A stretch of DNA of 64,000 nucleotides from Amphiscolops sp. MND2022. Taxonomy: Eukaryota. The translations under genes were made by a program, and so were the position numbers. The notes beneath the pieces are model-generated. The model was not told where the DNA came from. It made no database searches and saw only the letters and a list, made by a program, of their open reading frames with translations. The stretch spans positions 61,754,001 to 61,818,000 of the forward strand of contig OZ076409.1 in the NCBI GenBank assembly GCA_964187785.1. Reading direction: 5' to 3'. Positions 1-64,000 of the stretch are shown here, one piece after another; within the stretch, counting starts at the first letter, position 1, and every line of letters starts with the position of its first letter.

Positions 1-635
1 GGAGAATGTTTTCACAAAAGATTCCTTGACGCTTTGAAGTACTTTGAGCTTAAACGGGGTACCGACTTATGTCGTTCCCAGCTTGTTTGAAGTTCCCGTG
101 CTTTTAAATGTTTGAGTTTTAGCATGTTTCAAGATGCGTTAATATTGTTTTTTATTCGGACAATTTTCATATTTTGAAGGTTATATGAAAAGGTTGGAAA
201 CGCTATTTGAAACCTTGTCAATACTCAGTGAAATTTGAATTTTCATGTTTGAGCATTTCATTGGTTGTCGCAATTTGACAAATCACAAAAAAATCCGAGC
301 GAAACCGCTCGCTAATCGCTAATTCGTTATATAGTTGATTAGCGGAGTCAAAACTCTGCTTTCGACATACTGAGTAAAACTTCAAAATAAAAAACAACTA
401 AACAAGAAGTAGACACAGACTAAATGGCCTTTTTGTTTTTCTGAGATGCAAGATGAACTAAAATTTGATCATTAGCTGTGCGCCTTAGTTTCGCCTAAGT
501 TGTAGAGTGAAAATACTGTGAATTAAATTTTAAATTTTTTGTCAAAGTTTACAATTAATGGCACGGTTTAATTTTTGCAATCAATTTTTTCACATCCCTG
601 GTTTCAATAGAAAGAAATGAAATTTGCGAACCGAC

Positions 636-1787
636 CTTGGCCGAGACTTTGAACACTCGTTGCATGCCATTTGAAGGGCAAATCTCCGTTGTAGACGGCC
701 TCCACTAAAACTTTATCATTAAGCTGAGGTACTTTCCCTTTCACCACTCTGAAACAGGTATTGAGCATTAATACCGGATTTTGCAGCTATTGGAACTTAC
801 TTCTTAGGCAATAAAAGTGCCATCTCTTTGATTTCACCAAACTCCTATGATTCTAATCTTTCGAGAGATTATAAGTTTGCTAGGGTCCTTCTACTACTAC
901 CAATACTACGAATTATAACTTGCCATCAACTATTGAACATTCATTCAAATTATCGGACTATTTGGTCAACTTTCGTTTAATCCTTTTGGAGAAGGTTCAG
1001 CACCCAATTTACAGATAAAATTAGGGTAAATTTTAACAACTATAACAAGATTTTAGCATATATTAAGACTATTGTATTACACTATTGTAATTTGTAACAC
1101 AGTATCAACATCCAATTAGTAGCATTTGTAACAAAATGCCTAATATCAAGAGGTCCGATAGCCTTTCAAAACATTGATGGGAAACAACGTGGTTCAGTCC
1201 TAGAAAACTCACGAGAATTGGAAGAAAACGTCGTTGTCGATGATGCCGAAAGAGTCCTGCACTTTGGTCACATGACCTGTGAAGACTCGAGGAGCTGTGT
1301 TGGAGCTGAAACCCCCTCCTGCACCAGCTCCACCTCCGGGTCTGTAGGAGCCCCCACCGCCACCCATAGAACGACTGTTGTATCCACCCTAAGTAAACAT
1401 GACTTTGAAAACCGATTCTCATGGAACCTGTTATTTATTGAGCGTATATTATTCACAAAAATCCTGATCAATTCATATGTGACTCGAATTGACAAAATGA
1501 ATAATCTCTAAACAAAAGGCATCTTACAAAATGATGGATTCAATGGACAATGAAAAGTTTTTGGTGTGGTATAGTTTTCTGGCTCGGTAACTGCTAGTTT
1601 TGAGTAAAGCACCGCTGTCAGAAACGTACGCTACGAAATGAAAACTCGTAGTCTTTTCAAGTTACGACCAAATAGTTGCTGTTCAACTAACCCCTCCGCT
1701 TCCATAACTAGAGGAAGACGGGTATCCGCCCACTGAGCCTCCGCCACTCGAGTAGTACTGACTGGAACTGTACTGATTTGAATACAT
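636..1787 (-). CDS. CCAR1: CCAR1/CCAR2 (DBC1)-family gene, first three coding exons: 1787-1692, 1388-1213, 748-636; continues beyond the left edge
   Basis: Manual splicing across GT-AG introns (phases 0 and 2) gives MYSNQYSSSQYYSSGGG...PRVFTGHVTKVQDSFGIIDNDVFFQFS/VVKGKVPQLNDKVLVEAVYNGDLPFKWHATSVQSL. This matches the S1-like domain of CCAR1 (RVFTG.VTKL.D.FG.VD.DVFFQ...VKG..PQVGD.VLVEA.YN..MPFKW). This frame is not in the ORF track. Confidence 0.85.
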
Positions 1788-2044
1788 CGCACGCTCTGAA
1801 AAGTAGAAACATGACAGGCGAAAGAAAACCAGGATCAAAAACTAAACTATGTGTCATGATCAGTATCGTTAAGGGACATTGATTGACTTAAGAAGAGTGC
1901 GCTTCTTACGAATAACTTTTAAGGAGAAAGAAACTTTATTGGGGAAGAAAAACCAAAAGACTCTTTAGGTCCAAAAACGATAGGTGAATATTTGAATTGA
2001 TTTGGTCAGTTATTATTATAGTATGAACTAAAACACAAAACAAA

Positions 2045-3831
2045 TTTATATTTATTCATATGAGGACACATATCTGACCGGGACGCAGAAAGGAGCTTTA
2101 CAGCTCTAGGGTATACGCCCCAAAAACAGAAAGAAGAGTTGTCAGCTCCAATGAAGAGATACTAGGAAATCTGCAAACTTTAACCAAAAATGAGGTTAAA
2201 AGTTGTTTCACTGTCAAGGATGTACAGTTCTTTGAAATTCATGATGAACTTTTTTAGCATTATTTTGTCAACATTGTTTTCGAAACTTGGCAATAGATCG
2301 TTTTCATTAAAAAATTGTAACATTTTGTAACTCTCCCGGCTGAAGAGTTTTTGGCTGTAACAGTTCGCGAAAAATGGGGTCAAATTTGTCCAGCAATTTG
2401 AGATGGAATCATACGTAGGAATGCTTGATTTTGAAGATCCAATGATTTAATTGTCGAAAAACCATATATTTGATATAGAGTCTTCTTCAATGTAAAGTTC
2501 AAAAACTGTTTCTATTTTATGCTTCATAAACATCAGAAACTATATCGCTACGTTTCCTGAAGAAAATTGTTCGTATAATTCGTTTTTGCATTAATAGAAT
2601 CTCATTCAGCACGGAATGTCTTGTACCGCCGTATATGAGCAACCCGTACAGTATAATCGGTTATGCATATGCTTGATAAAACCTTAATAGAGCTTTCCGG
2701 GAAAAACAATACCGTGCCTTGTAGACCAAACCATTAAATTTAGCTAATCTTTTCAGGATACTCGCGATTTGGCTATGAAAATTCAACCTTTTGTCGACAC
2801 TAACGCCTAGGTACATGAATTTATCTAAAATGTCTATTTCGCCGGCTAAACCTTCAAGTTCGTCAATTTCCGTTGGGGTTATTGTTTTTCCAAAGGGCAA
2901 AATTGTACACTTAGATACGTTGACAGTCATTTTGTTAACCGAAAACCATTGATTCGTGCTTTCTAGATCCAATTCTACGTCTTTTGTTACAATTCTACAG
3001 CTTTTAGAAGTTCAATTGCGGTAGCATCAGCAAAAAGAACCATGTTTGAATTTTTACACGTTTCAGGCAAATCATTTATGTATATCAAAAACAAAAGTGG
3101 TCCCAAGATTGAACCTTGTTGAACTCCACAATCAATGCTCCTCAATGAAGAATTTCGATTACCCGAAAATACGAATTGTTCTCTATCAGATAAATAATCC
3201 CTGAGCAAATTTTCAATTTGACCGCGTAGTCCAAAGCTATTTAGTTTTTTAATAAGATTGTGATCAACGGTATCAAAAGCTTTTTTTAAATCAATGAAAG
3301 CTGCCAAGCCATAGTTTTTTTGTCAATTGTTTTTCTCATAAATTCAGTGATTTCAGCGACTGCATGTGCAGAAGAAAAACTCTCTAAAACCGAATTGTTT
3401 GGGAGTTAGTAGTTTATGCTTTGCCAAAAATTTTGTTATTCGTTTGTGAATGAGTTTTTCAAAGATTTTGCTTAGGGAAGTCAAGAGACTAATAGGGCGA
3501 TAATTATCCGGTAGGGGAAAATCACCTTTCTTTAAAAGCGGAAGAACTTTCGCAATTTTCATAGACTTAGGAAACTGTGAATCGTTTATACACTCATTGA
3601 AAATATCGGCTAAAAATTGACTAATTGAAGATGCCGCAAGCCTCAAAAGTTTATTAGAGATGCCATCTTAGACTTAGGAAACTGTGAATCGTTTATACAC
3701 TCATTGAAAATATCGGCTAAAAATTGACTAATTGAAGATGCCACAAGCCTCAAAAGTTTATTAGAGATGCCATCATGACCAGAAGATATTTTGATAGGTG
3801 TCCTATCAAGATGATAAATCAAAGTCTGCAA
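2045..3831 (-). mobile_element. 5'-truncated, frameshifted non-LTR retrotransposon (CR1/Jockey-type LINE RT)
   Basis: Successive ORF fragments carry RT motifs: NYRPISLLTSLSKIFEK, QFGFR, FIDLKKAFDTVDH, GVQQGSILGPLLFLIYINDLP, FADA (degenerate YADD), YLGV. Fragments are separated by frameshifts. Confidence 0.9.
3562..3774. repeat. 107-bp tandem duplication inside the LINE relic
   Basis: 3562-3667 and 3669-3774 are nearly identical (tagacttaggaaactgtgaatcg...gagatgccatc). Confidence 0.9.
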
Positions 3832-4411
3832 AAATTGGATGATTCAGTAGAACATCCGAGGTCAGCAGAAAAACTTAGTCCTGTAATAGCCGGACACTCT
3901 TAAAAAAGCTTCGATCCTTGAGCAGAGGAGACTCTCACCAAACTAACTGACATCTGTGCGATAGTTAGTTGTGCTTCAAACTACCTTTTTGACGAGCAAT
4001 TTTCTGTCATATGGTATTTCAATTCATAAATTAGTCCTCCACGTGATGATGTTTTCGTATGTACTTTTTTGTGGGACCGTTGTTGACACTGGAAGCAGGC
4101 TCTGTGATTTTTTCTACTAACCACTTTTCTGCAATATACGCGCCCGGATTCTTTCAGGGACAAGAAACCTTCATATTTTTCTGGCTTTGAGTGCACACGG
4201 TTTTGAATTAAGTACCGATTAGAAACAGTGAAAAATAAGTTTTAACTGGTCCCACTGCCATCGCGGACGGACTCTCGGTCGGATATGTTGTAAAAAAGTT
4301 AGAACATGGCAATGCAACCATTTTATTCTCATATGGGAAGACGATGGGGAGACAAAACAATCTATATCAACTACATTGGAAAAACATCCACAAAGTGGTA
4401 ATTACGAAAAT

Positions 4412-5753
4412 TCAATCTTGTTGATTGGGCTTCAATACAAACATAAGTACGGGGTAAAGCGAAGGTGGGAAATCCTTCTGAGTTTCTTGTTTGACGATAG
4501 TCAAGTCTGCAGCCTCAAAAATTTCTTTGAACAATGATTCCGGTCTACAAATGGAACTATCAACAGTGTCGAATTCCGTTTTGCTCCGAGCACAAACATT
4601 TTCTTTGACAAAAATGAAACCTCCAGATTTGAGAACTTGACCACAACGTTTGAGGAAATTTGTAAGGTCTTCGTCAGGTAAGTAGCACAAAACCCATTGA
4701 CACCAAATGACGTCATATCGTTTATCTTCTGGGTGAAAATCTTGGATACCAACACAAATTTTTCTATCAACTTTGGCAGCTTCTTCGCCAAGATACTTGC
4801 TCGACTGAAACAAAAACGTGAGCTCCGTGTAAACTTCTTTAACCTTTCATAAAAAATAATTTTATGGTTTGCAAGAGTTTTGACACCGCTTATAGGTGAT
4901 TTACCCAGCGCTCTAGAATTTTTCAATAATTTGACATTGATTCGTATTAGCGGCAACAAACAAAATGCCAAAATGCAAAAAATGAAGTTTTGCTAAAAGT
5001 ATCACAGAATTTCAAAATAAATTTCAAGAACTTCGAATTGTTTTTTCTTATAACCCATAAAGAACGGAAAATTGCTGAAAATCATTCATCCGGAATGAAC
5101 TTTTAACATCCGGAATGAAATGTTTGAAAAACTTCAGCGAATTAGTTATTTTGAAATAGCGATGTCAAAACCCTTGTTTGGGCTATGGTTCAAACTGGTA
5201 CTCACTTTTTCCAAAAACTTTGCGCAAGGCTCTACCATGTCGATTCGATCGAACAAACCAGCAAGCAAGCATTTTGAAATGCGACCAATGCCAGCACCAC
5301 AATCAGCCACTGTCAGTTGGGATGATCGTTTACGCGATTCCTGTAAGACATATCTTTAAATACTCCAGTAATCATTGGAAAATAATTGAACGCTAAAAAT
5401 GAGAAATTCCTTCGAAAAAAATGCAATTGAACAGCCATACGGTGTGAGCTGCTCATATGGTATTGAGAAAAAAACTAGCCGCCGTGATAGTCGGGCACAT
5501 TCTTGAAAAGTGCACCGACAAGATTTTTAAACCACGTTGGTAAAATGGCTCTCTGGTTTTTCGAACTGAGACTTACTTGGACAAATGGAAAGACCATGTC
5601 TGTAGAAGCAGTCAGATCAATGGTTGATAGACTTTCCAATCCGCCCATCATTCCATGAGGAGATGCGTCAATACGGTTCCAGTAAGCCTGAGCATCCTCA
5701 TAAAAACTAGGATGATCACTGAGGACTTTAACATTTTTCTTCATGTAAGACAT
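4412..5753 (-). CDS. NTMT1: N-terminal Xaa-Pro-Lys N-methyltransferase 1; exons 5753-5577, 5340-5206, 4804-4412 (~234 aa)
   Basis: Two phase-0 GT-AG introns. Motifs: FYEDAQAYW, GMMGG, SAM motif I DCGAGIGRISK, DMVEP, YDVIWCQWVLCYLPDEDL..FLKRC, VKEN, DSSICR, QKDFPPSLYPV.MF. Confidence 0.93.
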
Positions 5754-6111
5754 CTAAGAACTATCTAAAACAAACCAGGAACGGCATAACTCAAAAAGTA
5801 CTTGAAATTGTAAACGAACTGTTTCTGAAAAAAAACACGGCACTATATTAATGACGACGATCCATTTCACCTGAGAGTGGAAGCGGGGATTGCTATTCAT
5901 TATTCCGAAAATAATCTTACCGTTCCATTTTTCCGAAATTAAATTTACCGTTCCATTATTCCGAAATTTACCGTTCCATTATTCCGAAAACTTTTCTTTG
6001 AAGAGCCATTTGTTGTATGGCTCAGTCGCTTCGCTCCCTTCGCCTAGTAGCAACATTGAGGCATGACAAATGGCACGTCCCTCCGCTTCGCTCCTGCATT
6101 TTTTTTCTGTT

Positions 6112-8040
6112 TTATCAGATATCATGGATCTTCGTCATCAATCAAGTGCCATGTGTATCATCATGTTGGGGGGAGAAGACACACACCCGTGGTCTGCAAC
6201 GAAAGTAGGGAACCCCATACCAGCCACTATACCAGTAGACCAGTAACAAAAAGAAAAACAACCAACAAACTACTCAAACCAGCCACTATGCAGTCGACCG
6301 GTGAATTTTTTTATAGCTGCTTTGATATAAAGGTAAAAAAAATTAGGCTATATGTAATAAATTTCTTCGAACGCATCTGTCGCTCACAGTTCCTAGAACA
6401 CAGACCGCATTGCCGATCTGGAGAGGCATTGAAATCCGTTGCTTCAAGAAGCAGCCAGCTCGTTGATCGTCGTGCGAACGACAGAGCATTATACAGAGAC
6501 GCGTGATGAAAATTTCACTGCTCTCGCCAAAAGAACCCTGTACTTCCAAGGCCACTGGCTGAAAAATGTATCCATTGTCTATTAATTTGCGATACTTCTC
6601 AATTTTACGCGCTTCAGCCTCGGTGGCGGTGGTTCCCGGGTTGCATAAAGAGCCTTGATTCAGGCGACTGGGTGCAAGAGCATCCACAACCGTGACATCC
6701 CACACCAGCTGTTTACCCATTTCCCAAGGAATCATGGTAACACCGTCTGGGTGTTTGCCATCAGTTCGGTACAGTCCACGCGGTTCGAGCATTGAGGGCA
6801 AGTCGAGAGATCCCAACGTCTGCTGGTTACCAGTCACTTGGCTTAATACCATTTGGCTCAATTTTTTTCTTGAGTCACTTGGCTTAAAAATTTTAAGCCA
6901 AGTGACCACAAAATTTGGCCAACTCCATTCCAACTCACGGAATAAATAAGTCAACTCCTAGAAATATCATAATGCCGGGCATATACGGTGTATGCACGCT
7001 CGCCCTCACCGTCGCTAAGACCAGCTCCCACTACGATCGCTTCGCGATCTCCGTTCCCGCTAGGTCTTTGCTCCTGTTCGACCCCGCTTAGCAAGATGGG
7101 AATATAAGCGGCCCCGAGGGGCCGCAGGGCGCTAGAGGAATTGAGGAAATATCCGAGGGGTACTTGATAAGGTTACCAGTCACTTGGCTTAATACCATTT
7201 GGCTTAATTTTTTCGTCGAGTCATTTGGCTTAAAAATTTTAAGCCAAGTGACCACAAAATTAAGCCAACTCCATTCCAACTCGAGGAATAAAAATGTCAA
7301 CGAAAATATCATAATGTGGGGCATATGCGGTGTATGCACGCTCGCCCTCACCGTCGCAAAGACCAGCTCCCACTACGATCGCTTCGCGATCTTCGTTCCC
7401 GCTAGGTCTTTGCTCCTGTTCGACCTCGCTTAGCAAGATGGGAATATAAGCGGCCCCAAGGGGCCGCAGGGCACTAGAGGAAATGGGGACATATCCGAGG
7501 GGTACTTGATATGACATGTTATAATAGTACGCTGACTACGTTATAAAGATAAATTCGACAAAATCTGCCACATGTTTTTAACTAAGTGGTTTTAAGTCAA
7601 ATGACTTTAAGCCAAGTGACCAATACCCGAGACACTTAGCTTAAAAAAATTAAGGCAAGTGACCAATTGTATTAAGCCAAATGACTTTAAGCCAAATGGC
7701 ATTAAGCCAAGTGACAATTTACCCTCGATAAGACATGTTATAATAATACGCTGACTACGTTATAATGATGAAATCGACAAAATCTGCCACGTGTTTTCAA
7801 CTAAGTGGATTTAAGTCAAATCACTTTAAGCCAAGTGACCAATACCCGAGACACTTAGCTTTAAAAATTTAAGCCAAGTGACCAATTGTATTAAGCCAAT
7901 TGACATTAAGCCAAATGGCATTAAGCCATGTGACCATTTACCCGTCTGCTTTATGAGGGAATTGAGAGTAGCATGACGTGAGAAGCGACCAGCACTCTTG
8001 GTGCAAGAAAGACCGGGTACCGTCCCGTTCAACTCTTTTG
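6112..8040 (-). mobile_element. 3' fragment of a non-LTR retrotransposon with restriction-like endonuclease (CRE/R2-type), split by a MITE
   Basis: Removing the 6825-7942 insertion plus one TSD copy rejoins GLSCTKSAGRFSRHATLNSLIKQT to LGSLDLPSMLEPRGL..DGKHPDGVTMIPWEMGKQLVWDVT..AEARKIEKY..FQPVALEVQG. This is a zinc-knuckle remnant followed by a PD-(D/E)xK RLE. The presumed 3' UTR extends to ~6112. Confidence 0.8.
6825..7942. mobile_element. Non-autonomous TIR element (MITE family B) with internally duplicated modules
   Basis: 8-bp TSD CGTCTGCT at 6817-6824 and 7943-7950. Imperfect TIRs GGTTACCAGTCACTTGGCTTAAT / GGTAAATGGTCACATGGCTTAAT. The left ~345-bp module and the right ~215-bp module are each present twice. 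Confidence 0.8.
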
Positions 8041-8707
8041 CCATTTGAGTGCACTAGGGTTATGTGACCATACCTGGTTACGTTATCGTAATTAGTTCGC
8101 CGCTTGCGCTGTATTCATTTTATTGGAATGTATTTTTTTCCTCTTTCAGATATCATGGATCTTCGTCATCAATCAAGTGCCATGTGTATCATGATGTTGG
8201 GGGGAGAAGACACGCACCTGTGGTCTGCAACGAAAGGAGGAAACCCCATGCAAGCCACTATCCCAGTAGATCAGTATATAATTCTAATAGCTCCTTTTTG
8301 CGAGCAGTTAACAATCTAACAATCTTAGTTGTTCAAACAAGATGAGTTTTTTTCTTCCTCTATCAGATATCATGGATCTTCGTAATCAATGAAGTGCCAT
8401 GTGTATCATCATGTTGGGGGGAAAGACACACACCTGTGGTCAGCAACGAACGTAGGGAACCCCATACAGGGCAGGGATATTTCGTCACCAGCCATTTGGG
8501 CGACAAAAATTTCAGCCAATTTCGGCAACAATAATGTCGCCCAAATGTCCCGTCAAATATGTTCACATACCCCTAGTGCCCTAAATGCAGGAGCGAAGCG
8601 AAGCGACGTGCAATATGGCCATGCCTCAATGTTGCTACTTGTCGAAGGGAACGAAGCGACCGAGTCATACAACAAATATGCTAACTTCTCTAAATATATC
8701 AGTTAAT

Positions 8708-9646
8708 GGTTACCAGTAACTTGGCTTAATAACATTTGGCTTAATTTTTTCGTCGAGTCATTTGGCTTAAAAATTTTAAGCCAAGTGACCACAAAATTAA
8801 GCCAACTCTATTCCAACTCAAGCAATAACATGTCAACTCCCGGAAATATCATAATGTGGGGCATATGCGGTGTATGCACGCTCGCCCTCACAGTCGCAAA
8901 GACCAGCTCCCACTACGATTGCTTCGCGATCTTCGTTCCCGCTAGGTCTTTGCTCCTGTTCGACCTCGCTTAGCAAGATGGGGACATATCCGAGGCACGT
9001 TTTATATTTTTAAATGATATCTTCCATATGATGTATACAAAACCAAGTCTCCTGATAATTTATTTTGTAATCTTCGTATATCTGTTTCCGCCCATCCTAT
9101 GAAGAGACGCTGACTACGTTATAAAGATAAATTCGGGTGGGCGGAAGTAGGTCGAAGGAACGGGATCGAAAATCAGAGTTAGTCCTTAGGTCGACATACC
9201 AAATTTTTAAATGGGATCGAAACAACTCGGATCGAAATTTTTATAACGTAGTCAGATATGTTCACATACCCCTAGTGCTCTGAATGCAGGAGCGAAGCGA
9301 AGCGGAGCGACGTGCCATATGGCCATGCCTCAATGTTGCTACTTGGCAAAGGGAGCGAAGCGACCGAGCTATACAACAAATACAATAAAATTCGACCGCA
9401 TTCCATTCGATCCCTGCAATTCGATCGAAAGGTTCGACCTCTGTCCTTTCGACCAGAAAAATTCGACCTATTTACAGCCACCCGATAATTTTGACAAAAT
9501 CAAGCTAAGTGGTTTTAAGTCAAATGACTTTAAGCCAAGTGACCAATTCCCGAGACACTTAGCTTTAAAAAATTAATCCAAGTGACCAATTGTATTAGGC
9601 CAAATGACTTTAAGCCAAAAGGCATTAAGCCAAGTGACCATTTACC
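8708..9646. mobile_element. MITE family B, second copy (middle of the nest)
   Basis: 8-bp TSD CAGTTAAT at 8700-8707 and 9647-9654. Same TIRs as 6825-7942. Confidence 0.85.
9135..9483. mobile_element. MITE family C (innermost)
   Basis: TIRs GGGTGGGCGGAAGTAGGTCGAA / GGGTGGCTGTAAATAGGTCGAA. Imperfect 9-bp TSD GATAAATTC / GATAATTTT. Confidence 0.65.
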
Positions 9647-11073
9647 CAGTTAATTGATCAGTTTGGTCAACCCATTTGGTCGACTCTTTTGTCGCCCATG
9701 TGACCGACGCCATATTTTCGCCCAAATGGCTGGTGACGAAATGTCCCTGACCCCCCATACTAGCCACTTTCCCAGTAGACCAGTAACAAAAATAACAACC
9801 AACAAACTACTCATACCAGCCACTATCGGTAGAATTTTTTTTCAAGCTGCAATGATACAGAGGTATTTTATGAAAAAAAAACAATATGTATTAAATTTCT
9901 TCGAACGCATCTGTCGCTCACAGTTCCTAGAACACAGACCGCATTGCCGATCTGAAGAGCCATTGAAATCCGTTGCTTCAAAAAGCATCCAGCTCGTTGA
10001 TCGCCGTGCGAACGACAGATCATTTTACAGAGGCGCGTGATGAAAATTTCACTGCTCTCTCCTAAAGACCCCTAGACTTCCAAGGTCACCAGTTGGAAAA
10101 TGTGATTGGTTCATTGATTGAAATTTTCATCACGTGACTACGACTCGCAGAATTTACTTCGTGTAATCTTTTTTCGGGATTTTGAAACTTAATGTTTATT
10201 TCGGAAAAATGGAACTGTGAATTTAATTTCGGAATATTGGTATTTCGGAATAATGGAACGCCCCGGAGCGAGGTCTTTTTTGTGAAAAACATTCCGGAAA
10301 AAAGTCGCAACTCCGAAAGTCACATGTAGGTTTGTAATTGACTCAAAAGGTCAAAATGAAAAACAGAGCAATTGCAACAAGACGCCCGTTAAGCACCAGC
10401 ATTTTTTAAAAAACAATGCATCAGCCCGGATTCCAACCTGCGACCTCGTGTGGGGATTTGGTGGCGAATTTTGGAAATTGGGCAAATAACTAAATAGTCG
10501 GGTAGTTAAATAAAATAGTCAAGTAGTTAAAATAGCCAAGTAACTGAATAGTCAAGTTGATGGAGATACATCGTCAAGTAGAAACGTTTTGGCAGAATTT
10601 GTAAAAAAACGCATCACAGACCATGATTTCCCCCCCCCCCATTATATGTGGGCGGAAAATAACAATTTAGGCATTTTTTAGATATAACAATGATAATAAT
10701 AAAAATAACAGTAATAATAATGATAATAATGAAAATGAGTTCCTCCAAAATTGGAAGGGCGACAGAGCCCAATATTTCATTTAAAACAGGTTCATCCATT
10801 TCTGAGGCCATTCATTATTCTCCTGGTGTTTTGTCTTCGTACTTGTAACAATTTGCAGAAAATTGTTGGGGTGATTGAAGTCCACGGTGACTCTTCAGTC
10901 CGTCGAAAATTCGAATCGTCGAAAAACGAAAAGTTTTTTAATGCGTGGAAGAATGTTATCGTAATTTTGAATGCTCGATTTTTTTTGGCCGAAGTCGATT
11001 CTGTCAAGGTTTGCCATCTGCCTCGCAAAGCGGCAATGATCGAACGAAGAGCCACGACCCCTAAGGTTCAAGT

Positions 11074-12222
11074 CCGGGTTGCCAATTATTTGGGTTGATG
11101 ATATTTGTGTTTGGGTTGCAAATTCACTGTTTGGGTATTTGGTATTTGGGGTACAACCAATGTTTGGTTGGGTATTCGGGTGGTTCGCGGTAATTGGGGG
11201 GTAAAAATGGGTTCCAGAAAAATTTTAGCGGATCGAATCCAACAATTATGAAATTCGGAACAGCATGGAAACATACAGAAAGGTGTAACCAACAATATGA
11301 GATGCTTTTCTACCATGATGTCATTAAGAAAAAATAATAAAAAATACCTTAAATTGTTCTTGTGCGACTTTGTCTATTCCTTTCTGCTTAACGGAAACTG
11401 CAGGATTTGGAACTTGGGGTAACTGAATGCGATATTGTTTGCCTTTTCCACTCTGCCGATCCTTGCAAGCATTCCAATGAGTCCACATTGAACTCGTTCC
11501 ATAGTTCACACTGATTACTACTTGAGAGCAATTAGTGCACATGCGCTTATCAGTCTTCTTTCTACCAATAACAAAATCGCAGAATAATTTGGAATGAATC
11601 TCGTTGCTGGATCGAATTGTCTTCCATTCACTACCTTTCATTTTTTTCGCTGCTACAGTATTCTCCGAAACATCCTCGTCTCCTTCATCAGGCTCGTAAC
11701 CGACAGCAGCATCGACAATCTCTGTAACATCTGAATTCTCATCAGCCATCTGGAGACAGACGCAATATTCGGCGCTATATCACCAATTTATTTTACCTAC
11801 CGTACTGACTACAATCATCAAAGACAAATCATCAATCATAGACTTTGCCTCCTAGCACTGTGCGCTTTAGACGTTACAACAAACAGATAGTCAAAATCAA
11901 CTCAAATGTATTCAAAATAAATGCTAATATACTAATTTTTCAACCTCACAAGTATCGAGGAAAAAAAGATTGAAAATCCAGGAAATATTGCAAAAGATTT
12001 GCAGAATTTTTTTCCACCAGTCAATTCGGTAATTGGGTGTGGTGGTCAGTATTTGGGGGGTAAATTCAACTAATTGGGTGTTTGGGTTGGGTGCCCTCGA
12101 TAATTGCGTTGCGTATTTAGGGTCATTCACTATTTGGGTTGCGTATTTGTAATTGGGTACCACAATTGGTATAATTAATTCGGTTTTACCCAATTAATTG
12201 GGTTTACTATTTGGTAACCCTG
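11074..12222 (-). mobile_element. Internally deleted hAT DNA transposon
   Basis: 8-bp TSD GTTCAAGT at 11066-11073 and 12223-12230. TIRs CCGGGTTGCCAA / CAGGGTTACCAA. Subterminal TTGGGT repeats. Retains a BED-finger ORF. Confidence 0.85.
11324..11749 (-). pseudogene. Transposase N-terminal exon with BED zinc finger (hAT remnant)
   Basis: W...F....CTNC...YGTSSMWTHWNAC fits the BED pattern. Probable donor AAG/GTATTT near 11348; no downstream transposase exons remain. Confidence 0.7.
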
Positions 12223-12859
12223 GTTCAAGTACCTACCACATGACCTCGCACACACAACTTATGATGCCGCACATTCATGTACCTGTTTGTGCGATCCAAC
12301 AGACAACACTTGATGTCGCAAATTTGTTGTTGACTGACAGGTACCTGCCGCTGTGCTAGATATACCCGATGCTGAACCACTTCTACCATCAATTGCAATT
12401 GTAAATACATAAACCAAGTCTGACCATAACTAATCAATCTCAATTAAATTCCTCATTCCTACCCAACCTGTTGCAAAAATTTATCCATTACGTCATACAA
12501 TGCTCGCTAAGCCATTGCGTATTCGACGAACTGAATGAGTGAACAGGCACCTATGTCAACATCTCCAATAAATATTTGATGAGATAAACAGCTCTAAACC
12601 AAAATTTTGTTTGTTAATCGATAACCTAATTTTTGGTCTCACAAAAGATTCATGAGCTGCAACTCTTGTTGGTTTTTCAGGTCGGGATGTAGTTACACGA
12701 TTTCTCCGTTCCACGTCAAACTGATCTCGCACAGTTTTACTCAGTAACAAAATATCGTGCATTTCGATGCAGAGTGAAAGTGGCTGAAGTCCAAGTTGAT
12801 CGAGCCTCGTTTTGTACCGATGAGAAGAAATGTAAATTCAATACCACAATTCTTGAACT

Positions 12860-13125
12860 AGGAAGAGAGAACGACGTTGGAAATTATCGCCCAATCAATA
12901 TACTATTTCCTCTACCTCCTATTCAGGAGGAAACACGGTTCATGTTTTGGTACCGGAAAGTAAACATCTATTTCAACAATTGTCAATACAGTTTCAGAAA
13001 ACGGCGCCTGACAATTATCCAGTTGTCCACGTATTTAGAGACATCATGCAGAGCCCTTACCAGCATGTCCCGTAGGGTTCTGTCTGTGTCGATTTCACCA
13101 AAGCATTCGACCTCGTAGCTGTTGC
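12860..13125 (+). pseudogene. Degraded LINE RT fragment
   Basis: NYRPINIL...QYSFRKRR, with DFTKAFDLV in a shifted frame. Confidence 0.6.
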
Positions 13126-13179
13126 TTCTCGTCTGCAAAACTTTTAAAGTTTGGTTCAGACTTTCACTTTTTGAAACTC

Positions 13180-13983
13180 CGTTCCCGCTAGGTCTTTGCT
13201 TCTGTTCGACATCTCTTAGCAAGATGGGAACATAAGCTGACCCGCGGGACACTAGAGGAAATGGGACATATCCAAGGCACAATTTAAAGTAGCAAAGGTA
13301 TTAATGAAAAGGTATCTTTGTTCTAGCTTTTTAGAAGACGATTCGGTGACAGTGTTGTTGCTGAAACGGCTTTCGCTGGAAAGTCTTGTTTCCCATTAAG
13401 ATGATGTTGATCTTCGTGCTAACGACAGATCATTTTACAGAGAGACGTGATGAAAATTTCACTGCTCTTGCGCACAGAACCCTGTACTTCCATTACCACC
13501 GGTTGAAAAGTGTATTCATTTTCTATTAATTCGCCATATTTCTCAATTCGCTTCAGCCTTGGTGGTTCCCGGGTTGCATGACGAGCCTTGATTCAAGCGA
13601 CTGGGTGCAAGAGCAACCCCAACTATGACATCCCACACCAGCTGTTTACCCATTATCCTTAAGAATTATGGTAACACCGTTTGAGCGTTTGCCATCAGTT
13701 CGGCACAGACCTCCGCTCCCTTCGTCAAGTAGCAACATTGAGTCATGGCATTATGCCCCGTCACTTCGCTCCTGCATTTAGGACTTTAGGGGTATGTGAA
13801 CCTGAATGACTGGGTATTAACAAAAATTTTGACAAAATCTGCCACGCGTTTTCAACCTTGTGAATTTCAACCAATAGTATTAAGCTACTGGACCAAGTAC
13901 CAGCGACGCTTGTCTTAAAAAATTTACGCCGAGTGGCTGAATGTAATCAGCCAATTGACTTTAAAGTAAGTGACCATTTACCC
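13180..13983. repeat. Decayed mosaic of a CRE-like RLE fragment (~13415-13710) and MITE modules (~13180-13280, ~13715-13983)
   Basis: Diverged copies of sequence at 6470-6780, 7050-7170, 6010-6100 and 7740-7942. Confidence 0.65.
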
Positions 13984-16294
13984 TGGTATTAACGAAATCG
14001 AGTACAAAAAGTGAAGGACTAAAATAGCGTTTCGTCTGCAAAACGTTTCGTCTGCAAAACCTACCAGACCGTCTTACGTTTCAAGTCTATCTCTTTGCTA
14101 ATGCCTACAAAATGCTGGGTACTGATCCGAAATATTTTTTGCAGATATTCACCGAACGGAACAATACCAACCAGCTGGTTGTGAACCTCCTAACGTATCA
14201 ATACTTTGTTCAGTATTTCTGCCGAAAAGCGCGATTTTCTATGGAATATTAACTAATCAAAGAATTTGGTCCAAATTTTTCCAAAAACTTAACCTGGGAC
14301 AAACACTTGAAAAATAAATTGGATGCGTATTACCGAAATTTTTGACTAATAATACGAACAGTTCCCTTGTCAGTCATTAACAATGTTAAGAAATTCTTAA
14401 TCAATTCCTGCATTCTTGATTTTTTTGGCATTGTTTTCTGTTGGTCACCGTCTATCACTTTTCTAAAGAAAATGATGGGAATGCCTCGCATGTGTCCTAC
14501 CTGGGTCAGAGGCCTTCAGCTCCAGCGTTGGAACATTCTTCCAATATTCTTCAAAATTATCAAAATTATGTAATTCAAAATTAAAACAGACAATATTCTG
14601 GAAACAATGTTTTAGAAACTATATAATGGTCTTATTGATCTACAATTTGATAATTAATTCACTGTTTCAGCTGAAAGACGGCGAATCGATGGAACGCCCA
14701 CCTTGAAGTGCACGAAATTTAAATGAAATAGAACCTTCACCAAAAAGGCAGAAAGATTGTTTTTCTCACCAATCGAAAGCAAAACGCACTGAGTCTGAAA
14801 GTTTAAAATGAACATTATTTTTTTGTTTACTTCAAACAATTTGTGTTGAAAATACATGCTTCTGGTGTATTCATGGCTTAATTATTGTTGTTGAATTCTG
14901 GTACCTATATCGTTAAAATCATGCTCCTGACATTTTAAAGGAGAACTTTCCATTTTTGTATACAACTTCAAGTCATAAAACTCTAACTTTTTTGTTTATT
15001 TTGTTTTCAACCTAATTGTTGTTTTGTTCGCTTTCACTGATTAAGTATACCATCAAACATCAAGTGTTCCAAATTACGCAATGGATCACCAACCGGAAAT
15101 TCAGTTTTAGCAACAACAGAAGCTAACCACAAAAGTAAGGACTTGTCAACGATGAGGAAACAAGATTCACGACTTGGTGACATGAGTGGTTCCTTTCGAT
15201 CGAAATTCACGCATCCGAAGAAACAAAAACCAACACGAGCTCTCGACAATTTTTTGAGCTGACGTTGTTACTATCTGAATTTTTGTGGAATGCAGGCGGA
15301 CATCACGAACTCTTGACGGTCATCTTTCTGACTTTTTGTACAAATATTGAGCAAAATCAAAATTACATCTACTGGTTTAATGGGATGAGGGGCAGTCGCA
15401 GAAGCCTTATTCTTTTGTCTCCGCGTAATGCTGAAACTTCAAATCTTGACGAAAATTCAGACAACTGTCATTTGTTTTTTTGGATCTAGATTTCTTCAGA
15501 GAACCAAAAGATTTGAATTTTCCTTGATGAGCATCGGCAATGTTTTATAACCTCTCGTTAAGTTCCGCAATGAAGGTTTTGGGCAACTTGGACGTGAACA
15601 AGCAGGATGCGTCCATTCATTTTGCTTTCGATCGAAAGGACTTTTTGGGTCAATTGTCACGCTGGACATGCATGGAGACAGGTCTAAAGATTTTCGAGAA
15701 TAAAGTCGATACGAAGCTAGTCACAGTAACAACTAGGCTAAAAATGTTTGAAGGACTCAGTGCTGATGCAGATAGAACTCCAAGATGAACATTTTTAAGA
15801 AACGGAGTCAGTATTGTAGTCGAAAAGACGCCAAACATTGCAATGTCCGTTTCATCGTTTTGTCATTTCTCTCGGAAGCGCTTAGTGATTGAAACAGTAA
15901 ATGCTTCGTAAAAATATTGTTTCTCAAAAATATTGTTTCTCAAAATATTGTTTCTCAAAGTTTTTCAAATATATCGTTCATTCTGTTAGGTTTCTCTGTA
16001 TTTTTTGATAGTTTTGATTTCACTTTGAAGCCTAGAAGCGAAGCAAAAAGAAGAGCCGTTTTTCGTACTGGTTCCGATAAAAGTCTGAAAGCCATCCATA
16101 GTTGTGGATTAAAGAACATTTACTTGTGTGTTCGACCTTGACTATAACAGTCTTATCTTTCCAAACATTTTTTAGGTCCTTCTACGCAGTTTTGTAGTCA
16201 TCGCTCAAATTGCTATCATCGAGGTAGCGAATGCTACTTTCCGAATCTAGTAGCCGAAAATGTTACTTTTTGTAGCCGAAGCTAAAGATGTTAC

Positions 16295-18069
16295 TGTCGT
16301 AAGCATTTAAATTAATACCACCATCATTCTGATGGTCATGATTATGCTTGCTAGCTGAACTGTCTTTGGGGTTAATATTTTGCAGTCCTTCGGAATTTAT
16401 TTCCGGTCTCTCGGACGGAATGTCCCATCTGTTTTGTGTCATGTGTCCTGACCCGGCACTAAGGGCGGATTGGATTTGTGGGAGTACTTGGTTGCTTATT
16501 GCATCACTAATTGCCCTTTGGATCTGAGAATTGACACTACACATCATATCATCTAACTCTCTTGATAATCTAGAGTTCAATTCACTTGACAACTTGTTAA
16601 TCTCAGCACTAGAGTTGCCACCAATTGAGTTTCGACCATAATCGGCATTATTACCAGGATCAATGTCCCTTGTGACTGAGTGCCTGTTTTCACCATTATT
16701 TCCTAGTTCATCTGCAGAGGTACTACCAGGCCTTCTACCGAAATTGCTACTAACACTTCCGTCTCTTTCATTTCTATTAAAGTGGTTTTCCCCCAGCATT
16801 ATGTCAAGGTTCTCCAAGTCAGAAAGCATCTCAATTCCTCTAGACTTTCTAGCTTTCTTTTGTTTCCTTGTAGTAGGCATCAAGATTTCAAGGTTGAATA
16901 TTTTATTTGGTAATCTAGTTTTGCAATCTATAAATGCGAAACAAATCAACTGATCTGAACAATCGGTATGGAATTAATAATCACCTCAAGGAAACATTGC
17001 TATATATACCCTTACAAGTGTGATCAAATTCCATTTGTAAACGACAAATTCCTTAATGGTCATGAGGACCGACATACAGCTAGTTAGCACCTCAAAGACT
17101 TTCAGGAATTCGTCCTAGTAAGGTCAAATGTTATTCCAAACATCACGTGGTTATAGGTGTGACAGGCGGCGTGCCCAACTTACATTGACCGTGAGTTAAC
17201 ATCAAACAAATAACTAACGTACTTAACATCAATACAAATAATAAAAATGTTAACAATGCACTGTTCATTGCATTCCTTATTACAAGGTGTTGAGACAGCA
17301 CGTGCTACCACGTGGCTTGCCATGTGCCGTCTAATTCCCGTATCAAATTGAATAAATCATGATCAACAAACGCAGCAGTGACATTGGTGCAAGTTATTTT
17401 CACGAGGCCGAAACTGGCCATGTCCGGGGTTTCAGTCTTGCACTGGGAAAAGGTGGGGGGGGGCTTCATTCCAACTGCAATTATTATTATGCTCATTTCT
17501 CACATTTAAGCAGAGGGGGAGTATAATTATAGCATCAACAAGTGGACTAAAGTGAATTTGAAATAATAGGTCCGGTTATTACTATCAAAGCAACGTCAAT
17601 TAACTATTTGTACAAAATGGCCGGAACCGGCCGTTTGACCAAGTAATACAGCACAGCAAGCGTTATTTAGGAAATAGGCCTAATTAGGCCATGATAGCAA
17701 CAAAGCTAATATAGCACAACAAATACAGCGCTCTGATTGGATAAGACAATGCGCTCAAGTGACGCTTTTGGATCAGCGCTTAGCATCACTTGAACACGTT
17801 TCCTATACTGCCTTACAGTTGCTTTATATTACATTGCTCTGCTGTAATTGCATTCAACACATTTGCAACATAAAACATCCCAATTTGGACAATTCCAAAT
17901 TGTATTTAACAGACTAATATTCAGTTTGGATAAATAAACTAAAATAGTTAAAGCGAGTCTTGGCAATTGCAGTTTTGAGTTTAATAAATGGGTAATGTAC
18001 CTGGGGTAATTTCTTGTCCGTATCCCGAGGTCGTATAGTTGTTGCCATCACAGGCGGCAGCCTGCGACA
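16295..18069 (-). repeat. E1 3' LTR (1775 bp)
   Basis: Direct repeat of 30633-32406. Contains the last ~29 codons of ORF3 and a copy of the gag 5' region (ATG 16880). Confidence 0.97.
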
Positions 18070-18841
18070 CTGCGGGTGCAATGAAAAGTAAGCTGCCGGC
18101 GTTAAGACCGTTCACGTACGCTTCCCGCCTCAATTTGGTGATGTACTCAGGCTCTCCTCTGGGGGTCGATCTGTCCATATACCACTTGATTTTTTCCTCT
18201 TTGATTTCATCTACTGCTCTCCCGCAGACCATGCAACTAGTACACCGTTGTCTGCTTATATCGTCGTAGGGCCTCGAGTTCTGAATATGATATGAGGCAC
18301 GGAAGCCCCCACTAGTTGATTGGACCAAAGGGGTGTCTTTGCTTGGGCCCTTTTCGTGATCCGGGGGAGATAGGGGCGACTCCAAAACTGGCAAAATCGT
18401 ACTACAAATCTTGATTTTTGATTTCCCGGCCTTCTTCGGGGGGGCGTAGCACCTATCTATGTCGAAATACCTGTGATCCAGTTTAGGTGTCATCTCAGTA
18501 TCCGTCTTTGACGTGCTTGGTCCAGCCACCATATCATTTTCCGTTGTGTCCACCGTCATAATTCGTCCTGCGATCAGCATTGGGCTCGACGTAACCTCTT
18601 TCTCTATGCGGGCGATTAATTGTTCCGTGTCGGTAGAACAGTCCGATTCCCAGTATGAGGACTCTTCTTCATCGCTAGAGATGTAGATTACTGAATCAGT
18701 AGATTCATCTGAGTCGCAACCTTCAAGATCAAATAATTTCCTTGAGAGGTTAAATTTGCTCATTATGTATTTCTTTGCAATTTTGAGTCTAGGCAAGTCA
18801 ACTGTTTGTCGATGAAATATGAGATTGAATGAATTTATCAA
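17981..18841 (-). CDS. E1 ORF3 (env position, sense): non-env protein of unknown function with CxxC and SIM-like motifs
   Basis: Collinear with E2 51363-52370 (KIAKK, ISSDEEES, PV.ESP.SPP.HE.G, C.VCG, SQ.AACDGN.Y). No signal peptide or TM helix apparent. True start uncertain. Confidence 0.8.
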   Translation of the reverse strand: MINSFNLIFHRQTVDLPRLKIAKKYIMSKFNLSRKLFDLEGCDSDESTDSVIYISSDEEESSYWESDCSTDTEQLIARIEKEVTSSPMLIAGRIMTVDTTENDMVAGPSTSKTDTEMTPKLDHRYFDIDRCYAPPKKAGKSKIKICSTILPVLESPLSPPDHEKGPSKDTPLVQSTSGGFRASYHIQNSRPYDDISRQRCTSCMVCGRAVDEIKEEKIKWYMDRSTPRGEPEYITKLRREAYVNGLNAGSLLFIAPAVSQAAACDGNNYTTSGYGQEITPGTLPIY

Positions 18842-19826
18842 ACTTAGGGTATTAGCCGAGTTCGGTCTTTTCCCGGCAATTCGTTGTGGCGGTAGAATTC
18901 CTCAGTCGAATCTCCCAATCCGACATAAACATTCTTGAATGGAATTCCATAATTAGTTGGCTGCCTTTGATAATCCAATGTTTACCCCCCATCTACTACA
19001 CCGCTTGGAGAGCTGTGAATAACACTCGAGTCATCAAAACCAACTTCACTATTTTCAAGTGGGTAATTAACAGGTCGCTTGAAGGTAATTAACTGCGCTC
19101 GTCGTAGCTCTTTCTCAACATGGCGTTAGCCAATCAGAATTACCCATTGATAAAATGAAAAATTAATAAATAAAATGGCGAAAAATAATAATTTTGACTA
19201 TTCTAAAATGGCGATTTCTAACTAAGGGTAATAATGGCAACGGAACAGAACGGTAAAGGTAAGTAGGGTAAAAGGCCGTAATCGGCCACTCAACTAACGA
19301 AGTTATAAATAACGAGGAATTTTCTGTACATTTCGCTGGCAGACTCCGTGTACAGTTTTAAATATGTAGATAATCGAATAATATTAGTCTGGTAAATCTT
19401 CAGCCACGAACTCCAACTCTCCGATCCTATCTGATTGTTACATTTTCAATTCCATCTAACTTCCATTTGTCTCCATTCAAATTCAACACATTTGCATATT
19501 CGTTACACTTTGCTATTACGACGTCCTTTCCTCTCATCACGAGTGGCATCTCCCTCTCAGAGAATCTCGGGTTCCTTCCTTCCCCAGCCGAGATTGGCTC
19601 AATCACACAGTCCCTTCGTTGTTCCTCATTCTTCTACCTTGGACTAACGATACTGGAGAAGCATGTCTTCGAGTACAGGTTGGTCTGGTTTTCACATGTT
19701 GAACTAGCTTAGCTTGATCAGGGCTAAATTTCGTTCGTACAGCGCTTCCTGTTTCCACTAATAGGCACGTGATAACACGTTTTGTTCAAGTCTAAGATAC
19801 TTCCGGAAGATTTCTAACGCGGCAAT

Positions 19827-22800
19827 ATGGATTCTTTTCGAGGAAGCATACCGCCAAATTTTATCTCTTTTCGTTTAGAGAACCAAACAACTGAAGTTGT
19901 GAATACACCAGCTAACCCCTCTGACAGCGTTTCGACAAGCAACCCCTTGTCTGAACAGACTGAGCAAGTCCAGCATCCAGCTACGTCTCAAGAATCACTC
20001 GGCCAACGAATTGACGAAGCCACTTCCTCCCATGACGCCGATAGTGACCCAGATGTTACTACATATGCAGACAATATGGTGCGTCAGTTGGAGGGAGCGC
20101 AAACATCAAGCCTTCCGCAAGAGGGGACAGAGCAAAGAGGCCAATTCTCAGAAGTCAAACTTGATACCCCAAAGGATCCTGTCATTACGCCCATCACTGA
20201 GCCTAGAAGAGCGAGCACCCCTCTTTCTGATAATGTGGGGGAGACCCCAAGTGCTGACCTTTCTGCTCTAGAGTCAGCCTTTCGAGTAGTCGGGACACCC
20301 GGATCCCAATTAGTTGAACTTGTGGATATTGATCTTTCAGCCAACACCACTGGAGATAGCCCAACCCTGCAGCAGGACACGGAAGCAGCTTCCTCGATAG
20401 GAGACGCTCCACCCCTCCCTGGTGGGGAAATAAGAGTTCGATACCTCACAGAGCCCAGCGGAGATGAGGGGGCAACCGACCAGTCCAGCGTGATAGCTCC
20501 AGTAGCTCTATATGGAAGTCATCCTTTCTCTCACGCCTCTGGAACAGATGGAGGGGACGAAACTGGACCTGACCCTCACGTTCCAGGTACCAGTGGGCCG
20601 TCGTCCGGGCAAGGCGCAGCTCAGAAAGAACCACCACATCTCTCAGGAAGGAGTCGGGCAATTCTCAAGGAGTATTTTGATGAGTCGCCACCCTTGAGGT
20701 TCCCCGTAGGCCAATCCACCGTCACCTTCACAGAGCCGCAAGTATATCACTTGTTGAGAGTCCTTACCGATGAGACTCTAGGACGGTCCTTCTCAACCAT
20801 GGAAAAAATGGTTATTGATGCGGTTCGAGGCAGGCCAGCCATTGCTCCATCCAGGACTGCACATTTCTACTCGGGTAGACGAGCTCAGACCCCTGGACCT
20901 GCAGCCATGGGAGATTCCAGCGGAAGTGACACCGAAAGGGAAGCTACTCTGGGGGACAGAGATGTTGGATCAACTGAAACCGAAATGACAGGAGAGTCCT
21001 TCTATTATGGGGAGACTGACAGTGCAACGGAAATGGATCTCATAACCAAGTCTTTCAAGAAGGTCACACAAGGTCAAGGCGCTCCTGAACCGCAAACTCC
21101 CAGTCAAGACATATCACAGGATGTTGAGATTGATGCCCCAGAGTCCAGTAGCCAAGATGATACTTTGCTTGAGGTTAGGAACCAAGCTCTAGCCGCACCC
21201 AGCGCTGGATCCTCCGGGACTAAAAAGAAGAAAGGAAGCAAGGCCCTTTCCAGACGTGGGGTCCCTATGCGGGAAGAATTCTTTAGCAAAATTGGATGGA
21301 CGAGATCCTTCATTTCTGGCCCAGCAGATCCTCTTCATAATCCACTCATGGTCTGGTGCCACATTTGTAAAAAGAATTTTTCCATAAAGTCAAAGGGGCC
21401 ATACGAAATCCTCAGGCACCATCGGACTGCACGTCATCTGCGTCGAGACCAGCGTTGGCGATACGAGCACCTCCGCAGCGTCGATCCAGTCACAGGGAAG
21501 ACGCAACACCGAGTCCGAGGTGGGAACGGAAAACTCCTGACCAAGGTGGAGTTAGCTAGAGAGCTGCCCAAATTCAGGAATGTTGAATTAGTGGACATTG
21601 GTGAGCGCTTTCCCTTTTATGACGACTTCGTCAAAGGCTCCACCACTACCATGACCACCCCTGAAGCTCGCCTCAAAACTCAGCTCTGCCTGGTTGGAGA
21701 TTACATCAGGACCCAAGGCGATATGATGGTCTTGCGTAACCTGTGGTCCCGAATTGGATCGTTCACCAACCATCAAAGCAGTTTCAACGATTTTGATTGG
21801 GGTGAAGAAAGATTGTCGGTAAGTACTTTTCGCCTCACTCATTGACAGTCTCTCCTAAGTCTTCCTCTTTCCTATTTAGTCCAAAGGGTGTTTTCTGTCT
21901 TTAGGCGATTTTCCAACATTTCTTCATCTGTTGTCTTGATGAAATCGCGGAGCAAGTCAACTCCCAACAGTGCTTCTCCCTCGAATTTGAAACAGTAGGA
22001 GTTTTCAAACACATGTCCATCAAGTTCTGGAAGGGGTCTGAACTCTGCAGGGTGTTCGTGTGTCGTAGCTCCCGATTCACTACAGATGTTACCGGCGAAC
22101 TGGGATCTCTTTCTCGCCTCCTCTCCGCTGTGTCCACAAAGCCCGGAATAGTCGCCTGTTCGGGATGTCATCCAGATCTACCCAGAACCATTGATGAGTC
22201 TGGATATTACAACCAAGGGGTTCAGAGCTGTCCTCGATTTGAACATTTCTCCCTAGCTGGCCTCATGCATAAAACCAGCTACAGCGTCTTTGGGAAAATA
22301 GATTTTTTCTCTGTCCTGCAAGCTCTGATGGTCTCTCTGGGCGGTTCTCTCATGGAAGACTGGGTCATCAGAAGTCCTGAGCTCACCAAGGTGAGTAGTT
22401 TTCTTATAGAATCTTCATCTAGGGAACAGGAACTGGGTCAGGACGTTTAGATATTCCTATCATGCTAACGCAGGTTTAATTGGTATTTCAGGCCATAACC
22501 AGTTGCAAGCTAGAAGTACCAACCCTGCCCATTCTTTGCCGAGAGCTCATTGCCGAGTGGAAGTCTGTGGTGCGCTACCTCACTAATCACGCACCCTTGC
22601 AAGAAGGATCTGGCTCCAGAGGAAGGGTTAGATTTCCTTATCTGCACTTAAGCCCCTAAGGGTTTGGGTTGTCCTTATCCGTCAAACAAATTAAAAGTCC
22701 GTTTTCCAATCGTCAATTGGCCATATGTTTGTTCCAGGCACAAAGTTTCGAGTGGTCACTGATATGTGACGAATTCTTCACCGTTAAGCTGGAGTTCTTC

Positions 22801-24051
22801 AGCAAGATCGTCAATGACTGTGAGTGTAGTCCTGTACAATTTTCGTGAGAGAAAACTGTCTTGAGTTGGACATCAGTTTTGTTTTTAGTCGTTTCCAGCT
22901 TCACAGTGAATCTGCAATACCGCCGGGATGCTTCCTTCTATCTATGCGGAGAAGTTAGCCGCTTCCTCAGCCTGCTTTGCTCCCGAATCTATACTCCGGA
23001 CACTGCCCCAATTGCCAACGCTTGGTTTCTCCTCCTCCGGTTCCAGACCAGTGAGGGTACTTTCCTCCCCGGAGACGAATACCTGATTCGTCTCAAGATG
23101 AGCAATCGAGTGGCAACGGCAAGTAGAGTCAAGGCTGATGGAATCCATTTCGGCCAGAAAACTGAACGTCCTGCCATCCTGGCCACTGCCGATAAGGTAA
23201 AAGCTGATTTCGTCAGGGACAGCCAGCAGTACATCCAGTTTTTGATTAATGGAGTACTTGAGAAGACAGCTTTCAGTACCAACCTCGTAAAAGGATTGGC
23301 GGCCTTTGATCCTTATATAATGCTGAAGCGACCCACGGATGTAGCTTTGCGGCACTTCGAGGTACTCTACAACACCTTTGCACTTCGATCTTGGGTTGAA
23401 GAATCAAATGAGTCTCAGTGTCGGGACCAGTATATTCAGTTGCTGGACCATCTCCAGACTGCCTTCGGTTCCAGCTTTGATATTACTAGCGTGGAACCCG
23501 ATTTGATTCAATTCCTGATGGGGCTTGATTTCCTTCATGAGCGTCCACACTTGTTATATCTCTTCAAGTTGAGTTGTTTGTGTTCAACCACCGTCAGCCC
23601 AAGTTACCCAGATGTCACCTTTGGAGAGGTCACCACTGCAGGAGGGCAAAGCAGATTTACGGACCTGGTCTTGCCTTGCCAGAGTTACATGGCTAATGTT
23701 GCCGGATCGGTTTTACGGAGCAGTGAAGACTCCCACTTGGCCAAGTTCTCTGCTCTAGCTGAGTCCTTTGGACGTGCTGCCTTTTCCTCAGAGTACGATC
23801 CTTGGGTTTATACTGACACTTTCGGTCGGTCAAGAATCTATAAGTCTCTCCTGTCCACTCACCGCAAAGCCGACTCAGCTCCGAAGAGGGTTTCAACGCA
23901 GGTCAATTTGGCAGAGAGTAGTACCGTTGAAGAGCAGTCTGCAGTAAGGATCCCCAGTAGCAAGAAGCGGAAGAAGGGAAGGAGTGTTTCCCGATCATCA
24001 TCATCCTCTGTCGTTGGTAGTCCTAGTAATGATTCTTCTACTAAATCCTGA
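19827..24051 (+). CDS. E1 antisense spliced gene, 5 exons: 19827-21818, 21905-22390, 22492-22626, 22738-22819, 22889-24051 (1285 aa); zinc finger plus degenerate hAT-transposase-like region
   Basis: All introns are GT-AG (donors GTAAGT, GTGAGT, GTTAGA, GTGAGT; phases 0,0,0,1). The spliced length of 3858 nt is open. Exons 2-4 (486/135/82 nt) are identical in length to E2. Zinc finger W..CHIC..H..H. Confidence 0.88.
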
Positions 24052-24301
24052 TTCTGTACATATGTATTTATGTACATCAAACTGTAAACTCTGTTGATTT
24101 CTTTATTTCTCATTTTGTTGTCACATTTGTATTCTGCTATCATTTCTTTGTTTCATGATCCCATATTTATTCACTTGTGCGGGATCATTGCTTTAGTGCC
24201 CTGTTGTTTATTCTGAAAATTCAGCTTCCGGGGCCAGAAAAAGAAATAAAAGGAAAAAGAAAATGAGCTAAGCGTTCTTTTGGACGCAATTTACTCTTTT
24301 C

Positions 24302-27300
24302 CTAGTATCTGAAGTCTTCTGAGTAGTTTGGGTTAGGATTAGGCCTGAGATTATATTTCCCTCCTCTGGGGCTCAAGCTCTCTTTTCTAGCATCATTTTG
24401 CGATATTTCGGGCACGATAATATCATCCCCCTTTTTCGGAGAATTTTGTGCATCGTTTTCATTCATCAAATTCTTTTCTGGAAAATTCGCATCGTCCTTT
24501 AGTCTTTCAACCGTATTCGGCGCAGGTTTTTCTTGATCCGTTGTGGAAACGGCCGGATTCGGCCAATCAGAGTTTTCATTCTCATTTGCTTCATTAGGTT
24601 CATTAGCATTGCTGACGTCATTTCTCATTCTTTCGGTTCTATTGCGTACAGCGTCGTTGACGTCATTCGGATAATCAGTCGTGATTACATAATCACTTTC
24701 ATTCTCGTTTGCATCATTCACGTTCGTTTCTGGCGTAGTCGGCCTCTCGCTATTCGTCAGGCTAGCCGGAATTGGCTCGTTGCCTCGTGTAGCTAGTTGC
24801 TCACCAAAGTTTGTTTCCCACGTTATTACATACAAGTCGTCTTGCGGAATGATTATTTCGTCGTCCGGCTGTAGGCGCTGTTCTCGGAAATTGTCCTCAA
24901 GTGGCTGATTCGGAATAAACTTTTTGAGACGAATTCGATGCAAAATCTGCGTTTTATTTGTATTAAGCCTGCGGATGATGTAGTTCTCATTAGGTAAAAT
25001 CTTCTGGACTATGAACGGTCCAACCCAACGATAATCCCTAAATGGAATTTTTGATCCTTGATGATCCGCTTTCGGTTGTAATACAAAACAGTAATCGCCC
25101 TCTTTGAGTGGGGCGGCTTTGGCTTTCCTGTCGTAATACTCCTTATATTTGATATATGACTGCATGATGTTCTGCTTTGTCTTGTCAATAAGGAGTTTGG
25201 TTCGGTTCTGGATTTCTTCTGCGAATTCAGTAGTCGGATGGATTTGCTCATTTGGGTTCATTCCAAGTTTGTGATCCAAGATGTTATATGGGATTCTCCC
25301 ATGGAACACTCTTGTCGGTTCGCATCCGATACTGGCATGATAACTAGTGTTATGATTGCGAACTGCTAAAGGCAAATACTTATGCCATTGTCGGCGATAT
25401 TCTCCACATGCCATTTTCAAATTCGTTTTCAATGAGGCATGTGTTCGCTCTAACTTCCCGATAGTTTGCGGGTGTTTGGTCGTTGCACATTTTAGGGTAA
25501 TGCCTAAAATCTGTGTAATTTCCGCAATGATCGTGGAGGTAAAGGCAGTTCCCTTGTCCGTAATGAGCGTCGTCGGTAGGTAAGAATGTTTGGTCATAAT
25601 ATCAATGATTGCTTTAGCTACATTGATCGCTGATGCGTCCGTAAGAGGATAAGCAAACAAGTATCGAGAGAAGACATCAATTGCAGTTAAAACATTTTCG
25701 TATCCTCCACTTGGGGGAAGATTCGGCAATAAGTCAATTTGCATGGCGTCTTCGGGTCCAAGGTCCCATTCCGGCAAGTTAAGTAGTTCAGGCGTGATTG
25801 TTGCATTTGGGACTCGTTTGTCCTTTGCACATTGTTCACACCCTTGTACCCACTTTTTGACATGTTTCGCCATGTTGGGATAATAGTATCTCTGTCTGAT
25901 CTCCTGCAGCATCTTTGAAATGCCTGGGTGCTTGTGGGCTGTCCCGTGTAGGGACTGAAGCAATTCTGGCAGCAAGTGTTGCGGGAGAAGAATTTGATGG
26001 TATTTTATATTCCCAGTTTCATCAAAATATTGCCTTGTTAGTATGTCTTCCTTGATGACAATTCTTTCCAGATTATTAGCGTAATGCCTGTATCGAGCAT
26101 CTTGTTGCAGTATGTTTTCTGAGTACTCTTCATGAAGGAGCTTCGCTTTCAGTTGTTGCAGTACTGTATCTTTGGATTGCTCAATAATTATCTGGTTCGT
26201 TTTCCTCAATCGGACCTGTATTTCAGGTTGTTGTTTGACTAAGTTAGTAGATAGAGTTTGTATTGTGATAGTAGGTTCTTCAGTTACAGGGTTTTTCCTG
26301 ATTGCTTCTTTCCTCGCCCAATATTGTTCTTCAGTCTCATCGTCGTCATTTGTGTAGAAGATTTGCTCTTCCTGTGAGATTCCTGCTGATTGGACGTTTA
26401 TTTCTATTGGCAACGTTTGTACATCTTCTCGGATTTTCATTACTAATTTGTCCTTTGGGTCTGCTTCCAATCGGGACAAGTAATCCGCTGCCGTATTCTG
26501 TGCTCCTGGGATGTGCGCAATGACAAAATTGAACTGAATTACATAGTCGCACGCATTCCACAGGGCTGGGGGTACGATTTTCGTTTGGAAAAATCTTGTT
26601 ACGGCTTTGTTGTTGGTTAGGATTATGACCGGTTTCGGTGCACCCCAGAAAATATGCCCAAATTCTTTAAATGCGAAGTAGATCGCGAGAAATTCTTTTG
26701 CATAAATTGACATCTTTATCTGGGCTGGGGTGAAGGTTTTTGAACCATAAGCAACCGGTGCATATGATTTGCGGATTGACGTGAATTTCTGACTCGGGTC
26801 ATCTTCAATTAGTACTGCATATCCTGCAGCACCAAAGCTTGCATCTGTCATTAGGGCAATTTGCTTGTTCGGGATGGGTTGTTGTAGGGCCAAGTCGCAG
26901 CATTTGTCTAGAGCTCGATTAATTTCCTCAAATTGTTGAACCAGTTCTTTGGACACTAGGACTTTTTCGTCACTCTTCAGCATCTTGTAGAACGGAGCAA
27001 GGCGTTCAGACAGTCTTGGGACATAATTCCGGTAGTAGTTCAAGAAACCCAAATATCTCTGTAGAGCCTTTTTCGACTTCGGAAATTTGGTTTTTTCTAG
27101 GAAATTCTGAACATTCTGCCGTTGGGGCTTGACGCCTTGTGCGGTTATTGTCCTGCCAAGGAAATCGATTTCTGTGGCACCAAAATGGCACTTGTGCATC
27201 GTCAATTTAAGGCCTGCTTCCTGGATGCATTTGAAAGTTGCTCTCAGGTTAGCAATGAGGTGATCGGCGTCGTTGGCTGCGATGCCAATATCGTCTACAT

Positions 27301-29510
27301 ACTGTGCACATTGGTCCGCTTTTATGACTTTGTCAAGGTACTCTCTCATAAAGCTAGAGAATGCGGACAGTGCTCTATTAAGGCCTTGTGCCAGTCGTCT
27401 ATATGCAAATGTGCGGCTTGCAAAGTTAAAGGCCAACATTTCGATTGAACGTTGGTCAGCCATCGGAAGGCAATGATACGCTTGTGAACAGTCTAACTTG
27501 CAAAAGAGTTTCTTGCCTGCCATGTGTTGGGCGGCATCGACTAGGGTACTGACTGGATGATTATTGTTAATATAATCATCAGAGATTAGGTTGTTGATTT
27601 TTCTCAAGTCAACCAGAAGTCTCAGTTTCCCATTCGGCTTCTTTTGTGCGAATATTGGGCTGGCGTATTTCGAGAACGGTAAGGTAGTTATTATGCCATA
27701 TTTGTGGAGCATGGCTAATTCAACTAATATGTCCTCCTTTAAGTTTATCGGTGCAGGGAGGCTCTGACTATAGGCTGGGGAATCATCTTTGGGTGTCAGC
27801 TTCACTTTGAATTCCTCATTCATGCCTATGTCGAATCTATGTCTCGCAAAAATATCATGGAACTCCACTAGTAATCGTTCGATTTTCTCTTTTTCATCAG
27901 GTGTCAATGTGGAGTCTTTCCAGTCAAAGTTTTCCAGGAATTTTGTTCTAGATTCCTCGTCCTTTGTGGGATCAAGTGATTCTAGTTCCTGTAGGGCTAG
28001 TAATTCACGGAGTATCCTTTTTTGGATTGGTGTATGTTCTTCCGGATTCCCTGGGTTCTCTGGGGTTGGGAACCAGTAGTTTTCAGTATTTTGTGGATTT
28101 TTGTTAGTCTTGATGAGACTACTGACGTAATGGGCTGCCTGCTCTTGGTCATTTTGTAGCAAATGCCAGGTTGAAGCTGGGTCTACCGGTTTAACGTATT
28201 TCATCTGTTCTGGCGTCATGACTGAGAAACTGGCAATATGGAGTCCCTTTTTGAGCTTGTAAGGGTGGTCTGTGAAATTATTCACCGGTATCTGTATATT
28301 GCCATCATTCAAACTGACCAAGGCTGGACAGAATGTGATGTCGCCTTCTTCATGGAGAAGGTCGCTCGGTTGTAAAATCCCTGTGACCGTGTTTTCAGGG
28401 TACAATAGGGAATTGGTCCTAATTAGGACTCTGTCGTTTGGCGGAATGGTTATTTCGGTAGGGTTCAGAATTGGTTCAAGTACATTCGAGTATTTGTGAT
28501 CAGCTGTTTTGAGCTGCATCGAAAAGAATGGGAAGTTCAGTATTCCTTGCCTCATGTCCAGAACTGTATGGTTTCTCTGTAGGAACATGAGTCCTATAAT
28601 CGGTCCTGTCAAGTGTTCCATTACTATGAAAATTTCATGGAACTCTATGTCACCAACTTCAAATTTGAGCTCTATCGTACTCTTTGGAGTTTCTAGTTGC
28701 CCATTTGCGACCATTATCTGGAAATTCGGAGGTGGACCCTCCCGGATGACTGATTGCGGCGATAGGAGCCTGATTTTCCGGAGGTCCATTTCAGGGATTG
28801 CACTGGATAAAGCACCAGTGTCAATAAGTCCATCTATGGTCAGTTCCCCAAAGTCCATAGGGAAATACAGCATGCGTTTTTTGCATTTCAAGTTTATGCT
28901 GGTGGACAGAGGAATACAGTCTGGTTCTCCTTCTCTAGTAATGAGGATGTTCTGAAATTGACTTTCATCAAGTAGTGACTGTGGTATTGTTTCTTCTGGT
29001 TTGTCTGAGGTTTCGGTCCCCAAGGGGTTTGGGAACACTGGGTGGCTTGTCCCATCATTCATCTGCCATGTTTCAATCAATGCTCTGGTTTTCTTGTTAT
29101 GGGTGATTGGTGGATTGTCGTGGACTGATCTGTTATAGAGTTCTATGTCATCGATAACGTATTGGAATTGCAACAAGTCCTGGTTGTAAAGTTCGGTATC
29201 CCAATAGGGATCTCGTCCATAGTCAGGATCTATGTAGGTAGGGTTGTAGTCGTCTACCAAGGGAATGGGCCTGAATCGGCTAGTGAAAGCAGATGTGTAA
29301 TCAGGGTCCCATACAGGAATTGGTTTTTGGAGCAAATGGGTATTATTATAGGTGATAATGGTAGCTTTTTCCATCTGTTGCTGCCAGACAACAGAGGGGT
29401 AACCCTTCAATTGTTGTTGGTATTCATGGAAAGTTTTCGTCGGAGGATCCGACCTGATGTGTTGACGGACGGATATTAGTTGGTTGTATTGGAGTCGTGG
29501 CGAAGTTAGT
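24302..29510 (-). CDS. pol: E1 pol polyprotein (PR, dUTPase-like, RT, RNase H, integrase), reached by -1 frameshift from gag
   Basis: LIDTGA protease, YVDD RT, TDAS..E RNase H, H-H-C-C and D-D-E integrase, GPF motif. The frame is open from the slippery site at ~29510. Confidence 0.95.
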
Positions 29511-31218
29511 TTTTTGACTCATCTTTGTTTGATGAGGATTGGGTATTGGAGGACGTTGGTTTGTTGTGTGGTTTGGGTGCCTTGGAGTCATTGTCGGTGT
29601 CTGAAGAATCTTCAGGTCTGGTTCGTTTGGGTTTCAAGTGAGCACCTGCTCCCTGCCAACATCGCTCCTCTGGATGATTTTTCTTGCCACAAGTCCCGCA
29701 TTTAGGGTACGTTTTCTTCTCCGTCGATTTGCCTTGTTGGGCATCTTTTTCTTTCTTCTTTTTGAGTTTTTCACAGTCTTTGACCATGTGGCCCTTTTCC
29801 TTGCAGTAGTTGCAAGTTATATTTGACATTTGATTAGTGGACAGAGGGGTTTTATTCTTGGAGGATGAGGAGGTCATTGTTGCCATGGGTAGGTCATCTG
29901 ACTCCTCAAGGGCGTTAAGCTCTAGTTCCCTCTCCAAATGAGCAACTATTTCGTCGTAAGAGCCATTTTCTAATCTGGCCATGTTGACTGATCGCTTGAG
30001 TTTCGGAGGCAGTTTTGCGTACAATAGGCTGTCAATCATTTTTTGTGCATGATCGCCGAATGCTTTTTCTGCCCCTTGATTCAATTCTTCAAGGAAATCC
30101 GGTAATTTCATCGTGTTGGGATCAAAGACCAAGCGGTGCCATTTGTGCTTAGCAGTCGCTTGTGACTCGGGTTTGACGTATTTTCGTCGGAAAATGACCA
30201 AAACGTCTTCAAGAGTCTGTCGGTTGGTCGAGTTGATATTTCTGAACGTCTGAAGAGCATTCTTCCTCAAAAGCGAGTGGAAATGGTTAATCTTCATTTG
30301 TTCAGTCATTTCTGGCTGCATCTTGATCATAGTATGAAACAGATCTTCGAACAGTTCAAATTTCTCACTTTTGCCGTCAAAGGTCATGGTATTTGAGTTG
30401 ACCGGGCGTATGGTGAGTTGTTGGGCTGTTGGTCGGTTCTGCATGCTTGTCAAGACATCTGCCAGTCTAGTAATTGGATCAGATTCGGCAACCGGAGCGG
30501 GTCTTTCTTGTGCTGGGATCGTCGTGTTAAGGTTGATGTCTTCATAGGACTGGTCAAGATGATTCCGCGATAGAATCCGTCCTGTGAGAAACTCAGGAAC
30601 TTGATTCGGAGATTCGTTGTCTCCTGTCACCATGTCGTAAGCATTTAAATTAATACCACCATCATTCTGATGGTCATGATTATGCTTGCTAGCTGAACTG
30701 TCTTTGGGGTTAATATTTTGCAGTCCTTCGGAATTTATTTCCGGTCTCTCGGACGGAATGTCCCATCTGTTTTGTGTCATGTGTCCTGACCCGGCACTAA
30801 GGGCGGATTGGATTTGTGGGAGTACTTGGTTGCTTATTGCATCACTAATTGCCCTTTGGATCTGAGAATTGACACTACACATCATATCATCTAACTCTCT
30901 TGATAATCTAGAGTTCAATTCACTTGACAACTTGTTAATCTCAGCACTAGAGTTGCCACCAATTGAGTTTCGACCATAATCGGCATTATTACCAGGATCA
31001 ATGTCCCTTGTGACTGAGTGCCTGTTTTCACCATTATTTCCTAGTTCATCTGCAGAGGTACTACCAGGCCTTCTACCGAAATTGCTACTAACACTTCCGT
31101 CTCTTTCATTTCTATTAAAGTGGTTTTCCCCCAGCATTATGTCAAGGTTCTCCAAGTCAGAAAGCATCTCAATTCCTCTAGACTTTCTAGCTTTCTTTTG
31201 TTTCCTTGTAGTAGGCAT
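29506..31218 (-). CDS. gag: E1 gag (570 aa from MPTTRK), first 195 codons inside the 5' LTR
   Basis: Capsid-like FDGKSEKFELFEDLF region. Two CCHC knuckles (CNYCKEKGHMVKDC, CGTCGKKNHPEERC). Confidence 0.92.
   Translation of the reverse strand: MPTTRKQKKARKSRGIEMLSDLENLDIMLGENHFNRNERDGSVSSNFGRRPGSTSADELGNNGENRHSVTRDIDPGNNADYGRNSIGGNSSAEINKLSSELNSRLSRELDDMMCSVNSQIQRAISDAISNQVLPQIQSALSAGSGHMTQNRWDIPSERPEINSEGLQNINPKDSSASKHNHDHQNDGGINLNAYDMVTGDNESPNQVPEFLTGRILSRNHLDQSYEDINLNTTIPAQERPAPVAESDPITRLADVLTSMQNRPTAQQLTIRPVNSNTMTFDGKSEKFELFEDLFHTMIKMQPEMTEQMKINHFHSLLRKNALQTFRNINSTNRQTLEDVLVIFRRKYVKPESQATAKHKWHRLVFDPNTMKLPDFLEELNQGAEKAFGDHAQKMIDSLLYAKLPPKLKRSVNMARLENGSYDEIVAHLERELELNALEESDDLPMATMTSSSSKNKTPLSTNQMSNITCNYCKEKGHMVKDCEKLKKKKEKDAQQGKSTEKKTYPKCGTCGKKNHPEERCWQGAGAHLKPKRTRPEDSSDTDNDSKAPKPHNKPTSSNTQSSSNKDESKN
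29509..29515 (-). promoter_or_regulatory. -1 ribosomal frameshift slippery heptamer A AAA AAC (E1)
   Basis: TCA AAA AAC TAA ends gag, and the -1 frame runs open into pol. Same arrangement in E2. Confidence 0.85.
30621..30632 (-). promoter_or_regulatory. E1 primer-binding site TGGTGACAGGAG
   Basis: Abuts the LTR end. The 12-mer is identical in E2 and one mismatch from the tRNA-Leu-type PBS TGGTGTCAGGAG. Confidence 0.85.
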
Positions 31219-32406
31219 CAAGATTTCAAGGTTGAATATTTTATTTGGTAATCTAGTTTTGCAATCTATAAATGCGAAACAAATCAACTGATCTGAACAA
31301 TCGGTATGGAATTAATAATCACCTCAAGGAAACATTGCTATATATACCCTTACAAGTGTGATCAAATTCCATTTGTAAACGACAAATTCCTTAATGGTCA
31401 TGAGGACCGACATACAGCTAGTTAGCACCTCAAAGACTTTCAGGAATTCGTCCTAGTAAGGTCAAATGTTATTCCAAACATCACGTGGTTATAGGTGTGA
31501 CAGGCGGCGTGCCCAACTTACATTGACCGTGAGTCAACATCAAACAAATAACTAACGTACTTAACATCAATACAAATAATAAAAATGTTAACAATGCACT
31601 GTTCATTGCATTCCTTATTACAAGGTGTTGAGACAGCACGTGCTACCACGTGGCTTGCCATGTGCCGTCTAATTCCCGTATCAAATTGAATAAATCATGA
31701 TCAACAAACGCAGCAGTGACATTGGTGCAAGTTATTTTCACGAGGCCGAAACTGGCCATGTCCGGGGTTTCAGTCTTGCACTGGGAAAAGGTGGGGGGGG
31801 CTTCATTCCAACTGCAATTATTATTATGCTCATTTCTCACATTTAAGCAGAGGGGGAGTATAATTATAGCATCAACAAGTGGACTAAAGTGAATTTGAAA
31901 TAATAGGTCCGGTTATTACTATCAAAGCAACGTCAATTAACTATTTGTACAAAATGGCCGGAACCGGCCGTTTGACCAAGTAATACAGCACAGCAAGCGT
32001 TATTTAGGAAATAGGCCTAATTAGGCCATGATAGCAACAAAGCTAATATAGCACAACAAATACAGCGCTCTGATTGGATAAGACAATGCGCTCAAGTGAC
32101 GCTTTTGGATCAGCGCTTAGCATCACTTGAACACGTTTCCTATACTGCCTTACAGTTGCTTTATATTACATTGCTCTGCTGTAATTGCATTCAACACATT
32201 TGCAACATAAAACATCCCAATTTGGACAATTCCAAATTGTATTTAACAGACTAATATTCAGTTTGGATAAATAAACTAAAATAGTTAAAGCGAGTCTTGG
32301 CAATTGCAGTTTTGAGTTTAATAAATGGGTAATGTACCTGGGGTAATTTCTTGTCCGTATCCCGAGGTCGTATAGTTGTTGCCATCACAGGCGGCAGCCT
32401 GCGACA
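30633..32406 (-). repeat. E1 5' LTR (1774 bp)
   Basis: Direct repeat of 16295-18069, followed on the sense strand by the PBS. Confidence 0.97.
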
Positions 32407-32999
32407 GTTACTTTTTGCCGTAACCACAGTCACAGGGTTCCTCGACGTTTTGAAAACAATCATGGGTGCCAATTGAAATTGCCGCACGAATGTTTCGAAT
32501 TTAGTGGTTGAAGACTAATCAGACCAGCGTCACAGTCGGTGTAAACGACACGAGAGCCCTGTCTAGGGAAACAGCAGTTGTTAGCAGAGGCCCGGAACCT
32601 AGCAGGGTTTGTCTTCGTGAGGAAGTATTGTAAACGTTCACAGGAAAGCCATTAATTTTGTCGTCACCTAAAGGTGTTCTAACAACTGATTTGGAGGAAA
32701 TCGATTGCTGTTATCGATCCTATTTATTGTTTGTGGCATTTTGTTAAATACGCTTCGAAGTAAATTTTTCCATCAAGTAGAGACGGTGTTTACTAAAGTT
32801 CACCTAGCTGACTTATATTCAAAAAGATTATTATATTCCGTCCATATTTCAGATAATTAAATCAAACGTTTTTTTTTACAAAATTTGCCAAGCACGAAAG
32901 TTATATGCAAGCTAAAGGGTATCACAGATAGAATTCAACTGACGTAAAATAAGTATCATACGGTTAGCATCAAATTAGAAATTTTTGGACTTTTTAGGC

Positions 33000-35570
33000 T
33001 GACCCCGAAGACCCCAGAATGACCCAAAGATGACAGTAAAAACTGCAAAATTTTCCGATTTTAAACATTTTTATGGAATTTTTGTCAAATTTTCGATAGA
33101 TTTCGTGGCTTAGAAAGTTGAAAACGTTCAAAAGCTAAAAAGTTTGTTATGCAAGAGGCTTTTTCGGAGATATAAATGCATTTTTTCAATGAAACAATGT
33201 CTCAAATTGAGACCGAATTTGAATAAAAGTCCAAGAATTTCAGATTTTTAACGTTTTCATGCAATTTTTGTCAAATTTTTGACACACTTGCTAGTTGCTA
33301 GCTTAGAAAGGTAAAACGTTCAACAAGGAAAGAACTCGTTGTCTGAGAGGCTTCTTCGAAGAGATAAAAGCAGTTTGTTTCGAAAAATGCCTCAAATTGC
33401 GATCAAAATTGACAAAAAACCGAAAATTTTTATAAAGTTTTTTAAAGTTTTCATGCAATTGTTGTCACTTTTTAGAAAGTCTTGGTGACTTAGAACATTA
33501 AAGACGTTCAACAAGGAAAAATTTCGTCTCCGGGAGGCTTTTTTTAAGAAATAAACGCAGTCTTCTAATAAAAAGCTGAAATTGTGCCCAAAAATGACAG
33601 AAATTCCAAACTGTACCGATTTTCTACGTTCCTGTGCAACTTTTGCCAAATTTTCACTAGATTTCATAAATCAAAACGTTGAAGACGTTCAACAACGAAG
33701 CTATTTGTTATCCAATAGGGTTCTTTGGATAGATAAATGCAGTTTTGTAAAAAGACTGCCACAATGTTCCCAAAATAGTCAAAAAATTTTTCTAAATATA
33801 TCTTTTGATTTTCCAAAGCAAATTTTGTAGAGTTTTCAAAGCTCTCATGGACCAGAACTCTGAAACTGTTCAAAAACAACTGATTGAATTGTTAGTAGGT
33901 TTTTTGATAGGATAGGTGTCGGTTTTTGATTAAAATATGCTTTAATTTGACAAAAAAGTTGTCGAAAAGTCAAAAAAAAATTTCCTGTTGATTGAGTAGA
34001 CGTTTTGAGGAATTTTGTGAGTTAGAAGGTTCAAACGAATCAACGGGCGAAAGAATCAAGTATATACTTTCTTTTTTTGATGCGAAAAAACGAAGTGTTC
34101 TACATCAGAAACCTTCCAAAACGACAAGTGAGTCGGAAAGTAAAAGAATTGAAACTTCAAACGTTTTTGTGCGAAGTCTGTGAAACGAAACGTTTCGAGG
34201 GTTACAACAATAGAATGGTTCAACAACAAATGTAGTTGATGTCCAGTCGGAATTTGTGAGAGGTATTAGCTGATTTGTGTTTGGAAAATGCCTCAATATG
34301 AACGAAAAAAAAGTTTAAAAAAACAAAAACTCCTTTTCTGACAATTTTGTGATTGCTTGAGAAACTTTTTGTTAGCTCCTAAAGTTCCAAACGAAAATTT
34401 AGGCTATGCATTACAGCTTTCGATGGAAAACTTTGTGCTTTTCTAGGTAGAACATTATCTCAGAATGACCCAAATGAGTCGAAAATCCAGAACTTTTCCG
34501 AAAACGGAACTTTGTTGCAAATTTCGCAAACTTCCTAAATTAGAAGAATGAAAACATTCAAAAGCAGACGAACGCAAGCAAAGTTAGACTTTTTGAAAAT
34601 CAATTCAGTTTCATGTTCAAAAAGAGCCTCAAAAAGACCCCCGGGTAACCAAAAATTTAAAAGGTTTCTAAATTTAGACTTTTCTAGCCTTTTTTAACAA
34701 TTTTGAAAGATTTCGTTAATTAGAACTTTCAAACATTGCATCTGATAATATTGTCCAGTAAACTTTTTGAATACATCAATGAAATGTTATCATCGGAAAG
34801 ATGCCTCAATTTCACCCAAAATATCAAAACCCAATTCCTTTCAGTTTGACTTTTTTCCTGCAGTTTCTGTCCAACTTTTGAAAATTTCAGTGACTAAGAA
34901 AGTTCAAAACACAGGAAAACGAACAAGTCGTCTATGCAGTATGCTAATTTGAAGAGAGTTGCAGTATTCAACTTCAGGATTTGCTTCAAAATCACATCAA
35001 AATTGTCCCTGATGAGTCGGAAAAGAAAAAATCCAACTTGAACGTTTCTCATGCAAAGTTCTGAATTTTCGAGACGTTTCCAATGTTGGAAGGAACAAAA
35101 AGTTCAACAGCGAACAAATTTGTTATTCAGTAAGTTTTTGAAAGGTCAATTGCAATTTCGCGTCAAAAAAGAGCCTCAAAATGACCCCGAAAGAGTTGGA
35201 ATAAAAACAAATTTTGGCAGTTGTTTGACAAATTAGTGAAATTTTTTAATAGAAGTAACCAAAGTTTCGTAATATTCTAGCAGTTTAAATTTTTTAAAAA
35301 TGCATGCAAAATGTTCAAAAAAAGAAGTTTACACTTCTGTATGTAAAACAATCGTCAGAACGACTTGAAATAAATGAAAGTGTTGGAATAAAAACAAATT
35401 TTGGCAGTTGTTTGACAAATTAGTGAAATTTTTTAATAGAAGTAACCAAAGTTTCGTAATATTCTAGCAGTTTAAATTTTCTAAGAATGCATGCAAAATG
35501 TTCAAAAAAAAGAAGTTTACACTTTTGTATGTAAAACAATTGTCAGAACGACTTGAAATAAATGAAAACT
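33000..35570. repeat. Old AT-rich tandem array, period ~165-195 bp, ending in a recent 188-bp duplication (35194-35381 / 35382-35567)
   Basis: (AAC)GTTCAA-like anchors recur near 33123, 33316, 33503, 33685, 33866, 34028, 34217, 34900 and 35101, with recurring TTTTGTCAAATTTT and AATGACCC blocks. Confidence 0.65.
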
Positions 35571-37907
35571 CTTTTTCTTTGTTTATGAACTATTGATAAT
35601 TTTTTTGTAAACCTTTATTTTTTGCACTTTGTCCAAGAACGACAGGACCTGTTATCCAATGAGCGTTTCCGAAAAGATATCTACAACTTCTTAGAAAATT
35701 TCTCTGAATGATCGAAAACCGTTTTGCAATTTTCCAAATTTTGACGGTTTTGGCGACTATGCGCAAACTTATTGGAAAATTGATTGATTAGGTTTTGTAT
35801 ACACACAAGCCGACAAAAAAACAAATAGGTATTTGGTGTTTACTTGAAGTGTTTGCTTCTGAAATGGGATGACATTATTCGATGTGTCGCACCTTTTTTC
35901 ATCAAACTTTTGTGCTTTCTCATAGTGCAATGGCTACACTTGAGTCCCAAAAATATGTCATTGCTAGAACAGTTTGGACAGAAAATATCCCGGTGGTCAG
36001 CGGGCGTCTTGTTTACATAGTTTATCCAACTGATCGATTTTCATCTATATTCAGCCAATTGCAGGTAGACCACTTCAAACTCACCATACAGAATTAAATC
36101 CACTATTTTAACAAACCAGCAAAACAGCGTCATCAGAGATGTTGTCAGATTGTCTTTCTCCTCAGATTTTTTGTGAAGGCCAGGTCTGGAACTATTCATC
36201 GAGCACTAATCATTTAGATTTAAAGCTAAAATTAGGCCTTTTATGCGTTGATGAAACTTAAGGAAAACCAAAAACTTAACAAAGCGCAGAAACAAAAAGG
36301 CAAAAGTTGTTTCTTTTTGCTGTAAATTGTTTTCACATCAAGATGTCATAACGGCTATGAAGAAGACCAAAGAGGAGGCTATGTAAAAATGTAGAAAAAT
36401 TAAAATGATGACCTTTTAGCTCCTGTTAATGCTTACTCAGAAAGATTGGGTAAAACGTTTCATCAGAGTGGAAACTGTCATCCTGGGGAAAATTCTCACT
36501 CACTGTAAGAATTTGTATTTTTTGCAATGAAGAGCAGAAAAAATTCTGCAAAAGGAAAGTGAAGAACAGCAAGCAGACATGCAATCTCAAAAAAATTGAA
36601 TGACATCTTGCATGGAAGGGAACAGCTCTAGAGTAATAAACCTCGACGGTTGTTGTGACCCAATATTTTTGATTGAATTATTTTCCTTGTTTGTGATTCA
36701 TACGTGAAATCTCTTGAATAATTTTCAGTTTTTGAATATGCGAATTGCTCATTGAAAGTTCTCCTGAATGAAATTATTCGAAAATTAATCTTTGCGTCTT
36801 GGCAAGTTATAGAAACGATAATAAGGAAAAGAAAAGAAAAAGAGAAAGAGGAAACGAATTCCTCAGGTAATTATATACTTCGAAACTGTCCCCTCTCAGT
36901 TACCCCCCCCTCCCTCTTTTCTCAGTACTCTTATATAGTATATACTTTATGTAATATCAGATATTTTACTGCCCTCAACCTTTTGTAACCTCAGTTAGTG
37001 TTTTCGGGCATTTCCTGATTATTGGTCTTCTTATGGTCTGGGGCACTCTTCCCACGACTGCTACGACATAAAAGCATCCATTATGCGAGGTCAGTAACAA
37101 CGGTGCACCGTGAAAAACGACTTGAAGAATAACATCTAAATTGGAAAAGAAAAAGATTATGGATATTAGTATCGAAAAAAGTACGAATTCTGTGTTGCCT
37201 AAGTGTTTTTTGTTCCTAGTCATATTAAAATTCAGTCCAGCTTTAAAAGTCTTCACAGTTAGAGCATGATGGCTGCATTGTACTTATTTTTGCGTCGTCA
37301 GTGTTCGAGAAGAGCGTTCCTTGAACATTCAGTTTTTTTTCCAGATCTTTGAGGAAATAAGTGTCTCCTTGCGCTCACTTGTTCGCTAGATTGCAACTTT
37401 TCTGTCCCAATTTTCCTATTGTTCTGGATGAAGTGGTTAAACAATATTTAGTTTGGTCAGTCAAAATTGTAGTTCCCGATTAATTTTTTGACAGATAAGA
37501 GTAATAATTTTAGGAGATTATTGCTCCAAGAAAAACGTGGTTTGGACTCCTCTTTAGCCTGCGTTGACATCTCGAAAGAAAAGACTGTGTTGGGGCAGTA
37601 GTTTTACTGCGACAGATCTTGACTTGTGCTTCTGCAGTTGATGTCCTCTTGCTGTCGCTGCTGACAGCGCACGGCGATCTTTTTTGTCTCGTGATCACAT
37701 GCAAGTCCTCAAGTTCTATTGTCCTTCCCACAACGCCAATTAGAGGGATACTGGACCCGTTGGGCCTGATACCGTCACAAGTGCGACATTACGGCCCACT
37801 TTAGAAGATCTCGCTTCTCATCTGCAGGTGGCACAAAGATAAAACAACAGGAAATTAATGAAAGAAAATCCGCGAGGGTTCCGGGGAGTTTATCGCAATG
37901 TAACCCC

Positions 37908-38061
37908 GCTAAATAGGCAAACAATCTAGTATCAAGCGAATCGAAGTAAATTTTTATTCCTTTCAGTTTTCGGACAAAAAGCAGCCTACCTGAAACTGAT
38001 TCGAAAATAGCTAAGAAAATCATACTCGCTAAATAGGCAAACAATCTAGTATCAAGCGAAT
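37908..38061 (+). repeat. 120-bp tandem duplication whose second unit is split by E2 (continues 53871-53958)
   Basis: Unit gctaaataggcaaacaatctagtatcaagcgaatcgaag...catactc occurs at 37908-38027 and again from 38028. Confidence 0.85.
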
Positions 38062-39643
38062 TGTCGCAGTCTGCCGCCTGCGATGGCAACAGCTACCAGA
38101 TTGTGCCTAACGACAAGAGCGACATGCCGTTGCCTGCTGGGGTGCTCCCCCTATAGGTGAAATAGACTACAGGTCCGCACAAAACTATCCAGTTAAATTT
38201 GATGTCAGTATAAAGTATTTTAGTTAGCATTTATATTATTTTACGGACCATCGGTCCACCCGTCTAGAGTAGACAGTCTGACAAACTAATATCCTAGAAC
38301 TGATTATTTATATCAATTAGATGAGTTTTCATTTGTATTTACGTGTATAACTATGTAAACCAAATTGCCAGTGAGTCTGATTAATAATATCAAGGTGTAA
38401 AGAAGCTAAAAGGTAGTAAGGAAACGCGTTCGAATTACACTACCAACAGTATAATCGACGCGTGGTCCTTTCAGTTATTAACCAATCAGCTTGCAGTAAA
38501 TATTTCATTCGCTTGTGCTATACTGTGCTTACTCTTCTAGTTGCCATTAATCGATCGGACCACCAGTCCGTCACATGTAAAATACATGTATTGCTCATGC
38601 TGAAAATCACCTATGCAAACAATGGCTTAACCAAAGTAATCCGCATGTATTTAGTCTTGAAAGGCGTGCCGCCATTTCCCCCCCCCCCACTGAGTAATTT
38701 TACTCTGGTTCTAAGAAACGTTGCTAAATATAAATATGACGTAACAGTGACGTTATCCTTTGAGGGTTTTGCCCAGATTTGTTGCTATTTTTGGATACGT
38801 GACGCTGATAAAATTTGCTTGTCATGCTTCTCTTACTATATATTGGGGAACCGTGAGTCTCCCAGGGACAATCTCTCACGCTACTCAACTCAATTCAATT
38901 ACACTCTGTTCAGTGACAATTTCTGATGCGAATTTGGACTTAAAGTCCGCAACTACCTTATTTGACCTGATTCAATATATCCAGATTTGTTTTGTTGCAC
39001 TCATTCAGTTGAAGTAACTTAGTACGAACAATATAGTGTTATTTGAAAAGAACCTTTCAAATGCCTTCGACAAGAAAGCAGAAAGCAAGGGAAAAGCGAT
39101 CAAGGCAATCAGACGTGATGTCTGATCTAGAAAATATGAATGTCATGTTGGGTAACTACCAAGAAAATCAATCAGACATTGATCTAAATGAAAATGTAGA
39201 AATGGACTTAAGGTCCAATGGTACAAGGACCGACATCGTCAGGAATTGTGAGGATTTCAGAACGTTATTGACTTCTGAAGGCAGGAATAGGTACGAAATA
39301 CCTACAGAAACCAATAGACTCATCACTGAAGAGATAACTAGTCAAATGAATAGGAAAATTGATGAGCTGAAAAGGAACTTAGACACCCAAATTACAGAGT
39401 CTATTAATTCTGCAATACATGATTCAATCCTTCCTTCTATCCAAAATTCGTTATCAGGACAAAATAGTGGGTTAGGTACGAATGTGGACTCAAGGTCTAG
39501 TAGACTAAGCAGGAACGCCGAAGGTAAAAAACACCAAAGTGCTTGGGGAGATACCCATTGTAGAATACATTCAAATTCAAACAATCATCCCCATTCTAGA
39601 GACGACTCATTAAGTTCATTAGACTGTCGGGATGATCATGACA
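38062..39643 (+). repeat. E2 5' LTR (1582 bp)
   Basis: Direct repeat of 52276-53865. Contains the gag ATG at 39061. Confidence 0.97.
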
Positions 39644-40767
39644 TGGTGACAGGAGCCAACCCTACCCCTCGTATGGTTCCTGAGTTTCTTACTGGACGTC
39701 CCACACAATCCCGAGATAACCCGCAAAGCCAAGACCCTATAGATCCTCAGTCTCCGACCACGTCACCTCAAGACCAGGAGACCATTGGTCACAATTCGGC
39801 TATAGACCCTCTCACACGCCTTGCTGATGTTCTAACAGGCATGACCAATAAGCAAACCCCACAAACACTCATGGTACGACCCGTCAGTACAACTACACTG
39901 ACCTTTGACGGGAAATCTGAAAAATTCGAACTTTTTGAAGACCTTTTTCATACAATGATAAAAATGCAACCAGAAATGACTGAAACAATGAAAATTAATC
40001 ACTTTCATTCCCTCCTACGTAAAAATGCACTACAAACCTTTCGTAACATCAACTCTGCCAATAGGCAGACCCTAGAAGACGTACTCGCGGTCTTCCGACG
40101 AAAGTACGTCAAGCCGGAATCCCAAGCCACTGCCAAACATAAATGGCAAAAATTAGTGTTCGACCCCAACACTATGAAACTTCCAGATTTTCTCGAAAAA
40201 CTCAACCAGGGAGCAGAAAAAGCGTTTGGGGAAAATGCCCAAGCAATGATAGACAGCCTTTTATACGCTAAACTGCCCCCTAAACTCAAGAGATCGGTAA
40301 ATATGGCACGGCTTGAGAACGCCTCATATGAAGAGATCGTTACCCATTTGGAACGCGAACTTGAACTAAACGGACTTGAGGGAGGTGACGACATTACTGT
40401 ACCTACAATGTCTACTGCCCCTACAGCAACACGACCTGGAACTGGCCTCCTTTCTTCTGGTATTGATCCCAATATCACCTGCAATTACTGCAAAAAACCT
40501 GGCCACGTCAAAGACGAATGCCGAAAACTTAAACGAAAGGAGGAACAACGACGCAATGACGGGCAGGATACTAAAAAAGAATATCCCAAATGCCCAACTT
40601 GCGACAAAACAAACCACCCGGCGGAACGATGTTGGAAAGGCGCTGGAGCCCACCTCAAGCCCAAAAACCTCAAGATCGAAGACGCAAAACCAGACAACAC
40701 GTCTCCCAGCCAATCCGAAACCAATAACAAACAAACTACTTCTATCTTAAAAAACCCAAAAAACTAG
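39061..40767 (+). CDS. gag: E2 gag (568 aa from MPSTRK), first 194 codons inside the LTR
   Basis: Capsid region nearly identical to E1. Two CCHC knuckles. Confidence 0.92.
   Translation: MPSTRKQKAREKRSRQSDVMSDLENMNVMLGNYQENQSDIDLNENVEMDLRSNGTRTDIVRNCEDFRTLLTSEGRNRYEIPTETNRLITEEITSQMNRKIDELKRNLDTQITESINSAIHDSILPSIQNSLSGQNSGLGTNVDSRSSRLSRNAEGKKHQSAWGDTHCRIHSNSNNHPHSRDDSLSSLDCRDDHDMVTGANPTPRMVPEFLTGRPTQSRDNPQSQDPIDPQSPTTSPQDQETIGHNSAIDPLTRLADVLTGMTNKQTPQTLMVRPVSTTTLTFDGKSEKFELFEDLFHTMIKMQPEMTETMKINHFHSLLRKNALQTFRNINSANRQTLEDVLAVFRRKYVKPESQATAKHKWQKLVFDPNTMKLPDFLEKLNQGAEKAFGENAQAMIDSLLYAKLPPKLKRSVNMARLENASYEEIVTHLERELELNGLEGGDDITVPTMSTAPTATRPGTGLLSSGIDPNITCNYCKKPGHVKDECRKLKRKEEQRRNDGQDTKKEYPKCPTCDKTNHPAERCWKGAGAHLKPKNLKIEDAKPDNTSPSQSETNNKQTTSILKNPKN
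39644..39655 (+). promoter_or_regulatory. E2 primer-binding site TGGTGACAGGAG
   Basis: Abuts the LTR end (…GACA|TGGTGACAGGAG). Confidence 0.85.
40758..40764 (+). promoter_or_regulatory. -1 frameshift slippery heptamer A AAA AAC (E2)
   Basis: CCA AAA AAC TAG ends gag. The -1 frame is open for 45 codons up to the first pol ATG at 40899. Confidence 0.85.
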
Positions 40768-43700
40768 ATTCGCCACGACTCCAATTTGATACAAAATTAC
40801 GCGTCCGACAATATATCATTTCTGATCCTTCTACCGTATTCTACACTGAATATTATTCACCACTCAAGGGCATCTCATCAGCTGACTGGCAGCAGCAAAT
40901 GAGAAACATCCCTAACCAATTCTGCACTGTGGACCTCAGGTCCAACGGACTTGACTCGACTTCATGCTCCACCTGCCCTCTTCCAGAAATACCAGACTAT
41001 AACCCCTATTATATAGATCCGGACTACGGCCTTGACCCCTACTGGGACATCCATCTCTACAATCAACATCATTTATCCTTCTATACCGACTTCACCAAAC
41101 ATCCAACAAATATCGAACCTGATTGTCCAGCAACCGATAGTGCCCTTAACAGCGTTCTAAAGAACGCATCAGTCGATGCCTGGCAAACTAAACCCAATCC
41201 CTGCACTCTACCGGCACAACACACCCAGGGACACCAATTTGACAGCTTGGGACCACAGGTCTCTTTGACTACAGCAGTCGAAGCACGATTTACGAACACA
41301 CTGGTCACCAGACAAGGTGAACCAGACTACGTACCACTGACAACCAATCTCGGACTCAAATACAAAAGACGAATGCTCTATTTTCCAATGGATTTCGGCG
41401 AACTTACATTAGATGGCCTTGTAGACACGGGGGCACTATCTAGCGCAATCCCTGAAGCTGACCTACGTAAAATCCGATTATTAGCCCCTGAGTCAATTGT
41501 CAAAGAGGGCCCTGCACCCAACTTCCAAATAATGGTAGCCAATGGGCAATTAGAAACTCCAAAGAGCACAGTCGAATTAAAATTTGAAGTCGGTGACATC
41601 GAATTTCACGAAACCTTTAATGTCATGGAAAAATTGACAAGCCCATTGATTGGCCTTTCGTTTTTACAGCGAAACAATACCATACTGGACATGCGCCAGG
41701 GAGTCTTAAGTTTCCCATTTTTCTCCATGCAATTAAAAACAGCGAATCACAAGTACACTAATGTCATGGAACCTATCTGTACTCAGGAGGATATTACAAT
41801 TCCCCCTAATGATAGACAAATGGTAACATTGGCATCCCAAATGTACGACGATACCACTGTAACCGGCATCCTCCTACCGAGCAACGCACTCATTGAGGAC
41901 GGCGATGTTGCCTTTTGCGCGGCATTGGTCACACTGACCTCTGGTCAAGTAGAAATTCCGCTCAATAATTTCACTGACCACCCTTATACTCTCAAGAGAG
42001 GCTCGCACATTGCCAATTTCTCTGTCATGACTCCAGGGCAGATGAAATACGTTAAACCCATTGAGCCAGTGACCACATGGCACCTCTTACAGGATGATCC
42101 TGAAAATGCGGCTTTCTATGTCAGCAGCTTGATTAAATCTTCCAAACCAGAAGATTTTAAAGAAAGTTATTGGTTCCCTACTCCAGAGGACCCTGGGGAT
42201 CCACAACAACACACACCCATTCAAAAACGGATACTGAAGGAAATACTCAATCTTCAGGAACTTGAAAAACTGAATCCTCAGGAAGACCCTGAGTCCAGAC
42301 GACAATTCTTGACCAACTTTGATTGGACTGATTCAACACTGCAACCACATGAAATTGCACGCATTGAGGACTTACTTGTCGAATTCCACGATATATTTGC
42401 GAGACACCGCTTTGACATTGGCATGAACGAGGAATTCACGGTTAAGCTTACGCCGAAAGACGATTCCCCGGCCTATAGCCAAAGCTTACCGACACCTATC
42501 AACCTCAAGGAAGACATCCTCGTTGAATTAGCCTTACTACAGCGCTATGGGATTATCACAACACTCCCATTCTCCAAATATGCCAGTCCCATTTTTGCCC
42601 AAAAGAAACCAAATGGTAAATTGAGACTATTAGTCGACCTTCGGAAAATAAACAACCTTATTTCAGATGACTATATCAACAATAATCATCCTGTCAGTAC
42701 GCTAAGTGATGCAGCTCAACACATGGCAGGCAAAAAACTCTTTTGCAAGCTAGATTGCTCACAAGCATATCATTGCCTGCCAATGGCGGACCAACGGTCC
42801 ATAGAGATGTTGGCGTTCAATTTCGCTAGCAGAACCTTCGCCTACCGCCGATTAGCTCAAGGTCCCAGCCGTGCCTTATCAGCCTTTTCTAGCTTTATGC
42901 GAGAATACCTCGACAAGGTTATCAAGGCCGATCAATGCGCACAATACGTCGATGACATTGGCATTGCCGCCAATGATGCAGAACAACTCATCAAAAACTT
43001 CCGGGCCACTTTCCAATGCATTAGACATGCAGGCCTGAAGCTCACTATGCACAAGTGCCATTTCGGAGCAACGGAAATCGACTTCCTGGGCCGAACGATC
43101 ACTCCGGACGGCGTACGTCCACAACGACCACGAGTCCAAAATTTTCTGGAAAAAAAAAACAAAATTCCCGAAATCAAGGAGGCATTACAGCGCTACTTGG
43201 GATTCTTAAACTATTATCGAAACTACATTCCTAGACTATCCGAAAAACTAACACCATTTTTCAAATTGCTCACTAAAGACGAGAAGGTCATGGTAACCCC
43301 GGACCTATTGGACAAATTTTCCGAAATTAACAAAGCCCTTGATCGATGTTGTGAACTAGCACTTAAACAACCTTTGCCCAACAAACAAATCGCCCTGATG
43401 ACTGATGCGAGCTTTACGGCGGCCGGATATGCAGTCCTCATCGAGGACGATCCGCTTGAGAAATATACATCAACAAGGAAAGCATACGCACCGGTGGCCT
43501 ACGGCTCCAAGACCTTCAGTCGCGCACAACTCAAAATGTCCATATACGCCAAAGAGTTCCTAGCAATTTTCTTCGCCTTCAAAGAATTCGGACACATTTT
43601 TTGGGGAACACCAAAACCGGTCATTATATTAACAGACAACAAGTCGGTCACACGATTTTTTCAAACAAAAATCATTCCACCATCCTTATGGAACGCTTGT

Positions 43701-45845
43701 GACTATGTCATACAATTTAATTTCACTATTGCCCACATTCCCGGCAAAAATAACACAGCTGCAGACTACCGGTCCCGCCTGGAAATCTCTCCTAAAGAGA
43801 AGCTGATCCTTAGAATTCGTGAAGATATACCAACAACACCAATTGAACTTCATGTCCAATCAGCCAGTGTCGCCGAGGAAGAACAAATATATTACACTGA
43901 CGATGATGATGAAACTGAAGAACAGATCTGGCAACGAAAGCGACTGGCACGAGAAAACCCCTCCCATCAGTCACCAGATATTTCACTCACAAAATTTAGC
44001 AACCATAGCAACAATATGCAAAGACTCTCAGTCTGTCAAAGATTGACCAACATCACCACTGTAGCCATAGAACAAAGTAATGATGTTATCTTACAGCAAC
44101 TTAAACTTAAATTACAGAAGGAAGAGTACTCTGAAACAATCCTCATACAAGATATTAGATACCAACATTACCTACGTCAACTGGACCGCCTGTCCATTCA
44201 GAACGATGTCATCATCAGACACTACTATGATGAAACAGGAAACATCAAATACAACCAAATACTCTTACCAAAACACCTAGTAAATGAACTCCTTGAATCA
44301 CTCCACGGAAAAGCAAATCGACATCCAGGCATTGCCAAGATGCTACAAGAAATACGATGCAAATATTACTATCCGGGAATAGCCAAATTAGTCCGCAAAT
44401 GGGTCAACGGATGCGAAACGTGCATTAAAGATAAGAGAATCAACAATCAACTGATAACTCCCGAGCTACTAAATCTACCAGAATGGACCCTAGGTCCAGA
44501 GGACGCAATGCGAATAGACCTCCTTCCAAACCTCCCGCCGAGCGGAGGATATGAGAATATTATTACCGCTATGGACGTCTTCTCACGATATCTTTTTGCC
44601 TACCCAGTCGCCGACGCATCAGCCGCAAATACGGCCAAGGTTATTATCGATATAATGACCAAACACACCTATTTGCCGACAACTTTGATAACCGACAAGG
44701 GATCTGCATTCACTTCGAAGTTAGTAGATGAAATTGCACAAATACTGGGAATTCAGATTCGTTGTGCGACCACAAAACACCCGCAGACCATAGGGAAATT
44801 GGAGAGAACTCATGCAAGTCTCAAAACAAATCTCAAAATCGCCTCCGGGGCGTACAGACGTCAGTGGCATAAATATTTACCTTTAGCGGTATTAAACTAC
44901 AATACATCATATCATTCAACATTGGGCTGTGAACCTTCAAGGATTTTTCATGGCCGAATACCATACAACATTCTCGATCACAAATTAGGACTCAATCCAA
45001 ATCCTACCATCTTACCAACCACGGATTTTGCAGAAGAATTTCAACGACGAACACAAATTTTACTTGATAATACGAAGAAAAACATCATGCAATCTTACTT
45101 AAAATACAAGGAGTACTACGACAGGAAGGCTAAAGCATCGCCTTTAAAACAAAATGATTATTGTTTTATACTACAACCTAAAGCTGATCACCAAGGATCA
45201 AGAATCCCATTTAGAGAATTTCGTTGGACAGGCCCCTACATCATCGAACAAGTCTTACCTAACGAAAACTATATTGTGCGCAAACTCAATTTCAATAACA
45301 CACAAATTTTACATCGCATTCGCCTACGAAAATATGAACCCAACGTCCCATTACGTGATGAAAGACCCGAAGGAAATTTACAGCCGGATGAAGACATTGT
45401 TATTCCTCAAGATGATCTCTACGTTAGCACATGGGAAACCAATTTCGGTGACCTACAGGCTGATCATTGTAATGAAACCCACAATCAAGACAATGAACAA
45501 AATACTAGTACTAATGATGATACTGAGGCTGTCGAACAGCCTGACCAAATTTTAACGGATGTGGACCTTCGGTCCACTGGACGTTCGTCGACTAACGAAA
45601 TCCCCCCCAACCCCATAACTCAAGAAGATGATACTCAATCTTTCAATGATAACACAACCACTTCAGGGGGGAGTGATACTATCGTGCCCGAAGTATTAGA
45701 AAGCGAAAATGATGATATGATCGTAGAAAATGAAGCCCTAGGGGAGGAAATTACAACCTACGACCTAACCCCACCCCCAACTTCACTGAGGAATACAGAT
45801 ACTAGTCAGATATATTTATTACCGGTCCCAGCATACTGTTTTTGA
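40764..45845 (+). CDS. pol: E2 pol polyprotein (PR, dUTPase-like, RT, RNase H, IN) with small lesions
   Basis: LVDTGA, YVDD, TDAS/TDN, HHCC, DDE and GPY motifs. Compensated frameshift at ~43150-43180. A 1-nt deletion near 45735 shifts out the conserved PRGG.YNLRPNP tail. Confidence 0.93.
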   Translation, partial: LDSPRLQFDTKLRVRQYIISDPSTVFYTEYYSPLKGISSADWQQQMRNIPNQFCTVDLRSNGLDSTSCSTCPLPEIPDYNPYYIDPDYGLDPYWDIHLYNQHHLSFYTDFTKHPTNIEPDCPATDSALNSVLKNASVDAWQTKPNPCTLPAQHTQGHQFDSLGPQVSLTTAVEARFTNTLVTRQGEPDYVPLTTNLGLKYKRRMLYFPMDFGELTLDGLVDTGALSSAIPEADLRKIRLLAPESIVKEGPAPNFQIMVANGQLETPKSTVELKFEVGDIEFHETFNVMEKLTSPLIGLSFLQRNNTILDMRQGVLSFPFFSMQLKTANHKYTNVMEPICTQEDITIPPNDRQMVTLASQMYDDTTVTGILLPSNALIEDGDVAFCAALVTLTSGQVEIPLNNFTDHPYTLKRGSHIANFSVMTPGQMKYVKPIEPVTTWHLLQDDPENAAFYVSSLIKSSKPEDFKESYWFPTPEDPGDPQQHTPIQKRILKEILNLQELEKLNPQEDPESRRQFLTNFDWTDSTLQPHEIARIEDLLVEFHDIFARHRFDIGMNEEFTVKLTPKDDSPAYSQSLPTPINLKEDILVELALLQRYGIITTLPFSKYASPIFAQKKPNGKLRLLVDLRKINNLISDDYINNNHPVSTLSDAAQHMAGKKLFCKLDCSQAYHCLPMADQRSIEMLAFNFASRTFAYRRLAQGPSRALSAFSSFMREYLDKVIKADQCAQYVDDIGIAANDAEQLIKNFRATFQCIRHAGLKLTMHKCHFGATEIDFLGRTITPDGVRPQRPRVQNFLEKKNKIPEIKEALQRYLGFLNYYRNYIPRLSEKLTPFFKLLTKDEKVMVTPDLLDKFSEINKALDRCCELALKQPLPNKQIALMTDASFTAAGYAVLIEDDPLEKYTSTRKAYAPVAYGSKTFSRAQLKMSIYAKEFLAIFFAFKEFGHIFWGTPKPVIILTDNKSVTRFFQTKIIPPSLWNACDYVIQFNFTIAHIPGKNNTAADYRSRLEISPKEKLILRIREDIPTTPIELHVQSASVAEEEQIYYTDDDDETEEQIWQRKRLARENPSHQSPDISLTKFSNHSNNMQRLSVCQRLTNITTVAIEQSNDVILQQLKLKLQKEEYSETILIQDIRYQHYLRQLDRLSIQNDVIIRHYYDETGNIKYNQILLPKHLVNELLESLHGKANRHPGIAKMLQEIRCKYYYPGIAKLVRKWVNGCETCIKDKRINNQLITPELLNLPEWTLGPEDAMRIDLLPNLPPSGGYENIITAMDVFSRYLFAYPVADASAANTAKVIIDIMTKHTYLPTTLITDKGSAFTSKLVDEIAQILGIQIRCATTKHPQTIGKLERTHASLKTNLKIASGAYRRQWHKYLPLAVLNYNTSYHSTLGCEPSRIFHGRIPYNILDHKLGLNPNPTILPTTDFAEEFQRRTQILLDNTKKNIMQSYLKYKEYYDRKAKASPLKQNDYCFILQPKADHQGSRIPFREFRWTGPYIIEQVLPNENYIVRKLNFNNTQILHRIRLRKYEPNVPLRDERPEGNLQPDEDIVIPQDDLYVSTWETNFGDLQADHCNETHNQDNEQNTSTNDDTEAVEQPDQILTDVDLRSTGRSSTNEIPPNPITQEDDTQSFNDNTTTSGGSDTIVPEVLESENDDMIVENEALGEEITTYDLTPPPTSLRNTDTSQIYLLPVPAYCF

Positions 45846-45969
45846 CTACAGGACTAATCTGACTTTAACCGGAAAAGATAAATCACTGCAACTACGAACT
45901 ATATACAAACACTTCAAATAGAATAAATACAACACCACAGCAAAGTTTACAAATGTACACTAGGTACAA

Positions 45970-48900
45970 TTAGTCTTTACTACTACACTGACGCAGACTC
46001 TTGGCAGTCCGACTAATCTCGGCATCTGATAGTAATCGGGTGGGTCGGGCAGTTTTCTGGGAGAAACGGAGAGTGCTAGGAGACTGTTGAACCTGAGGGG
46101 CAGGAGCGGACTTTTCTTTCCAAATCTTACACTGGAACTTTCCCTCGGGATCGAGCTTGGATAAAAAAACTGCACGTCCGAACTGGTCCAAATCAGCCCA
46201 AGGGTCGTAAGTGTCACTCAGTGCTCGACGGCCGAATGTACTCTCAAGCTCGAGAAACTCAGATACTGAGGATTCAGAAGTGACAGCTTCAACTGACCCT
46301 GCAACTCCACTAAAGTACGACTGTACCGGAAGGACAACATCAATCAGCTGACTGGCATGATCATCTGTCTTAACTGATCCAAACTTGACGGTAGGCAGTG
46401 AACGAGAAGGCTCATCAAGACAAAGGCTGGCAAGTTTAAAACATCGTAATAGCAAAGGCCGAGTGTGAATTGTAGTCTGCCCCATAACAAAATCGATAGT
46501 GTCAGGAATAAGTAGGGTAGGCTGGTCGAACTCGGAGAACTTGACCCTCAGTTCATCCACGAATGACAAATATTCCTCCTGCGCCTGGGTCTCTTCTGCA
46601 GCAGAAAAGTAGCCACGAAACCGGAATGACATAAACAATTTACTGAAGCATCTAGTAGCCAAGGTAAGAGGGGACTTTAGGAGAATTTCAAGATCAAAAC
46701 TCGCTAATCCTTGGGCAATTACAGTGGTGTAATCGAAGTGGCTCCGAGTCTCTTTGAATAAATGCGTCACGTAACTTCTTGCTATCCTGCCGTATTCGTC
46801 CCGCGCCTTGTTGGTAAGCTCTACTAAGGTTAACTTCTCTCCCTGTTTTTCGTGCATCTCCACCTCGGCTTTAAGCTTGCAGGCGTGGTCCAGTTTCCCC
46901 CCGAATTTGACTCGATTAAGGAACACTGTGACACTCAGAGCGGGAGCAACGTTGATGTCCAGGTCCAAAATTCCAGATATGTCATCTTCATCCGGCAAAG
47001 CAGAAGGCATTACGACGCGCTTAGCTATCATCAGTAGGTAAAGACACAACTGTCTAAAGGAATGAAAGCCCCTATCGCGTCGTCCACTGAGGCTGAGGGA
47101 GAAACTGGTGGTGTCTAAACAAAGAAACTACCTGCTAACGGAATCATCTGCATCAGTACCTGAGAGTATTCCCCAACCCTATACTGCCTTATGGTCGAGA
47201 TAACCCTAAGATGACCGAACGTCTCTACGTAGGAAAAGGGTCTACCTACACCAGTAGACTCGTATATGAAGTTGGCGATTTATAATTGAGTACAGCAAAT
47301 AACCAATGAAACCTAGTAACTTACAGTCACGGACAAGCTTGTGGAATAGTTCCAGCTGACAAGTGAAGAAGCCATCATGTATGATTGACCACTCAAGACT
47401 CTGAGGCTAAACATACGAATGATAACTCAACATATGGCAATTAACACGGGGTCAACAAAAACAGGATTTCTACCTGATTTCTAACTCCCTGCATTTGCTG
47501 CTGGACCGCGTGGGCAGTCAGATATGCGGTGACTGATTTCCAGTGTGCAATCAGCTCTTGGCAGAGGGTAGGTAGACAAACGATATCCAACCTGCCTGAT
47601 TTGATAGCCTAAACATAAACCACAAAACTAAACCTTAGCTTGAGACCACGGGGGTAAAGCTCCATGACCATACTAACTTTGGACAATTCAGGAGTAAGTA
47701 GAGTCCATTCCAATTGCAAACTCCCTCCCAGACTGATGACAAGATACTGGAGAACGGAGAAAAAGTCTATTCGTCCGAACACACTGTAACTATCACGGTG
47801 CATCAGTCTCTTAATAGCAATGTCATCAAATGTGGTCGGCCGTTGGACTCCATGTCGAGTGAGTGGGGAGTTGTCCACCAATTGAATGAAATTCTGGGTA
47901 GCCCCAGAGCAACACACGAGGTTGGCTTCTGACGAAATGGCGGCTAGTAATATTGAAAGTAGTCGCAACTCGGCAGCTGTACGTCCAGTGGTACGCCCGG
48001 TCCTCAACAAATAGACTCTGCAGAGTCTCACCTTTTTCCAGAAACGCACGTGCATGTGCAGAAAGACACCTTGGGACTCAAATTCAATGCTGTAATGCCC
48101 GTCAGTCAGGATGTCATTGCCCAAGTTTGGTATCATTTGTTGGAACAAATGGTGGAACAAAACCTAAAATCACCACCCTAAGTTAGAAGGATAATGTTAC
48201 ACACGATAGTACGACGTAGACTCATAGTCTACAATCTATGATAACAATTGCAATCAATCTACCACTTAACAATTTTGTTGGTTTTCTAACCCCTTCAAAT
48301 TATGTCATGGACTGGTAGTCCAATTAGCAAATGCAGAGTACTAACCGACAACCTAGTTGTGCTCCAATCAATATCGGCAAAGAGAGATTGGTGATTAACC
48401 ACGGTGCCTGTGTGCTGCCAAAGGGTTCGTAGGACCTTGATGTCGCCTGATAATGGGAGGTAGTGCCCCAGTATGGAGATCTGTAACCGAGCTCGATTAT
48501 GGGGTGATGAGACCATGTAATCCGAACCAGACATCGCTTCATCGTAGAAAGGAAGCTTTTCTCCTATATCAACCAGTTCAGCATTGATGAATTGAGGGAG
48601 CTCTAGCTGGAGTCGGTAATTGGAGAGGATTTTCCCGTCCTTGCCCCTCACTTGGTATCGTGGCTGCTTGGTAATGGGGTCTTCAATTGTGAGGTATTCA
48701 TACCTCCAGCGCTGGTCCTTTCGCAAGTGTCTCTCTGTAGAGTAATGCCTGAGTATCTCCTTTGGTCCCTTTGCCCTAATTGATACGTTGCACTTGCAAA
48801 TTTGGCAATATATCTTGTTAGGATTCCATTTGGGGTCAAGGGGCCAAGAGACAAACACTCGGGTCCAGGGCATGGAATCAAAATATTCCTCTTTCATTAC

Positions 48901-50244
48901 TCTCCCGATCTTACGCCTTGGTCTCCGAGGCCCTTTAGGCTTTGTAGTACCAATCACTGCATGTTTGTCTTTCCCTTTTTCACGAATCGCCTCCTGTCTC
49001 AAGCTAGCGAGAGTCTCTCTGTCGGGACTGGGACTATCAGGGGACAGTTGAGTAGACATCAATTCCACTTGTGTTTCTCTACTTCCGCTAGGAGGATTGG
49101 GGAGAGACACGGAAGACTGGAGGTCTCGACGGGATTCTGCGTCACTAGTGAAACCTGGACTATTGTCTCCTTCCCTGGTATTGTACGTCATGACAGACTC
49201 ACTACCAACGTCCGTGTCGGTCTCAGGGTCAATGTCTGTTTGTCGTCTGCCTTTGGAAGAAGCTATTGGGGAACCTCGCAGGTTGAGCCGACTTGCCCTT
49301 TGCACCACACTGTTCAGCATCTCGAAAGATGCCCGTGCACTTTCATCGGCAACTATTCTCAAAATACTGCTGATTTGGTTCTGATTGAACACTACAGTTG
49401 GGTGACCAGGTGACAAATATATAGGATTAGTTTCCTCAAAACATTGCTTGATCATCAACCTGCTAGAGCTAGTGAGGGGAGCAGGCCCAGTAACTTCTGG
49501 TTGTTGCGATGTGCTCGACTCATTGCTGGAACCTGGAGGACAAGAAATGTTGGTGGGTGGTTTCTGACAATAAAGGGCATCAGCGAGGGTAGAACGCGCA
49601 ATCGACCCCATGTCTGTTTCCACCCCAAAGCACGAGTCATCTTCGGTTTGTGACCGATAGTCCATCAGGCCTTGGTCACCTTCTTGCGCTATTGCAGTTG
49701 CAGCCTCTTGCACTTCCTCAATAGCTGAGTTTAATTGCTCTACAGGGGCGGAAACGGGCATTGTAGCAGAGACATTTTCAGTGAACTCAGTATTATTCTG
49801 GCTTTTATCAGAGCATTCGGGCTCCTCGACTATGGAATCAGGCTTGTCAAGGAAGACAACTTTGGGGACATCATCGGCTCCTTGGCACTCAGGAATCAAT
49901 TCGTTTACACCCGGAGTAATGGCGACAGAATCACTTATGCTGGTTTTCTCTCCAACTGTAGTTTCTTCGTTAGGAAGTGTGGTATTTGGCTCAACGCTTG
50001 CCAGTAACTCAACTGTTCGGCTAATGTATGCTTCGCAGCTTTCAGTATCAGTATTAGAGGAAAGCTCAACGACGGACTGTCTGTCCACTGGCGATTTGGT
50101 GGCTTCAAACTCATTTGATTGTTCAGTGTTTGGAACATCGACGTCCATGTCTTCAACCGGGATTTGGCTTGGTTGGCCGTCCATTTCTTTGCCTAAACGG
50201 AAAGAAACAAATTTTCGCGATCCACTTCCGCTAAAGAAATCCAT
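45970..50244 (-). CDS. E2 antisense spliced gene, 5 exons: 50244-48346, 48163-47678, 47608-47474, 47406-47325, 47114-45970 (1248 aa); homolog of the E1 antisense gene
   Basis: GT-AG introns at the same residues and phases as in E1 (RLS|, EL.K|, end of exon 3, D(T)|). The spliced length of 3747 nt is open. Confidence 0.88.
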
Positions 50245-51362
50245 CTAATCGCGTTTGAAAGTCTTTCGAAAGCAAGTTCATTATCTGTTCATGCCTATAG
50301 CAGAATATTTTACGATGGAGGAAGTGAAAACTTCGTCAATGGGAAGCCCTGATCAAGCTCAAAATTGACAAAAATTTAAAGAACCAACCTGATATTTGTC
50401 TAGATTGACAAATAGAATTCAACGCCAAATCTGTTCTGCTGGAACTGGAAATTGTCTTTAATGAATTGGTGTGCCTGCGAATAACCGGGTTGGAGCTACT
50501 GTTCCAAAAATAGTTTTCGAGCAAATTGAAGCTTAAGCCAATGTAGGTCGGACAGACTCACGGTCCAGAAGGATGTAATTCTGCGTGCGATGCTGCTACA
50601 ATGACGAAAAGCCTGGCTGTACGAGGTTAAGGGCAGCCCAGAGATAATAAATTTATCTAAAGACGCTCGGAATAACCAATTCAAATAATTGACTGGGGTG
50701 ACGAATTCAAATACTAGAATGTGCAATTGATGCTGTCAATCTGGTGTACAATGATTTACGTTAAACGGACCAGTAGTCAATATACACTATGCTTACTTAT
50801 CACTACCACTCTCGACTGTCAAGACGGTTAATTACGTAATCATTATACTTACACTTCTACTTGAAATTTAAGGACGTCGTGGCTACATGTACTTTAGCTT
50901 ACCAACTTATCTAATATTATTTGAAGTATGCCTTTAATGTATTACGAAGTGTTACTGATTCTGCCAGAGAAGTACACTTTCTACTTTGATCAGATCATAA
51001 TTCTCATCCCCTTGGTACAATCCTTTACCTTCAGTACATTATCCCAACCATTATCTTTAGATTAGTCTCATCACTCTCCATTACTTCATTCATTTATTCA
51101 AAATTTTCATTCAGAAAATTCATTCATTTATCAGTAGAATTTGATTGGTTAGCAGGTCATCACTAGTTGTGGCGGAACGGTAGTCTTTGATGGTTATTGT
51201 TGATTGAAGGTTAGTGTTAATAAACACCTTCACCAATAATTAGCGTCACCTAGCTTATTAGGGCAAGCACTTGAAGAGGTCTCAAGGGCTATCTGAACGA
51301 CCGATTACCAACATGATAAGGGTAATTAAAAAGACGAAAGCACAAAACTTCTGAAAATAGAA

Positions 51363-52370
51363 ATGTTTGGGAGTAATATCTTCCCAATTAACCCGCCACG
51401 GTTTTCCCCGCCGACTAAAAGTAAATCTCGGAAAATTGATAAAATCCGAAGACTCATTCAACTCACAATTTTCACCAGATTCAGTTCGACGAACTACTTA
51501 CCCAGCAAAATAGCTAAAAAATTCATCCTCAATAAACACCGCGCCGAGATGTCTCTTCAATTCTCCGTGGATGAACTAATACAGCCACTGGTGAGTCTAT
51601 CTTACCTATCTTCAGAGGAAGAAATGGAAGTGGACTGCCCGTCTACCGGAACTGAACAAGACCAGGATCAAGATAGCGACATTGAAGTGATCGCTTGCTT
51701 CCGAGAGACCTCTATGCCTATCCCGAAGAAAGTTGGTGGCAGAGGTATGACACTGGACTTGTCCAGTTGTACTGATAACGACTCTCTAAGCAATACCCTC
51801 TGCAGTGAAGGAAGTTATTTCAATTCAGAGCCAAACAGCGAATTGATCGACCTGGTGTTATGGTTACACCCTCCGACCGGAGAACCGACTGGCACAGAAA
51901 GACATCCTATGGCGACCTGCAGTCAATTGGCACCAGTGCCGGATTCTCCTCAATCGCCCCCGCCTCACGAAAGAGGACAACACATTGGCCCTCAACTACC
52001 ACAATGGGATCATGACGAACCGCTTTGGCCTTGGAACTCGCATATCACAGGGGTTGCAGTACGAACAAGTGGTTACTGTGGCACGCAGAACTTGGTCCAA
52101 CATGGAGACTGTCTAGTTTGCGGCAAATCCGCTGATATAATCCATGAGGAAGTCACCTTTGATTACTTGGAACGGACTCACAGGGCCGGAGAATCTTACG
52201 AGACGAGACAGAGAAGACGACACGCTTTCCAAGCGGGCATGCAGGCGGGCGCTTTTGTTCTCGTCCCCCGGGGACTCTCGCAGTCTGCCGCCTGCGATGG
52301 CAACAGCTACCAGATTGTGCCTAACGACAAGAGCGACATGCCGTTGCCTGCTGGGGTGCTCCCCCTATAG
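51363..52370 (+). CDS. E2 ORF3 (env position, non-env); stop codon inside the 3' LTR
   Basis: Homologous to E1 17981-18841. The last 95 nt lie in U3. Confidence 0.8.
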   Translation: MFGSNIFPINPPRFSPPTKSKSRKIDKIRRLIQLTIFTRFSSTNYLPSKIAKKFILNKHRAEMSLQFSVDELIQPLVSLSYLSSEEEMEVDCPSTGTEQDQDQDSDIEVIACFRETSMPIPKKVGGRGMTLDLSSCTDNDSLSNTLCSEGSYFNSEPNSELIDLVLWLHPPTGEPTGTERHPMATCSQLAPVPDSPQSPPPHERGQHIGPQLPQWDHDEPLWPWNSHITGVAVRTSGYCGTQNLVQHGDCLVCGKSADIIHEEVTFDYLERTHRAGESYETRQRRRHAFQAGMQAGAFVLVPRGLSQSAACDGNSYQIVPNDKSDMPLPAGVLPL

Positions 52371-53865
52371 GTGAAATAGACTACAGGTCCGCACAAAACT
52401 ATCCAGTTAAATTTGATGTCAGTATAAAGTATTTTAGTTAGCATTTATATTATTTTACGGACCATCGGTCCACCCGTCTAGAGTAGACAGTCTGACAAAC
52501 TAATATCCTAGAACTGATTATTTATATCAATTAGATGAGTTTTCATTTGTATTTACGTGTATAACTATGTAAACCAAATTGCCAGTGAGTCTGATTAATA
52601 ATATCAAGGTGTAAAGAAGCTAAAAGGTAGTAAGGAAACGCGTTCGAATTACACTACCAACAGTATAATCGACGCGTGGTCCTTTCAGTTATTAACCAAT
52701 CAGCTTGCAGTAAATATTTCATTCGCTTGTGCTATACTGTGCTTACTCTTCTAGTTGCCATTAATCGATCGGACCACCAGTCCGTCACATGTAAAATACA
52801 TGTATTGCTCATGCTGAAAATCACCTATGCAAACAATGGCTTAACCAAAGTAATCCGCATGTATTTAGTCTTGAAAGGCGTGCCGCCATTTCCCCCCCCC
52901 CACTGAGTAATTTTACTCTGGTTCTAAGAAACGTTGCTAAATATAAATATGACGTAACAGTGACGTTATCCTTTGAGGGTTTTGCCCAGATTTGTTGCTA
53001 TTTTTGGATACGTGACGCTGATAAAATTTGCTTGTCATGCTTCTCTTACTATATATTGGGGAACCGTGAGTCTCCCAGGGACAATCTCTCACGCTACTCA
53101 ACTCAATTCAATTACACTCTGTTCAGTGACAATTTCTGATGCGAATTTGGACTTAAAGTCCGCAACTACCTTATTTGACCTGATTCAATATATCCAGATT
53201 TGTTTTGTTGCACTCATTCAGTTGAAGTAACTTAGTACGAACAATATAGTGTTATTTGAAAAGAACCTTTCAAATGCCTTCGACAAGAAAGCAGAAAGCA
53301 AGGGAAAAGCGATCAAGGCAATCAGACGTGATGTCTGATCTAGAAAATATGAATGTCATGTTGGGTAACTACCAAGAAAATCAATCAGACATTGATCTAA
53401 ATGAAAATGTAGAAATGGACTTAAGGTCCAATGGTACAAGGACCGACATGGTCAGGAATTGTGAGGATTTCAGAACGTTATTGACTTCTGAAGGCAGGAA
53501 TAGGTACGAAATACCTACAGAAACCAATAGACTCATCACTGAAGAGATAACTAGTCAAATGAATAGGAAAATTGATGAACTGAAAAGGAACTTAGACACC
53601 CAAATTACAGTGTCTATTAATTCTGCAATACATGATTCAATCCTTCCTTGTATCCAAAATTCGTTATCAGGACAAAATAGTGGGTTACTTGTTGTGGGTA
53701 CGAATGTGGACTCAAGGTCTAGTAGACTAAGCAGGAACGCCGAAGGTAAAAAACACAAAAGTGCTTGGGGAGATACCCATTGTAGAATACATTCAAATTC
53801 AAACAATCATCCCCATTCTAGAGACGACTCATTAAGTTCATTAGACTGTCGGGATGATCATGACA
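52276..53865 (+). repeat. E2 3' LTR (1590 bp; begins TCTCG instead of TGTCG)
   Basis: Direct repeat of the 5' LTR with a poly-C indel, a 9-bp insertion and several substitutions. Confidence 0.96.
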
Positions 53866-53870
53866 CGAAT

Positions 53871-56800
53871 CGAAGTAAATTTTTATTCCTTTCAGTTTTC
53901 GGACAAAAAGCAGCCTACCTGAAACTGATTCGAAAATAGCTAAGAAAATCATACTCGCGAAATAGTGAGTACGTGGAGTTTGATTCAAGAACTTTTGTCC
54001 GCAGATCAAGAGACAAGACTGAGTATTATTCGGATAATCAAGTAATCGCATACTAAAGAGAACGAAAAAGATGTACTCCAGACCAATTCAAAGAAGATCG
54101 AGCCATGTCAACGGAAACCAATATTAAACTGTTATGCACACCACCTCCAACTGACAACGGAGCTACCAAAGTCCCAACCCCACGACGTTCGTAATCACTG
54201 AGTTTTTTCTGGAGCTTGCAATGTGCTCAATAAAAAATGTAACGTCCAGCAAAAGACGTCACAAAAATTCGATGAAATGTGCGATAGCAAAATTTCTAAA
54301 TCAAGATGGCCGACCTGACAGGTACCGGAAATCGAAAAGAATGATAGAAAATAGTGCAAACCACCCCCACCCTACCCGAGAGAGAACACACCGTCACAGA
54401 AGTATCCCCGAAATCGCCGTGTTGTGCCATCTCCCTCGGAAGACGTCCCAGCTGCCAGCAGAACCCGAAGAATGGCCCAAGAGATGAAGAAACTCAGAAG
54501 TTTGCATATTTTGCATGTGCCACCTAGTAGGTCCAAGACCAAGGCTCGCTGACACTGACGCCTGATGTTTTCTGAATCTATTGTACCATATTTGCGGTTT
54601 TTGTAGATGTTTGGTGATGTTTTATCCCTTATTTCACCCAGTCTAGACGTTATTCACTAATTGAATGTACTTTGGCTAAACCCCTGTTTTTGGACCTCGG
54701 AGGTATGTAGAAACGCAGGAACATTAGGAATTGTTTTTACAGGCTTGTGGGACGTGTCCGGACTTTGAGAGAGCCGGCACGTCGCCTCGGAGCTCTAACT
54801 GAGGAGACTCCTTAGACGTATAGGAAAAGTCCCTTTTAGGAGACCATTTTGGGATTGAAAACTAATGTCTAGGTTGTAGTAAGACACTGGTCTCCTGTTC
54901 AAGCAATCTAGGCATTGTCCCACTTCTATGATGTACTCTGCTAGGTGGTTGACGTTACATCTAGAATAGTTTTTATGGCGCCCCACAAGGGACATTTTTC
55001 CATCTTTTCGCCATAATTGGAGTTTTTCCTGCTTTCCGGCCCTGCTAGGTCTGGATCTAGGAAAATTTGTTGGAGAGTCCTAGATTTTTTTATTGCCTTA
55101 GTCAAGCCTGGTAGGCTTTCTACTAGCTAAATTCCTGCGTTTCCTGCGTATTTCCGAGGTCTGAAACCGAAAATCGACGATTTCAGACAGTGTATCCCTT
55201 GTATTTTGATAACACCTGTTGAAAATGTTAATCCGGCCTATCCGGAACTGGTTTTAAATGGTTTTGTAGCTCCGTTTCAGTAAACTAGCAATGTATGGGG
55301 ACCGGGAGGACGAGTGCTGAAGGCCCCAATTAGCTGACGACAGTGTGTGAGCACCTCCGACATCACACCTCCAGTACCCCTGTAGTTGCCGTATACCCAC
55401 GTCAATCGGGTTATATTGCTAATTCTTGCTAATAATCGGCCCAAAAAGCATATTCCCAGGCCTGTTCCCACTAAAATTAACTGGGGAAAATACCCTGTGG
55501 GTGTTTGGACCAGTTGATTAAAAATTTGAGCGCGAAAACCTTGAAAACAACACCATATATAGCTCAAATACCGATTTTTGAGGTGTTGAAAGTTGAAATC
55601 TAGTGGAAAAGGATACGGCCAGTGGGAATACGAAAAAAACGTTCCATCAGACCTGCTAGGTCAGGAACAGAAAAATTTGCTGGGCTAAATTACTGAAACA
55701 TCAAAAAAAATTTAGCAATTTTTGTTAAAAAAATCATCAATTTTGGCCTAAAAGACCAAAATTTGTGAGGGCGAAGCCTTGGGCATTTGTTCCCAAGCTT
55801 TAAGATCAGCACAAAAACGTTGTTCCCGAGCTTGGTAGTACGAAACACCACTGCCAAGACGACTTTTAGCACCCCCCAATAAAAATTGAAACTTTAACCC
55901 TTGACTTTCTTTTGTTATATATAGACCTGAGTAGAGGACCACGTAGACCTGAGCGTTATAAAAACCTAATTAACAATTGAAACAACCCCAGTCCCCTCAA
56001 TAAAGTTGTCACACTTTCTAACACTACTATTAGAACCATTCGGAACGTCTGAGAACCGAGAAACAAAAAGTTCCTAGGGAAAATACGTATTTTCAGTACT
56101 GTCCCAAAAGTGTCAAAGGTGCAACTTGAAAGTTATTTTGAGAGACCTTATTTGGAACCTGCCAGGTTTCGCTCGCCTATTTTCCGTTAGTATAGGGTAT
56201 AATGTTGCAAACGCAGAAAACCGCCAGTAATTCCAACCAGTAGTTGCTGAGAAATAGCCGAAAACGCGTTGTTTTTGCGACATTTTCGGAACACTGGAGT
56301 AGTGTCCCCAAGATAGGTCGAAATCTCTCCTAGTAGGAGTAGCTCAAAACGGATTGCACCATCGTATAGATCATAAAAAGTTACGTTGGTGCTGTAATTG
56401 TCGTAGTGCTACCACTACTGGTAATTGAGAAATCTTAGCCGCAGATTTGCTCAAAAATTGTACGAAACTGTCAAAAAAATCGAATTTTAGTTGAGCATAG
56501 TGCAATACCTTCGGAGTATCCCAGCACTAAAATTCTTGCATTTTCGTACACACAGCACTAGATCCCGACGATTTGTGCATTTTGAGCAGCTTGCTACTGC
56601 CCAATTTGGAGAAATTGACATTTTTGTGAATTTTGGCCCCAGGAAGTGACTAATAGGGTACATCATAGTTTTGTCAACTCGGATTGCGGAATATTGACCT
56701 GGACACCCCGCTATTTTGTTTTTCTGTTACGTGGGCATCCTTCACGCTCGCATACAAAATTTCAGGTAGCTAGGAAGCCTAGAAGGCGAGTTTGACAGAC

Positions 56801-59656
56801 TTTTGTAAATTTCACAACATAGTCGATTCTTCAAACAACATTCTGAAGCGACCCCAAGTCACGTATAATCAATTTTGGCGCAATCGGCGGTAATTTCCCA
56901 CGATTTGGTCACATAAGTATACCGTGATAATTTTTCAGGTCGCTAGTAGCTCTAGAAGTGATATTCACCTTCCCCAGGCGTGCACTTTGGCGAAAGAATT
57001 GCCGATTTTGAGAAATTTTGCGAAAAATTATAAACTTTTCGTAGGCGTAGTTGCGAGTGAAGGTTGAAACGACCCTAGTTCTACATCAGGCATCCATAGC
57101 AAGTCCTATTGAAGTAATCAGAATGGAGCTAGCTCAACCCTAAAATCTTGGGTTTGTCAAAAAGCTGTCTACGAGACATAGGAGTGCAAAACACAAAAAT
57201 TGTATTTTCTCTCCCAACGGCCACCAGGGTCACCCAAGTGCGAACTGATAGGTTCATTCACGTTTGCCTCGACTGAGAAGTGACGCGAGAGAGCTAGAAC
57301 GCAATTAGGAGTTCTCTAGGAGACGTGGATAGTGGACGCGGTGCGTCTCGAGACAGAAAATTGAGTAAAGTAGCATTTGAAATTGTAAAGAACTGTGTTT
57401 CCATTGATCGTGCTACAATCGTAAGGCAAGAAAGCACTTCAAACTCAGTGTCCATTGTCCTACTCATCCCCAAGGTCTACCCCTAGTCCCTAATAACATT
57501 TTTGTTTTTACTTGTGCTCTCCAGAAACAGGGCAGCATGAGTGACGAAACGACTTTTCAGACAATCTAACGTCTGTAGCCAAGCAGGCTTCTCAAAAAAT
57601 CAATGTTCGTTGCTCGATTCATGCCTAAGGTGAACCTCGGTACTCGGTACCACAGTTGCATGAACCATATCGATGTGAAAACACCGGACAAGAGATTGGC
57701 CCGGGGAGCACCTGTACTCTGCCGAAAGGAATCAACACCAAGCATGATAAAACACCTGGAGCTTCGAAGCTCTGAGAACTGCTTGGCCTGCGGCCGTGCT
57801 TTTAGAACTGAATCGAATGATTGCTCTGAAACTTGTTTTTAATGCCAAAGACTGTTTTCATTGTTTTAATGATCCACTATACCTGATTTTTTAACTTCCC
57901 TTGGTCATAGTCTATCATCGCTATCGACATAATCATCCTCTTGAGAAGCAGTTTATTTCCATCTTTTACATATACACTTGTGCCTATATTACCTACACAA
58001 CACCTTTATCTGAGCGTACATTGCTAACTCAATAGATTGAATGGGTCCTCGCTTTTGGTGATATTTTTGAATCTTTGGGATCTATTTCTCTATTTGTGCT
58101 TTTTATTGTGCAGTTTCTGTTGGCCACAAACTACGACACTTTTGCAAGACCACAGACATTACTTTTACTCTTCGCTTTTCTAGTGCTATCGTGCATTTTG
58201 TACAACCTAACCTATCAGGTGGGACCGAGGTTGATGCGAATCCTGTTGTGATGAGTGCTTTTTATGCAGATGCAAAAAGGTGCTAGAAATTTTGAAATCT
58301 TGGTGCGAAATTAAAAGTTTGAAAATGTTTTGAAAAAAAAGCTAAGTGTCTAAAGTTGCTAACGCTATTCCAGCGCTAGAACCCATTGTTGGTGTGGAAT
58401 CCAAGGAAATCTACCAGGCTGGCAAAAACTCGTGTTTTTGGGCGATAACATGTTCTTGGGCAATGACTTCCATTTAGATTCCTGAAGTACCATGTCACAA
58501 CAGCATCACTGGATCACTGGATGATGGCAACCAAGACGTGAACGTCCACTTTCGTTTGTCGAGGACGACAAACTACGGCCCGGGGAGGATGTAACGTCCA
58601 GCAAAAGACGTCACAAAAATTCGATGAAATGTGCGATAGCAAAATTTCTAAATCAAGATGGCCGACCTGACAGGTACCGGAAATCGAAAAGAATGATAGA
58701 AAATAGTGCAAACCACCCCCACCCTACCCGAGAGAGAACACACCGTCACAGAAGTATCCCCGAAATCGCCGTGTTGTGCCATCTCCCTCGGAAGACGTCC
58801 CAGCTGCCAGCAGAACCCGAAGAATGGCCCAAGAGATGAAGAAACTCAGAAGTTTGCATATTTTGCATGTGCCACCTAGTAGGTCCAAGACCAAGGCTCG
58901 CTGACACTGACGCCTGATGTTTTCTGAATCTATTGTACCATATTTGCGGTTTTTGTAGATGTTTGGTGATGTTTTATCCCTTATTTCACCCAGTCTAGAC
59001 GTTATTCACTAATTGAATGTACTTTGGCTAAACCCCTGTTTTTGGACCTCGGAGGTATGTAGAAACACGCAGGAACACAGGCTTGTGGGACGTGTCCGGA
59101 CTTTGAGAGAGCCGGCACGTCGCCTCGGAGCTCTAACTGAGGAGACTCCTTAGACGTATAGGAAAAGTCCCTTTTAGGAGACCATTTTGGGATTAAAAAC
59201 TAATGTCTAGGTTGTAGTAAGACACTGGTCTCCTGTTCAAGCAATCTAGGCATTGTCCCACTTCTATGATGTACTCTGCTAGGTGGTTGACGTTACAAAA
59301 GGTTGACAAAAACAGTCCCATAGAAATGTACAGAGATCGCTTTCAGAGATCGCTTTCAGAGATCGCACCGCTTTAAGATAGGGGACCGGAGTTAGTTGCG
59401 GCGTTACCGAGACGAATGTATTCAGCACCTGATCTGAAAATGATGACAACCCATACGCAAGGGGTTGGGATTGCCAACGCAATAAGTTGTGGCAAATGAA
59501 CGAGCAGAGTTTTGCATACTGCATTGTGTGCGGTAATACCTACGATGAAACTAGAGAAAAGGCAGTCACGGACTATCTAAACAAGAAGGCCCATATTGTG
59601 AATCTCAAGTTGACAGGCTTATGAGGAAGCAGGCATTTGAGGCAGGAATGCAGTCA
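53871..59656 (+). pseudogene. Decayed ORF3 of an older member of the E1/E2 lineage, in pieces 53871-54237 and 59298-59656 (left part ~37850-38061), split by E2 and E3
   Basis: Translated pieces SKIAKKIILAK*, SDNQVIAY*RE, DRAMSTE, THTQGVGIANAISCG, YCIVCGNTYDETREKAVTDYL and ESQVDRLMRKQAFEAGMQ align in order with E2 ORF3. Confidence 0.75.
54238..59297 (+). mobile_element. Non-autonomous LTR element E3 (LTRs 54238-54959 and 58590-59297), possibly BEL/Pao-derived
   Basis: ~710-720-bp direct repeats with TGTAACGTC...GACGTTACA ends. PBS-like TGGCGCCCCACAAGGGAC at 54976-54993 (tRNA-Lys-like). PPT GGGGAGGA directly before the 3' LTR. The 3.6-kb interior has no long ORF. TSD unclear (AAAAA vs AAAGG). 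Confidence 0.8.
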
Positions 59657-60239
59657 CAGAAATACGGAACATAGCAGTAGTGAAATAAACTCCTGCATTA
59701 CTGAAAGGATTGATGGAATCAAAGAAACGCTCGATGATCATACAGAAAGGGCGAATAACTCTGCATTTGATGAGAGAGTAAAACTCGAATTTCTAATTGT
59801 ATTCGTAAACCCAAAACCTTGGAAAAGAATAGACTCTTCGAAACCGTGAACTTCCACTGAAAGTGTCAACTTTTAAGACATCGAACTTGTATGAGATGAA
59901 ACTTGTAGAGTGAAAGAAAAACTCCAAATTTTAAGAATTGGAAGAAACTTAACAACTCTCAATTTTGAGCGACAGATCAAAAGTTGTGATCTGATCCTCG
60001 AGAAACCATCAGTTAAAAATGATTGTGGTATATCAAACTCTTTTTTTTTCACAAAAAATGCTGTTTTTAGCAGTTTTGATTGAAAGTTCACCAGAAAGTT
60101 TGTCATGTCCCATTTTTGCAACCTTTATAAAGTACGCAAGCTTCGAATCCATTTTAATCCTTTTGATCAGTTTTTAAATTTGGATACTTTCAATAACATA
60201 ATAAATTTATTTTAAAATATACATATTTAAAATTTGAAA

Positions 60240-61502
60240 AACGAGTGACTGTAATAGTCGGGCTCTTTTCTTAAGAAAAGCGCCGACTAACAAGACAGGA
60301 ACGTCTTAAGTCGGCGCTATATCTAAGGCTCAAAAAGCGCAAAACATTTTTTTGGAAAAAAACTTGAAATTTTCGAAAAAAAATTTTCTTTCGGAAAATG
60401 TCGCGTAGTGCCGAAAAATGTAAAAGGGGGGACCTTTTTGATTTATAAACACGCATTCTGTAGCAAAATAACAAAACACTTAAAGGGGGGACCCTTTGGG
60501 GACATTAAAAAAATTTCGAAAAAAAAGTCGCACAGTGCCGAAAAAAATCAAAAGGGGGGACCCTTTAGTCACGTCCGGGCTTGTAGGTAACGTTTAAAAA
60601 GTAAAAAACCAAAGGGGGATTTTTTGGAATAATTTACATGCGTTTCCCTGGTATTTAGTTTCCTTTAGTTGAACGTTAACTGTAACGATCACCTATCGAG
60701 TCCAAAAATTCTAAAATTTTGAAAATTTCGTTCAAGGGACTAGATGCCCTCTCCTGAAGAGTAATATTCCGCTGAAGATACCGTGTCTTTATTCAAGGAC
60801 CTGCCAGCAGAATTAAAGAGGATTTGAACAAAAGAATACGAGCAGACCCCAAAAACGAGACAATTGCAGAAAATTACGGCGATCGTCAGAAAAGAGACTC
60901 AATTTCTGTCAAGACGAACTGAACTTTGTTCTAAGCGTCGCTTTCATTAGCGAATCGCCACAAAATGTTGTAATTACCGAAAATGAGTCAATTAGCTTGA
61001 CCAAGCATCCGTGCTTGTGTCCCCGGCTAAATGCTGCCTAAATGTGCTAATTATGCAGTAAATTACGTATTTGTTATTGTATTAACTCGTGGGCCACTCA
61101 TTTCGATTTCCTTTGTAACTACGAAGAAACAGAATTTTTCCTTTCTCACCACCTCTATTTTTTAAAGGCTGTCTAAGTGATGGTTTCGAAGAAAAAGCGT
61201 AATTCGCGCTACTGACAGCGATTAAAGACTGGATCAGGCCGGCAAGCACTTCACAAGAAGCGGAATCCTCCTCTGACGGGACGGTTTTTACCCGAAAGAG
61301 GCAAAATGAGCTCATGGTCATGGGCGCCTGTCCCGGGCAAATACCCATATCATGTGTTCCTCTAACTCTTATGGTTACGGCGACAATGGTGAGAGCTTGT
61401 CGTTACAAACGTTCGTCGCTTCGAGTCTGTCTTAAATAAAAAAAAGAAAAAAAACGAGTGGCTGTAATAGTCGGGCTCTTTTCTTAAGAAAAGCGCCGAC
61501 TA
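60240..61502 (+). mobile_element. Helentron/DINE-like non-autonomous element (~60290-61502) preceded by the 3' end of a second copy (60240-60290)
   Basis: Subterminal inverted repeat AGTCGGCGCT (~60309) / AGCGCCGACT (~61492). The 3' hairpin AGTCGGGCTCTTTT(T)CTTAAGAAAAGCGCCGACT occurs twice. Internal AAAGGGGGGACCCTTT repeats. A diverged reverse end lies at 1-87. Confidence 0.55.
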
Positions 61503-61536
61503 AAAATGATGAAAAATTCAAATACTATCAAGTTGA

Positions 61537-61626
61537 AACTAAACATGTGTAGATATTCGTAACGAGTTAGAATAATTCATATATGAATTATTCTAACTCG
61601 TTACGAATATCTACACATATTTAGTT
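61537..61626. repeat. Perfect 74-bp palindrome (61545-61618), 90 bp with one mismatch; adjacent 20-bp palindrome TTATAAGCAATTGCTTATAA
   Basis: Base-by-base complementarity around the centre 61581/61582, with no spacer. Confidence 0.95.
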
Positions 61627-61971
61627 ATAAGCAATTGCTTATAAGCAATTGGTATCTACAGTTGATATCTACAATTTGAGGTCAAAGCGTGCTACACCAC
61701 GTTTTCAATGGCAAACTTTTTCTAACTATTTACCATTTTTACCGTAATGAGAGACGCCAATTAGTAAACAATTTTGATGTTGTTGAACAAATTTCAAGCG
61801 AACATTGAGGCCAATAAACAATGTATGGTCTGACAAAACCTAATATTCCATATACTTATCAACATATTGCCTTGAGTACACCTAACAAATACTTTCACAT
61901 TTCAAATCTAACCTCGTGCCAACAAGTTTTCGCTGTCGTGCAACAAAGATTCCCAACAAAGGTTTACTAAA

Positions 61972-62101
61972 ATGGCAAGTGAATCTTCTTCCAGCAAACT
62001 CCGAGTAGCTGTAGTTGGGGCGGGTATTTCAGGACTTTCTTCTGCTTACCGACTTCTTTCATCTTACCACAAAGAAATCCAGCTAACTATTTTGTCAAAA
62101 G
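61972..62101 (+). CDS. Exon 1 of an FAD-dependent oxidoreductase, probably D-amino-acid/D-aspartate oxidase
   Basis: LRVAVVGAGISGLSSA Rossmann GxGxxG motif. The second strand LTILSK lacks the Glu typical of amine oxidases. Donor AAG/GTGAGC at 62102. Confidence 0.65.
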
Positions 62102-62265
62102 GTGAGCAATACTGTGATTGCAGATTTTCCAAAACACGTCAAGTTTATCGTGTTGACTACAGTAAAAAACGGAGCCTGTCTAGTGTCACAGAGAACGCAA
62201 ATGAAAGACTCTCTTTAAAGGAAGGCAATGTGAAAAATTTAACTTACTGTAAAATTTGAAATAGG

Positions 62266-64000
62266 TGTTATACGGTTCATCCGTCTTTACCTCTTCCGAG
62301 TTTCGGTCTAGCCTACTTGCAAGTTGTTAATAAACAAACTTGGAAGAACTAAATTTGTATTAAGTTCATTTAAAATAATAGTTTTGGTATAAAGAACGGT
62401 CGTTCGAGACAATGAAGTAATTTCAGTAATTCATGTTTCTCCTGAGGCTAGTGCTAGAAATAAACGTGGCGCCGCCAGCAAAATTTTTTGGAATTGAACC
62501 GAACTTTTATCACAGAAAACAAATACCAAACACGGACGAAAAAACGACCGACCGTACCGAACCTTGAGGCAAAACTTCGGACAGAAACGCCGCATTCACA
62601 TCAAAGACATTGGATAGAAAGATTCTGGCAATTCACAAAACAGGAACATAAAATAGACATAACCGCAATTCTGAAAAAAAAGAAGACATAGCCGAAAACG
62701 TATCGTCCGGAAAAGCAGAAAATTACGAGATTTTTCACTTGGTTAGGATTTTACTTGGGGAGCTGGACCCGAAGCACTCTACCAAATAACGAGAGTCCAA
62801 TACAAAACGAAACAGAAAAACATCAATATGAAGGATATATTCGGCTTATTTACCAAAAACTATCTACAGCTACGAAACTCTTGAGATTTGTTGTTCAAAA
62901 CAAGCAGACGGCGAAACACCGGGCAATTTTAGAGACGATTGATCGAAATAGAAAAAAATGTGAGTTGAACACATCATCAGCGAAATTATGGAACAAGATG
63001 ATGAAAGAAAAACTCTTGGAGATGAGAGAAACGACCGAATGCGGAAGGAAGGTCCTTGCGTAAAACCATGCAGACAAACATTCAATAACAATCGAATAAT
63101 GATAAGATTAACTGAAAAACAAATAAGTGAACCGAACGAATCATGAAATGAGTTGAATGAAATTTTACATCATAACAAAAAAAATGAAACAAAGACGACT
63201 GAAGAAAAACACAAACATGACACAGCATTAGTGAAATCAAACGGAGTAAAGAAAGAACTTTTCGTGAATACCGGATCACCAAAAACATTGAAGCCGCCCA
63301 ACAAAAGATAATTGGAATCCACCGAGTTACATAGATCAACCTTCCGATGCCATGAGATGAACAAGTTCGAAGTAAATCTTCGCTATAAGATACCGTTAAA
63401 CATGGAATACGACATTGACAAACCAAAAATAGATTTCGAATTGCCCGAAATAATCAGCACAGACCACTACTCGGAACGAACTGGATGGAAACATTCATAC
63501 TTACTGTAAGAAAAACACATGTTTTTGAAAACAACAAAAAAGCAAAAGATAAAGTATTGAACGGGTTCCCGGTTCTTTTAGAAAACAACGAAGCAAATGA
63601 AGTTTTTGAGATTAACATCCAACGTCAATCAGATCAAAATTCGATGAAACAAAAGCCAAGACAGATACCGTTAGATCTACAAGGAAACATGGAAAGGGAA
63701 ATGGAGAGGCTAAAATAAACTGGACACTTGGAAAACGTAAATGACTTCGACAAACGTCATTTCGTGTCCCTGGTAGTAAGTACCGTGAAGAGTGAAAAAT
63801 CGGTTTAAAAAAGCATGAAATGCCAAGAACTGAAAAACAGATGCGGTAAAATAAGATTATATATGACAAACAAGGAAGAAGTGATAATCCAGACTTCGTT
63901 GAAATCACCTGAGAACAAACAGTAGGTTTTTTTTCATTTTGAAATACGACTCTTGTTACGCCAACGGGTATAAAACCTATATAAAGGCCAAAAATACGTG
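62266..64000 (+). mobile_element. Heavily decayed Ty3/Gypsy element in the oxidoreductase intron
   Basis: PBS-like TGGCGCCGCCAGC near 62467. Pre-RT relic KQKPRQIPLDLQGNMEREMERLK*TGHLE..FVSLVVSTVK at ~63640-63800. Many stop codons. Confidence 0.55.

Follow-up and report, generated by a model that had tools for sequence, protein, structure and literature searches.

According to available excerpts of PMC5009743 and PMC7618472, a local stem-loop in barley yellow dwarf virus (BYDV) has an internal loop that pairs with a distal apical loop about 4 kb away. Stimulators are placed 5-9 nt downstream of the shift site (PMC7618472, in part), and A AAA AAC is listed as a known retroviral shift site in the available text of PMC12789967. 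In excerpts of two further studies, annealing of oligonucleotides is by itself enough to stimulate -1 shifting (PMC3458567), and HIV-1 shifts with an efficiency that depends on the initial 3-4 bp, at 8 nt downstream (PMC3561942). The gag-pol junctions described here belong to two retroelements found in a 64,000-nt stretch of Amphiscolops sp. MND2022 DNA (the window). The account favoured from comparison of their sequences, in which a long-range helix (H1) stimulates the shift into pol and a second helix (H2) helps, is given a probability of about 0.75.

The elements and their shift site

Two full-length elements, E1 and E2, were identified (Table 1). Their assignment to the Ty3/Gypsy order is based on the presence of LTRs, target-site duplication and primer-binding site, and on the Pfam order of pol (protease, RT, RNase H, integrase). 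The target duplications are of 5 bp in both (GTAAC in E1, CGAAT in E2), the E1 LTR pair shows 99.9% identity, and the family comprises more than 5,000 copies in the genome. A protein search of this genome recovered near-identical E1 copies only, and degenerate RT patterns were then used to obtain diversity. Another pattern, mis-designed, stayed within background, with 23 matches where the control had 58. Patterns for two further families retrieved 3 and 5 copies.

Table 1. Features of E1 and E2 in window positions, with the sequences of the pairing arms.
Feature	Position	Strand	Remarks
E1, full-length Ty3/Gypsy-order LTR retrotransposon	16295..32406	-	LTRs, ends, primer-binding site, duplication
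E1 5' LTR	32406-30633	-	
E1 gag frame	29506..31311	-	starts within LTR; two CCHC knuckles
E1 slippery heptamer	29509..29515	-	A AAA AAC
E1 pol frame	24302..29518	-	-1 relative to gag; Pfam: protease, RT, RNase H, integrase
E1 H1 proximal arm	29489..29501	-	GCCACGACTCCAA (RNA: GCCACGACUCCAA); begins 7 nt past heptamer
E1 H2 proximal arm	29381..29387	-	CUGGCAG; Trp-Gln codons of pol frame
E1 antisense accessory ORFs	19818..24051	+	between both H1 arms; no Pfam match
E1 H1 distal arm	19403..19416	-	TTGGAGTTCGTGGC (RNA: UUGGAGUUCGUGGC); non-coding gap between antisense cassette and sense ORF
E1 H2 distal arm	19336..19342	-	CUGCCAG
E1 sense ORF	17981..18901	-	extends into 3' LTR; no Pfam match
E1 3' LTR	18069-16295	-	
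E2, second full-length element	38064..53865	+	
E2 LTRs	38064-39643 and 52278-53865	+	
E2 slippery heptamer	40758..40764	+	A AAA AAC
E2 H1 proximal arm	40772..40782	+	GCCACGACTCC
E2 H2 proximal arm	40886..40892	+	
E2 H1 distal arm	50872..50883	+	GGACGTCGTGGC (GGACGUCGUGGC)
E2 H2 distal arm	50961..50967	+	

At the junction the gag frame has an X XXY YYZ heptamer, with pol overlapping in the -1 frame, and a predicted covarying helix lies in the position of a stimulatory structure, after 7 nt. In E1 the gag stop TAA immediately follows the heptamer and the spacer to H1 reads TAACTTC. The first-pass annotation had reported for E1 and E2 a shared motif 7 nt past A AAA AAC, within a 17-nt identical block; both observations were reproduced, the block being conserved while pol DNA is only 69% identical between the two elements, and GCC[A/G]C was found to begin 7 nt 3' of the heptamer in 46 of 52 sampled copies (the other six, L036, L038, L044, L046, L123 and L127, were dropped, having no recognisable junction). 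The first G stands at 7 nt across four heptamer types, with GGGUUUU and GGAUUUU used by clades C and F. The gag stop has no fixed place inside the spacer: clades A, B, C, D and G1 have it 4 nt ahead of the helix, and E, F and G2 have it 1 nt ahead. Spacer length is constant, so the spacing tracks the shift site rather than the stop. Unless a bulge is allowed, H1 pairing enters the spacer by just 0-2 bp. The proximal arm specifies a conserved Pro, with Arg, His or Gln as the next residue.

Covariation of the H1 arms

The distal complements described earlier for E1 (13 bp) and E2 (11 bp), with one bulge each, were recovered at arm-to-arm distances of 10,098 and 10,111 nt, and seven of eight clades have a 10-13 bp complement in non-coding DNA 9-13 kb downstream (distances for some minus-strand loci being understated by about 31 nt). 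Distal sites were chosen by best complementarity and their homology was checked afterwards. Motif-blind per-group alignments located the site at a homologous place in 33 of 34 cases, in agreement with the annotation's proposal of a homologous non-coding position about 10.1 kb downstream; in the motif-blind clade-A alignment, the sites of 11 of 12 copies, E1 and E2 included, fell in one column. The 11-mer AAGGACGTCGT (about 19510-19520), shared and resembling the E2 distal arm, was rejected because its site is not homologous.

The evidence from E1 and E2 by themselves is modest. When other anchor positions of the same element (about 1,480) were compared with the same 10 kb, an equally long complement appeared for 0.07% (E1) and 2.1% (E2) of them, and duplexfold revealed in E2 an energetically similar alternative distal site. 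Chance is ruled out because the covariation is family-wide. The covariation and chance-complementarity analyses, both advised in the first-pass annotation, showed that seven clades covary: the own distal region gave at least 10 bp for 31 of the 35 non-B copies, compared with 25 of 966 pairs made across clades and 4.9% of 53,959 null anchors. In H1 columns 6-11, all 42 pairs were Watson-Crick in one hand-picked copy per clade (well-paired, bulge-free copies), a result equalled by 1 of 5,040 clade permutations, and at least nine compensatory H1 changes were mapped to the tree. Columns 1-5, as well as the H2 core, are invariant and thus uninformative on pairing; the invariant H1 pairs open the helix (G-C, C-G, C-G), at the end on which efficiency depends in HIV-1.

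Blind predictions made for G1 and G2 proved right for 7 of 8 copies. Among held-out copies (ten, from which L159 was dropped), seven of the 8 non-B copies could be assessed: 5 had 12-13 bp, and in two the homologous site was one base different. The single B copy had no partner, as predicted. Pairing fell below 10 bp in four of the 35 non-B copies (L039, L052, L060 and L113). The distal site has been lost in L052, and the site used for this copy in the distal-fold, column and opening-energy analyses was later found to be non-homologous; L113 was omitted from the column table and the L060 site was set by position. The association of weak pairing with gene decay was marginal (Mann-Whitney p 0.056, Spearman p 0.28). 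The gag-deleted copy L038, which keeps the clade-D distal arm, was uninformative as a natural control, being a single copy.

The paired-site evidence is drawn from one genome. Metagenome contigs yielded 14 relatives of 1-4 kb, and relatives from one other assembly showed the heptamer GGGAAAC, a 7-nt spacer and GGCCGC in 2 of 6 contigs examined; such contigs are too short for the distal site. The search of viral contigs yielded no relative.

The H1 energy is about -20 kcal/mol (leaving out the cost of closing the 10-kb loop), and in most clades about 2 kcal/mol would free the proximal arm. Opening the distal arm in clade E costs 9-14 kcal/mol. Minimum free energy folds of 34 distal sites revealed no shared hairpin.

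As seven clades keep matched changes between the two sites, RNA pairing is likely, and from these sequence comparisons H1 pairing is very likely under selection. Protein-binding DNA motifs that happen to face opposite ways, or chance added to a peptide constraint, would account for the invariant core (GCCAC:GTGGC), for a distal arm located in a promoter-like gap, for the TGACGTCA motifs in that gap in clade B and for the conserved Pro codon of the proximal arm. On this reading the CGTGGC/GCCACG core of both arms would be of bZIP type. This explanation is very improbable, since it gives no account of the clade-matched changes in columns 6-11 or of the blind predictions, the F and G1 arms read TGTGGC, and one compensatory change alters an amino acid; as the sole explanation, a DNA motif is refuted by the covariation and clade-permutation results. 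A DNA role could coexist with pairing and help to hold the core fixed.

A second predicted helix and the local stem of clade B

A second helix, H2, has the core UGGCAG:CUGCCA, extends over 7-9 bp and lies 49-115 nt deeper into pol than H1. TGGCAG is present in 34 of 35 non-B copies and in none of the 11 B copies (background CAG usage, 339 of 1,024 Gln codons), and in 30 of 34 cases CTGCCA lies no more than 110 nt from the distal arm, versus 60 of 1,453 other windows. The one compensatory change of H2, CGGCAG:CTGCCG, is shared by L054, L145 and L147, and alters an amino acid.

In the annotation no conserved local hairpin had been seen at the shift site, and this was borne out in the seven distal-using clades. 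In clade A the mean local z-scores were -0.5 (60 nt) and -0.05 (100 nt), and no clade showed significant local structure by this measure. No consistent local stem was found by the shift site in clades A, C, D, E and F; G1 and G2 have small hairpins overlapping or 3' of the arm (mean z -0.5 to -1.6). Clade B keeps the proximal arm and the accessory region (11 sampled copies) and lacks both distal partners in all 11. Its local stem shows 11 conserved pairs, 0 compensatory changes and a fold z-score of about 0, and no consistent distal partner was found for its loop. B is nested among distal-using clades (support 92/94). With no compensatory change and such a z-score, the sequences are suggestive, and only suggestive, of an exchange of the distal arms for a local stem on the same 5' strand. 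The first-pass annotation had described H1 and had missed H2 and the clade B stem. Its reading is supported: of the refuting conditions it named, those that sequences could address (a distal site neither conserved nor covarying, or a local structure accounting for the motif) did not hold in the seven clades.

Real helices might serve another step of the genomic RNA (packaging, dimerisation, export or reverse transcription) and lie near the shift site because this pol stretch is free to evolve, the heptamer and stop being sufficient for shifting. Long-range contacts of retroviral RNA serve packaging (PMC12789967, in part), and a bipartite primer-binding site has been proposed to cyclise Ty3 RNA (PMC11381356, in part). 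Moreover, H2 and the extra helices that a per-group scan detected in C, E and F (H1 and H2 alone being consistent) lie past the paused ribosome. The constant 7-nt distance over four heptamers, the end of pairing at the spacer edge and the replication of clade B without distal arms, with the proximal arm kept and a local partner gained, make this alternative unlikely.

Similarly doubtful is that the distal arm acts in trans, from a second genomic RNA or a shorter RNA of an internal promoter, or that a switch between long-range pairing and weak local pairing (GCCA:UGGC) tunes or damps the shift. CCAAT-like boxes surround the distal arm in the stretch separating divergent ORFs, the GCCA/UGGC core carried by all four arms permits partner swaps, the distal arm of clades C and E can form a local hairpin, and contacts that destabilise a frameshift element have been described in umbravirus-like RNAs (PMC10602861, in part). 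However, the local alternatives are of just 4-5 bp over 50-115 nt, H2 survives a change of the L054 type whereas one pair between the proximal arms of H1 and H2 is broken by it, and clades A, C, D, E and F have no local stimulator to damp.

Predicted role and comparison with known systems

In the long-range helix account, the proximal arm and the site 9-13 kb downstream would pair on full-length element RNA, and this helix of 10-13 bp at the mRNA entrance of the ribosome would stimulate the predicted -1 shift into pol. From its position, H1 is probably the frameshift stimulator; we infer that it exists in cells and makes up the stimulator in full, acting like an antisense strand in cis. H2 would keep the distal strand close by: the majority of ribosomes, ending translation at the gag stop in the spacer, would never melt it, and H1 could re-form quickly. 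Pol would likely be made only from RNA extending beyond the accessory cassette, and in clade B a local stem may have replaced the lost distal arms. The wider proposal, a natural antisense-type stimulator in which the 9-13-kb duplex and its H2 anchor turn on Pol, only full-length RNA makes Pol, and one lineage has turned to a local hairpin, is more likely than not.

If true, no recoding signal found in the literature searched would act over a longer range and none would precede it in a reverse-transcribing element; it would have a span more than double the approximately 4 kb found reported for plant viruses, and long-distance recoding would extend from plant RNA viruses to retroelements. Many gag-pol junctions show a heptamer without visible structure; the missing half may be 10 kb away, beyond the reach of window-limited folding and of short reporter inserts. 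Seven clade-specific duplexes and one local-stem lineage constitute a natural matched set for studying if a plain duplex at the ribosome entrance suffices for -1 shifting in cells, and the question is raised of how an RNA senses its own completeness during translation.

No Rfam family matched positions 16000-54500 of the window at gathering score, and no retroelement precedent for long-range shift pairing was found in the literature searched, which included few subscription papers. In available excerpts (PMC5009743, PMC7618472), the -1 polymerase shift of BYDV, red clover necrotic mosaic virus and pea enation mosaic virus RNA2 likewise needs pairing of a heptamer-adjacent sequence with a kb-distant site; the GGGUUUU and GGAUUUU heptamers of clades C and F add to the likeness. 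Unlike in BYDV, the partner lies 9-13 kb away and not in the apical loop of a hairpin, no local stem-loop with an internal loop is evident, a 10-13 bp duplex is met first, a second helix serves as anchor, and the host, an LTR retroelement, has no traffic of RNA-dependent RNA polymerase to control. The umbravirus-like RNA CY1 (PMC10602861, in part) also has several long-distance contacts at one frameshift site, but in a 2.7-kb genome, with a local structured element and some destabilising contacts. Retroviral and Ty3/Gypsy gag-pol signals such as those of MMTV and HTLV share the A AAA AAC heptamer, spacing and gag-pol layout, with a stem-loop or pseudoknot 5-8 nt downstream (PMC12789967, in part); the stimulators described there are local, a pattern that clade B fits and the seven other clades do not. 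In the antisense-oligonucleotide systems (PMC3458567, PMC1616946, both in part), a plain duplex a few bases 3' of the shift site suffices to stimulate shifting; there the strands are synthetic and act in trans, whereas H1 would be their natural, genome-encoded counterpart.

Elements E1 and E2 and their family

The two LTR retrotransposons of the window, E1 and E2, are arranged head-to-head and share 69% identity in pol DNA, with Pfam matches to protease, RT, RNase H and integrase in the Ty3/Gypsy order. In both elements A AAA AAC is followed immediately by the gag stop, and pol is read in frame -1. Antisense ORFs and a sense ORF occupy the region from pol to the 3' LTR, together with a gap of about 1 kb that is non-coding and has CCAAT-like boxes. 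Since gag begins within the 5' LTR and its frame runs across the LTR end and the primer-binding site, part of gag is also present in each 3' LTR. A weak dUTPase-like Pfam match (E 0.0018, below the cut-off) was found between protease and RT in E2 pol (residues 350-433), and PF00692 is present in some relatives.

Features of the window
Feature	Coordinates	Strand	Details
E1, LTR retrotransposon	32406-16295	minus	LTR identity 99.9%; 5-bp target duplication
E2, LTR retrotransposon	38064-53865	plus	LTR identity 99.1%; 5-bp target duplication
E1 gag start in 5' LTR	31218-30633		
E2 gag start in 5' LTR	39061-39643		
Tandem repeat, unit of ~120 bp	37907-38063, 53866-53965		second unit is the E2 insertion target
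Pair of 725-bp direct repeats	54237-59297		97%; no long ORF between; perhaps a small non-autonomous LTR element
Palindrome, 90 nt	61537-61626		near-perfect; 45-nt arms, no loop
Repeat cluster	5900-14000		nested direct and inverted repeats of another family; 15-nt sub-repeats

An RT pattern search of the species' own genome retrieved 5,084 copies, with 436 from a variant of the pattern. There are 1,037 instances of the E1/E2-type junction and 1,188 of the distal arm of E1 type. The junction and the 10-kb downstream stretch were sampled from 50 copies picked for codon diversity, to which E1 and E2 were added (52 in all). In 46 of the 52, GCC[A/G]C begins 7 nt after a heptamer, and among these eight junction types were distinguished (clades A to F, G1 and G2), each of them one side of a well-supported RT-tree branch, with F a single copy. 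One clade-D copy (L038) has the LTR-borne gag start fused in frame to pol, the remainder of gag being absent. Relatives on two metagenome contigs from another assembly (L140, L141) use the heptamer G GGA AAC, with a stop, a spacer of 7 nt and GGCCGC; these contigs do not include the distal region.

Complementarity between the H1 arms

The first-pass annotation had proposed that in E1 and E2 a proximal arm just 3' of the slippery heptamer pairs with a distal arm about 10 kb downstream (helix H1), stimulating the -1 frameshift. Its coordinates and sequences were all correct on re-reading; the complementarity in these two elements alone is modest evidence, with equally good matches at 0.07% of the other anchor positions for E1 and 2.1% for E2. 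Across the family, when each copy was matched to the 10 kb of its own distal region, the best helix reached at least 10 bp in 31/35 non-B copies and at least 11 bp in 29/35, compared with 25/966 and 4/966 cross-clade pairs and 4.9% and 1.5% of null anchors (n=53,959); the opposite strand gave at least 10 bp in 4/35. An origin of the arms as a DNA motif or by chance is very improbable.

Motif-blind alignments of about 900 nt around the distal region, carried out per group, revealed that the distal site is conserved at a homologous place in all groups tested, in a single column (A 11/12, D 8/8, G 7/7, C/F 4/4, E 3/3) and among the best-conserved windows; one copy, L052, has lost it. The arms are 8.9-12.9 kb apart (7.0 kb in one shortened copy), and where the antisense cassette and the sense ORF are both intact, the distal arm falls at or within the gap that separates them. 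Covariation was also found: columns 1-5 are invariant, and columns 6-11 show two or three Watson-Crick types each, with matched changes requiring at least 9 compensatory events on the tree (two in column 6, three in column 7, one in each of columns 8-11). With one hand-picked representative per clade, 42/42 pairs in columns 6-11 are Watson-Crick, which was equalled by 1/5,040 permutations.

Examples of H1 arms, single copies
Clade (copy)	Proximal	Distal
A (L040)	GCCACGACTCT	AGAGTCGTGGC
C (L035)	GCCACGATTTCC	GGAAATCGTGGC
D (L041)	GCCACGCCTTT	AAAGGCGTGGC
E (L066)	GCCACGTCATCC	GGATGACGTGGC
F (L032)	GCCACAATTTC	GAAATTGTGGC
G1 (L111)	GCCACATCTTC	GAAGATGTGGC
G2 (L115)	GCCACGTCTTCG	CGAAGACGTGGC

The G1 and G2 partners, derived from the junctions before the distal DNA was looked at, matched in 4/4 and 3/4 copies, the eighth being one base off at the homologous place. 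Nine of ten held-out copies had the junction; the non-B ones paired over 12-13 bp in 5/8 and had a single-base difference at the homologous site in 2/8, an insertion in the other appears to move the distal site beyond the stretch examined, and the single clade-B copy had no partner. These data establish the complementarity, position and spacing of H1, whose pairing is almost certainly under selection, and sequence comparison strongly supports H1 as an RNA structure.

The distal arms of L035, L050, L056, L066 and L069 can fold back locally into a small hairpin, which would be in competition with long-range pairing. Clade-D downstream loci (including L075, L077, L078 and L088) contain arrays of a ~32-nt repeat with TATGCGGCAGTATGCGGA just 3' of the distal arm.

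Clade B and further long-range helices

The accessory region is retained in clade B (n=11), in which the distal complement was found in 0/11 copies at 10 bp, the search for a distal partner of the loop gave none that was consistent, and the TGGCAG position reads TGGCAA or nothing. In these copies the same proximal arm can pair locally, with a 3' strand some 35-45 nt downstream, over 11 consensus pairs, of which 0/11 show a change on both sides; the local MFE is -16 kcal/mol versus -4 to -12 in other clades (z about 0). In the tree with outgroups, B is nested among distal-using clades (support 92/94), which points to a secondary loss of distal pairing.

Next to the distal arm, the best-conserved sequence is CTGCCA(G), complementary to (C)TGGCAG, the Trp-Gln codons located 49-115 nt into pol, with which it would form a second helix (H2). 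TGGCAG is present in 34/35 non-B copies, yet only 339 of the 1,024 Gln codons in the RT region of these copies are CAG. CTGCCA is found no more than 110 nt from the distal arm in 30/34 copies, versus 60/1,453 other windows. L052 is one of the four exceptions; two others retain a G-U pair, and the last, L054, shares with L145 and L147 a compensated CGGCAG:CTGCCG (Trp to Arg). H1 and H2 cross each other in A, D and G, and H2 is nested in C, E and F; these last three have a third helix, in which compensatory changes occur (GTGCG:CGCAC versus GCGCG:CGCGC), and C and F a fourth, crossing the third. Scanning every 6-bp GC-rich complement group by group gave no further consistent helix. The three or four helices of C, E and F (L032, L035, L050, L056, L054, L066, L069), two of them crossing in C and F, suggest a long-range pseudoknot.

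Probable frameshift stimulation and known systems

With four kinds of heptamer the distance to the start of H1 is 7 nt, whereas the stop codon position shifts, and H1 hardly reaches into the spacer. Stimulators lie 5-9 nt downstream (PMC7618472). HIV-1 shift efficiency depends on the first 3-4 base pairs, which lie 8 nt downstream (PMC3561942); in H1 these are the invariant G-C pairs. Annealed oligonucleotides stimulate -1 shifting (PMC3458567). On these grounds H1 is read as a stimulator that probably acts on the -1 frameshift in cis (probability about 0.75), and H2 would be an anchor beyond the reach of terminating ribosomes. Another RNA-level role of the pairing is unlikely, and trans or switch-type control slightly more so. 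A full-length RNA check as the purpose of H1 is proposed tentatively.

No match was obtained in Rfam, and no long-range frameshift stimulator of a retroelement was found in the accessible portions of the literature searched outside subscription journals, including two reviews and a Ty3 structure paper. The barley yellow dwarf virus family is defined by a local stem-loop and a distal apical loop (PMC5009743, PMC7618472); the E1/E2-family element does not show these features and is therefore not filed with that type, although the viral element, spanning 4 kb, and the one described here would be alike in working.

Follow-up and report, generated by a model that had tools for sequence, protein, structure and literature searches.

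A predicted spliced gene of probable hAT transposase ancestry lies antisense to gag-pol in Ty3/gypsy elements of Amphiscolops sp.

The window analyzed here, a 64,000-nt stretch of the Amphiscolops sp. genome, contains two full-length Ty3/gypsy elements, E1 and E2, each carrying a gene antisense to gag-pol [Table 1]. Very probably the element uses it as a working gene whose transcript is spliced, and structural models point to a probable origin of its product from a hAT transposase. Antisense accessory ORFs are already known; no hAT-derived case with several introns turned up in the literature searched.

Element structure and predicted splicing

An earlier note on this DNA had placed the gene within LTR retrotransposons, and pairs of TG..CA LTRs, 5-bp target site duplications (TSDs) and a tRNA-Leu primer-binding site (PBS) were indeed located around both copies. 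The 5' and 3' LTRs are 99.89% identical in E1 and 99.06% identical in E2, and nine other copies at least 99.87% identical over 3.4-3.9 kb point to recent amplification. Between the two elements, only the first ~32 nt of the LTRs are in common. The PBS is a 12-nt match to the 3' end of host tRNA-Leu that adjoins the 5' LTR; host genes with a matching 3' end were found, one of which is tRNA-Leu(CAG) according to ARAGORN. In both elements the gag start lies inside the 5' LTR, a feature absent from the earlier note. The gag and pol frames of E1 overlap by 13 nt, from which we infer a frameshift. The domain order of pol (protease, RT, RNase H, integrase) and an RT nearest to that of Ty3 are those of gypsy elements, the best PDB match of E1 pol being Ty3 Gag-Pol (E 6e-47); the matches listed include 120 RT relatives, all of them ENA proteins.

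Rebuilt from their coordinates, the exons of the four-intron gene proposed earlier yield predicted proteins of 1285 aa in E1, with no internal stop, and 1248 aa in E2, with internal exons of 486, 135 and 82 nt and intron phases of 0, 0, 0 and 1 in both. The introns (86, 101, 111 and 69 nt in E1; 182, 69, 67 and 210 nt in E2) are all GT..AG, and each bears stops in three frames. Frame-keeping alternative splice sites are present, namely an acceptor at 22907 in E1 and a donor at 47485 in E2; the sites adopted here were chosen over them because they are supported by the alignment of the two predicted proteins, which are 34% identical (427/1245) and align without gaps across the four junctions. 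On the strength of this genomic sequence we infer that the antisense transcript is spliced. Of the layout described earlier, the acidic, S/T/P-rich N-terminus with its single conserved helical block, the basic patch and the zinc finger were found.

Not in the earlier note is a conserved sense frame, ORF4, which lies head-to-head with the antisense gene across a gap of ~0.9-1.1 kb. E1 and E2 ORF4 are 30% identical (E 5e-26), and the genome holds 8,636 candidates for it, most of the 147 that were scored being free of stops. ORF4 reads through the boundary between internal region and 3' LTR, where a polypurine tract would be expected; none was found beside the 3' LTR, and the nearest run of at least eight purines ends 82 nt before it in E1 and 58 nt before it in E2. 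A short unit upstream of the antisense gene, present in six of seven upstream regions, is a candidate fifth (5'-UTR) intron or other RNA or promoter signal; its 15-nt 3' part has 557 genome matches versus 1 for a control. At its 3' end the antisense gene meets or overlaps the end of pol, and in 5 of 12 copies an AATAAA follows the stop at a distance of 150-194 nt.

Table 1. Coordinates of the features of E1 and E2 in the window.
Feature	Position	Strand	Description
E1 5' LTR	30633..32406	-	1774 nt, TG..CA; contains first ~195 gag codons
E1 PBS	30621..30632	-	complementary to tRNA-Leu 3' end; within gag frame
E1 gag	29506..31218	-	ATG at 31218 inside LTR; DUF1759 and zinc knuckle
E1 pol	24302..29518	-	protease, weak dUTPase-like stretch, RT, RNase H, integrase
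E1 antisense exon 1	19827..21818	+	conserved N-terminal ~20 aa, acidic S/T/P-rich region, helical block, basic patch, BED-type CxxC-H-H finger, helical domain
E1 antisense exon 2	21905..22390	+	486 nt; RNase H-like strands; by eye, E at first-Asp position, S at second
E1 antisense exon 3	22492..22626	+	135 nt
E1 antisense exon 4	22738..22819	+	82 nt
E1 antisense exon 5	22889..24051	+	all-helical; weak match to Hermes 363-608; by eye, Y/L/F at catalytic Glu position; basic low-complexity tail
E1 upstream unit	19679..19725	+	CAG/GTTGGT..TTGATCAG/GG; 43 nt, candidate 5'-UTR intron 19679-19721
E1 ORF4	17981..18901	-	sense ORF, acidic, with CxxCG; head-to-head with antisense gene, ends inside 3' LTR
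E1 3' LTR	16295..18069	-
E1 TSD	32407-32411 and 16290-16294		GTAAC (5 bp)
E2 5' LTR	38062..39643	+	gag ATG at 39061 inside LTR; PBS 39644-39655
E2 gag and pol	39061..45845	+	gag to 40767; pol 40728-45845
E2 antisense gene	45970..50244	-	exons 50244-48346, 48163-47678, 47608-47474, 47406-47325, 47114-45970
E2 upstream unit	50345..50388	-	40 nt
E2 ORF4	51330..52370	+	extends into 3' LTR
E2 3' LTR	52276..53865	+	starts TC rather than TG
E2 TSD	38057-38061 and 53866-53870		CGAAT (5 bp)

Copies in the genome, intron retention and selection

The genome holds 6,486-10,997 first-look candidates for the antisense gene, and pol lies tail-to-tail with it in 44 of the 44 loci long enough for testing. The same four GT-AG introns are found again in 16 diverse copies, whose identity in exon 5 goes as low as 44%. 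Of their 64 introns, 62 read GT..AG at the extrapolated positions; the two exceptions reflect an anchor position 1 nt off (L034) and a copy whose exon 4 has a short deletion (L035). Because the four introns recur in 16 copies, chance is an unlikely source of the pattern, and chance ORFs were rejected as an explanation. A seventeenth, partial locus (L055) that has lost the intron-1 acceptor was considered as an intronless copy and rejected, since its deletion spans that acceptor. Judged by open-frame lengths, no intronless whole-gene copy was seen among the scored matches (the best 115-150 of thousands per search). Introns persist through retrotransposition only if they are antisense to the packaged RNA. 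In E1 and E2 gag-pol is on the strand opposite to the antisense gene; the packaged RNA, being the complement of the introns, would offer no GT-AG to the spliceosome, so that they would be retained.

Selection on both coding and splicing, as claimed in the earlier note, is borne out by the retention of the introns and by a pN far below pS. Synonymous sites are saturated; within the E1 and E2 groups pN is 0.03-0.23 versus a pS of 0.38-1.1, and dN/dS is 0.035-0.064 in the 4 of 11 pairs whose dS is unsaturated. Selection extends to the micro-exons (pooled Fisher p about 1e-33 or smaller), and in most pairs pN is lowest, or close to lowest, in the stretch of exon 1 that encodes the finger. The antisense gene co-diverges with the integrase, the identities of exon 5 and integrase being correlated (Mantel r 0.85, 1 of 5000 permutations).

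These observations bear on one alternative, that of an ordinary nested hAT transposon or of a host gene transduced in a few copies, for which the abundance of true hATs in the host genome might speak. We find it hardly credible. No terminal inverted repeats (TIRs) were found around the gene, in agreement with the earlier note (longest exact inverted flank match, 8 nt in E1 and 10 nt in E2). The fixed position in all 44 loci, the co-divergence with integrase and the saturation of synonymous sites also speak against it, and both an active nested hAT and a rare transduction were rejected.

Structural relationship to hAT transposases

The structural evidence for a hAT origin comes from two separate pieces of the predicted protein. 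P0143, a natural homologue of exons 1 and 2 (28% identical), was used for a structure model, and Foldseek ranks 1-9 for this model are all Hermes hAT transposase (best E 1.9e-4). VIA-align placed P0143 at Hermes 143-263 (Z 5.2, rmsd 6.1, 110 aligned). For exon 5 the corresponding range was Hermes 363-608 (Z 5.4, rmsd 5.8, 179 aligned; rank 3 of 48,161), so that the two ranges are collinear on Hermes and keep the gene order. The structural scores include a TM of about 0.2, and the VIA-align Z values of 5-7 lie in what the tool calls a common arrangement. A Hermes-like RNase H-like core and helical insertion are thereby found, each on its own piece and with modest scores. For the strand domain, VIA-align gave other RNase H-like folds a higher Z than Hermes, and the hAT family had no standout Z; Foldseek returned nothing at E 0.001 when exon 5 was searched against PDB and viral structures.

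Pfam and PDB sequence searches of the exons and alignments gave nothing informative, matches to PF05699 and DUF4371 were absent, and neither a search of 8 host hAT ORFs with both profiles (hmmsearch) nor hhalign against an alignment of 7 host hATs detected similarity. The ESM Atlas yielded leads to a PF05699 cluster (0.92, recognition of which is below its threshold) and to DUF659 clusters (0.76). The hAT origin advanced in the earlier note is thus upheld on structural grounds; its assignment to the ZNF862 type was not confirmed, the genome search for DUF4371 returning 0 of 7 candidates with a control that was also silent. In its spacing the finger is BED-type: of the 82 proteins that have the CxxC, 68 show CxxC-16/17-H-4/5-H (16/4 in two host hATs). 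It has no Pfam zf-BED match, and 4 of 47 members match C2H2 weakly.

Like hAT transposases (Hermes, PDB 8edg/4d1q/2bw3), the predicted protein would comprise a BED-type finger, a helical domain, RNase H-like strands, a helical insertion and a C-terminal helix in the same order; unlike them, it has no recognizable TIR ends to which an 8-bp TSD could belong, no intact DDE and no detectable sequence similarity, and carries an extra N-terminus of ~480 aa. It also differs from ZBED, SLEEPER and ZNF862, hAT derivatives domesticated by the host, in that the domesticator would be a retrotransposon.

In a by-eye alignment with host hATs, the D/D/E positions read E/S/Y (E in 19 of 23 rows at the first, S in 14 of 17 at the second, Y/L/F in at least 84 of 89 at the third), and CxxH and RW are not recognizable, TRW being present in 7/7 host hATs. 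The protein therefore looks catalytically dead, as had been proposed. That it has rebuilt its active site and continues to work as a nuclease or recombinase seems very improbable: the acidic residue at the first position and the conserved fold are compatible with this idea, but the residues at the other two positions and the missing motifs are not. Given a probable hAT origin, the question becomes a concrete one, namely which DNA is bound by the BED finger.

Possible functions and related systems

We propose that an internal promoter, situated in the gap between the antisense gene and the head-to-head ORF4, drives transcription of the antisense gene, that its transcript is then spliced, and that the product is a nuclear protein whose BED-type finger and hAT scaffold would bind DNA, the acidic disordered N-terminus serving as effector region. 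Most probably the protein would bind the LTR or the internal promoter of its own element, raising gag-pol RNA by trans-activation or by blocking host silencing. Taken whole, nuclear activator or anti-silencing role included, this explanation falls slightly short of an even chance. Grande gene23, transcribed from its own upstream promoter and with a nuclear product, is a precedent for the internal promoter and the localization (PMC7264820). We note that the finger is ~50% identical between E1 and E2, yet their LTRs share so little that a short shared or host target fits as well as self-activation. A functional model is VANC, which serves its own transposon family. The VANC anti-silencing proteins of plant MuDR transposons (mentioned in PMC13547354), TE-encoded accessory factors, differ in fold, origin and DNA-transposon host, and no sequence or structure link to them was found.

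A dead transposase might also retain the hAT property of holding DNA ends or target DNA, and would then grip the conserved LTR terminus of new cDNA or tether the integration complex to chosen chromatin. The conserved body is the entire hAT part, beyond the finger alone, the sole LTR stretch common to E1 and E2 is its first ~32 nt, and the missing polypurine tract hints at unusual cDNA handling; however, the last codons of ORF4 lie in these shared 32 nt and may account for their conservation, and the long acidic N-terminus would better suit a transcription factor, so that we consider this role unlikely. Export or protection of unspliced genomic RNA, Rev- or CERV-like, is improbable: a BED finger with a hAT fold is a DNA-binding architecture, and no RNA-binding feature was observed. 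Basic patches do flank the folded region at both ends, and C. elegans Cer1 offers a precedent (PMC10309623).

In the maize element Grande (gene23), Retand and RIRE2, an antisense ORF lies between pol and the 3' LTR and is present in most copies; the papers on them describe the origin of such plant ORFs as untraced and unlike known TEs, and their function as open (PMC7264820; PMC11963269). The gene described here resembles those of plant Ty3/gypsy elements in position and high retention, and departs from the Grande and Retand ORFs in its four conserved introns, length of ~1,250 aa, hAT-like fold and paired sense ORF4. It has no PF04195 match, the domain of Retand TRP28, and the word "intron" is absent from the main text of the Retand paper. 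Spliced antisense transcripts are reported for HTLV-2/3/4 and STLVs (PMC8622228). Like the product proposed here, HTLV-1 HBZ and HTLV-2 APH-2 are encoded antisense in an LTR element and act as regulators in the nucleus, but they are small (APH-2 183 aa; HBZ bZIP), driven by the 3' LTR (PMC7264820), not transposase-derived and found in a retrovirus. HBZ, a nuclear protein that is reported to lower sense transcription (PMC8622228), raises the possibility of self-restraint, in which the protein and/or the antisense RNA would repress the LTR and limit activity. The abutting or overlapping 3' ends of the antisense gene and pol fit such a role, but the family is hugely amplified and recent (LTRs 99.9% identical), and strong selection in each lineage would be more readily understood if the factor increased copy number; self-restraint is in our view unlikely. 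No spliced multi-intron hAT-derived antisense gene of an LTR element was found in the open full-text literature, and an entry in Repbase, Dfam or GyDB could exist.

It is possible, if doubtful, that a whole gypsy lineage, which dominates this genome and would also be present in related assemblies, consists of elements with four genes, two of them forming a divergent accessory cassette (spliced dead-hAT gene plus ORF4). In this reading a Class I element has taken over a Class II transposase as a DNA-binding factor that it requires, and the replication cycle may do without a standard polypurine tract and involve these extra proteins. Apart from this wider reading, the antisense gene would clearly exemplify the domestication of one class of transposon by another, and the retention of spliceosomal introns inside a retroelement, where one of them was gained or lost. 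The origin of the antisense accessory ORF would here be traceable to a hAT transposase, origin and function having been open for decades elsewhere. Present in thousands of copies, the gene may have contributed to the expansion of the family, and these copies risk being annotated as thousands of false host genes or nested DNA transposons. None of 2,025 candidates proved to be a longer, annotated full-length homologue, and a scan of JGI metagenomes gave 259 pattern matches, 0 confirmed. Natural homologues without intron 1 do not figure in the earlier note; the absence of this intron from the most divergent homologues may reflect its gain or loss inside the retrotransposon. In favor of the proposed gene structure, five ENA ORFs span junction 1 without extra residues, and five hold a read-through intron of 24-27 aa.

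The antisense gene and its carrier elements

Self-comparison of the window, which belongs to a eukaryotic assembly of 1.07 Gb, revealed two long elements, E1 and E2, both flanked by 5-bp target duplications and ending TG..CA, except that the 3' LTR of E2 begins TC. The 12-nt primer binding site (PBS) immediately 3' of the 5' LTR matches host tRNA genes at their 3' ends, and one of these genes was identified by ARAGORN as tRNA-Leu(CAG). Pol has the gypsy domain order, with Ty3 Gag-Pol as its closest solved relative, and the family is recent (nine further copies at at least 99.87%). The first ~195 codons of gag lie within the 5' LTR and the frame continues through the PBS, so that a truncated gag ORF stands in every 3' LTR and solo LTR. 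Pol residues ~350-433 of both elements, between protease and RT, form a weak dUTPase-like stretch short of the PF00692 cut-off (E 0.0018 in E2, 0.094 in E1), which was precomputed for P0290 and P0311.

Exons of the gene opposite gag-pol, rebuilt from coordinates, join into stop-free frames encoding 1285 aa (E1) and 1248 aa (E2), with internal exons of 486, 135 and 82 nt and phases 0,0,0,1 in both; the gene-model numbers of the earlier note proved exact. The introns are GT-AG and carry stops in all frames, and the two proteins align at 34% identity with gap-free junctions. Genome searches using exon 5, exon 2 and a divergent homologue as queries returned 6,868, 7,462, 6,486 and 10,997 first-look candidates, figures that are not copy counts, and 115-150 were scored per search. 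The end of pol lies tail-to-tail with the antisense gene in all 44 loci retrieved (30 near-identical, 10 hand-picked as diverse, 4 from further subfamilies), all drawn from high-scoring matches, such that rare free-standing copies of the gene may exist. Sixteen diverse copies have the four introns at identical places with varying lengths; GT..AG was printed directly in 62 of 64, the exceptions being due to a misplaced anchor in one case and a deletion within an exon in the other. Just past the stop codon, most copies (including L031-L038 and L040) have a TTGTA..TGTACA..TAAACT-like motif, possibly a 3'-UTR signal.

A second conserved ORF, ORF4, lies on the sense strand; it is acidic, has a CxxCG motif and shows 30% identity between the two elements. 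It starts ~0.9-1.1 kb from the ATG of the antisense gene and, reading away from that ATG, crosses the boundary into the 3' LTR, where it ends. Its conserved end is encoded by the first ~32 nt of the LTR, the sole segment that the LTRs of E1 and E2 have in common. The gap between the two genes would be a natural site for a divergent promoter. About 105 nt upstream of the antisense ATG, a unit CAG/GTTGGT..TTGATCAG/GG spanning 37-45 nt is kept in six of seven copies. The genome contains 557 occurrences of the unit's 15-nt 3' part versus a single one of a control; the unit could be a fifth, very short intron or some other signal.

Features of the window
Feature	Position	Strand	Details
E1	32406-16295	-	LTRs 1.77 kb; one mismatch and one gap between them
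E2	38062-53865	+	LTRs 1.58 kb, 99.06% identical
Antisense gene, E1	19827-24051	+	
Antisense gene, E2	45970-50244	-	
Motif after stop codon	24052-24100; 45969-45920		
ORF4, E1	17981-18901	-	
ORF4, E2	51330-52370	+	
gag start in 5' LTR	31218-30633; 39061-39643		
Truncated gag ORF	16263-16880; 53274-53939		
Third LTR-like element	54237-59297		Repeats 709-723 nt, 97.6% identical, TGTAACGTC..GACGTTACA; no long ORF; likely non-autonomous
Probable host exon	4412-4846	-	N-terminal methyltransferase, PF05891, E 2e-45
Probable host exon	61912-62259	+	FAD-binding oxidoreductase start
Repeat-rich stretches	6000-14000; 33000-35500; 61537-61626		Clusters of 130-345 nt repeats, inverted copies among them; tandem repeats of ~187 nt; near-perfect palindrome of 90 nt

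Selection, predicted splicing and linkage to the carrier

Comparisons inside the E1 and E2 groups gave per-exon pN of 0.03-0.23 and pS of 0.38-1.1; dN/dS is 0.035-0.064 in the four of 11 pairs with correctable dS, the remaining seven being saturated. Exons 3 and 4, too, show strong purifying selection (Fisher p about 1e-33 or smaller, four disjoint pairs pooled). The gene is predicted to be spliced. The finger region found 415 relatives among 1.84 billion representatives, and all ten looked up were ENA proteins. Among the 13 relatives reaching exon 2, five (P0020, P0143, P0147, P0079 and P0104) cross junction 1 with nothing inserted, five have an insert of 24-27 residues representing the read-through of an in-frame intron, and the last three are irregular. 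P0020, P0143 and P0147 continue into intron-2-like sequence and then stop, and thus look genomic, which indicates that intron 1 is missing in some lineages. The intron-1-less set, two members of which diverge furthest among the 13 relatives (28% identity), fixes junction 1 independently and appears to record intron gain or loss inside the lineage.

The reading of the gene as cargo of an ordinary nested transposon was rejected and is highly improbable: no inverted repeat above 8-10 nt flanks it in E1 or E2, in line with the earlier failure to see terminal repeats, synonymous sites are saturated, and exon 5 and integrase identities correlate (Mantel r 0.85). Both trees have the deep E1/E2 split, their shallow branches lacking resolution. 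The antisense gene has accompanied pol long enough for synonymous sites to saturate.

Probable relationship to hAT transposases

Pfam and PDB sequence searches with the antisense protein yielded nothing informative, nor did it show detectable sequence similarity to true hAT transposases of the same genome (ORFs L041-L045, 597-697 aa, whose D, D, RW and E motifs are intact). The AlphaFold model of P0143, a natural homologue of exons 1 and 2 (pLDDT 70.5, pTM 0.40), shows a confident finger and helices, and after these three strands, one helix and one further strand. Foldseek placed Hermes transposase chains at ranks 1-9 (best 8edg, with 363 columns and E 1.9e-4); retroviral integrases came next. 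VIA-align confirmed an RNase H-like domain, for which non-Hermes folds of that kind reach higher Z (up to 7.1); Hermes 143-263 gave the longest alignment among the rows listed (Z 5.2). The all-helical exon 5 model (pLDDT 68.8) had no Foldseek match, and VIA-align ranked Hermes third of 48,161 (Z 5.4, covering 363-608), with 179 aligned residues versus at most 123 for other rows. Each score taken singly is modest. Since two blind structure searches reach consecutive parts of Hermes in gene order, and the finger spacing is BED-type, a hAT origin is likely, as the earlier note had proposed; its ZNF862 subtype was not confirmed.

Motifs were registered by eye against host hATs. The first-Asp position holds E in 19 of 23 rows, the second S in 14 of 17, and the catalytic-Glu position Y, L or F in at least 84 of 89; CxxH and RW motifs were not recognisable. 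The protein thus looks catalytically dead, in agreement with the original suggestion, and a rebuilt nuclease is quite improbable.

Possible role and wider observations

For this spliceable, selected and element-linked gene with its finger and hAT-like fold, we tentatively favour a role as activator or anti-silencing factor, a possibility just short of even. The gene would be transcribed from an internal promoter, and its product would enter the nucleus, bind DNA and activate or de-silence the element's own promoters. Activators are usually built as an acidic disordered arm on a body that binds DNA, a layout that the antisense protein would share; moreover, a factor raising copy number would account for selection in every lineage. 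Alternatively, retention of the whole transposase body and the absence of a polypurine tract adjoining the 3' LTR (window 18070-18370, 51975-52275) would suit an accessory of cDNA ends or integration, which we consider unlikely. An RNA export factor is improbable.

In plant gypsy elements, too, antisense ORFs occupy the interval from pol to the 3' LTR; their origin and function are stated to be unknown in PMC7264820, PMC11963269 and PMC6317226. Deltaretroviruses, according to PMC8622228, make antisense transcripts that are spliced and antisense proteins that are nuclear. HBZ-like self-restraint is rather unlikely. Passages of PMC5408684, PMC8220671, PMC13547354, PMC13524379, PMC6431247 and PMC9911081 describe no comparable gene, and no hAT-derived or multi-intron antisense case came up in full-text searches of open-access articles. 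The finding is real and strong; it is unusual in that its transposase origin can be traced, its four introns are conserved and it is present at very high copy number.

Elsewhere in the genome (G000), matches 14.3-14.7 kb apart (C5:67769965 and 67784310; C7:62498498, 62513171 and 62527844; C6:27809425 and 27823767) are spaced by about one element minus one LTR, and are therefore probably tandem elements with a common LTR. A long tandem array of sequences bearing a tRNA-Leu-type 3' end, the primer type of E1/E2-family elements, occupies C8:35587099-35633585, with a dispersed copy (L054) on C2; across the genome the 3'-end pattern matches 1,392 times, with a strong bias towards one strand.
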